From positions 30,001-62,000 of the forward strand of contig CBDCNV010000002.1 of the NCBI GenBank assembly GCA_965219535.1: 32,000 nucleotides of DNA. Direction: 5' to 3'. The first letter of the stretch is position 1. Each line of letters begins with the position of its first letter. Of the stretch, positions 1 to 32,000 are shown one piece after another. Below the pieces are notes generated by a model. The model had not been told where the DNA came from, ran no database searches, and saw only the letters and a program-made list of their open reading frames with translations. Both the position numbers and the translations under genes were made by a program. This DNA is from Opitutales bacterium (GTDB lineage: Bacteria; Verrucomicrobiota; Verrucomicrobiia; Opitutales; PNEW01).

Positions 1-680
1 CCCGCCTTTGCGTGGCACGCTTCTTTCGTTTCTTCCCTACTGACCAGCCTTCCCGCTATAATAACACCGTGATCCACCTATACCCGTAGCGTACACGGAC
101 GGCGGCGAGGTTACGTATGCACGCTCGTCCTTCTTCACCAGCTGATAGTTATAACTCGACAAACACATCTGCATTAGCCTGAACACCCGGCAGTTGCTCA
201 CCTCATAAGTTTCCACTAGCCGGTCAGCAATCACCTTCTTGCGTACAGGCTTTACCATTTCTTTGCGATAACTTCCTGTAGCATGGGCTTGTCCAAGCTT
301 AGGTCAGCTACCAGCTTCTTCAAACTCGCGTTCTCTTCGTCGAGTTGCTTCAGCCGTCTTAATTCACTGATTCCCAGGCCCGCATATTTACCCTTCCAAC
401 GGTGGTAGGTTTGTTCGCTTATCCCTAACTCTCGACACACTTCGACTGCCATCTACCTGCCTTGGGCCATTGATGATTTGTTCTTTATTATATCGTTTGT
501 CAGGCCTTCTCGGCTATACCTCGTGAACCTTTGCTTTTCATGTGTGGTTCTTTCACCTATCATATATTAGGTTTTTCACCCATGCCAGATTAAATCTTTG
601 CTGGTCCAGTTTTTCGGGGACAGGTCAGATAAACAAATAACCCCTCTCTGTAAATAATACGATTTTTGGGATCACTCCAC
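1..680 (-). mobile_element. Decayed IS3-family (IS407-group-like) element, 'type 4'; body runs off the window start
   Basis: OrfA-like ORF 252..452 is followed by the OrfB N-terminus at 37..258. The terminal sequence ..cctctctgtaaataatacgatttttgggatca ends near 674 and resembles the end of the IS at 18550..18598 and the fragment at 21937..21989. Confidence 0.7.
37..452 (-). pseudogene. IS3-family transposase OrfA/OrfB remnants (frameshifted, with an internal stop)
   Basis: OrfA part: ..GISEQTYHRWKGKYAGLGISELRRLKQLDEENASLKKLVADL (HTH plus leucine-zipper tail). Its N-terminus (MKSK, RFT..) lies in other frames at about 455..560. A different frame at about 40..91 reads RYGYRWITVLL*REGW, which is the conserved OrfB RYGYRR motif interrupted by a stop. 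Confidence 0.7.
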
Positions 681-732
681 TCGTTCGATGTGGGTGCCCA
701 TTTATTGTGGGTAGATATATGCGAAGAAATCA

Positions 733-1320
733 TTGCTGAACAACATGGACTTACTTTCAGCAATTGAAGAGTCAAGGGCTAACTATTGGAGCGATTCCGC
801 GAAACACAAACGAGGTAGACTGACTTTACACGAGACAAGACGCGCAGTTGTTGGCGAAGCATTCTCGAGCTTGGGCATTGAGAATACGGAGTTATCAGAC
901 AGGGTCGCAGATACCTTTTCGGAACGAAGGCTCAACTACGTAGTCTTATTTCCAATAGCAATCGAGGCTCATAAATTACTGCGGTTGGAGAGTAAAACCT
1001 AGGATTGGTCACGAACGGCTATTCTTGTGGTCAGAGAGCTAAGATCGATAAGTTTGGCTTGGCCAGCTATTTTGATGCTGTCATTATCGAAGGGGAAGTC
1101 CGATTCGGAAAGCCAGATGAGCGCATTTACCGCCGTGCAATTGAAACCCTTCAAGTAATGGTTGATGGGGTATGGTATGTCGGCGATAATTTCGAATGGG
1201 ATGTAGCGGCACCACAGGTAATGCGTATCTGGAGCGTCTGGAATGATTAATAAAGGTAAGGTGTGTCCCTGAAAGCAGCAATGTAAGACCAGATAGAATA
1301 ATAAACACGATAATCGAGCT
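733..1320 (+). pseudogene. HAD-superfamily hydrolase, N-terminally truncated by the IS and frameshifted
   Basis: ORF 733..1002 is the cap-domain part. After a TAG at about 1000 the reading continues in another frame as (K)LGLVTNG....KIDKFGLASYFDAVIIEGEVRFGKPDERIY...VWYVGDNFEWDV (HAD motifs II-IV). The tail (INKGKV.PE...PDRIINTIIEL) sits in a third frame. The DxDxT motif I is missing. Confidence 0.7.
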
Positions 1321-1358
1321 TGATCGTCCCTAATGTTTATAAGAACACTGAGCAGGAA

Positions 1359-1894
1359 ATGAGGTGGCAAAAAATACACATAACCGGGGTTTCGGGCAGC
1401 GGGACCACTTCTCTGGGACGTGTCCTAGCGGCGCGTCTCGGGGTTCCGTTCTTCGATAGCGATGATTTTTACTGGAAACCAACATTACCTCCATACCAAG
1501 AAAAAGGAGTCCCAAGGAGCGGCTTGCTCTCATCCTCAACGAGCTACAGCAAAACGAATCACACATCCTCTCTGGATCGATCTGTAGATGGGACCCCCTG
1601 CTTGAGAAGTCCTTTGATGCTGTTGTTTATTTATCTGTTCGAACGGAGGTGAGAATCGCTAGACTAGAGGAGCATGAACAGGTAGAAGTCGGATTTGTGG
1701 ATAGCGAGTTCATAAATTGGGCTTCCAAATACGATACCGGGGAGATGGATATGCACAGTCGCATTTTGCACGAGAAGTGGTTGGAAGGCCGCACATGTCC
1801 CATCCTCAAGCTCGATGGAGAACGTTCCCTGTCGGAACTAATTGATGTGGTTATCAATGCAATGGCCGAACCAGGCGAGGGAGACAACGCCTGA
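1359..1894 (+). pseudogene. P-loop NMP-kinase-like ATPase (adenylate-kinase / topology-modulation-like) with a single frameshift
   Basis: It carries a Walker A motif, KIHITGVSGSGTTSLGR. ORF 1320..1652 and ORF 1649..1894 join into one protein if one base is added or removed at the A-run near 1500-1506. The shifted frame reads ..KRSPKERLALILNELQQNESHILSGSICRWDPLLEKSFDAVVYLSVRTEVRIARLEEHEQ. Confidence 0.65.
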
Positions 1895-2010
1895 AGTTGT
1901 ACCTCCCCTTAAACATTAGTCACACAGTGACCCACGTGTCAGCCATCTTTTTCGATTTGCAGGTTACACTTGGAGGTGATAGTCTTCGCGACATCACGTC
2001 ATTTGAGTTT

Positions 2011-2173
2011 TGATTGGACTCCGTTTTTCGTACCAATTATTAAGTGAGAGAGTTACCGGGTGTTAATGGTTTAAGGATTGATGTATATGCGAGATTTTGG
2101 CGAAGTGAGGGCGTAGCCCGAACGCGGCCAAGATCTGAAAGGAACTTAACAAACGCTGGTGGGCTTTTAAAGC
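2011..2173 (-). mobile_element. Solo terminal fragment of the 'type 2' IS3-family element
   Basis: tgattggactccgtttttcgtaccaattattaagtgagagagttaccgggtgttaatgg... aligns with 17251.. and 3078... Homology is lost after gggcttttaaagc at about 2173. Confidence 0.8.
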
Positions 2174-2375
2174 ATATCGGCAATCTGCGTTCCAATCGAT
2201 AACCTACGTGGGAGACGTTTCCTGTGATTTGAAGGCGTCAATAGAACTCGGATGGCATTTCATAGCGGTGGGCGAATCGATCCTCTCATACGAAGATGAT
2301 CGATCTCGAATCTGGATTAAGGATTTTACGGACAGCCAGGAACTGAACAGAATCCTGGAGGAAATTGGGAAATAG
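2174..2375 (+). pseudogene. C-terminal fragment of a HAD-family hydrolase, 5'-truncated by the IS fragment
   Basis: The frame ending at TAG 2373..2375 reads ..ITYVGDVSCDLKASIELGWHFIAVGESILSYEDD...LNRILEEIGK (HAD motif IV, GDxxxD). No N-terminal part exists upstream. Confidence 0.5.
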
Positions 2376-2472
2376 CACAACAAGTCGGATTATGTAGACA
2401 ACATATAGCTCGAGCGCTACCTTATAAGTTATGTCGTTCAGATAAACATGACAGTTAAACGAGATTAAGCAT

Positions 2473-2775
2473 ATGCCATTCTTAATATTTGCTCTAGACC
2501 ACGATGGGAAAAGTGAAGTTCGCGAAAACCTAAGGCAAGTCCACAGGGATCATGTCAGTAAAGCGGGAAAGAAGCTATTAACTGCGGGTGCGCTGCTTGC
2601 CGCCGATAAAACTACAGTTATTGGCGGTATATCTCTACTTGATACTGATTCACGAGAGGAAGCTGAGAAATTTGCTTATGAAGACCCCTATGAAAAAGCA
2701 GGTGTCAGAAAACAAACAATGATCTTGCGCTGGCGCAGACGTTGGCTGGACGGTGAGTTTCTTGGCGATAATTGA
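2473..2775 (+). CDS. YciI-like (YCII domain) small protein
   Basis: The 100-aa ORF MPFLIFALDHDG...AGALLAADKTTVIGGISLLDTDSREEAEKFAYEDPYEKAGV...ILRW has the length and motif pattern typical of the YciI family. Confidence 0.7.
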   Translation: MPFLIFALDHDGKSEVRENLRQVHRDHVSKAGKKLLTAGALLAADKTTVIGGISLLDTDSREEAEKFAYEDPYEKAGVRKQTMILRWRRRWLDGEFLGDN

Positions 2776-3077
2776 TGAATCCTTGACAAACATAACCACC
2801 AACAGTTGAACTGGGGTCAGGTTTTCGGAAGTCATGACCACGAAAACAGGTCCACTAGAAAAGTTAGTCTGGGACACCTGTAAAGGACTCAGACAATGAA
2901 AGGCAAAAGATATACAACCGAAGAGAAGATACGGATGCTGCAGCAGGCAGACAAAGGGAAAACGATCCTGGAAGTATGCCGTGAGAACAACATAAGCGAA
3001 CAGACCTTCCACCGCTGGAAACGTGAGTTTGGGATGATTGATGTCAACTAGGCCAAGCGGATGAAGGAACTCAAGAA

Positions 3078-3395
3078 TGATTGGACCCCGTTTTTCGTAC
3101 CAATTATTAAGTGAGAGAGCTACCGGGTGTTAATGGTTTTAGGATTGATGTATAGGATAGATCTTGGCGAAGTGAGGGCGTAGCCCGAGCGTGGCCAAGA
3201 TCTGAAATGAATCAGACAAACTCTTGGGGCTTTTAAAGCCTAAACGACTGTGGGGATGTTCATAGTTATAGGTCTGACTCCATTGTTCGATTACCACTTG
3301 TGCTTCAGCTACGCTGAGCAACACTTCACGGTTCAACATGAGCGCTTCGCTATGTCGTCACTACGTTCCTCGGTACATCGCGTAAGCGGTTGTGA
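3078..3395 (-). mobile_element. Nested fragment (end plus 3' part of orfB) of the 'type 2' IS, replacing about 230 bp of IS copy A
   Basis: It aligns with 17251..17545. ORF 3139..3339 reads LNREVLLSVAEAQVVIEQW..YN.EHPHSRLGFKSP, matching the C-terminus of ORF 17280..18131. Confidence 0.8.
3339..3375 (-). repeat. Mini-insertion E3 (37 nt) inside the transposase codons for D-E-C-L-N-R-E
   Basis: The coding strand reads cgcgatg[taccgaggaacgtagtgacgacatagcgaagcgctca]tgttgaaccgtgaag. The uninterrupted homolog at about 17508..17532 reads cgcgatgAGtgtttgaaccgtgaag. Confidence 0.7.
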
Positions 3396-3829
3396 AACGA
3401 CTCGATGAAACTGAAGGCCGCAGTAAGAGGTGCTTATCACAGCAATACGCGAGGTGGGGCTATCTCGAAGATCACGAAGCTGTTGAAGGACGAAGGCTGG
3501 CAGGTGGGTAAACGGCTCGTGCAACGTATACGATGCGAACCGGGCTTGGCGATCACCCACGCAAGCTAAGACATCGGCGCAGGAGTGTTTTCACCGGGCT
3601 GCCGACCAAGGCCGAACAACCCGGCCAGGTTTGGACCTGGGATTTTATCCACGATAAGACGGTCCGCGGTGGGAGTCTCAAAATGCTGACCGTCCTCGAC
3701 GAGTACACCCGCGAATGCCTGGTGATCCATGTCGATCGCCATATCCGTGCGTAAACGGTATGCGGTATTATGCAAAAACTGCTCGATCGTCATGGGCTGC
3801 AAAATATATTCGTAGCGACAACGGTTGCG

Positions 3830-3862
3830 TTCCGAGGAGCGAAGCGACGACATGCGAAGCCA
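3830..3862 (+). repeat. Mini-insertion E1 (33 nt) just after the SDNG codons of the transposase
   Basis: aacggttgcg[ttccgaggagcgaagcgacgacatgcgaagcca]tttattgaaaag. The sister copy at about 7095..7125 has aacggttccgAGtttattgaaaag. Confidence 0.8.
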
Positions 3863-3941
3863 TTTATTGAAAAGGAATTGCGAACTTGGCTGACTGCGAT
3901 GAAAATCAAAACCCTCTATATCGAACCAGGAAGCCCTTGGC

Positions 3942-3985
3942 TACCGAGCGAAGCGACACCTCAACGAGCGATAGCAAGAATAACA
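3942..3985 (+). repeat. Mini-insertion E2 (44 nt) in the P-W-Q-N-G codons just before the catalytic IESF
   Basis: cccttggc[taccgagcgaagcgacacctcaacgagcgatagcaagaataaca]aacgaatccatcgaatcg. The sister copy at about 7187..7213 has cccttggcAGaacggatacatcgaatcg. Confidence 0.85.
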
Positions 3986-4345
3986 AACGAATCCATCGAA
4001 TCGTTCCATGCCCGTTTTCGCGAGGAGTGTTTAAACCGTGAACAGCTATGGACTTTGACCGAAGCCCGCGTGGTGATCGAAGATTGGCGCTGGCTTTACA
4101 ATAATGTCCGCCCCCCACTGCAGCCTCGGCAATGTCACCCCACGGTGCTTCGCTGAAGACCTCAATACCAAAGGTTCGGGCTCCATTCGGGCTACACCCT
4201 CATTGCGCCCAGACCTTGACTTGCTCTACCAACTTAACTTCAACATTAACCTCTCCAGACTAACTCTCATAGTGGTCTAGTTTGTGTAACCCGACCACCT
4301 CAAAAATCGATATATACAGAGTAATATCGTTATTTGACAGTTAGA

Positions 4346-6091
4346 TTAACTGTCTCGAAATGGGGGAATTACCGTTTCTTCAATATATTTACGTGACTTT
4401 TCTGCCATTTCATCAAGGAAGTTAGGATTCTGAAAAAGATCATCTCTTACCTTTTTTTGGATTTCGCTAAAACTTATATATCTAAGTTCAGGTTGTAGTG
4501 CACGGCTTTGTAAACAGTTAAAAAATTCTTCAGGATTATTTTTGAAATCAAAATACTGTTCCGTCGTTTCAAAATCAGAAATATTAAAAAACTGCAGTGG
4601 CAAAGTATCAGTATTAATACTAAAAACATCTCGATTTAGTTTTTCAACTATCTTGGCTTCGATAATGTGCGAATATTCATGCGTAATAGGAAATTCACCA
4701 TAAATAATCACGCATGGGGTAATACGCTCAATTCGTGGTATTTTCTCTTTTGAGACCTCAACATCTCCTTTATTTATCGCATCCGATAGATTCATCGCCT
4801 GATCAACTGCTCCACAGAGAGTCTCAACTAATAGTTCAAGATTCCCTGTCTGTCTAAGTTTTAAAGTTGGTAATAAAGATTTAATCTCGAATACATACGC
4901 AACACGCTTGAAAATTAATAGAATATCCCCTTCTAACTCATTCTTTTTCTTTCCAATTTTATAATTAAAAACAGTTCGAATTCCATCCGCTTCAGAAAAC
5001 CACTTAATAAAGAGACATTTCACGTAAGCTTCGAACAGATACCCACATTCACTTCTTAAATCTTTTACCTCATCATCAAACAATTCGCGACCGACTTGCT
5101 TTTTATAAACCTCTTGAACAAGATAAGGTAAACCGAATAAAAACTTATTAAGTACAAGCTGTTTTGAAAAACAAATTCTATTTTCTCCAATAATTAAATT
5201 TGGGTATATTCTCGGAGCAGTAGCCTTATACAGTGTTTCGTATAAATTAGAGGAGACTGTATGTTGTTTAGCAAGGCCTTCTGGTGTGATTGAAGCAAGG
5301 TCGACAAAATCAATCAGTTTCGGATATTCGTTTAGTAACTTTTTAAATAAAATCTCTGGTCGAAAATATAGGTGTGTTGCGTCGGGATTTTCAGGTTTCA
5401 ATTGTCCCCCTATTCCCGCCATCAAAAATGCACATATAATAAATTCTTTAGCCGAAAGGGAGAATCGTTTTTTAAACCACTCATCTATTGAACAACCCGT
5501 TACTTTACTGAAATCGTCATTTACCTCTGTAGCATTTGCGATTGTAAATAACCTTGCATTAGAAAATCGATAGTTATTAAAAAAACGACACGCGAGTACA
5601 TTTTTAAAGAAAACGGAAAATGTTTCAGGTGTTAAATCTTCCCAACACCGCATATCTCTAAAAAGATCAGAGGGTGCCATATTTTCATGTAACGAGAGAA
5701 TTATATGTATAAGCGGTTGCCTCTCCTTTATAGTTTGAAGCTTAGCCCCAAACCTTGATGAGCAGTATTTACAGGTGAGTTCTAAAGTTGCAATTAATGC
5801 TTGATCAGAGAGGGGATGAAAAAAATCAGGATCTTGCTGATATATCGAATTAACTTTTTGTTGCTGGTCAGGATTGAATAAATAAATCAAAAGATTATTA
5901 AGATGTTCTTGGTATTCAGCTGACTTACTATCAATGTTTTTTTGGAACACCAACTCGTTCATGTTCTTAAGCAGAGCTAAAACATTTATACAGGACACAA
6001 TATTTAAGGATGCCAGTATTTTTTTGCATTTACTTAGAGTTAATGCATACCCATATACATCTGTAGCAGTTGGTATAGAAGCTAAATTCAT
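4346..6091 (-). CDS. Orphan 581-aa protein with a PD-(D/E)xK nuclease-like core; function unknown (candidate defence or restriction-like nuclease)
   Basis: This is a single long ORF in a markedly AT-rich block. The core motif arrangement is GYLFEAYV (helix with E), then EGDILLIF (strand with D), then YVFEIKS (ExK). The N-terminal roughly 340 aa look helix-rich, with no Walker or other motif I recognise. Confidence 0.55.
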   Translation of the reverse strand: MNLASIPTATDVYGYALTLSKCKKILASLNIVSCINVLALLKNMNELVFQKNIDSKSAEYQEHLNNLLIYLFNPDQQQKVNSIYQQDPDFFHPLSDQALIATLELTCKYCSSRFGAKLQTIKERQPLIHIILSLHENMAPSDLFRDMRCWEDLTPETFSVFFKNVLACRFFNNYRFSNARLFTIANATEVNDDFSKVTGCSIDEWFKKRFSLSAKEFIICAFLMAGIGGQLKPENPDATHLYFRPEILFKKLLNEYPKLIDFVDLASITPEGLAKQHTVSSNLYETLYKATAPRIYPNLIIGENRICFSKQLVLNKFLFGLPYLVQEVYKKQVGRELFDDEVKDLRSECGYLFEAYVKCLFIKWFSEADGIRTVFNYKIGKKKNELEGDILLIFKRVAYVFEIKSLLPTLKLRQTGNLELLVETLCGAVDQAMNLSDAINKGDVEVSKEKIPRIERITPCVIIYGEFPITHEYSHIIEAKIVEKLNRDVFSINTDTLPLQFFNISDFETTEQYFDFKNNPEEFFNCLQSRALQPELRYISFSEIQKKVRDDLFQNPNFLDEMAEKSRKYIEETVIPPFRDS

Positions 6092-6237
6092 TAATTTATA
6101 TTATATCGCAAAATTGTCCTGAGTATAAAGTTTTAGCATAGCATCACTTATAAAATAAATTTAGGGAATTATTATGAAAATTGAAAACGAAATATTCATG
6201 TTAAACATTATCCATTAAATATTAAAACTTTTAATCA

Positions 6238-7213
6238 TGTGGTTGAGACCACGAAAACAGGTCCACTAGAAAAGTTAGTCTGGGACACCTGGAAAGGACT
6301 CAGACAATGAAAGGCAAAAGATATACAACCGAAGAGAAGATACGGATGCTGCGGCAGGCAGACAAAGGGAAAACGATCCTGGAAGTATGCCAGGAGAACA
6401 ACATAAGCGAACAGACCTTCCACCGCTGGAAACGTGAGTTTGGGATGATTGATGTCAACCAGGCCAAGCGGATGAAGGAACTCTTTGAAGGAGAACGCGC
6501 GGTTAAAGCGGATGCTGGCGGACAAGCTGCTGGGGATAGAGATTCTGCAGGAGACGCTCGAAAAAAAACTGTAAGCCCTGGGCACAAGCGGCAAGTGGCA
6601 GAGAGACTTGTGGCCCGGGGCCAGTGTTCGATACGTGGAGCGTGGCGATACTTTCACCTGCACCGCTCCACCTATGCGTATCGGGCGAAGTATCCTGATG
6701 CCTGGCTAACGAAACAGAAGGCGGCAGTAAGGCGGTTATCACGGCAATACGCGAGGTGGGGCTATCCGAAGATCACGAAGCTGTTGAAGGACGAAGGCTG
6801 GCAGGTGGGTAAACGGCTCGTGCAAGGTCTGCGACGTGAACTGGGCCTGGCGATTCCCCCACGCAAGCCAAGACGCCGGCGCAGGGGTGTCTCCACCGGG
6901 CTGCCGACCATGTTTGGACCTGGGACTTTATCCACGATAAGACGGTCCGCGGTGGGAATCTCAAAATGCTGACCGTCCTTGACGAGTACACCCGCGAGTG
7001 CCGGGTGATCCATGTCGATCGCCATATCAATGCGGAGAAGGTGCGCGGGGTTATGCAAAAACTGCTCGACCGTCATGGGCAGCCAAAATATATTCGCAGC
7101 GATAACGGTTCCGAGTTTATTGAAAAGGAATTGCGAACTTGGCTAACTGCGATGAAAATCGAAACCCTCTATATCGAACCAGGAAGCCCTTGGCAGAACG
7201 GATACATCGAATC
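6238..7213 (+). mobile_element. 'Type 1' IS3-family element, copy B; 3'-truncated at 7213 and frameshifted
   Basis: 6241..6483 is near-identical to 2838..3073. The true orfA frame (..KENARLKRMLADKLLGIEILQETLEKKL*) is reached only after an indel near 6485. An A8 slippery run lies at 6561..6568. OrfB (..RWGYPKITKLLKDEGW..DEYTRECRVIHVDRHI..YIRSDNGSEFIEKEL..PGSPWQNGYIES) has a deletion of about 19 nt near 6910. Homology to copy A ends abruptly after atcgaatcg. Confidence 0.8.
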
Positions 7214-7309
7214 GTCTATATATAAATATATCAATGACTTAAAATGTTCCTGTATTATTATTGTCAATAAAGCTTGCAAGTAAACCTGATTGAGGCATTA
7301 GTTTGCTTG

Positions 7310-8560
7310 ATGGAGGCAACTAAAGGAAAACGCAATAAGTCGAGTCCCTTTAATAGCTGGGAGCACCCTAAAAAAAGTTCTATCACAATCAGGGAAGTTA
7401 TCAATCGAACCGCTGGTGATGATTACGGATTTTCCTACCAGGTTTTGATTCCCGCGAAGTTCGCGGGCAAGCGAATGAGAAGACAGTTCAAGGATAAAGA
7501 GGTCGCTTTTGCCTGGGCAAAAGAACAACACGAACAATTGCTCCAACACGGGCAGCATCATTATAACCTGACCGGTTACCAATCCAAGGACGCTTTCCAT
7601 GCATTCGAAATACTGGAAGGTTTCGACATTACCCTCTCGCAGGCAGCGGAGTTTGCCAAGCTGCATTTGAATCCCCCTGCCGGTGATATCTCAGTGCTGG
7701 AGTTAACGGCAACATTGATTGAGGAAAAAGAAAACCGGAATCTGCGCTCGCGCTCGATAAATGATATCCGCTCCCGGCTGGGAATCTTCTCAAGAAGCTT
7801 TGGGAGCCGAGTGGTCAAGGAGATTTCTCAAACGGAAATAGAGGAGTGGCTCAATAACTTTACCGATCTCTCTGTGAGAAGCATTATAAACTACCGCTTA
7901 TGCTTAAGCAGCTTTTTTAACTATGCGGTGAACAAGGGATTTCGGGTCGATAACCCCGTGCAGAAAATTCCAATCCCAAAAATAGACTGGAAGCCCCCTG
8001 TCATTTTAAAAGTCACTCAAGCAGAAGATTTGGTTTTGCATGCGGCAAAGACAGATGAAGATATGGGGCTGCTCCCATTGGTGGCACTAGGGCTGTTCGC
8101 AGGGTTAAGGAGCACTGAGATTTACCGGCTTGACTGGTCGGCCATCGACCTGGAGCGCAAGTTACTGACGGTTGGCCCACAGATAGCTAAAAAGCGCCAG
8201 TTAAGAGTCATGGATCTTATGGACAATTGTGTGGCATGGTTGCAGCTATGTCATAATAAGAAGGGTAAAGTAACGCCCGCAAACTCATATATAAACTTTA
8301 CTAAGTTAACAAAACAAGCGGGCTTTCCCCATTGGAGGGAAAACTACAGCAATGCGATGCGCCACAGTTTTGGCAGCTACTATTATGCCTTGACCAGTGA
8401 TTCAAGCAAGACCGCAGCCATGCTCGGCCATAGATCGAGCGACCAGATGCTTTTTGATCATTACCGGAGTCTTGCTAGCAGAACAGAGGGGGGGAAATAT
8501 TTCTCAATCCTCCCGGCAAATGCAAAGCAATCGGTTGTCGCATTTAACCCATTAGATTGA
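7310..8560 (+). CDS. int: Tyrosine site-specific recombinase / phage-type integrase
   Basis: Catalytic-domain motifs are present: ..GLRSTEIYRLDWSAIDL.. (R), ..AMRHSFGSYYY.. (H-x-x-R region) and ..LGHRSSDQMLFDHYRSL (H and Y). The ATG at 7310 (MEATKGK..) is preferred over the upstream TTG at 7274. Confidence 0.85.
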   Translation: MEATKGKRNKSSPFNSWEHPKKSSITIREVINRTAGDDYGFSYQVLIPAKFAGKRMRRQFKDKEVAFAWAKEQHEQLLQHGQHHYNLTGYQSKDAFHAFEILEGFDITLSQAAEFAKLHLNPPAGDISVLELTATLIEEKENRNLRSRSINDIRSRLGIFSRSFGSRVVKEISQTEIEEWLNNFTDLSVRSIINYRLCLSSFFNYAVNKGFRVDNPVQKIPIPKIDWKPPVILKVTQAEDLVLHAAKTDEDMGLLPLVALGLFAGLRSTEIYRLDWSAIDLERKLLTVGPQIAKKRQLRVMDLMDNCVAWLQLCHNKKGKVTPANSYINFTKLTKQAGFPHWRENYSNAMRHSFGSYYYALTSDSSKTAAMLGHRSSDQMLFDHYRSLASRTEGGKYFSILPANAKQSVVAFNPLD

Positions 8561-8789
8561 TGGGGTATTGCCATCCGGGTTCATGATACCCTTAAGCAGC
8601 GCATTTAGCTGTAAAACAACTCGATTCCAAACCTTCAACCGCTATCTGTGCCTTTTTTCCATGATTACTTTGGGTGACATCTTCAGCCTCACCAGCGAGG
8701 GGGTTGGCCAGATTAACGGTTACCGTAAGTGGGTCAGTTTGAAAAATATTGCTTTGCACCGTGCCGATTTTGTGTCATAGTCTTTCGTC

Positions 8790-9133
8790 GTGAAAGAGAG
8801 AGAGAGAGAAGAACGTTCCCGCTTTGGCAAGCAGTTTGACAAGGCTGTTGCGGAGTGGGATACGTACGAGCGGGTGAAAGCCAGCCGTAAGGTTGCCCCA
8901 GTGCATAAGTTCGGGCAGAAGGGCGAAGCCTCGTGGGCAAGGAAATTTATCATCGCAGTTCGCGGTTTAATTGGGTGGGTCCTTGTGGGCAAGAAAACTT
9001 ACACCGGACAGACACCACAAGATCAAGCAAAGGAGCCTCAAGAGCATTGAAGCGCCGAGCTGGGCTGTGTCCATTTCAAGTATTGGAGGATGGAGTCCCA
9101 AGGGTGGTCACATTTAAACCATTAGACTGTTAA
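8790..9133 (+). pseudogene. Probable remnant of a second integrase gene (3' tail retained)
   Basis: ORF 8933..9133 reads ..EIYHRSSR......VVTFKPLDC*, paralleling the intact integrase tail ..FDHYRSLASR......VVAFNPLD*. At the DNA level, tcgcatttaacccattagattga (8538..8560) matches tcacatttaaaccattagactg (9109..9130). Confidence 0.4.
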
Positions 9134-9138
9134 CGTGC

Positions 9139-10140
9139 ATGAACTTACCAGTCTACAATCCCTGTAAGCACGACATACCGGCGAAGATCTGGGAATTGCT
9201 TCGACGCAATAAAGCGTTTAAAGAAAAGACAGAGGAGCTTAATAGTTTTCAGGGCAATGAGGGAAGAAAGGAAAAATTCATCTTCGTTAAAAGAGAAAAT
9301 AATTATTTTGCGAGGATTGCCTGGAACTGGATGCATGAACCAGTACGAATCCCACCTGGGCGTGGGCCCAAAAGAGGTCAGCCTCAAGTAGTGGGTCCGA
9401 GGATGGAAGATGATCAGGTTCAGGCTTTAGAAGAATACGAAGCGGATAAGAGTCAGGGTCGCGCCCCTTTAAAGCTTGATTCAATCTGGCCCAATACTCC
9501 TCGGGGGTTTCAGAAGGCATACAGAGGTTATTGGGCGGACTATACGGCGGATATTTGCGAGATCGTCCCTTCAGGATTATATCCCAACGAAGATGCAATA
9601 CCCCCTGATATAGAAATAGCCCCTGCGCTGCCCCACGAAGACCATTCGCAAGCAGCTCTTGAGAGCTGCTTTTCGGATACGGCACTGTATTGGCACTGGA
9701 CAGTTAATACTAATCGTTTATTTGCCGTCCCTCGTGTCTCTATGAGAGACAAAAGTTCCCGTGATAAAATCATCAAGCTTATTACGGAAAAACTGGAAGA
9801 GGATTCCCCGCCACCAAAAGTCCAGTTGTTAGGGACAGAGTCGCAGTGGAAATCCTTTCTTGCTGTTGAGCACTTTCGCACATCTGAATCTCTACCACGG
9901 GCTGATGCGATTGAGAAAGCGATTGTTGAGCGGGGATTTGGTAAAAACCTTAACCCGGTTCTTCGAAAAAGGCGATACTATTCCCGTATTGAGGGACAAG
10001 CCGATGCGATAGATAATATTAGCCCCGAAGATTGTCCCGATCAAAATGGGTTGATACAACGCGTTTATCCAAACGTTTTTTCAATCACAGAAATAATTAA
10101 AATCGCTCTTGAAAGAGGGAATTCACCTGTTCTCCAATAA
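9139..10140 (+). CDS. Hypothetical 333-aa protein of the integrative element (N-terminal W-E-L-L-R-R-N motif)
   Basis: A long ORF with an ATG start. The N-terminus ..IPAKIWELLRRNKAFKEK.. recalls, from memory, the WEFLRRN signature of DUF6499/DUF2285-type proteins of integrative elements. I cannot verify that link. Confidence 0.5.
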   Translation: MNLPVYNPCKHDIPAKIWELLRRNKAFKEKTEELNSFQGNEGRKEKFIFVKRENNYFARIAWNWMHEPVRIPPGRGPKRGQPQVVGPRMEDDQVQALEEYEADKSQGRAPLKLDSIWPNTPRGFQKAYRGYWADYTADICEIVPSGLYPNEDAIPPDIEIAPALPHEDHSQAALESCFSDTALYWHWTVNTNRLFAVPRVSMRDKSSRDKIIKLITEKLEEDSPPPKVQLLGTESQWKSFLAVEHFRTSESLPRADAIEKAIVERGFGKNLNPVLRKRRYYSRIEGQADAIDNISPEDCPDQNGLIQRVYPNVFSITEIIKIALERGNSPVLQ

Positions 10141-10230
10141 CATACAGTATCTTTTAAAGTTACTGTATGCGATTACAGGAAAAATCGAGAAATGTGATGG
10201 TATAATGTGTGCCTTAAATTACAAGGCACC

Positions 10231-10476
10231 ATGGATACCCCATCTACACTCAATTCAGTTCGTATCGACCCGCCCTTGTTGCTGAGGGAGTCAGAGACCG
10301 CGCTAATACTTGGGGTCTCCATTCGCACAGTACGAAATTACGACAAGCGCGGACTGCTTAAGCCAATTCGCATGGGAGGTAGAAAGTTATACCGGCGTGA
10401 GACACTCTTTGCGACTTTGGAAAAGCTGGAAGATCAGCAGTCAGCGTCCCGCAAGCACAGGAAGAGGCATGCCTGA
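10231..10476 (+). CDS. Helix-turn-helix DNA-binding protein, excisionase/MerR-like
   Basis: ..LLLRESETALILGVSIRTVRNYDKRGLLKPIRMGGRKLYRRETL.. is the typical Xis/AlpA-type HTH pattern. The ATG at 10231 (MDTPSTL) is preferred over the upstream start of the ORF track. Confidence 0.7.
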   Translation: MDTPSTLNSVRIDPPLLLRESETALILGVSIRTVRNYDKRGLLKPIRMGGRKLYRRETLFATLEKLEDQQSASRKHRKRHA

Positions 10477-10813
10477 AACTCCAGCAGATCAAGGTAAAGA
10501 GCCCTCTTATTATCGGAATTTCAAGGATGCCCATATAATTATTTTACAGGAAGTACTGGGGACCAACGCTTCATATGCAATTTCAGTTTACAGGGCCCTG
10601 AACTGGATTGCTAATGATCATGGAGATCAATTTCGTCCCTTTTCTGCTGCGATCGGTTTGATCGCTTACCGCGCCGGTTTAGCAAAAAGGAAAACCTCGG
10701 ATGTGCTTAAAACATTAAGCGCTATAACGTTACTGAAAATAGAATCAGGTCGAGGCAAGAGAGTCTATTTCGATGCTGATTTAGTAAGAGAACATTTAAA
10801 GCAACATCACTAA
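10469..10813 (+). CDS. Hypothetical protein (possible winged-helix)
   Basis: The ATG at 10469 overlaps the stop of the HTH gene (ATGCCTGA). The upstream part of ORF 10310..10813 overlaps the HTH gene in another frame and is probably not coding. Confidence 0.45.
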   Translation: MPETPADQGKEPSYYRNFKDAHIIILQEVLGTNASYAISVYRALNWIANDHGDQFRPFSAAIGLIAYRAGLAKRKTSDVLKTLSAITLLKIESGRGKRVYFDADLVREHLKQHH

Positions 10814-10938
10814 ATTTCACCCTACTGACTTAAAATAACGATGAAGGGATATATGATATGTTCAGACCAAATTCAAACTTGAAGATTCTGGAGAAACTCG
10901 AAATTCCATCCCTGGGAGGACGTTAAAACGTAAAGAAA

Positions 10939-11649
10939 ATGACACAACTCGGTTATATATTTCTGCATAGAAAGCTACTTGACTCCGATCTTTGGCGACT
11001 ACCACCGGTAACCGTGAAAACAGCCGTATATCTAATCTTATCTTGTAATCATAAGGCTTCGTTCTGGGCTACGATTACTATCGAAAGAGGTGAGACATTC
11101 CGAACGATCGATAGAATAGCAACTGAAACCTCAATGTCCGCTCCCACCATTCGCAACGCTCTTAGAAAACTGAAATCAGTGGGTTTCATCAAAATATCCA
11201 CCCCACTGGGGAAAAACAGGGGGTCTCTAATCAAAGTTATAAATTATCACAAATATCAAAATTCTCATTCACCCCAGTCTGATTCTTCGCTTACTCAAAA
11301 AAAGAGCAAAAAGGATTTGAATAATTCTGGACACGAGCTTGTGCAACAAGCAGAGGAAATCTACAAAATTTACCCAAAAAAAGTAGGTAAACCTTCTGCC
11401 ATTAGCGCAATTAAAAAGGCCATAAATAAGGACGGCTTTAAGCACGTTTTTGAAAAGACCGAATTATACGCAAAGGAGTATAATGGTGAGAGCAGATATA
11501 TTCCCCATCCAAGTAAATTTTTCAATCAAGAGCGCTACAATGATACCCCATCTGAATGGTCACAAAATGTAAAAAGAACTACGAGCCAATTTAAACCTCA
11601 ACAAATTTCAACCGCTGATTTTAAAACAGGAATAAAGGAGGAACTATGA
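10939..11649 (+). CDS. Replication-initiator-like protein (phage O / DnaD-like winged-helix N-terminus)
   Basis: The N-terminus YIFLHRKLLDSDLW...TVKTAVYLILSCNH...TFRTIDRIATETSMSAPTIRNALRKLKSVGFI is typical of phage or plasmid replication proteins. Its stop overlaps the start of the downstream AAA+ loader (ATGA). Confidence 0.55.
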   Translation: MTQLGYIFLHRKLLDSDLWRLPPVTVKTAVYLILSCNHKASFWATITIERGETFRTIDRIATETSMSAPTIRNALRKLKSVGFIKISTPLGKNRGSLIKVINYHKYQNSHSPQSDSSLTQKKSKKDLNNSGHELVQQAEEIYKIYPKKVGKPSAISAIKKAINKDGFKHVFEKTELYAKEYNGESRYIPHPSKFFNQERYNDTPSEWSQNVKRTTSQFKPQQISTADFKTGIKEEL

Positions 11650-12542
11650 AAAGAGACGGTCCAAACGTAATATGGGAAGATGTATTGAAAAGTGATGTAT
11701 CAGAAATAGAAAAAGCACACAAGTTATGGTTGTCAAAGTTACCACCACAATATTGTGCAATTCATAAAGAGGAGCAACTAATCTTAGAGGTTAATAAAAG
11801 CATAGATAGAGTAAAATCAGTTAATCTTGATATTAGATATGGCCTATCAGAAACAGAATTAGCCAGTGATCATTGGCGGTTTTACTTCATAGGTAAATGC
11901 ACAAAATGTAAACAGATAGAAATTGCCTCAGAAATCTCAAACCTGTATCGTGATTCTTCATTTGATAACTTTAAATGCGATGAGAAAAACCTGGAAAGTA
12001 TAGTCAAACGGTTAAAATCATATGCAAAAGAACCTCATGGATTTTTGCTTATGCAAGGAGGAATTGGAACTGGAAAAACTCATTTGGCGGTATCTATTTT
12101 AAGAGAAACACCGCTATCGTTTAACTACGTCTCTCATTTAAATCTTATTCAAGAATATAGGAATTTTCACTACAATAGGCCAAATACAGATACCAAGGAG
12201 GAGGATTATGGCGCTCAAAATTTTTTGGTAGGGGATTATACAAAAAAACCAGAAAGATATGAAATTTTACAAGATTCATCCCTCCTGTGCGTAGATGATT
12301 TCGGATGGGTAAAACACAGTCAGGACGAAGCATTAACAACATTCGAAATTTTGGACTATCGTATTCAGAAATTACTCCCCACGATACTTGTGACAAATAA
12401 TACGACCGAAGAACTTAAAGAAATAATCGATCCAAGACTACTGGATCGAATCAAACAAGCGTTGTATGCATCTCTGGAATTTGGCCTCCCTTCGAGACGG
12501 AAAAATATGAATTCACAGTATTTGGAAAGAGCTTCCAAGTAG
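11646..12542 (+). CDS. DnaC/IstB-like AAA+ ATPase (helicase loader)
   Basis: Walker A is GGIGTGKTHLAVSI and Walker B is LLCVDDFG. These are followed by ..ILVTNNT..L...IDPRLLDRI, as in DnaC/IstB family proteins. Confidence 0.75.
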   Translation: MKRDGPNVIWEDVLKSDVSEIEKAHKLWLSKLPPQYCAIHKEEQLILEVNKSIDRVKSVNLDIRYGLSETELASDHWRFYFIGKCTKCKQIEIASEISNLYRDSSFDNFKCDEKNLESIVKRLKSYAKEPHGFLLMQGGIGTGKTHLAVSILRETPLSFNYVSHLNLIQEYRNFHYNRPNTDTKEEDYGAQNFLVGDYTKKPERYEILQDSSLLCVDDFGWVKHSQDEALTTFEILDYRIQKLLPTILVTNNTTEELKEIIDPRLLDRIKQALYASLEFGLPSRRKNMNSQYLERASK

Positions 12543-13100
12543 GAACGCTAGTGCAGGGAAGGTCCTGACATTATAGTTTCTGTTTATAGAAATATATATT
12601 CTTCATTTAGAATATGTTTGGTCCCTGTATAGCAGTTTGTGAAACTTCCCAGGATAAGTAGCTCGGTTCGAAATAAATTTGCAGCTAATGTAAAAGCAAT
12701 TTTTCAACCGTATGAAAAATATTTATCAACTGTATGAAAAAGTTTTTCGTACAGATCGAAAATTGTTTTCGATAAACAAGAAAGAATAAGAATAATTAGT
12801 AAAAGAAGAAGAATAAGAATTATATATACGTGTGCATTTATCTGTTTTGGTTCTGTCTCTGATATTATCTTTAGAGAATATTTCCAGCAATTACGATTAG
12901 CTTCTGCTAGAAGCTAATTATGGGTTACAGTGTATGTTTATGAATTTAATAATTAACGGACATTGAGGACAAATTCTCTTCTCTACTATTTTAGTACGAG
13001 GATATTGTCGGAGAGATATCGAGTAAGTTATAAAAAATGTGTACTTTTGTACATTCAATTAAATGGTTTCGAAGTTGGGGAACTTTTTGAAGCTTGTACG

Positions 13101-13244
13101 CTTAATTTGATTTGCCCGTGAAGGGGTCTGAGCGCCTCGAGAAAGGCCGTTTGTATCTTAAGGCAAGTAAATATTTCACAACGAAGGGTGATCGTACATT
13201 TTAGAGCCAATAAAATGCGTTTCTTTTTAAATCATTGTTGATGC
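13101..13244 (+). repeat. 144-nt direct repeat, copy 1 (upstream of the double-Cache gene)
   Basis: cttaatttgatttgcccgtgaaggggtctgagcgcctcgagaaaggccgtttgtatcttaaggca..aagggtgatcgtacatttt..tttttaaat.. matches 14557..14700. The match has conserved blocks and two equal-length divergent blocks (18 and 13 nt). Confidence 0.85.
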
Positions 13245-13383
13245 CATTTCTTACGATCCCCAAGCTCATGTATTTGCAGTGCACCTTCCCCGTCATTCCC
13301 TATCTCTTCTGATCTCTTGGGTTGTTGATTGCTATGCCCCAGCTTCCGGGGAGTGTCTAAGCTTGAAACCTTTTTGAAGGCCA

Positions 13384-13413
13384 TTGACAAATTTTATTAA
13401 ATCATTGTATACG
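13384..13413 (+). promoter_or_regulatory. Possible sigma70-type promoter of the double-Cache gene
   Basis: TTGACA (13384..13389), an 18-nt spacer, then TATACG (13408..13413), about 45 nt upstream of the ATG at 13458. This is a pattern match only. Confidence 0.3.
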
Positions 13414-13457
13414 ACTTCCCGCTTTTTCCATAAGCGAACAACCCCCCATATTTGCCA

Positions 13458-14432
13458 ATGATAAAACACAGTCTCTGCTCATTGCTGATACCCTTAATAT
13501 CAACGTACGCCGTGCTGCCGATGTTCGGTGCTGCTGAATCTTCGACTTGCGCGGATCACTCGATCGTGGCCAGTGCGGTGCGCACCCCGGAGGACATACA
13601 GGCTTTCGTTCAATGCGCCTACGAGTACGTCCAAGAAGAGGGCTTTGAGGAAGCACGCAGGGCCTTTCACGAGGACGAGCGTTGGAGACACGGTCCGATC
13701 TATATCTTCGTCTCCGAAGTGACAGCGGTGAGCGATCAGACTCGAAGCTTTGTCTTCCCGCCCGATCCGTCAAGGGAAGGATTAACATTCAGACGACTGC
13801 TGGTCGACGCCTTCGGCAACAACTACTACAAGGAACGGTATCGTATCTTGAGTATTGTCGAGGAGGGCTGGATCTATTACTCCTTCACAAACCCCGAGAC
13901 GGGCAGGGATGAGCCGAAGGCTTCCTATGTCAAGAACATCGACTGGAACGGGACTCCGGCTGCGATCGGCGCGGGGATCTACCGCCGCGACATCCCCGGT
14001 ACGTGCAACAGTGAAGAAGTTAACGCCATGTTGCTTGATGGGGATCCTTCCAACGAGAGGCTCAAGGAGTTTGTCCGCTGCGCCGCGATAGAGCTTGAAA
14101 TGAAGGGCTACTTCGCGATCAACACATTGACGAAGGAGCCGCGATGGAAACACGAATCAATCTACTTGTTTGCAATCGATACTTATGGCTATACGCTGTT
14201 CAGCGGAGATCCATACAGCCAGGGGTTGGGGGTATCTGAGTTGAAAGGAACGGTCGAAGAGCATGATTTAGTGAGCGTTGCAGAGGCTTTCGGAGAAAGC
14301 TTCCTGTATTACACGAAGCGCAATCCGGCAAGTGGAATGGAGGAGCGCAAGGTGACTTTCGTTAAAAGGATCGTATCCTTTGGACTGCCGATTCTGATCG
14401 GGGCGGGCTATTACCTGGATGAGGGTCCGTAA
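13458..14432 (+). CDS. Secreted protein with two tandem Cache(sCache_2)-like domains
   Basis: There is an N-terminal signal-like segment (MIKHSLCSLLIPLISTYAVLPMFGAAES). Two modules of the pattern IYIFV...(F/Y)..P......GWIYYSFTNPETGRDEPKASYVKNIDWNGTPAAIGAGIY and IYLFAID.YGYTLFSGDP......FLYYTKRNPASGMEERKVTFVKRIVSFGLPILIGAGYY follow. The gene is noticeably more GC-rich than its flanks. Confidence 0.7.
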   Translation: MIKHSLCSLLIPLISTYAVLPMFGAAESSTCADHSIVASAVRTPEDIQAFVQCAYEYVQEEGFEEARRAFHEDERWRHGPIYIFVSEVTAVSDQTRSFVFPPDPSREGLTFRRLLVDAFGNNYYKERYRILSIVEEGWIYYSFTNPETGRDEPKASYVKNIDWNGTPAAIGAGIYRRDIPGTCNSEEVNAMLLDGDPSNERLKEFVRCAAIELEMKGYFAINTLTKEPRWKHESIYLFAIDTYGYTLFSGDPYSQGLGVSELKGTVEEHDLVSVAEAFGESFLYYTKRNPASGMEERKVTFVKRIVSFGLPILIGAGYYLDEGP

Positions 14433-14495
14433 GAGGCCGGGCAAAGCTTGCGCGATAACACCGGGAACTCATAAACTCACCCTGAGAACAATTAA

Positions 14496-14530
14496 GAGCC
14501 CCTGTCATGATGTTGACAGGGTGGCTCTTT
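14496..14530 (+). terminator. Hairpin downstream of the double-Cache gene (possible intrinsic terminator)
   Basis: gagcccctgtca-tgatgt-tgacagggtggctc forms an 8-bp stem, a 2-nt bulge and a further 4 bp, followed by only ttt. Confidence 0.35.
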
Positions 14531-14556
14531 GCGGGGTGGATTTTTTATGCATCACA

Positions 14557-14700
14557 CTTAATTTGATTTGCCCGTGAAGGGGTCTGAGCGCCTCGAGAAA
14601 GGACGTTTGCATCTTAAGGCAGTGGGGTTTTTAATAACAAAGGGTGATCGTACATTTAAAAGCCAAATTAAGCAGGGTCTTTTTAAATTATTTTTGCTGC
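14557..14700 (+). repeat. 144-nt direct repeat, copy 2 (downstream of the double-Cache gene)
   Basis: See copy 1. It has the same length and same-orientation conserved blocks. Confidence 0.85.
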
Positions 14701-15777
14701 AAAACTTTGCCCTTTGCAAAAATATTTTCCGGTGAGTAAATCGATATATGGACTAGGGGTTCGGTCTTCTGATCGCACCCCCCCCGCCCCCCGTAACCTG
14801 ATTTGCCCCCAGATTGGTTTATTCCCAAATTAGCGGACACCGGCGGTGTCAGACGGCGAACGTTTTCTTGATAGGGATACTCTGAATTATGGGGCGCAGT
14901 GCGTATAACAATAGTATGTCAACCCCGGCTTAATCAGGGTTTTAAACTGGGGCTTACTCCTTAATTAGCGTTTGTTTAAGAACGTTAGGAATTTTATGTA
15001 TAAATTTAATATGTTGAATATAAACTATTTACAAATAAACTGGACATAATAATGATTGTGCGGGTCTCCTTCTAAGACCTCCTTTTAGGGCCGTTCTCTT
15101 TTGGTCCGCGTACACTGCCGCCAATAACGGTCTGCTCAAGCAACCTTCAAACGGCCAGTCACTCTTTTTTTATGTGTCCACAGGTTGGCCTTCATTGTGG
15201 ACAAGCTAAAATAACCTTTAATCGATGGGCGGATCGATAAGAGAGGATCGTGTCGATCCTCACGCTCCTTTTTTAAGTGTGTCCACAGTTCACCGTTGTA
15301 CAAAGGGATACGACAGACATAAAAAATGACAATATTGACGGCATCGATCTGACACGCAAAAAAAACACCCCTCCTTGACCATCTCTCAGATCCAGGAAGG
15401 TTCTGAAAATAGCGCCGAAAAAGTTACCCCTCGAAATAAAATTCTGTCATGAGGAACTGTAAAATGCAGTTGCCAATCGACAGTTTGTCCGGAAACCATC
15501 CAAGCGGCTTGCAGGGTAGCAGGACCAAGTTCGAAGTGTTCCCTCTTTTCTCCATCAACAGTTCAGTGTCTACCCTAAAGTCTCAGCCCAGGGATGCCCA
15601 GGCATCAATGAGTGCAACTATCAGGGGCGAATAGGCGATTTGGCTTATTTCTCCAAACAGATTAAGCGCAAACTCAAAAAAAGATTTTTAGAAATGGGAA
15701 ACCATCAAAACGTATTTTTCAGCAGGGTGATAATCGGATTTGAATAAGGGCGACTCTAGCCTGGCAACTCAAGACCG

Positions 15778-16206
15778 CTATTTAGCAACGCGTGATCTTG
15801 CCAAACGCAAGCAGCAGGTATGGATCAACACCGGAATCCCGACCAGGAGGAGATAGGGAATCAGCGCTCCGAACAGTATACCAGGCGGGCCGAGCAACCC
15901 TCCAACTAAACTGAACCAAACTGCAAGTGGAGTTGCTAGCGCAACTGCGACCATCAAGGTACTTCGCCAAGCTCCACTAGAGCCCTTCAATAGCCGTTGC
16001 ACCAGCAACCCAATCAACAGGCCGCACAGGAAGAACATGATGAGCCCTAACAGAATGAACGGTATCTCCAACAGGATGATCGGATTCCAACTCTCCCTGC
16101 CGCCGAATCGCACGATGGCCACCAAGGTTTGCAGTATGCATAAGCCCGCACCAAAGAGCACGGGTGTCTTCCAATAACGCCAGGACGGTTTAAATCTCAT
16201 AGGCAT
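15778..16206 (-). CDS. Small integral membrane protein (about 4 predicted TM segments)
   Basis: From the ATG at 16206 (MPMRFKPSWRYWKTPVLFGAGLCILQTLVAIV..) there are four long hydrophobic stretches. The upstream part of ORF 15778..16371 overlaps a gene remnant and is probably not coding. Confidence 0.5.
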   Translation of the reverse strand: MPMRFKPSWRYWKTPVLFGAGLCILQTLVAIVRFGGRESWNPIILLEIPFILLGLIMFFLCGLLIGLLVQRLLKGSSGAWRSTLMVAVALATPLAVWFSLVGGLLGPPGILFGALIPYLLLVGIPVLIHTCCLRLARSRVAK

Positions 16207-16252
16207 GATTCCTAAAGGCCGGGTCTTGTGTTCTTTTCTCGTAAGGAACGTT

Positions 16253-16459
16253 TCACAGTGTGTCATGCATAAGCGTTTTAATATCCTGATAGCGAATACT
16301 TTTGGCCGTCGTATCACGCTGCTCCAAGGTCTGGGGTAAAACGCAGCTACAACGCCCTTCTGATCCCTCATTGATCGCAGCGGCCAATGCCGTGTTGCCT
16401 ATCAAATCTTTGAGACTGAATAATTCCCCTGCAAAATACACTTTTCTCGTTTCAACCAC
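16253..16459 (-). pseudogene. N-terminal fragment of a nucleoside 2-deoxyribosyltransferase-like protein
   Basis: MVETRKVYFAGELFSLKDLIGNTALAAAI... matches the family's N-terminal (V/I)YxAGxLFS pattern. The ORF stops after 68 aa, well short of the family length. Confidence 0.4.
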
Positions 16460-16885
16460 GATATGTTCTAATTTGATTTCTGTTTATGTTACCTTACTTT
16501 TGAGATCGTCGAATATATAATTCCCAGACTTTATCATTCAAAGTCACCGTATAGGAACTATCAAGGTCTGCAGTCACTCTTCCCATAAGTTCTGTTTTCA
16601 CACCAAGCCCTAATTTTTAAGCTTATCGGCGACTTGATCGTCATCCACAAGGTCAATTGTAGCTAAACTATCTCGATCAACTTCTTCTCAATAGCAGCTT
16701 AGGTGAAACTACTCGTTGTACTGAACATGCTTCTGTCTGCACGTTCACCATTTCATGCATTTAGTCTATTAATGCAGATCCATCTGAACTCAAAACGGGT
16801 TCATTAGTTGCTCATAACAATCCACAATACAAAACCTCTTTTATGGATTCAATATCACCCTGATCAAAATGAACCACTATCCCTT

Positions 16886-17239
16886 TTATTTCACATCATT
16901 AGGGATTTTCCGGAGAACACTGTGTAACTGTTTTAAAAATTCTTTGGCAAAGTTCATTTCAAGTTCTTCCGTCGCACCAACTAAAAGTGGCTGTGCAAAA
17001 TCACCATTATCATTTCGTAGCAATGAAAGCCACTTGGATGGGGAGTACCTTGCAATCATGCCCAACACATAAGAAGACAACTTAATAAATTCTGTTAATT
17101 TGTCTCCGTTTAGAAAACCTTGTATTACCAACATGGTTTCGCCGCTATTATAGTGGAAAACTGGAAGTATTTCGTAACGCTGCCTCCAGTCTGGATTTGT
17201 GAAAATTAGACAATCTTCTGCTTTATCGCTTTGTCTCAA
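16886..17239 (-). pseudogene. Hypothetical protein, C-terminal part only; 5' end cut by the IS at 17251
   Basis: The ORF abuts the IS terminus. The segment ..LSSYVLGMIARYSPSKWLSLL.. resembles the YaaC-like RYxPxxW motif from memory only. Confidence 0.35.
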
Positions 17240-17555
17240 TCCAGGGGCTGTGATCGGATCCCGTTATTCGTACCAATTTTTAAGTGAGAGAGTTACCGGG
17301 TGTTAATGGTTTTAGGATTGATGTATATGAGAGATCTTGGCGCAGTGAGGGCGTAGCCCGAACGCGGCCAAGATCGGAAAGGAATCTGACAAACTCTTGT
17401 GGGCTTTTAAAGCCTAAACGACTGTGGGGATGTTCATTATTGTAATTATGACGCCATTGTTCGATTACCACTTGGGCTTCAGCTACGCTGAGCAACACTT
17501 CACGGTTCAAACACTCATCGCGTAATCGGTTGTAAAACGACTCGATGAAACCATT

Positions 17556-17599
17556 TGTTATTCTCGCTATGGCTCGTTGAGGTGTCGCTTCGCTCGGTA
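17556..17599 (-). repeat. Mini-insertion E2 (44 nt) in the type 2 transposase, at the same codons as 3942..3985
   Basis: The coding strand reads ccctggc[taccgagcgaagcgacacctcaacgagccatagcgagaataaca]aatggtttcatcgag. It matches E2 of copy A at 42 of 44 positions. Confidence 0.85.
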
Positions 17600-17680
17600 G
17601 CCAGGGACTGGCTGGATCGATATAGATCGCCTTGAGATGTTTTTGTCTGACAACCACTGCTGCACCTGATGAGCAATGAA

Positions 17681-17713
17681 TGGCTTCGCATGTCGTCGCT
17701 TCGCACCTCGGAA
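17681..17713 (-). repeat. Mini-insertion E1 (33 nt) in the type 2 transposase, at the same codons as 3830..3862
   Basis: The coding strand reads aacggcagtg[ttccgaggtgcgaagcgacgacatgcgaagcca]ttcattgctcat. It matches E1 of copy A at 32 of 33 positions. Confidence 0.85.
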
Positions 17714-18271
17714 CACTGCCGTTGTCACTACGGATATAGCTAGGAGCTCCCTCCTCTTCGATGGCCTCGCTAAGCACAGAGAGGACATCGGCTGAGGTGA
17801 GTTGACGAGCTACCCGGATATCGAGGCATTTACGCGTATATTCATCGATCAGAGTCATCATCTTTAATGGACCGCCATTGTCTGTGCGATCATGGACAAA
17901 GTCCCAGGACCAAACGTGATTGCGTCCTTTTGCTTTAGTGGGGAGCCCTGTTGAGACCCCTTGACGGGGTCTGCGCTTTTTCGTTCGCTTTACCTGTAAG
18001 CCCTCTGCACGTCGTACTGCCTGCACAAACTTCCTGCTTGTTGTCCAGCCCTCCTTTACCAGTAAGGCACGGACGCGCCGATAACCGTAGCGCGGATGTT
18101 CCCAGGACAAAGTTACAATCCGCTCGGCCAATCGTTGGGCTTTCTTGCTGGTCTGCTTGGGCCGATAGCTGAACGTTGACCAACTGAGGCTGAGATAGGA
18201 ACATGCCCTCTAAAACGAGCACAGCCCTCTCTCAGCCGCATCTTTTACTGCTCGCTTCTTCTGCTTTGGCC

Positions 18272-18538
18272 TCACCATTTTTTTGACAGTGTTTCCTCCA
18301 TCACCTGATTCTTCAGCATTTGATCAGCAAGCAGCTTCTTCAGTTCGGTGTTTTCTTTTTCCAGCTCTTTATAGCGCTTCGCATCGGCCAGCTCCAAGTT
18401 GCCATACTTTTTACCCCAGCGATAGAAGGTCTGTTCACTTAGGTTGTTTCCTCGGCAGATCTCTTGTACCGTTTTACCGGTATCGGCTTGCCGTAGTATT
18501 ATTATAATCTGTTCTGTTGTGTATCTTTTTCTTTTCAT
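18272..18538 (-). CDS. IS3-family transposase OrfA (HTH plus leucine zipper)
   Basis: MKRKRYTTEQIIIILRQADTGKTVQEICRGNNLSEQTFYRWGKKYGNLELADAKRYKELEKENTELKKLLADQ.. is the typical IS407-group OrfA pattern. Confidence 0.85.
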   Translation of the reverse strand: MKRKRYTTEQIIIILRQADTGKTVQEICRGNNLSEQTFYRWGKKYGNLELADAKRYKELEKENTELKKLLADQMLKNQVMEETLSKKW

Positions 18539-18600
18539 TGAGGTGATCTGTTTATTCCGATAACCTCTCTCTGTAAATGATACGGTTTTGGGGGGTCACA

Positions 18601-18944
18601 TCAACCGGGCAATCAAAGCAGTCGATGTGCCCGCTCTGTTGCAGCAGATGATTTCCAGCATGTGTCGCCCCTGTTTATTCGTTTCAGACAACAGACCGGA
18701 GTTCATAGGGGAAGCTATCTAGAAGGTGCTGCTTGAACACCAAATGATCACAATTTATATCGATCCTGGCTGCCCTTGGCTGAATGGATACGCTGAAAGC
18801 TTCAACCGCCCGTTTCGAGCGCAGGGTCTAGACCGCGAGCTGCTTTATACCTTGAGTGAATCTCACGTTGTGGTCGCAGACTGGCGGGAAGAATATCATA
18901 ACATTCGTCCTCATCGCTCCTTGGGCTTGCTAACTGCGGTTTAA
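18601..18944 (+). pseudogene. Fragment of a third IS3-family OrfB ('type 3'), into which the type 2 IS appears inserted
   Basis: ..VSDNRPEFIGEAI*..ITIYIDPGCPWLNGYAESFNRPFRAQGLDRELLYTLSESHVVVADWREEYHNIRPHRSLG. It starts directly at the IS end (18598) and carries no mini-insertions. Confidence 0.7.
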
Positions 18945-18949
18945 TTTGC

Positions 18950-19440
18950 CAAGAAAAATACAGCACAAAGGCTCCAAGCGTACAGTCTTGTTTTTCATAA
19001 AACTGATAGGCGAGGATATTAATATTCTGCGTTTCAATTTTGATCAAGCGACAACCTTTAGTGCGTAACCAGTCTACGGTATGCTTCCAACAGTCTAGTG
19101 CCTATACCTAGGCCGCGATGATCGGGATGAACCCGGATATCCCAAAGCGCTGCGGCATCATCAAAATCTTCGAACATATAAAATCCCGGCGTCTTTCATG
19201 CAACAGCGGCACCGCCGACTCTTTACGCACCTTTAAAAGCGGAGAATATCCCCAAATTAGACATATCCCACTGCTTATGCCAGCACGTGGGGTTTTCGCC
19301 TTCAATTTTATCATAGTCTTTAAGGTATGGTGGCAAAACCTCTTCCTCTTGAAGTAATATCCCGCTTTGACTTTTTTATTTATTTTGATGTGGTAACGAG
19401 ACTTAACGAAAAAAAGTAATCGGTACTTCGCCATAGTCAG
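18950..19440 (-). pseudogene. GNAT acetyltransferase (streptothricin-acetyltransferase-like), frameshifted, with a stop and 3'-truncated
   Basis: Spliced across frames it reads ..EEEVLPPYLKDYDKIEGENPTCWHKQWDMSNLGIFSAFKGAEESVGGAAVA*KTPGFYMFEDFDDAAALWDIRVHPDHRGLGIGTRLLEA / VDWLRTKGCRLIKIETQNINILAYQFYEKQDCTLGAF. Confidence 0.5.
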
Positions 19441-19621
19441 GCAAAGCAGATACTGGTTCTTCGACTATCACGATGTTCATGGGAGTAAATAGTGTCGAAA
19501 TTCAAAGGTCGAATGTCGAAGGAAACAAGGGTTCAATTTTAGGTGGAGCCGGTTGTATGCGGAAAGGAATGAAAATCTATTAATTAAAAATCGGCTTCGC
19601 TTTCGACTCCCCCAATCAGCA

Positions 19622-20872
19622 TCAGTCAACAATGGACTGATAAACGAGCACTCTAAACTCTTCTTGGGTAGTATATTCATCATTTTTTGCAAGCTGAGTC
19701 ATAAATATCCCAATCAACTCTTCTTTCGGATCGATGAAAAATAGCGTATACGCGTAACCGCCCCACCCAAATTTACCGACCGATCCCAGTTCTTCAGTCT
19801 TTGCCACATCTAAACCTACTAAAAATCCCAAACCAAAACCTATACCTGCCCGAATCTCCTCTGGAACGTGATTCATAGTCATTAACTCAACAGTCTTGCG
19901 ACCTAGAAGACGATTTCCTTCCAATTCACCACCATTGAGCAGCATCTGGCTGAAGCGCATATAATCCTCCGCGGTAGATACCAGACCACCACCACCGCTG
20001 AAGAGGCTTGGTGTTTTAAGATAGCCGCTTGTAGATACCGCGTCATTAACTTTTATTCCCCCATTCCCATCTGGTTCATAACTTGTCGGGAAACGATCCC
20101 AATCCTCCTCCGGAACATAAAATGCCGTGTCTTTCATCCCCAGCGGTTTGAAGATTCGATCTTCCAGAAACTGATCGAAAGAAATGGCGGAGATGACTTC
20201 GACAAAATAGCCCAGGACATCTACGGATACGCTGTAATGCCATTTTGCCCCCGGCTGGTGTATTAGCGGTAACTTAGTCAACTTTTCGACCATATCCTTT
20301 ATCGTACCCTCTCGATTAAAGAGACCCGCTTCCCGGTATATTTCATCGAAAGGGGGATCATCATTCCAACCATAACCTAGACCAGCAGTGTGAGACAGAA
20401 GATCACGTACTGTTATCTCTCTTTCCAAATCCGCGAGTCCAAGACCTTCCTCCGTTTTCTCAATGAAAACTTTTAAATCCTTGAATTCAGGAATATACTT
20501 GGACACTGGATCGTTCAGGAGGAATCGGCCCTCCTCGTAAAGCATCATCACTGCTACACTGGTGATCGGTTTGCTCATTGAATAAATCCGGAAGATAGTG
20601 TCGAGTTGCATCGGTTTTCTCGTCTCGATGTCCATCACACCGAAGCGTTCGAAGTGTGCCACCTTCCCTCGGCGAGCGACCATCGTTACCACCCCGGCCA
20701 GCTTCCCCTCGTCCACGTAGTCTTGCATCAAAGAATTGATGCGTTCTAATCGCGCCGATGATAGCCCGACCCCTTCAGGTTTCGTTACCAGAACCTTTTG
20801 ACTATAAACAGTGGGATGGATACCCAATAAAACTAGGAAGAAAACAAATAATTTTTGCGCGGTGCTTTTCAT
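19622..20872 (-). CDS. Secreted serine hydrolase of the beta-lactamase / penicillin-binding fold (class-C-like family)
   Basis: It has a signal peptide (MKSTAQKLFVFFLVLLGIHPTVYSQ), an S-x-x-K active-site motif (IYSMSKPITS), and a length and pattern (..LLSHTAGL..) typical of this family. Confidence 0.85.
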   Translation of the reverse strand: MKSTAQKLFVFFLVLLGIHPTVYSQKVLVTKPEGVGLSSARLERINSLMQDYVDEGKLAGVVTMVARRGKVAHFERFGVMDIETRKPMQLDTIFRIYSMSKPITSVAVMMLYEEGRFLLNDPVSKYIPEFKDLKVFIEKTEEGLGLADLEREITVRDLLSHTAGLGYGWNDDPPFDEIYREAGLFNREGTIKDMVEKLTKLPLIHQPGAKWHYSVSVDVLGYFVEVISAISFDQFLEDRIFKPLGMKDTAFYVPEEDWDRFPTSYEPDGNGGIKVNDAVSTSGYLKTPSLFSGGGGLVSTAEDYMRFSQMLLNGGELEGNRLLGRKTVELMTMNHVPEEIRAGIGFGLGFLVGLDVAKTEELGSVGKFGWGGYAYTLFFIDPKEELIGIFMTQLAKNDEYTTQEEFRVLVYQSIVD

Positions 20873-21024
20873 AGAATATAAAAGATTCGAGAGACGATGA
20901 GCGAAAATGCGTGAATGCGGAAATGAGTAAATGGGTAAGATAAATGAATGTGGAAAGGAATGAAAGTTTACTAATTATAAATCGTCTTTGCTTTCGACCT
21001 TGGATCTTCGACTTTCGGCTCCCT

Positions 21025-21711
21025 TCAAACCAAATCCAAAACTTCTTTTAATGCGGAGATGATTGTGCCATTCCAATTTTCATTATTTATTTTATAGGTA
21101 TCCTCAAGTTCTTCATCGGGTAAACTAATATGAACGGCTTTCATCCCCACTTGAGTGGCGCCAGTGAGTTCCTGATTACTACCGTCGCCGATGAAAAGGC
21201 ACTCCTCTGGAGAAACTTCCAACTTTTCACATGCCAATCGATAAATCTGGGGGTCCGGTTTCATGTAACCTGCCGAAGAAGAGAATACCGGTACATCGAT
21301 GAGTGAAACAAAGGGTGTTTTCTCCCATAAATCGGGTGCCTCGGAGGTGCAGTTAGTTATCATCCCAATCTTGTAGCCCATGGTTTTCAATTGCCTTATC
21401 GTCTCAAGCGCGTCATTGCGTGGAGCCATCGATTGCAGTTCATAATCAGCTCTGATCTGAACTGCCGATTTGATCTCCCTTTCGCGGGGCTTAACGCCAA
21501 GAGTATTACAGGCATAACGAATGAAGGCTTCGGTGTCTGGATATATCCCGGTTGCCCGTTCACGAAAAGTGCTGACTGTCAGATGAACGAAAGCTTCCGA
21601 GGGAAAAGAGAGTAGTGAGGCCATTCTCTTCAACACTCGCTCATGCTCAACGAGAGAAAAATTACCTACCAGCGTCCCGAACAAATCAAAGATGATCGCT
21701 TCGTATTTCAT
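21025..21711 (-). CDS. HAD-superfamily hydrolase (subfamily IA-like), intact
   Basis: Motif I is AIIFDLFGTLV, motif II is GMITNCTS, motif III is the K in GYMKPDPQIY, and motif IV is FIGDGSNQELTGA. Confidence 0.85.
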   Translation of the reverse strand: MKYEAIIFDLFGTLVGNFSLVEHERVLKRMASLLSFPSEAFVHLTVSTFRERATGIYPDTEAFIRYACNTLGVKPREREIKSAVQIRADYELQSMAPRNDALETIRQLKTMGYKIGMITNCTSEAPDLWEKTPFVSLIDVPVFSSSAGYMKPDPQIYRLACEKLEVSPEECLFIGDGSNQELTGATQVGMKAVHISLPDEELEDTYKINNENWNGTIISALKEVLDLV

Positions 21712-21936
21712 GGAAAAGAAAAGAGTCGAATGTCAAAGGAAACAAGTGTTTAGTGTCAAGTGGAGCGGGCTGTATGCGGAAATGTGTGAATGTGAAGATA
21801 AGGTTATGCGTATAAGTGATAATGTGTGTATGCGATAATGCGGGAATAAATAATTGGAGGGAAGACGAAAACGCCGTGCCCCTTATCTATTTCACTCTTG
21901 GCAAAGGCGTAAGCTACGGGGAGAGCGGCCAAACAA

Positions 21937-21989
21937 ATCTGTTTATCCCGATAACCTCTCTCTGTAAATGATTCGATATTTTAGGATCA
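21937..21989 (-). mobile_element. 53-nt solo terminal fragment of an IS3-family element, about 170 bp from the distal end of the CRISPR array
   Basis: atctgtttatcccgataacctctctctgtaaatgattcgatattttaggatca aligns with 18547..18598 and with 626..674. The following ctccactc is also shared with 675..682. Confidence 0.7.
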
Positions 21990-22158
21990 CTCCACTCTAC
22001 ATATATTGATCCTTCCTTACTATCTGGTTCTATTTTTAGGACTTCCTTGTAGAAAGCTCTAGGACGATCAATGTCATTTGTAGTAATACAACAATGGGTA
22101 AAATTGATTGGTTTTTGTGTTCAAGAATCTGTTAAATTTATATTTTCTATACGATTGA

Positions 22159-24078
22159 GAAACACCCCCACGCATGTGGGGAATACTATCTCTCACCGCC
22201 GACATGTTCTTGGCGTCCAGAAACACCCCCACGCATGTGGGGAATACCATCTGATGCACACGTCGTCACCAAAGGAGATAGAAACACCCCCACGCATGTG
22301 GGGAATACAGCGATTCGTTAAAATCTATGAGGACCGCGATAGAAACACCCCCACGCATGTGGGGAATACTTCAACCCAAGCAAGGCGCTCCCCCTTTAGT
22401 CGGAAACACCCCCACGCATGTGGGGAATACCTCGCAAGTGTTTCAATAGCCCCGTCCTCTCTAGAAACACCCCCACGCATGTGGGGAATACGTCTTTCGG
22501 GTAAGCCGTACCATTGCTCAATGAGAAACACCCCCACGCATGTGGGGAATACTTATTTATGCTTTAAAACCCCGAGCCAAAGCAAGAAACACCCCCACGC
22601 ATGTGGGGAATACGCCATGGGGATAGCTACACGGCTCTATATGGTGGAAACACCCCCACGCATGTGGGGAATACGAGGTTACTTCACCTCTTTCGCCACC
22701 ACCCTGAGAAACACCCCCACGCATGTGGGGAATACTTGTTTCTTCCTTGGGATCTTTGGGGCGCATCGGAAACACCCCCACGCATGTGGGGAATACGATG
22801 TGAGTCAGGGCCTCCCGCCTCCAGTTATAGAAACACCCCCACGCATGTGGGGAATACTCGGTAACTGCACGTCCTCACACCGGTGAGAGGGAAACACCCC
22901 CACGCATGTGGGGAATACAACATCTATCCCACGAGACCGCGAGCAACTACAGAAACACCCCCACGCATGTGGGGAATACCAGCGCATTGAGATTGGCGCG
23001 CATGGTCGCTCGGAAACACCCCCACGCATGTGGGGAATACCTCAATATGCCTTCCATTGCTGCCTGTGCGTTGGAAACACCCCCACGCATGTGGGGAATA
23101 CTCTTAAAGAAAGATGTTATTGACAGAGCTTCAAGAAACACCCCCACGCATGTGGGGAATACGTCACCCCTCCACCGCTTGGAAAAATAACCCTGGAAAC
23201 ACCCCCACGCATGTGGGGAATACACTGACAGATCTCTTATTTTAGTGGGCTGGATAGAAACACCCCCACGCATGTGGGGAATACTCCGCCATTTCCCTCA
23301 ACATTTAATTCTGCCGAGAAACACCCCCACGCATGTGGGGAATACCGGTCCACCCCCTAAGATCCATCTCGAATACCGGAAACACCCCCACGCATGTGGG
23401 GAATACCCATTTGCTGAGGTTATAGTTTACAAAGATATGAGAAACACCCCCACGCATGTGGGGAATACTCTTCAAATCTATGTAAAGTAGGAGTTCGAAA
23501 AGAAACACCCCCACGCATGTGGGGAATACTCTGTTCAGTAGCTCCATAGTCACTGGCAATTAGAAACACCCCCACGCATGTGGGGAATACCGGTTACTGT
23601 CGCCAATATATTAATAGTAAATGGAAACACCCCCACGCATGTGGGGAATACTCTTAATAGCCCGCTTAGCGACAGAATCAGATAGAAACACCCCCACGCA
23701 TGTGGGGAATACGAAAACGCCGCTCAAAGCACACAATCGAGGCAAGAAACACCCCCACGCATGTGGGGAATACTATTAATTGCGCGTCTTGCAAGTGAAA
23801 ATGATAGAAACACCCCCACGCATGTGGGGAATACCTAGCGACAGAAGCGGACTTGTCTAGTGTTTTAGAAACACCCCCACGCATGTGGGGAATACTCGAC
23901 CGTAGTTCCAACAGGGGAAACAGAGGCAGAAACACCCCCACGCATGTGGGGAATACTTCGAGTTCGGCTTCCTGCAGGTTACTTCTTTGGAAACACCCCC
24001 ACGCATGTGGGGAATACCGAGATTTCTCCTCTGATATACACCTGCACCGGGAAACACCCCCACGCATGTGGGGAATAC
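22159..24078 (-). CRISPR. Type I-E CRISPR array: 32 identical 28-nt repeats and 31 spacers (30 of 33 nt, one of 34 nt)
   Basis: The repeat in transcribed (minus) sense is GTATTCCCCACATGCGTGGGGGTGTTTC. It has a CCCCAC/GTGGGG stem and an ATGC loop. The period is 61 nt, with repeat starts at 22159, 22220, ... 24051 and one 62-nt step at 23379->23441. The orientation is set by the cas operon and leader on the 24.1-kb side. Confidence 0.97.
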
Positions 24079-24387
24079 ACCAACATATAGTTAAAAATAT
24101 TTCTAATCCACAAGATATTGTGTTATAGTGATACAGAGGCCGGCACCGCTCTCTAATTATAGGTTTTTTGAGTTAATGTCAAAAGCGGTGTTCAACCATC
24201 AGAATTAAGCGGCGCCCTAATCGTCTATTGTTACCTCAAAACCATCTTTGAATTTGACCCCGGTAAACACTTTACTCAGGCAATTAAATCCATATTAACA
24301 GCCCGCTGTATCGCCTCTCAGGCATCCGTTCGCAGTTAATTAATCAGATACGTCAATTTTTTTCAAATGCCTAACCAACAGATTTGG
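24079..24387 (-). promoter_or_regulatory. CRISPR leader (between the cas2 stop and the first repeat)
   Basis: It is an AT-rich, ORF-free 309-nt segment directly upstream (minus sense) of the first repeat, in the same position as the E. coli I-E leader. The promoter and IHF sites were not mapped. Confidence 0.7.
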
Positions 24388-24669
24388 TTATAACCTTTTT
24401 TCTATTACTAGCTGTAAGCCGGACAATTCAGTCAATGCCCTGCCAGTATCACCAATACCGTGTACTACGTATCCAGGTGCAATTGATGTAGAACGAAACA
24501 CCATCAAGCCGCTTTCACGCGGGCAATGTTTGTAAAGATAGTCCACAACTTTTTTCGCTACAGAATCTTTTACACTCGAAACAAAAACATTGGGGCGAGG
24601 CTCTACAAACCAGAGTTTCATGCGACCACGCACGACCGGCGGTAAATCATTTGCGATAACCACGAGCAT
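24388..24669 (-). CDS. cas2: Cas2 (type I-E)
   Basis: MLVVIANDLPPVVRGRMKLWFVEPRPNVFVSSV.. parallels E. coli YgbF [33 protein letters not shown]... Confidence 0.92.
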   Translation of the reverse strand: MLVVIANDLPPVVRGRMKLWFVEPRPNVFVSSVKDSVAKKVVDYLYKHCPRESGLMVFRSTSIAPGYVVHGIGDTGRALTELSGLQLVIEKRL

Positions 24670-25555
24670 GTTTTTTCCCTAGTAATGCTTCAATATCCAC
24701 AACAATTTTTCCCAAAAGATCTGATTTAATGACACGCTGACGAAACGCAGAGGCCACTATATGCTTGTTGTATTGGCCCGCCATCTCGAGGGTTAGAGAA
24801 AATGCCAGATCAATGCATAACTCCTCTTTGTATAAATCGGCCAAGTCGTATACAAATGGTAACGGGCTGCCAGAATGAATAAAACCAATATGTGGAGAGT
24901 ATCCCAGGCTATGGATAACAGAAGCGACAATGCCGTAGAGTGCAGCATTTGAGGCGGTCAGAATCCGATTGGTCATGTCGCTTAACTCAAATTTGCCAGG
25001 AATATAATTTCTGCCTTTCCATCCAACTTGGTACTGCTGTGCTTTGACCTCATAAAGTAAGCGAACCCGAGAACCCTCCATACCCATCATTTCTTTCAGG
25101 CTTTTACCGGTAAGTTTAGCCACCGAGAACCTGTGAGCGAACATACGCCTTGCGACCTCGACCGATTTTTCAGGATTTGCAGATAGTTCGACCTGATGAC
25201 GCAGGTTGTGGGTATCAGCTGTAGGAGTCTGTCCCACTGCGTAAAATACCAGGGAATCTTCCCCAACCCAGATAATACTGCAGTTCGCAGCCGCTGCAAT
25301 TTTGACCGCTTCGTGGGTTATGGTTGTGCCTGGGCCTAATAACAAGCAGTTAATTGTGGCTATGGGCAATCTGACTATGTTCATTTCGCAGTCGATCCAT
25401 TTCAGACTGCTATCGTCTATCTCGAGTCGGCCTCGCTCGAGATAAATGAAAGGATATTTATCCTTTACCCGTGGCAGGGTATCACGCGTTATTCTTACCA
25501 GCAGCCGATTATCGGTTGCTTTGCTATTTCGGTATGTGGTCTGATCCCCTGCCAT
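24647..25555 (-). CDS. cas1: Cas1 (type I-E)
   Basis: ..LLLGPGTTITHEAVKIAAAANCSIIWVGE..GMEGSRVR..YSPHIGFIHSGSPLPFVYDLADLYK.. parallels E. coli YgbT (..MLEPGTRVSHAAV..GIEGSRVR..GFVHTGKPLSFVYDIADIIK). The start is taken at ATG 25555; the ORF track gives TTG 25567. Confidence 0.93.
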   Translation of the reverse strand: MAGDQTTYRNSKATDNRLLVRITRDTLPRVKDKYPFIYLERGRLEIDDSSLKWIDCEMNIVRLPIATINCLLLGPGTTITHEAVKIAAAANCSIIWVGEDSLVFYAVGQTPTADTHNLRHQVELSANPEKSVEVARRMFAHRFSVAKLTGKSLKEMMGMEGSRVRLLYEVKAQQYQVGWKGRNYIPGKFELSDMTNRILTASNAALYGIVASVIHSLGYSPHIGFIHSGSPLPFVYDLADLYKEELCIDLAFSLTLEMAGQYNKHIVASAFRQRVIKSDLLGKIVVDIEALLGKKHARGYRK

Positions 25556-26276
25556 CCACAGTAACAATCGTTACCCTGCGATCACGATATAGTTTATTAG
25601 TTCCGAATTGAATCGGTACGTCGTTCAAGGTAATAACCTCATCACCTTCATGCTCCCCGTTGAGGACGCGAAAGTCCTCCATCAATTTTTTCCCAATGGC
25701 AATTTGTTCTGCCTGTTTTAAAATCTCTTCTTCGGATTCATCTTGTCCCCGATAAATAAAGTCGGTCGGTACACAATTCTTGCGCCCAAGGTAGAGATCC
25801 CATGTCGGATATTTCAGCGCATTACTCACAGTTTGAATTATATCATCAGGCACCTGTAAAGCGACTGCGAACGCCATGTCCTGCAAGTAGAAACGATAGG
25901 TCATTTTTGTTCCTCCCCCTACTGCTTTTCCTCCTCCCATGGTTTTCGGGATCATAAGTTTTTCCCAATCATCTTGGGTATTATAACCACTTCCTACCAT
26001 GTGAAAGTCCTGCAATATAGGTTCTCTGGGTTGTTTTTGTGGCTCTTTTTCATTAAATTGTTTAGTGCGAACATAAGCCACCACGGTCATATTCAATTTA
26101 GCAAACTTTTCCAACAATTCTCGTTGTTCCCCCCCTGCACCCATAGCACTGCATACCAACCCCAAAATTCCTGATTTGGTAGGGAAATTAAGGGTATCTC
26201 TTCGATCAAATTTAGAGTCATGCCCCCAGGATTGCAGAGGAGCTTCTAACCATAATAATATATACGGGGTTTTCAT
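25524..26276 (-). CDS. cas5: Cas5e (CasD)
   Basis: MKTPYILLWLEAPLQSWGHDSKFDRRDTLNFPTKSGILGLVCSAMG parallels E. coli CasD MRSYLILRLAGPMQAWGQPTFEGTRPTGRFPTRSGLLGLLGACLG. An ATGA overlap couples it to the cas7 stop. Confidence 0.92.
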   Translation of the reverse strand: MKTPYILLWLEAPLQSWGHDSKFDRRDTLNFPTKSGILGLVCSAMGAGGEQRELLEKFAKLNMTVVAYVRTKQFNEKEPQKQPREPILQDFHMVGSGYNTQDDWEKLMIPKTMGGGKAVGGGTKMTYRFYLQDMAFAVALQVPDDIIQTVSNALKYPTWDLYLGRKNCVPTDFIYRGQDESEEEILKQAEQIAIGKKLMEDFRVLNGEHEGDEVITLNDVPIQFGTNKLYRDRRVTIVTVDGRGSDHIPK

Positions 26277-27325
26277 GGCTCCACCGTTGCGTGACCTCTA
26301 AGAGCGGCTACAAGATCATCGATATTAAAGTCGTCATCCGCAGAAAGAGTATATTCCCCTACCTTTCCAAAAAGGGACCCGGCCATTTTCTCCTTACTTG
26401 AGAGTTCTTGATTCAGTTGATCAATACTAGGTTCAAGATAGCCAAACCCATTCTGTTTGACCGGTTTATCGAATGCTAATTGCAAGCGCTGTCCATTGCG
26501 CACCAGTATTTTTGCGTAATCCCAGAAGGACGCACCAGACTGTGTAGATTGACGCGCTGATGGAATAGCAGAAAACAAAGCTTTGGTAAATGCCTCAACT
26601 GCTTCAGGTAAGCTTTCACCAGAGAGAGTCTGCCACAGTTGATCGAGATCTAGGCTGATGTAACGATAGTAAGTAGCGGAGTTAAATTCTAGTGAACCCA
26701 TATGCGCTGATCCGGATTCCTCCTTTCCCTTTAAATCATCCAGCGCTGTGAAGAACTCAACCTCGTTACTTACTTTATGAGTTGATATTGCATGAGCAAA
26801 TGAGGCTGCAGCTTCAATATTCAATTCAGCTGCCTTAGCTACCATACGACCAAAGAGTGCGATATCAAGACCGTCCATTGCTGGATTCAGTGTTTTTTTC
26901 GCGCTCTTATTGACATCCTTATCTTTGATTATGTCACAATCAAACTTTTTCTCACATGCCAATTTAGCGAATGCATTGGCTTCTGATTCAGTAAAGAAAT
27001 GCAATGTGTCCTCAGTCAAAAATTCTGCAATTTTTGCTCCACATTTCTTTGCCTGTTCATCGTCTGCACCTTGAGTCTGACATGCTTTCTCTACTAACTC
27101 AGCCACCTTCTTGGTGCGTATGGCTAACTTAATGCCAAACTCTTTTAACGCCATACGAACTGGGCGTTTCCAGGCTTGTGAACTCACTCGAGCGCGCGTC
27201 ACACCTCCAACAACAGCGGTTTTAGGTGCACCAACATCATCCCGGTTGAGACAGGTCACTGGGAAAGACTGTAGGATGTGAAATTCGATACGAGTATTTT
27301 TTAACGGATTGTTTTGTTGAACCAT
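26273..27325 (-). CDS. cas7: Cas7e (CasC/Cse4)
   Basis: The motifs CLNRDD, RVSSQ, DIALFGRM, AHAISTH, FTALDDL and GSAHMG fall in the same order as in E. coli CasC. Confidence 0.93.
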   Translation of the reverse strand: MVQQNNPLKNTRIEFHILQSFPVTCLNRDDVGAPKTAVVGGVTRARVSSQAWKRPVRMALKEFGIKLAIRTKKVAELVEKACQTQGADDEQAKKCGAKIAEFLTEDTLHFFTESEANAFAKLACEKKFDCDIIKDKDVNKSAKKTLNPAMDGLDIALFGRMVAKAAELNIEAAASFAHAISTHKVSNEVEFFTALDDLKGKEESGSAHMGSLEFNSATYYRYISLDLDQLWQTLSGESLPEAVEAFTKALFSAIPSARQSTQSGASFWDYAKILVRNGQRLQLAFDKPVKQNGFGYLEPSIDQLNQELSSKEKMAGSLFGKVGEYTLSADDDFNIDDLVAALRGHATVEP

Positions 27326-27350
27326 GAATATGCCCTTAATCTAATTTTAT

Positions 27351-27968
27351 TTATAGGTTGGAATGAGGATCGATTTGTAAAAGACCGAAGCCAAAAGCAC
27401 GGCCACGGCCAATACCCTGGCGAAAGCTCTTCTTAAATTTCGCACGGTCATCAACAGTTAAATGGCCTTGTAACGTAGCTGAACCGAGAGTAACCCGATT
27501 ACCTTTTTTCTCGAACTGATTCACGCCAAGATTGTTCACCTGTAATGTTGGAATATATACCTTAAATCCCCAACTCTCCGGTGCTTTATTGGCAAACCAT
27601 TGCATAATTTCCTCTCGGCCACGAATTGCAAATATTTTACGGCTTTCACTTTCACGCCTAGTTGGGTTAATGGTGATCTCGAAACGATAATGTTCATAGT
27701 CTAAAAATTTCTCAGGGATTTCCTTGATCTCTACCTCACCATGTTTTGGCTTACGTGGTGCACGCTGAGACAGAATTAAAATATGCCTACTATGAAAATC
27801 TCCACCTTTGTCGACATAGAGAATCCCACTGGATAAACTGATTTTTTTTTGATCATCGTTTCGCACATCGTCGAACATGCCATACACGACACGGTGTAAT
27901 GAATAAGTATCGGAAATTTTTAAGGCCACCATGTCGAGCCGACTTAGGCGTAATACACTGGCAATCAT
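27351..27968 (-). CDS. cas6e: Cas6e (CasE/Cse3) crRNA endoribonuclease, located between cse2 and cas7
   Basis: ..YRFEITINPTRR.. and the C-terminal glycine-rich loop ..FRQGIGRGRAFGFGLLQI parallel E. coli CasE ..YFRLRANPIKT.. and ..VQQGIGPAKSMGCGLLSL. Confidence 0.88.
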   Translation of the reverse strand: MIASVLRLSRLDMVALKISDTYSLHRVVYGMFDDVRNDDQKKISLSSGILYVDKGGDFHSRHILILSQRAPRKPKHGEVEIKEIPEKFLDYEHYRFEITINPTRRESESRKIFAIRGREEIMQWFANKAPESWGFKVYIPTLQVNNLGVNQFEKKGNRVTLGSATLQGHLTVDDRAKFKKSFRQGIGRGRAFGFGLLQIDPHSNL

Positions 27969-28507
27969 GCTGCACCCTTAGTTTCGCTAGGTTCCTTATT
28001 GGTTATAGCGTAACGATAAAAGTCTTGCGCCCACTGAGGCTTGACTGCTTGTTCCTGCCAATGGAATTTTAAAAGTTGAGCGAGCAGTGTAGCATAGTCC
28101 AACGGCACTTTTCCTTTACTGGCGATAAGGCTGAGTATGGGACGCAAAATGCGACATGCTTCTTCTACTGAATCACAGGCCAATAGACGACGCAGTTTAG
28201 CTTTGGCCTGATCGCTTTGGTTCCCCTCGTCATAACAGCTGGCAATACCCCAACCAATACCCCTACTGCCGTTATGCTCAATTTTTGCCTTTGCAATTGC
28301 TGCCGCAACGGTCGCATAAGGTAATCTTTGCCATGGTTTTTCCAGATCAACGTGAAAGCCAGCCAGGATTTCCCAGCTTTGATATTCCGTATCAGGATTG
28401 TCAGCGCGACGAAGTGCCGCTGCGATACCTTTATCATTGTTACTTCGTTCAATGATATAATCCACAAAAGTAGTGGATTTATTCCGGTTTTTATTTTCAA
28501 TGCTCAT
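27965..28507 (-). CDS. cse2: Cse2 (CasB/Cas11) small subunit
   Basis: A 180-aa helical protein between cse1 and the next Cascade gene, with ..GIAAALRRADNP.. as in Cse2 families. It has a strong SD (ggggggag) and an ATGA overlap with cas6e. Confidence 0.8.
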   Translation of the reverse strand: MSIENKNRNKSTTFVDYIIERSNNDKGIAAALRRADNPDTEYQSWEILAGFHVDLEKPWQRLPYATVAAAIAKAKIEHNGSRGIGWGIASCYDEGNQSDQAKAKLRRLLACDSVEEACRILRPILSLIASKGKVPLDYATLLAQLLKFHWQEQAVKPQWAQDFYRYAITNKEPSETKGAA

Positions 28508-28518
28508 ACTGCTCCCCC

Positions 28519-30009
28519 CTATGTCTCACTAAGGTATTTTGCCGGTAAATGCGGCCGATTTTTTGCCCAAGCATCAAGCTGTCTGGCTGTCTCTTTAGGA
28601 CAATAAACGTCATAAGCTCTATAAGCAATATCAGAAAAAGTTCTACGCAGAACGCGTGTCTTGTCCTGGTCTTCGCAGTTGCCGACGAGTTGCTGAAATT
28701 CTCTTTCACAAAGCTGCCAAAATAGACTGCTGCACTGTTTAGCTTGTTTCATTCCATCCATTTGCTGAGTCTTGAAGAAGCCCATGGTTGCTCCATAGGT
28801 TCTTTTTGCAATCTTTTCGAGCTCTTGCATCTCTGTTGTTAACCGCTCAAACCAAAGATCACCAACCCACTCCTTATGAAGGGTTATTGAGGACTCTACG
28901 TAATCATCAGTCCCTGAAACATATTGTTCACCAGCATTACTGCTGACACGTAACCCACCCGACCAGATACAAAAAATAGGCATTTCTTCTTTGGCTCGCG
29001 TGAGACCATACTTAATTTGATGACAGTCAAAACCTCCTTTTATGGTGGTGCTGCCCATAAAACTGAGCAATGCTGTCAACTCGCGCCATGGTCGCTTTTG
29101 TGGATCGACCCAAAGCGCTTTAGGGGCCTTTTCTGCGAAACTGACAGCGATACTAGGATCATAAACATTATCTTTATGACTAGCATGAGCGATACCCTCT
29201 GAATAGTGCAATCCTTTCTGTTCTAACAGACAAAATCGGCCAAGAGGTATTAGCCGCCCCATGTAGCTATTTTTTAATGATTCAGCTATAGGATCTGCCT
29301 CACCGGTCGGCATGCATTCCCACGGAGCAGTACCTAGCCCTTTCGTATAAATTTCCAATGCCTTAATTTGCTCTGCAGTTAATAGATTTAACCAAAGACT
29401 ATTTACTAGATTGTCTGCGAGCAGATAACTGTGCATGTACCCCATGTATCCAACCGAACTTCCAGATTTTCCCGAAGAAGCCTTACCTTTATCATTTGTT
29501 TTCCCTTTGTATCCCAATGTTAATACAATTTTATTATCTACTTTCTTTCCACCCAGACTGAAACCCATTAATACAAGAAGGAGCATCGCACGCTCTGCAT
29601 CAGACAATTCCTTCTCGATATGAGATTGAATGAGAACAGTTGTGTTACCTGTGGCAACTTCTGGCAAAACTACTCCGAATGGCAGTAGTTTTGCATCGAC
29701 AATTGCAGGTACTTGTAAAAACGGCTTGTCTCCGTAGAGCCAAAACTGATCGTACCATTTCTGCAAATAAGCTGAACACTTTTCAGCCATTCCCTTCGAT
29801 CCCAATTCTTTCCAAGCGGCATCGTTTTTTGGTGTACAAGCAGCTTGTGCAATGGCAAGCAGCAGTTTGGTAATAGCAATCTTTTCAACTGGATTACCAC
29901 CGAGTGCTCGAAAAGAAAACTCGGTAAATATCTGTTTAAGACTGACCCTGCCCACATCCGTCACTGGAACCCAGGGTTCATCAATCAGGTTATACCGCCT
30001 GTTTATTAT
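28519..30009 (-). CDS. cse1: Cse1 (CasA/Cas8e) large subunit; the true start probably lies upstream of the GTG at 29964 given in the ORF track
   Basis: ..DQFWLYGDKPFLQVP.. parallels E. coli ..DMFYLNHAEHPFMQTK... The in-frame upstream codons (29965..30009) encode I-I-N-R-R-Y-N-L-I-D-E-P-W-V-P, which is the conserved Cse1 N-terminal NLLxxxWIPV motif. See the finding on the start codon. Confidence 0.85.
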   Translation of the reverse strand: MINRRYNLIDEPWVPVTDVGRVSLKQIFTEFSFRALGGNPVEKIAITKLLLAIAQAACTPKNDAAWKELGSKGMAEKCSAYLQKWYDQFWLYGDKPFLQVPAIVDAKLLPFGVVLPEVATGNTTVLIQSHIEKELSDAERAMLLLVLMGFSLGGKKVDNKIVLTLGYKGKTNDKGKASSGKSGSSVGYMGYMHSYLLADNLVNSLWLNLLTAEQIKALEIYTKGLGTAPWECMPTGEADPIAESLKNSYMGRLIPLGRFCLLEQKGLHYSEGIAHASHKDNVYDPSIAVSFAEKAPKALWVDPQKRPWRELTALLSFMGSTTIKGGFDCHQIKYGLTRAKEEMPIFCIWSGGLRVSSNAGEQYVSGTDDYVESSITLHKEWVGDLWFERLTTEMQELEKIAKRTYGATMGFFKTQQMDGMKQAKQCSSLFWQLCEREFQQLVGNCEDQDKTRVLRRTFSDIAYRAYDVYCPKETARQLDAWAKNRPHLPAKYLSET

Positions 30010-32000
30010 CGCTTTGTCTCCTTTTTATTACCTGATATCCAATATTGCTGTTGTATTTAATATCGAACTTGCCTGAAACAGGTTCGCCTCCTGGAAGTTT
30101 CAGTTCGCCGCTTTCCTCTACTAAAGCTACTCGCACAAGACTTTCGTCGTAATCCCTGTTTCCGAGATATAGATAATCACTTAACCAATGGATAGATTTT
30201 CTTGGAACGACGGCAGGTGCATGGTGTTGCGCCACATTGACAATCTGTTGCATGATGCACACTGCCAATTCTCTCCACCGGTATTTGTTTCTGGCTCTAA
30301 TATAGGTCGGTAGAATTAGTGTAATGCCCCCCTCTAGTAAAGTCAATTCCACACCTCCTTCAGGGTGAAATTGTATGTTTCTTAACAGTAATACTTGCAC
30401 GGATTCCTGTTTGCTGTAACGCGTTGTTGCCTTGTTTTCTGGTAAAGTAGTACCTGCCTTCGATATCCCTATCTGAGCCATTGATTTCATCGCCTTGATA
30501 CCAACACGATGTTTCCTTCGATTACCGTTGATTAGCTCATGCTTCCAAGTTGCCATCTGATCCTGCTCATCCCGTTCCTGATAAGTGTCTTCAATTAATC
30601 CACGGATGTCTCGAGGGATCGAAACATCTCGTTTTTCATGCCAGACTTTAAGGCTTCTGCACAATACATAAGGATTATAAACAAATGCGGTGTTTCCAAA
30701 TGCTTTTTCTGGGTTTTCTATTGCTGCACCCAGTTGCGGTGCGATAATCCAAGCATCACGCTTGGCCTCTGGGGGCCGCGATCTCTCAGAATGCCGCCAT
30801 AATCGACCCAAGCGCTGTAACAACATATCAGTTGGGCAAAAACGTGTAATTATGAAGTCAGCGTCAATATCCAGTGATTGCTCGAGGACTTGGGTTCCTA
30901 CCAGAATCCGTCCCTGGTCGTTCCGTTCTTTCACGCAGCCTTTTCCAAAAAGTTCAACCCAATACTGTTCAATTCTGTCCCGATCCTTTTTTGTAAAACG
31001 AGAATGTAAGAGACCACATCTGATATTCATTTCATGTGTTCGGGCTGCGAGCCGAGAATAGATATCCTGGGCTTCGGACACTGAGTTTTCTACCCACAGG
31101 ACTTGCTGTCCTTCCCCTGCACGTTGCAACGCTTCATCAATGGCTTCTCTTTGCTTAACCCACGACAAATGCACCGTGTCGTTTGTCGGAACCATAAACT
31201 CGATTTCTTGCAGATCACAATCCAAGGGAAATACAGAAACTAGAGGGTAACCATGTTTCTTTGGAGCCACACCCAGTAATTCTCTGCGTTTATCAGTGGA
31301 GAGAGTTGCACTCAATATAATGACTGTGCATTGGAGTTGACGGAGTGCAGAGACAAGTACTTTCAATAAGGTTCCAGTGTAGACATCATAGCTGTGGACT
31401 TCGTCAAGAATCACAACTTTTCCGGCCAACCCGAACGTTCTGACAAAGCCATGCTTCACGTTCATAACAGCCATCAGTGCCTGATCAATGGTTCCGACCC
31501 CGAAAGGTGCAAGGATTTTGCGTTTGGTTGACTCGAACCAGGACCCTCCAGGTTGGCCCTCTACACCCATTTGAGTTTGTTTGAGCCAGGCATTCCCATG
31601 CAGCAGAAAAGCATCCCGGTGCTGACAGCTATCAGTTAAGATTTGTCCCAGAAAATTAACAACGCGGCCAAGAATCTTCTCTGAGGTAAGCTGCGTAGGT
31701 AGGGCGAAATAGATACCTGTAGCTCGGTCCTTCACCATTATCCGGTAGGCGACATAAAGAGCGGCTTCGGTTTTACCAATCCCCATCGGTGCCTCCATAA
31801 CATAAACACCCTGGGTATTACAGCACTGGATTAATGTCTGCTGAATTGGCCTAGGGGCAAAACCGAAAATATCTTCAAAGCTCTGATCTTTCTTTAAATC
31901 GGGTCTCATAAAGCCAGCTGAATCCAACACTTTACTGATCTGCGATTGCCATTCTTGACTTGGAACGTCAAAAAAAGATCCCGACCCTATCCAGTCCGAA
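29990..32000 (-). CDS. cas3: Cas3 helicase-nuclease (partial; the N-terminal HD domain lies beyond the window end)
   Basis: Helicase motifs are present: APMGIGKTEAAL (I), VILDEVHSYD (II, DEVH) and SATL (III). The frame stays open upstream of the track's GTG to position 32000 and reads SDWIGSGS.., resembling the ADWxGS motif at the end of Cas3 HD domains. Confidence 0.93.
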   Translation of the reverse strand, partial: SDWIGSGSFFDVPSQEWQSQISKVLDSAGFMRPDLKKDQSFEDIFGFAPRPIQQTLIQCCNTQGVYVMEAPMGIGKTEAALYVAYRIMVKDRATGIYFALPTQLTSEKILGRVVNFLGQILTDSCQHRDAFLLHGNAWLKQTQMGVEGQPGGSWFESTKRKILAPFGVGTIDQALMAVMNVKHGFVRTFGLAGKVVILDEVHSYDVYTGTLLKVLVSALRQLQCTVIILSATLSTDKRRELLGVAPKKHGYPLVSVFPLDCDLQEIEFMVPTNDTVHLSWVKQREAIDEALQRAGEGQQVLWVENSVSEAQDIYSRLAARTHEMNIRCGLLHSRFTKKDRDRIEQYWVELFGKGCVKERNDQGRILVGTQVLEQSLDIDADFIITRFCPTDMLLQRLGRLWRHSERSRPPEAKRDAWIIAPQLGAAIENPEKAFGNTAFVYNPYVLCRSLKVWHEKRDVSIPRDIRGLIEDTYQERDEQDQMATWKHELINGNRRKHRVGIKAMKSMAQIGISKAGTTLPENKATTRYSKQESVQVLLLRNIQFHPEGGVELTLLEGGITLILPTYIRARNKYRWRELAVCIMQQIVNVAQHHAPAVVPRKSIHWLSDYLYLGNRDYDESLVRVALVEESGELKLPGGEPVSGKFDIKYNSNIGYQVIKRRQSDNKQAV

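Follow-up and report, generated by a model that had tools for sequence, protein, structure and literature searches.

A family of 25-45-nt repeats that replaces two bases and disrupts IS3-family transposase genes in Opitutales

Mobile DNA shorter than ~50 nt is barely documented, the main bacterial cases being the REPs and the SDRs of cyanobacteria. The window analyzed here (the whole stretch of 32,000 nt, from an Opitutales contig) raises the question of what two segments of 33 and 44 nt are and how they came to lie inside a transposase gene, at codons where a sister copy of the same insertion sequence (IS) carries the two bases AG. The two segments in one IS copy (copy A) and the corresponding empty sites in another (copy B) had been pointed out in a sequence-only reading of the window, and both their positions and their sequences proved to be correct. 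The features of the window that bear on the question are as follows.

2835..4297, forward strand: IS copy A, IS3-family type 1 (IS407-like), by alignment to copy B
3073..3411, reverse strand: nested 3' fragment of a type-2 IS (copy C-like), inverted inside copy A
3339..3375, reverse strand: insert 3, 37 nt, TACCGAGGAACGTAGTGACGACATAGCGAAGCGCTCA, in the nested type-2 fragment, with loss of the AG of the GAG codon in R-D-E-C-L-N
3830..3862, forward strand: insert 1 in copy A, 33 nt, TTCCGAGGAGCGAAGCGACGACATGCGAAGCCA, in place of the AG of the GAG codon in S-D-N-G-S-E-F
3942..3985, forward strand: insert 2 in copy A, 44 nt, TACCGAGCGAAGCGACACCTCAACGAGCGATAGCAAGAATAACA, in place of the AG of the CAG codon in P-W-Q-N-G
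~6246..7216, forward strand: IS copy B, type 1, 3'-truncated, sister of copy A
17251..18600, reverse strand: IS copy C, IS3-family type 2, filled at sites 1 and 2 and empty at sites 0 and 3
17556..17599, reverse strand: insert 2 in copy C, 42/44 identical to insert 2 of copy A
17634..17636, reverse strand: 2-nt extra 'tc' in copy C between its two inserts, located by comparing its translation with intact type 2
17681..17713, reverse strand: insert 1 in copy C, 32/33 identical to insert 1 of copy A

The host had been assigned to the IS3 family (IS407-like), with which the Pfam rve and HTH domains, the orfA/orfB layout and the terminal repeats agree: copies A, B and C show the rve DDE transposase, the HTH, the slippery run and the terminal repeats of such elements, an HTH_Tnp_1 orfA being located upstream of orfB and the two frames overlapping with A7/A8 slippery runs. 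Copy A, the bearer of inserts 1 and 2, is decayed and rearranged, with imperfect terminal repeats at 2844-2872 and 4255-4283; the fragment nested in it was assigned to type 2 by the direct-repeat families D3, D7 and D15, which match 17251-17551. Outside this nested block copies A and B align, and the two points of difference between them are inserts 1 and 2. Sites F (CT, 6569-6570), 1 (7114-7115) and 2 (7195-7196) are all empty in copy B, site 1 reading ggttccG/AG/ttt (7113-7116, S-D-N-G-S-E-F) and site 2 reading ttggC/AG/aac (7194-7197, P-W-Q-N-G). A full-length type-1 relative (L010, from the Opitutales MAG CBDANS01) yields an intact orfA/orfB translation after removal of its insert. The orfB of copy C is 60% identical to that of type 1 at the nucleotide level and 47% at the amino acid level; it matches Pfam HTH_21, rve, rve_3 and rve_2, and the rve match is broken at residue 139, which is the position of the first insert. 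Inserts 1 and 2 of copy C are found at codons exactly homologous to those filled in copy A, and its site 3 is empty (G17516/AG/T17513). The 5' module noticed earlier as common to the two inserts is enriched in the window, where CCGAG-N0-3-CGWAG occurs 5 times against 0.36 expected, a number reached by 0 of 100 shuffles; the three matches beyond inserts 1 and 2 of copy A are the two inserts of copy C and insert 3.

Could the segments be native coding sequence of the IS, and copy B a deletion derivative? An open frame of 283 aa does cross both segments in copy C, but this frame depends on a 2-nt indel. Insert 1 adds a net +31 nt and thus shifts the orfB frame, insert 2 adds +42 nt and thus keeps it, and the 283-aa ORF runs through both as a result of the indel near 17635, which offsets the +31 shift; the residues between the two inserts are read out of frame. 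The same arrangement of two inserts and a compensating indel is found in a protein from another assembly (P0029). The copy C ORF was used as a protein query, and the many relatives recovered were aligned. SDNGSEF...PWQNG...RDECLN is uninterrupted both in distant homologues and in intact proteins of 306 aa, and other relatives in other assemblies were found to carry the segments in varied combinations; in an IS type ~63% identical to copy C, insert 2 is present in one protein (P0035) and absent from its sister (P0047). The absence of the segments from intact relatives and distant homologues and the interruption of the Pfam rve match contradict a native origin, to which we give virtually no chance, and the segments are true insertions into IS3-family orfB. 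The second circumstance under which the sequence-only reading would have been given up, namely segments that occur nowhere else and derive from a trivial local duplication, is contradicted as well: the segments are present in many genomes, and an origin from the IS itself, by slippage on a template or by duplication in place, was rejected after Smith-Waterman alignments of inserts 1-3 to copy B on both strands scored no better than shuffled sequences. An assembly artefact was also rejected, since the inserts recur in assemblies of independent origin, from several MAG projects and from metagenomes assembled at ENA and NCBI.

Alignment to intact references revealed five recurrent insertion positions in IS3/IS407-type elements, each occupied by a variant of its own.

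Site F: orfA/orfB slippery A-run; 25 nt, TACCGAGCATAAGCGACATCTACCA; opposite to the coding direction; CT lost on the coding strand, which is AG on the element strand
Site 0: LID-E-YTR; 44 nt; coding strand; AA replaced
Site 1: SDNGS-E-F; 33 nt; coding strand; AG replaced
Site 2: PW-Q-NG; 44 nt; coding strand; AG or AA replaced
Site 3: RD-E-CLN; 37 nt; coding strand; AG replaced

Inserts 0, 1, 2 and 3 are found together in a single type-2 copy (L068). A sixth target, outside ISs, is a duplicated tRNA-Gln 3' fragment (ttcG/AA/tcc) that is occupied by a 41-nt variant. At the five IS sites and in the tRNA fragment the junctions follow one rule when read on the element strand: the unit, T[AT]CCGAG...CA, comes directly after a G or C, stands in place of a lost AG or AA and precedes an A or T; the rule (S, 2 nt, W) is valid on either strand. 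No target duplication was detected at any of the five IS sites or in the tRNA fragment, and the bases upstream of the insertions vary (AGTG, TCCG, GATG, TGGC, TTAC and TTCG). Where units occur in heptamer repeats, the element is flanked by a 5-nt heptamer remnant and a full heptamer, hence two bases have been replaced there too. The replacement of AG, as first described, is therefore accurate for both sites of copy A but is one form of a more general rule, in which two bases after a G or C, either AG or AA, are replaced. Likewise, the location next to catalytic residues applies to the two sites noted at first, whereas the complete set includes five IS sites, one of them the slippery site, as well as non-IS targets. 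The reported lack of target-site duplications and terminal inverted repeats was borne out, two target bases being lost instead, and the CA end seen in the first two inserts holds throughout the family. A MITE was rejected as an identity for the units, which have neither TIRs nor target duplications and cost the target two bases; an IS200/IS605-type PATE was rejected because the four upstream bases vary and two target bases are replaced. The net length changes among the five variants are +31, +42, +35, +42 and +23 nt. The frame is shifted by three of the five, and a fourth bears a stop codon (insert 0 has an in-frame TGA), so that the effect on orfB is a frameshift, a stop codon or, for one variant, the exchange of a single residue for 15 foreign ones.

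As read from the aligned sequences, a unit is organized as a head, T[AT]CCGAG, followed by a predicted short hairpin, a GAC(GAC)A box, a variable body in which a second mini-hairpin is often present, and a CA 3' end. Units outside ISs in the fetched Opitutales loci read TACCGAG + hairpin + (C)GACATC(TTCCA), and their stems differ yet remain paired (GGGC/GCCC, with loops of GAA, GTA, GTT or ACA; GCGT/ACGC; GTCCTG/CAGGAC; GTCCCG/CGGGAC). Some of these units stand alone within heptamer repeats, whereas others form inverted pairs in MITE-like palindromes, lie side by side or make up a tandem array with a 55-nt period, and three other Opitutales MAGs have a 44-mer of the insert 2 type in contexts outside ISs. 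The stems of the non-IS units covary and are 4-7 bp in length, whereas the IS inserts possess 2-bp mini-hairpins of the GCGAAGC type with energy-model scores near 0; d(GCGAAGC) is an exceptionally stable DNA mini-hairpin. The inserts in ISs retain the head, the GCGAAGC-type mini-hairpin, the GAC box and usually the second mini-hairpin, and in insert 2 the loop of the second hairpin is the sole variable part. The statement that the inserts have no hairpin is misleading: they hold mini-hairpin motifs, and the wider family is built on a hairpin with a covarying stem. An Rfam search over 2800-4300 gave nothing at E<=1, and a full-text literature search with the head sequences gave no match.

In a scan of 185,579 species genomes with a pattern covering inserts 1-3, at least 80 loci were found. 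Among the matches listed, at least ~70 loci are from MAGs of Opitutales (Verrucomicrobiota), mainly CBDANS01 and chromosome OY829953.1, other real matches are located in CBDDCJ01, OFTM265, OFTM360 and an Opitutaceae bin, and 9 matches in high-GC genomes are due to chance. Counted over the fetched loci (685 kb), with site occupancy called from alignments, the insert 1 sequence is located at site 1 in at least 70 distinct IS copies of other genomes and insert 3 at site 3 in at least 15 further copies. The window's own IS protein was also found in an ENA metagenome assembly and on a 2.3-Mb contig; a metagenome scan with a narrow head pattern returned 8 loci, 5 of which are chance matches. A phage origin was considered and rejected, two scans of viral contigs having given just two chance matches, in high-GC DNA. 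A CRISPR origin was also rejected: the 31 spacers of the I-E-like array at 22159-24078 give no more than 12-18-nt chance matches to the ISs or inserts.

The inserts are about ten times less variable than the sequences around them. Column heterozygosity is 0.015 for insert 0, 0.012 for insert 1 and 0.020 for insert 3, against 0.13-0.30 in the 40-nt flanks, and the flank polymorphism reaches the junctions. Inserts 1-3 are partly ascertained by an exact-match pattern, but insert 0 was outside the search pattern and its uniformity is therefore not an ascertainment effect. When the cleaned orfB sequences were clustered at 3% divergence into lineages (13 of type 1 and 26 of type 2/3), 28 of the 39 clusters were found to bear inserts, including lineages that are ~40% apart, and the combinations of inserts per copy are varied (1; 01; 12; 23; 3; 0123; 1F and others). 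The repeat family is real and broader than first noted: it replaces two bases, disrupts IS3-family transposases and spreads among diverged ISs. Filled and empty copies occur together in three clusters, and filled/empty pairs with near-identical flanks are available from three IS types: type 1 (A versus B), type 2, and type 3, in which L002 (filled with insert 2) and L083 (empty) have flanks that are 99% identical. Such differences may represent gains, which in sequence comparisons are formally indistinguishable from template-directed losses. The pair L003 (filled) and L053 (empty) differs by one SNP in 948 nt, situated 3 nt past the tail of insert 1 (ttT to ttC, ttC being the state in most filled copies), and in L064 two SNPs are located near the tail of insert 2, at distances of up to 12 nt; among the few near-identical filled/empty pairs examined, no SNP was found at the head-side junction.

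Copies with inserts have also been multiplied. Sixteen type-1 copies that are ~99.7% identical all contain insert 1, orfB is otherwise intact in 17 of the 21 type-1 copies with insert 1 alone, and dN/dS among insert-bearing copies is ~0.2; most copies with three or four inserts have further breaks outside the insert sites. L023 and L053 are intact relatives from the same genome whose sites are empty. The multiplication of insert-bearing copies implies that defective copies are amplified, presumably in trans. It could also be taken to mean that the transposase is still made, the segments being either cut from the mRNA in the manner of a mini-intron or skipped by the ribosome through bypass or frameshifting; the many insert-bearing copies that are otherwise intact and multiplied, their dN/dS, the strong conservation of the inserts and their length, which is near that of known bypass elements, would all fit such functional recoding. 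However, the lost AG or AA could not be restored by removal of a segment, and the affected E and Q residues are highly conserved. Furthermore, the five net length changes fit no single rule, insert 0 contains the in-frame TGA, one variant lies on the opposite strand, the junctions as read from the sequence do not display pairs of take-off and landing codons, and Rfam gave no match. We consider recoding to be highly improbable.

A second explanation of the inserts is purely historical, in that each insert arose as one accidental mutation and the segments, themselves immobile, were spread by trans amplification of defective ISs and by recombination between ISs. The faithfulness of the variants to their sites and the burst of 16 near-identical insert-bearing copies are in line with this explanation, as are five chimeric ISs (L031, L035, L059, L071 and L058) that switch type exactly at an insert and a deletion in L054 that extends from the head of insert 1 to the tail of insert 3; from the chimeras and the deletion it follows that the inserts also serve as recombination points. 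What a series of accidents does not account for is the same architecture and the same two-base replacement at six unrelated sites on both strands, in inserts without similarity to the IS itself, and the existence of related units outside ISs in other genomes. In addition, the inserts are shared by lineages diverged by 40% whose flanks are unconverted, and identities of 4-10 nt are beyond RecA-type recombination. A passive history of this kind is, in our judgment, unlikely.

The units encode nothing and must therefore be moved in trans. In a third explanation a free, probably single-stranded micro-element would be integrated directly by a trans-acting enzyme (RAYT/Y1 or a rolling-circle HUH protein), the IS sites being preferred targets and no template being involved. 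A REP-like hairpin next to a conserved head, the absence of target duplication, the usual absence of co-conversion of flanks, the insert-2-type 44-mer in several unrelated non-IS contexts and the single junction rule at unrelated targets, tRNA fragment included, are the points in its favor. Free integration should nevertheless mix the variants, whereas every IS site has its own, and a pairing code between variant and target was not found: in the search for guide-like complementarity or identity between variants and target flanks, no run exceeded 4-5 nt (p = 0.7-1.0). A homologous donor is suggested by the tail-adjacent SNPs that distinguish near-identical filled and empty copies, and an HUH gene was not detected in the fetched loci, where tblastn over 685 kb with approximate queries for Y1/RAYT genes (IS200 TnpA and E. 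coli RAYT) gave nothing below E = 0.17. We regard direct transposition as doubtful.

Taken together, the private variant at each site, the lack of variant-target pairing and the lack of likeness to the IS favor copying from a filled homologous site. We therefore propose, with a probability of roughly 0.55, that the segments of 33 and 44 nt come from an Opitutales family of non-coding, hairpin-bearing mobile repeats (25-45 nt) that spreads by site-faithful templated copying among ISs, supplemented by passive amplification. A filled IS copy would act as the template from which the unit is copied into the empty homologous site of another IS. Copying would be primed at the head-side end of the target, proceed on the donor from head to tail and then rejoin the recipient, and it may sometimes extend a few bases into the tail-side flank of the donor, as very few pairs suggest. 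A head side without conversion and a tail side that is converted occasionally and over a very short distance fit such head-primed synthesis and not a heteroduplex-based recombination. Filled and defective IS copies could subsequently be mobilised, which would amplify the units passively. The enzyme may be a nickase or HUH-type protein that recognizes the hairpin as its substrate, or else a template-switching polymerase or reverse transcriptase.

The Opitutales repeats are very small mobile repeats with a substantial chance of a distinct mechanism. More tentatively, they might constitute a hitherto undescribed class of ultra-small mobile DNA, 25-45 nt in size, that lives as a parasite of other mobile elements, by target-primed head-to-tail homing into IS3-family transposases with replacement of two bases, such that autonomous ISs are made defective; in these symbiont-like Opitutales the units could be hyperparasites or a brake on ISs exploited by the host. 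As study material the family offers filled/empty pairs by the dozen in multicopy hosts, junctions that obey an exact rule, a covarying hairpin, a strict pairing of variant and site, and a possible polarity of copying. Here one kind of selfish DNA repeatedly disrupts another by entering conserved motifs of its transposase genes, and such disruption bears on the control of IS expansion in host-associated bacteria. In practical terms, the inserts break transposase ORFs in genome annotation and are recombination hotspots between unrelated ISs.

The view that the segments match no known class of bacterial mobile element or repeat was too strong, as REP/REPIN sequences and the cyanobacterial SDRs are close analogues, although it is right in so far as the defining features of REPs are missing. 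Among the more distant systems, IS200/IS605 PATEs, IS91 and Helitron elements generate no target duplication, depend on hairpins and undergo a polar, one-ended transfer that carries tail-side flank, a polarity that would fit the tail-adjacent SNPs of the Opitutales inserts. These elements, however, are >100 nt in length, delete no target bases when they enter (either between A and T or beside a fixed tetranucleotide), and use a transposase that was not identified in the Opitutales loci. Homing group I introns and inteins resemble the units in occupying conserved coding motifs, in their presence or absence in near-identical alleles, in the uniformity of the insert and in short co-conversion; the units differ from them in having no ribozyme or endonuclease gene and in the loss of two target bases, and the insert is predicted to stay in the product. 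Group I and group II introns were rejected as an identity for units of 25-45 nt that have no Rfam match and lose two bases, and an intein on account of the net +31, +35 and +23 nt of three variants and the TGA of insert 0. Very short hairpin repeats that enter coding sequences are known as mitochondrial double-hairpin elements, GC clusters, 'byp' elements and Rickettsia palindromic elements (RPEs). RPEs are tolerated since they are in frame and byps since they are bypassed, whereas three of the five Opitutales variants shift the frame, a fourth has a stop, and the hosts are selfish elements instead of host genes; a programmed bypass element (T4 gene 60, byps) was rejected because matching codon pairs are absent and the conserved E/Q codon is not restorable.

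Judged by analogy, REP/REPIN sequences are the closest analogue in architecture and the cyanobacterial SDRs the closest in behavior. To our knowledge, ISs insert into REPs and not the reverse, and we know of no two-base replacement described for REPs. REPs share with the units a conserved head at the foot of a hairpin, a covarying stem, a high copy number, occurrence as single, inverted-pair or clustered copies, and movement in trans (PMC3116915). They differ in that REPs are extragenic and have a head of the GTAG type, whereas the units studied here lie in transposase ORFs and a tRNA fragment and have the head T[AT]CCGAG; a RAYT was not found with approximate queries in the 685 kb of fetched Opitutales loci. 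The SDRs (SDR4/5/6) of Elhai et al. are reportedly associated with heptamer repeats. SDRs resemble the Opitutales units in being tens of nt long, non-coding, dispersed and often tandem, in a mobility inferred from comparisons of filled and empty sites, and in a precise position within a specific short sequence, SDR5 for example being situated between bases 3 and 4 of the HIP1 octamer (PMC4390886). The two differ in phylum and are unrelated in sequence, the SDR units are 21-27 nt in length as opposed to 25-45 nt in Opitutales, and it is the Opitutales units that replace two target bases and occupy five fixed sites of IS3-family transposases with a variant for each. On this comparison, the Opitutales repeats and the SDRs would be comparable entities from separate families.

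The inserts that the ISs have in common are recombination points for otherwise diverged elements. In chimeric ISs at loci fetched from other genomes and metagenomes (L031, L035, L058, L059 and L071), the flanks switch between type 1 and type 2 exactly at an insert, and at a further such locus, L054 (minus strand, ~4880), a deletion fuses the head (5' end) of insert 1 with the tail (3' end) of insert 3, these being the inserts found at the SDNGS-E-F site (site 1) and the RD-E-CLN site (site 3), respectively. Copy A, one of the type-1 elements in the window, is itself rearranged: its central orfA/orfB region is missing, and the place is taken by a 3' fragment from a type-2 IS, in inverted orientation (3073-3411). 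On the type-2 IS, the nested fragment begins 4 nt past site 2 (PW-Q-NG); at its right junction there is a 5-nt microhomology, GAAAC.

All type-1 IS copies carry an extra T in orfA, reading CTCTTTGAAGGAG in place of the expected CTCTTGAAGGAG (copy B, window 6480-6500; fetched locus L010, ~250-290). The extra T shifts orfA into one continuous frame with orfB, in which the usual -1 frameshift is absent; the same shift causes the leucine-zipper part of type-1 OrfA to be read out of frame. The surroundings of the ISs in the window include the following features:

7274-8560: phage-integrase-family ORF (Pfam Phage_integrase), directly past the end at which IS copy B is truncated
18597-18953, plus strand: fragment of a third IS3-family element, adjoining the type-2 element copy C
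22159-24078: CRISPR array with a period of 61, in which 32 repeats (GAAACACCCCCACGCATGTGGGGAATAC) alternate with 31 spacers (33-34 nt each)
24388-31930, minus strand: run of ORFs beside the CRISPR array

Replication-type ORFs (DnaD/IstB-like hits) come after the integrase ORF beyond copy B, an arrangement suggestive of an integrated element. The minus-strand ORFs at 24388-31930 are probably cas genes; among the 31 spacers of the window array, none matches the ISs or the inserts.

Variant forms were also detected at the IS sites. Site 1 of L084 (2540-2600; protein P0003, cluster of 42 sequences) carries a short 21-nt form, ggcAGTG-TTCCGAGGAGCGAAGCG-AGTG-AGttc, which consists of the head only, with AG kept and AGTG duplicated. 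It is in frame, producing a 7-residue insertion (VPRSEAS) in an otherwise intact 313-aa OrfB, and may stem from copying that was aborted or partly reverted. In the fragment of the third IS3-family element, the site-2 equivalent reads P-W-L-N-G (tggCTGaat), where the CTG, as against the expected CAG or CAA, may have arisen by point mutation or be a footprint.

Insert-like sequences occur outside the ISs as well. Within an unrelated ORF of the window (1320-1652), cctcaacgagctacagcaaaacgaatc (1528-1560) looks like the 3' half of the site-2 insert (insert 2) joined to the right flank that this insert has in copy A (cctcaacgagcgatagcaagaataacaaacgaatc), a likeness that may be due to chance. MITE-like palindromic elements of ~125-150 nt with termini TGTCATTGCGAGGAGCAACGCGACG...CTCCTTCGCAATGACA were found in L007, L044, L067 and L080, and inside some of them two TACCGAGC...GCTCGGTA units form an inverted pair. 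In three unrelated metagenome contigs of GC 0.50-0.60 (L090, minus strand, ~2611; L092, ~291; L095, ~1275), a duplicated tRNA-Met 5' fragment ends in ggttaG, TTCCGAGGAGCG-loop-GCGACGACA comes immediately after it, and an intact tRNA-Met is located 100-150 nt downstream. The fragment junction falls once more at G|AG, in the D-loop; these junctions in unrelated contigs indicate that the head type may have a wider distribution and a link to tRNA genes.

Follow-up and report, generated by a model that had tools for sequence, protein, structure and literature searches.

Two short inserts, here called E1 and E2, that interrupt transposase genes of IS3-family insertion sequences (IS) in a member of the Opitutales are best explained as belonging to a family of tiny DNA elements (25-45 nt) of Opitutales-type Verrucomicrobiota, resembling repetitive extragenic palindromes (REPs) and the SDRs of cyanobacteria. 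The architecture that best describes this family is I) a 5'-TWCCGAG head, II) one or two mini-hairpins of the GNA/GNNA type, III) a (C)GAC(G)ACAT core, and IV) a short tail with a CA-3' end; its members measure 25-44 nt and have conserved ends. It was confirmed that the inserts are real, that they are young relative to their hosts, and that they were laterally acquired at identical codons. Five founder insertions hold five fixed IS3 sites, and the elements have both multiplied passively when disrupted IS copies amplified and moved sideways, between IS lineages as well as between IS types. As to how they do so, we lean towards a reading in which REP/SDR-like mini-elements parasitise IS3 transposase genes, being carried along by the IS and also copied precisely into homologous sites that stand empty.

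Inserts and host elements in the window

The window is the whole stretch of 32,000 nt of Opitutales DNA that was analysed; it belongs to a 237,917-bp contig in the ENA metagenome assembly ERZ25072670. It contains a type-2 and two type-1 IS3-family elements, with the following features (hyphens enclose the dinucleotide at empty sites):

17251..18598, minus strand: type-2 IS3-family IS, the host element, with orfA, an A-run slippery site and an rve-type orfB
17681..17713, minus strand: E1 in the type-2 IS, TTCCGAGGTGCGAAGCGACGACATGCGAAGCCA, 33 nt; stands in place of AG in the Glu codon that follows S-D-N-G-S; net gain 31 nt, frameshift
17631..17645, minus strand: 2-nt indel in the type-2 orfB, ACATCTCAAGG, where relatives have ACATCAAGG; frame restored 50 nt after E1
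17556..17599, minus strand: E2 in the type-2 IS, TACCGAGCGAAGCGACACCTCAACGAGCCATAGCGAGAATAACA, 44 nt; stands in place of AR in the Gln codon of P-W-Q-N-G; net gain 42 nt, in frame, stop-free
17514..17515, minus strand: empty E3 site of the type-2 IS, gatg-AG-tgt
17841..17842, minus strand: empty E4 site of the type-2 IS, gatcgatg-AA-tatacg
2836..4283, plus strand: type-1 IS3-family copy A, degenerate host of E1 and E2
3830..3862, plus strand: E1 in copy A, identical to the type-2 E1 at 32 of 33 positions
3942..3985, plus strand: E2 in copy A, identical to the type-2 E2 at 42 of 44 positions
3339..3375, minus strand: E3, TACCGAGGAACGTAGTGACGACATAGCGAAGCGCTCA, 37 nt, in a type-2 fragment (3078-3411) nested inside copy A in reversed orientation; stands in place of AG in the Glu codon of R-D-E-C-L-N
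6247..7215, plus strand: type-1 IS copy B, insert-free, with the empty E1 site AG at 7114-7115 and the empty E2 site AG at 7195-7196

The orfA of the type-2 IS (18272-18538) matches PF01527 (HTH_Tnp_1 domain) and ends in the slippery site TCAAAAAAATGG, after which orfB, on sequence evidence, lies in the -1 frame; relatives of orfB contain PF00665, PF13683, and PF13276 domains (rve, DDE). The IS ends read TGACCCC... and ...GATCA, and the bases flanking the window copy form no target duplication. A TAG stop, E1, the +2 indel, and E2 are all carried by this orfB, and an ORF at 17280-18131 spans both inserts because the indel restores the frame 50 nt past E1. Two GCGAAGC mini-hairpin motifs lie inside the type-2 E1.

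The preliminary description of this DNA had claimed that near-identical inserts occupy the same codons of two strongly diverged IS types. This proved to be the case, as no match to E1 or E2 is expected in shuffled sequence, while the surrounding DNA of the two IS3-family types is only 54-66% identical (49/81 positions in the stretch between E1 and E2, 45/84 in the 80 nt upstream of the inserts, and 53/80 in the 80 nt downstream). The codon positions were also as claimed, with E1 after S-D-N-G-S and E2 between P-W and N-G-F-I-E-S, and the AG targets had been listed correctly. In copy B, which ends at 7215 where it is cut by an element with an integrase gene, both sites are empty (ggttccg-AG-ttt for E1 and ttggc-AG-aac for E2), so that the inserts must replace an AG dinucleotide, 33 nt being exchanged for 2 at E1 and 44 for 2 at E2. 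Empty type-2 E1 sites in two further copies (L024 and L062) read GGCAGTG-AG/AA-TTC. The E4 site, which holds a 44-nt E4 in most type-2 copies of the two Opitutales genomes described below, is empty in the type-2 IS of the window. The window together with a further 5.6 kb of flanking DNA contains five elements of the E1/E2/E3 kind, and 5/5 lie inside IS3 orfB genes. That the inserts are an assembly or sequencing artefact, or similar by chance, can practically be dismissed: no point in support of it was found, the expectation from shuffled sequence is zero, and the same inserts recur in independent assemblies (an ENA long-read metagenome, two NCBI Opitutales MAGs, NCBI and ENA short contigs, and a marine metagenome).

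Five insertion sites, a wider repeat family and the transposase gene

A pattern describing E1 and E3 was scanned against one genome per species (185,579 species), and matches were obtained only in two Opitutales MAGs (77 matches) and one Lentisphaerae contig. All 77 Opitutales matches are located in IS3 orfB, either after S-D-N-G-S (E1) or in R-L-R-D-E-C-L-N (E3). The search of metagenomes and related taxa proposed in the preliminary description has recovered the same inserts from Opitutales MAGs and metagenome contigs. The pattern-matched loci and the window provided 79 IS copies, which were aligned to insert-free references. In this alignment, dozens of IS3 copies from two Opitutales genomes are occupied at five sites, each with its own variant:

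E5: 25 nt, in the A-run frameshift window, reverse orientation relative to the gene, net gain 23 nt
E4: 44 nt, at the E of L-I-D-E-Y-T-R, with an in-frame TGA
E1: 33 nt, after S-D-N-G-S, net gain 31 nt
E2: 44 nt, at the Q of P-W-Q-N-G, net gain 42 nt
E3: 37 nt, at the E of R-L-R-D-E-C-L-N, net gain 35 nt

All five sites thus fall within conserved motifs or the frameshift window, and at each of them an AG or AA that follows G or C, i.e., a (G/C)AR triplet, has been swapped for 5'-TWCCGAG...mini-hairpin(s)...CA-3'. This replacement rule is not universal, as one relative (L054) shows a clean insertion with zero target bases lost. Each site holds its own variant, and no other, in every IS type of the census, and none of the 79 copies has a partial insert at any other IS position. 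Of the 79, 72 carry E1, and 62 of these 72 are identical across all 33 nt, although such frequencies are biased upwards because the loci were chosen by the presence of E1 or E3. E3 and E2 are also present in a fourth IS type, whose protein is 56-60% identical to that of type 2; the type-3 IS, with more divergent motifs, contained no inserts despite G-AR triplets at equivalent places.

Relatives of the inserts also exist outside IS. These are 28-35 nt long, have the form TACCGAG-[hairpin]-CGACATC(T/C)(T/C)NCA, and were found at the same loci and in marine and other metagenomes. They sit in CCCTGAA heptamer arrays at a constant phase (CCCTG-AA-CCCTG) with hairpins that differ between arrays, in AATCCGA arrays, and in a MITE with the TIR TTGTCATTGCGAGGAGC.... 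Among 21 distinct 28-mers, 97.6% of the cells of the 4-bp stem are paired, compensatory changes occur in 3/4 pairs, and the covariation value of the stem was reached by 0/500 shuffles. E1-E4 are longer relatives that have in common the head and the GAC(G)ACAT core, and they contain GCGAAGC, GCGNNAGC, or similar motifs. GCGNAGC and GCGNNAGC form exceptionally stable DNA mini-hairpins (PMC13037366). Stem-loop folding holds for the 28-35-nt relatives; for E1, E2, and E4, folding with standard nearest-neighbour parameters gave structures no better than those of shuffled sequence, so that the hairpin argument for these three rests on the published behaviour of the motifs. The 3' ends read ...GCCA in E1, ...ACCA in E5, and ...TTCCA in the 28-mers, and TCA or ACA in the others, and CGTC occurs solely on the complementary strand, beside the mini-hairpin, in E1, E3, and E4, with GTCG on that strand of the 28-mers. 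No Rfam match was obtained for the IS at a permissive threshold or for four repeat-rich loci at the gathering threshold, and a full-text literature search for TACCGAG returned primers only. The core CG.AG.GACGACAT of E1 and E3 resembles the R-S-D-N coding stretch beside site 1 (a 9-nt exact run); this is probably a chance resemblance, since the other sites show nothing similar.

With respect to the host gene, E1 (+31), E3 (+35), and E5 (+23) shift the reading frame and E4 brings an in-frame TGA, and all four would accordingly break the predicted transposase. In the amplified IS lineages, the inserts are the main, or sole, ORF-breaking lesion. When the insert is exchanged for the dinucleotide, a full-length ORF is restored in 6/8 copies of cluster 8 and in 13/15 copies of cluster 17, and cluster 5 has one further TAG stop common to 12/12 copies, from which it follows that disrupted copies were amplified. 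Insert-free, intact OrfB proteins are encoded in related assemblies (P0005, P0007, P0010, P0012, and P0020), and such copies could supply transposase. The elements act at the DNA level, given that E5 is opposite in orientation to the gene. Three lineages have second-site changes that restore the frame, namely, the window type-2 copy with its +2 indel, a copy in which E1 is reduced to an in-frame 21-nt insertion (L187), and a copy with E1 and a 23-nt partial E2 (L191); a copy with E2 alone (P0002) retains an intact ORF of 321 aa. A self-splicing intron or a translational bypass was considered as well and is improbable on sequence grounds, as neither would fit with the failure of any contiguous removal to restore GAG or CAG, the antisense E5, the blank Rfam result, and the second-site repairs.

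Age and spread of the inserts

Clustering of the insert-masked IS copies at 3% resulted in 27 lineages. Types 1 and 2 differ by approximately 45% overall, and several insert combinations exist within each of them. In type 2 these are E4 with E1, E1 alone, E1 with E2, E1 with E3, E4 with E1, E2, and E3, E3 alone, and E2 with E3; in type 1 they are no insert, E1 alone, E1 with E2, E5 with E1, E4 with E1, and E5 with E4, E1, and E2. Insert content, scored in the 79 copies (preselected by E1/E3), is mosaic and does not follow the IS tree. The nucleotide diversity of E1 is 0.021 across 25 lineages, against 0.25 and 0.36 for its 40-nt flanks, and between IS types it is 0.021 against 0.39 and 0.44; over the 25 IS lineages, E1 variability is about 20 times below that of the flanks. 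Downstream of E1, seven type-2 lineages, all of them E1-bearing, differ by a dS of 0.07-0.39 with a dN/dS of 0.15-0.3, which, set against the uniform E1, indicates either that E1 is younger than the lineage splits, with selection for a working transposase, or that E1 is itself strongly constrained.

Direct evidence of recent gain or loss is provided by two pairs of IS copies. An insert-free copy with orfA and orfB intact (L018) and a copy with E1 (L003) are 99.9% identical over 1265 nt; apart from the exchange of AG for E1, a single T-to-C change, located 3 nt downstream, is all that separates them. In the fourth IS type, a copy with E2 (L188) and an empty one (L189) differ locally only by AA versus E2. 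The preliminary description had argued against a single shared ancestry of the insertion, and had named congruence of insert and flank phylogenies and long conversion tracts spanning the inserts as observations that would speak against its view. Neither was seen: insert presence is mosaic, with E1 at 0.021 and flanks at 0.39-0.44, and E1 is directly bounded by lineage-specific bases. The mosaic, together with filled and empty alleles in 99.9% identical copies, supports the original argument.

Several features of the insertion sites bear on the way of movement. The bases immediately left of E1 are lineage-specific (CAGTG, TTCCG, ATCGG, or TTCGG), and so are those immediately right of it (TTCATTGC, TTTATTGG, or TTTAATAG), so that the ends of the element are sharply defined in four or more flank contexts unrelated to one another. 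In chimeric IS copies, the change from type 1 to type 2 falls precisely on E1 (L026, L029, L047, and L059) or on E3 (L046). Two aberrant products, L187 from E1 and L191 from E2, contain the 5'-terminal 17-19 nt of the insert, which end shortly beyond its first mini-hairpin, and native sequence then resumes from a position 4 nt upstream of the insertion point; in another copy (L007) the Gln codon is exactly deleted at an empty E2 site. When the variable part of each variant was compared on both strands with the flanks of all five sites, guide-like pairing did not make the own site stand out. A partner gene was sought by all-against-all ORF clustering around 33 genuine metagenomic copies, which returned housekeeping genes only, and a phmmer search for an HUH/RAYT-type enzyme, using an IS200 TnpA query, gave no match among 5,519 ORFs (about 1.3 Mb of loci). 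An origin in, or escape from, CRISPR spacers was also considered and rejected, as the 31 spacers of an adjacent type I-E array had no match to IS or inserts. The spacers of that array are 33 nt long, the same length as E1.

In the reading towards which we lean, each of the five inserts would have arisen once, with a REP-type single-strand nuclease as the leading candidate for the founder insertions. In the sideways step, a filled site would then donate an exact copy of the element to its empty, homologous counterpart in another IS copy, probably in a homing-like manner and as a very short patch (no more than about 50 nt). The only sequence common to the IS types on which such copying might rely is that of the conserved motif codons, and copying between homologous sites would explain why all five sites lie in motifs conserved across IS types. 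The stable mini-hairpins are probably the trigger, either by stalling replication, which would lead to template switching, or by hairpin cleavage, which would lead to ectopic repair from another copy. Because the variants are faithful to their sites and guide-like pairing is lacking, copying from an occupied site is favoured over a common pool from which elements would insert anew each time. Of the two routes originally proposed, very short-patch conversion, or a hybrid of both, is consequently better supported than independent sequence- or structure-directed insertion alone, each site keeping its own variant.

Against such copying stands the observation that the sequence adjoining the inserts is shared between IS types over only 5-10 nt, which is too little for RecA-type recombination. 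Moreover, the left side retains none of the donor's bases, a pattern that suggests an enzyme acting at defined ends more than it suggests conversion. On account of both observations, a dedicated nuclease at the element ends stays a serious rival. A trans-acting REP-type nuclease or transposase (HUH/RAYT-like or other), which would excise the elements at defined ends and re-insert them independently in each IS type with no donor homology, is nevertheless unlikely in our judgement. It would agree with the exact boundaries in at least four unrelated contexts, the AR replacement common to the five IS sites and the heptamer arrays, the different hairpin variants at one phase in CCCTG-AA-CCCTG, and the REP-like combination of conserved ends and a covarying hairpin, and Opitutus terrae is known for REPs with CCA tails, many of them intragenic (PMC3733652). 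It does not agree with the restriction of each of the five sites to its own variant in every IS type, nor with the absence of variant-specific complementarity to the own target; furthermore, G-AR triplets are abundant in the IS while only five are used, the type-3 IS is unoccupied though suitable triplets are present, and neither the surroundings of the elements nor the 1.3 Mb of sampled DNA yielded a candidate enzyme. A further reading, doubtful in our judgement, is that the inserts are dedicated ultra-small homing elements, i.e., hyperparasites that, whatever the IS type, seek out codons of the catalytic motifs in IS3 transposase genes, disable the transposase, and sweep through all genome copies by an undescribed precise mechanism, possibly hairpin-directed single-strand DNA copying.

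Two further explanations were considered. It is very improbable that the inserts date from single ancient insertions in a common ancestor of the IS3 types and were kept by selection because the IS needs them, e.g., as tiny introns, translational bypass cassettes, or regulatory hairpins, with insert-free copies arising by precise loss. The extreme conservation of the inserts next to flanks with a dS of up to 0.39 and a dN/dS of 0.15-0.3, the open ORF segments on either side, the intron-like constancy of the positions across IS types, and the intact 321-aa ORF with E2 alone (P0002) could all be expected under it. However, E5 is antisense, E4 brings a TGA in frame, the native codon, its AG having been replaced, is not regained by any contiguous removal, Rfam gives no match, the 12-copy cluster 5 was amplified despite its common extra TAG stop, and the same family is present in non-coding heptamer arrays. 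The frame repairs (the +2 indel in the window, the truncated E1 of L187, and E1 with a truncated E2 in L191) likewise count against removal during expression, as they would then be pointless. Ordinary homologous recombination or long-tract gene conversion, by which inserts would have moved together with their flanks, is hardly credible and already largely refuted, since types 1 and 2 are about 45% different overall, the flanks adjoining E1 are lineage-specific on both sides, and the L018/L003 tract is confined to 36-54 nt; all that speaks for it is that chimeric IS copies are common, with junctions at E1 or E3, and that one flanking base changes along with E1 in L003.

Comparison with known small mobile sequences

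Among repeats of 20-40 nt, neither the CGTC-type REPs nor the cyanobacterial SDRs have a known transposase. The base-exact filled/empty pairs described here (AG versus 33 nt, AA versus 44 nt), together with abortive intermediates and many natural replicates that differ in their flanks, make the mechanism by which such repeats move testable. As parasites of parasites, the inserts may shape IS activity, being the only transposase-breaking lesion in dozens of IS3 copies, and they form 33-44-nt islands of identity where IS types recombine into chimeras. Split or frameshifted IS3 transposase genes annotated in Verrucomicrobiota may be insert-bearing rather than ordinary decayed pseudogenes. If the hyperparasite reading were true, the IS population would be tamed by its own parasites, and the first tractable system would be available for the movement of REP/SDR-sized elements without a transposase of their own.

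Like group I introns and inteins that home, the E elements are found in the most conserved motifs of an enzyme (the DDE region; filled sites are in LIDEYTR, SDNGSEF, PWQNG, and RLRDECLN), their filled and empty alleles are otherwise identical (L018/L003 and L188/L189), and the insert, which varies far less than the gene around it, is patchily distributed and not congruent with the host tree. Unlike them, the E elements have no ribozyme, intein, encoded endonuclease, or splicing, and are too small to encode anything; in addition, the host gene is inactivated, the host is a multicopy selfish element, and two target bases are lost. The palindromic elements of Rickettsia (RPE) are likewise short palindromic repeats inside ORFs. 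RPE are 100-150 nt long and inserted in frame, and their hosts stay functional; they show no preference for a single gene family or for particular codons, unlike E1-E5, which occupy fixed IS3 sites. From a MITE, E1 and E2 differ in that they have no inverted termini and in that two target bases are replaced and not duplicated.

SDRs of Nostoc and relatives were reportedly described by Elhai et al. in 2008 as mobile repeats of 21-27 nt that share a hairpin with compensatory changes, the mechanism of their movement not being established, and they are said in the same work to be embedded in heptamer tandem repeats and mini-transposons. Like SDRs, the E family has a covarying hairpin and sits in CCCTGAA/AATCCGA heptamer arrays and in a MITE. 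In size, E5 (25 nt) lies within the SDR range of 21-27 nt, and the generic form (28 nt), E1 (33 nt), and E2 (44 nt) lie above it; the phylum is a different one. Site-for-site recurrence in transposase genes is a property of the E elements that SDRs are not known to have.

Tagged REPs (GTAG/CGTC repetitive extragenic palindromes) were described in Di Nocera et al. 2013 (PMC3733652) as stem-loops of 20-40 nt that have a tag left unpaired and a tail, frequently CCA. No transposase is known for the CGTC type, and Opitutus terrae, itself a member of the Opitutales, is richest in intragenic REPs, which add 7-8 in-frame residues; among the hosts of intragenic REPs listed there, no transposase is included (PMC3733652). 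The E elements resemble tagged REPs as short, dispersed units with conserved unpaired ends and a short tail, often CCA, some of which are intragenic, and they occur in the same order. They differ from them in the 5' tag, which is TWCCGAG and not GTAG or CGTC, in the 2-bp mini-hairpins of E1 and E2, compared with stems of 6-9 bp, in being usually out of frame and disruptive, unlike the in-frame REPs of O. terrae, and in the limitation of E1-E5 to five fixed IS3 transposase sites that recur across IS types. Mobile repeats of REP/SDR size as such are already known; what sets the present family apart from tagged REPs and from SDRs is the TWCCGAG tag, the mini-hairpins in E1 and E2, and the disruptive, site-for-site recurrence in codons of IS3 catalytic motifs across IS types.

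Recombination and read-through at the insert sites

The mini-inserts E1 (33 nt), E2 (44 nt), and E3 (37 nt), each of which replaces AG/AA at a fixed codon site of IS3-family orfB, are identity islands where recombination between IS types occurs. In the chimeric IS copies L026, L029, L047, L059, and L046, E1 or E3 marks the exact junction between type-1 and type-2 sequence. The type-2 copy of the window (17251-18598, minus strand) is read through two of the inserts, by way of the following feature:

Window 17631-17645: 2-nt indel 3' of E1 that restores the reading frame

Because of this indel, the ORF at 17280-18131 continues across E1 and E2, its 283 codons spanning E1, 18 out-of-frame codons, and E2. 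Protein P0029, encoded on a 754-kb contig, is arranged in the same way.

Partial and absent inserts

Partial inserts are carried by two sampled loci, namely:

L187 3001-3942: partial insert, protein P0003
L191 1501-2331: partial insert, protein P0004

Within this pair, one junction reads GGCAGTG+TTCCGAGGAGCGAAGCG+AGTG+AG+TTC and the other CCCTGGC+TACCGAGCGAAGCGACACC+TGGC+AA+AACGG. In both, the 5' part of an insert precedes 4 nt repeated from the left flank, after which comes the unbroken native dinucleotide, and both restore the reading frame. These inserts are abortive or partly reverted. At the empty E2 site of L007 (minus strand, 4512-5854), one copy of the 12-member IS lineage cluster 5, the Gln codon is exactly deleted (CCCTGG|AACGG vs CCCTGGCAAAACGG). 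The deletion falls precisely on the E2 target and may be the scar of an event at this site.

Copy B, an insert-free type-1 element (6247-7215), ends directly after the I-E-S codons at an AT-rich junction, beyond which the next gene encodes a tyrosine integrase of 428 aa (PF00589); the truncating region (window 7216-8560) probably represents one end of an integrative element. A third IS3-family type is present 5.6 kb left of the window (L001 15560-17830) as two tandem copies, one intact and one decayed, and neither contains inserts, despite G|AR triplets, i.e., the target type, at the equivalent motif positions.

Family members outside IS copies

An E1/E3-like element of 35-36 nt (TACCGAGGAGCGCAGCGACGACATAGCGAAGCGCC[A]) was found in a Lentisphaerae MAG (L054 7300-7487), located in a duplicate of a tRNA-Ser gene's 3' end that looks like an att-site repeat. 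The element is bounded by GTTCG and AATCC, with no apparent loss of target bases. The broader family of 28-nt hairpin elements occurs in two further settings:

L011 ~4022, L050 ~5289, L072, L093, L131, L163, L170, and others: heptamer tandem arrays
L006 5230-5430, L037 4420-4560, L009 4540-4660: MITE-like palindromic repeat, TIR TTGTCATTGCGAGGAGCAACGCGACG...

The heptamer arrays (CCCTGAA, AATCCGA), from Opitutales-type genomes and marine metagenomes, host 28-nt elements repeatedly and in one fixed repeat phase. The arms of the MITE-like repeat contain one or two such elements in symmetrical placement.

The neighboring CRISPR-Cas locus and resemblances of the insert cores

The window also contains the following locus:

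Window 22127-24078 and 24388-31930: type I-E CRISPR-Cas locus

Its array has 31 spacers, each 33-34 nt long, between 32 copies of a 28-nt repeat (GAAACACCCCCACGCATGTGGGGAATAC), and is adjoined by cas2, cas1, cas6e-like, cas5, cas7, cse2, cse1, and cas3 genes. The 31 spacers include no match to the inserts or to the IS copies. L190 (contig ctg237915_4x_l), from the same metagenome (ERZ25072670), is a strain variant of the window region at lower coverage. The type-2 IS with its inserts is identical in both, and the interval from cas2 to the HAD-hydrolase gene holds less DNA in L190, which suggests a shorter CRISPR array.

At the type-2 left end (window ~18555-18575), the subterminal TTTACAGAGAGAGG appears as TTTACCGAGAGAGG in two copies, L045 and L056; the latter sequence is similar to the insert head TACCGAGGAG.

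Lastly, the E3 core CGTAGTGACGAC has a 9-nt exact run in common with CGTAGTGACAAC (window ~17725-17745), which codes for R-S-D-N in the type-2 IS just 5' of the E1 site, and the cores of E1 and the L054 element resemble the type-1 version of this stretch. This likeness may be due to chance, or may hint at origin or target recognition.
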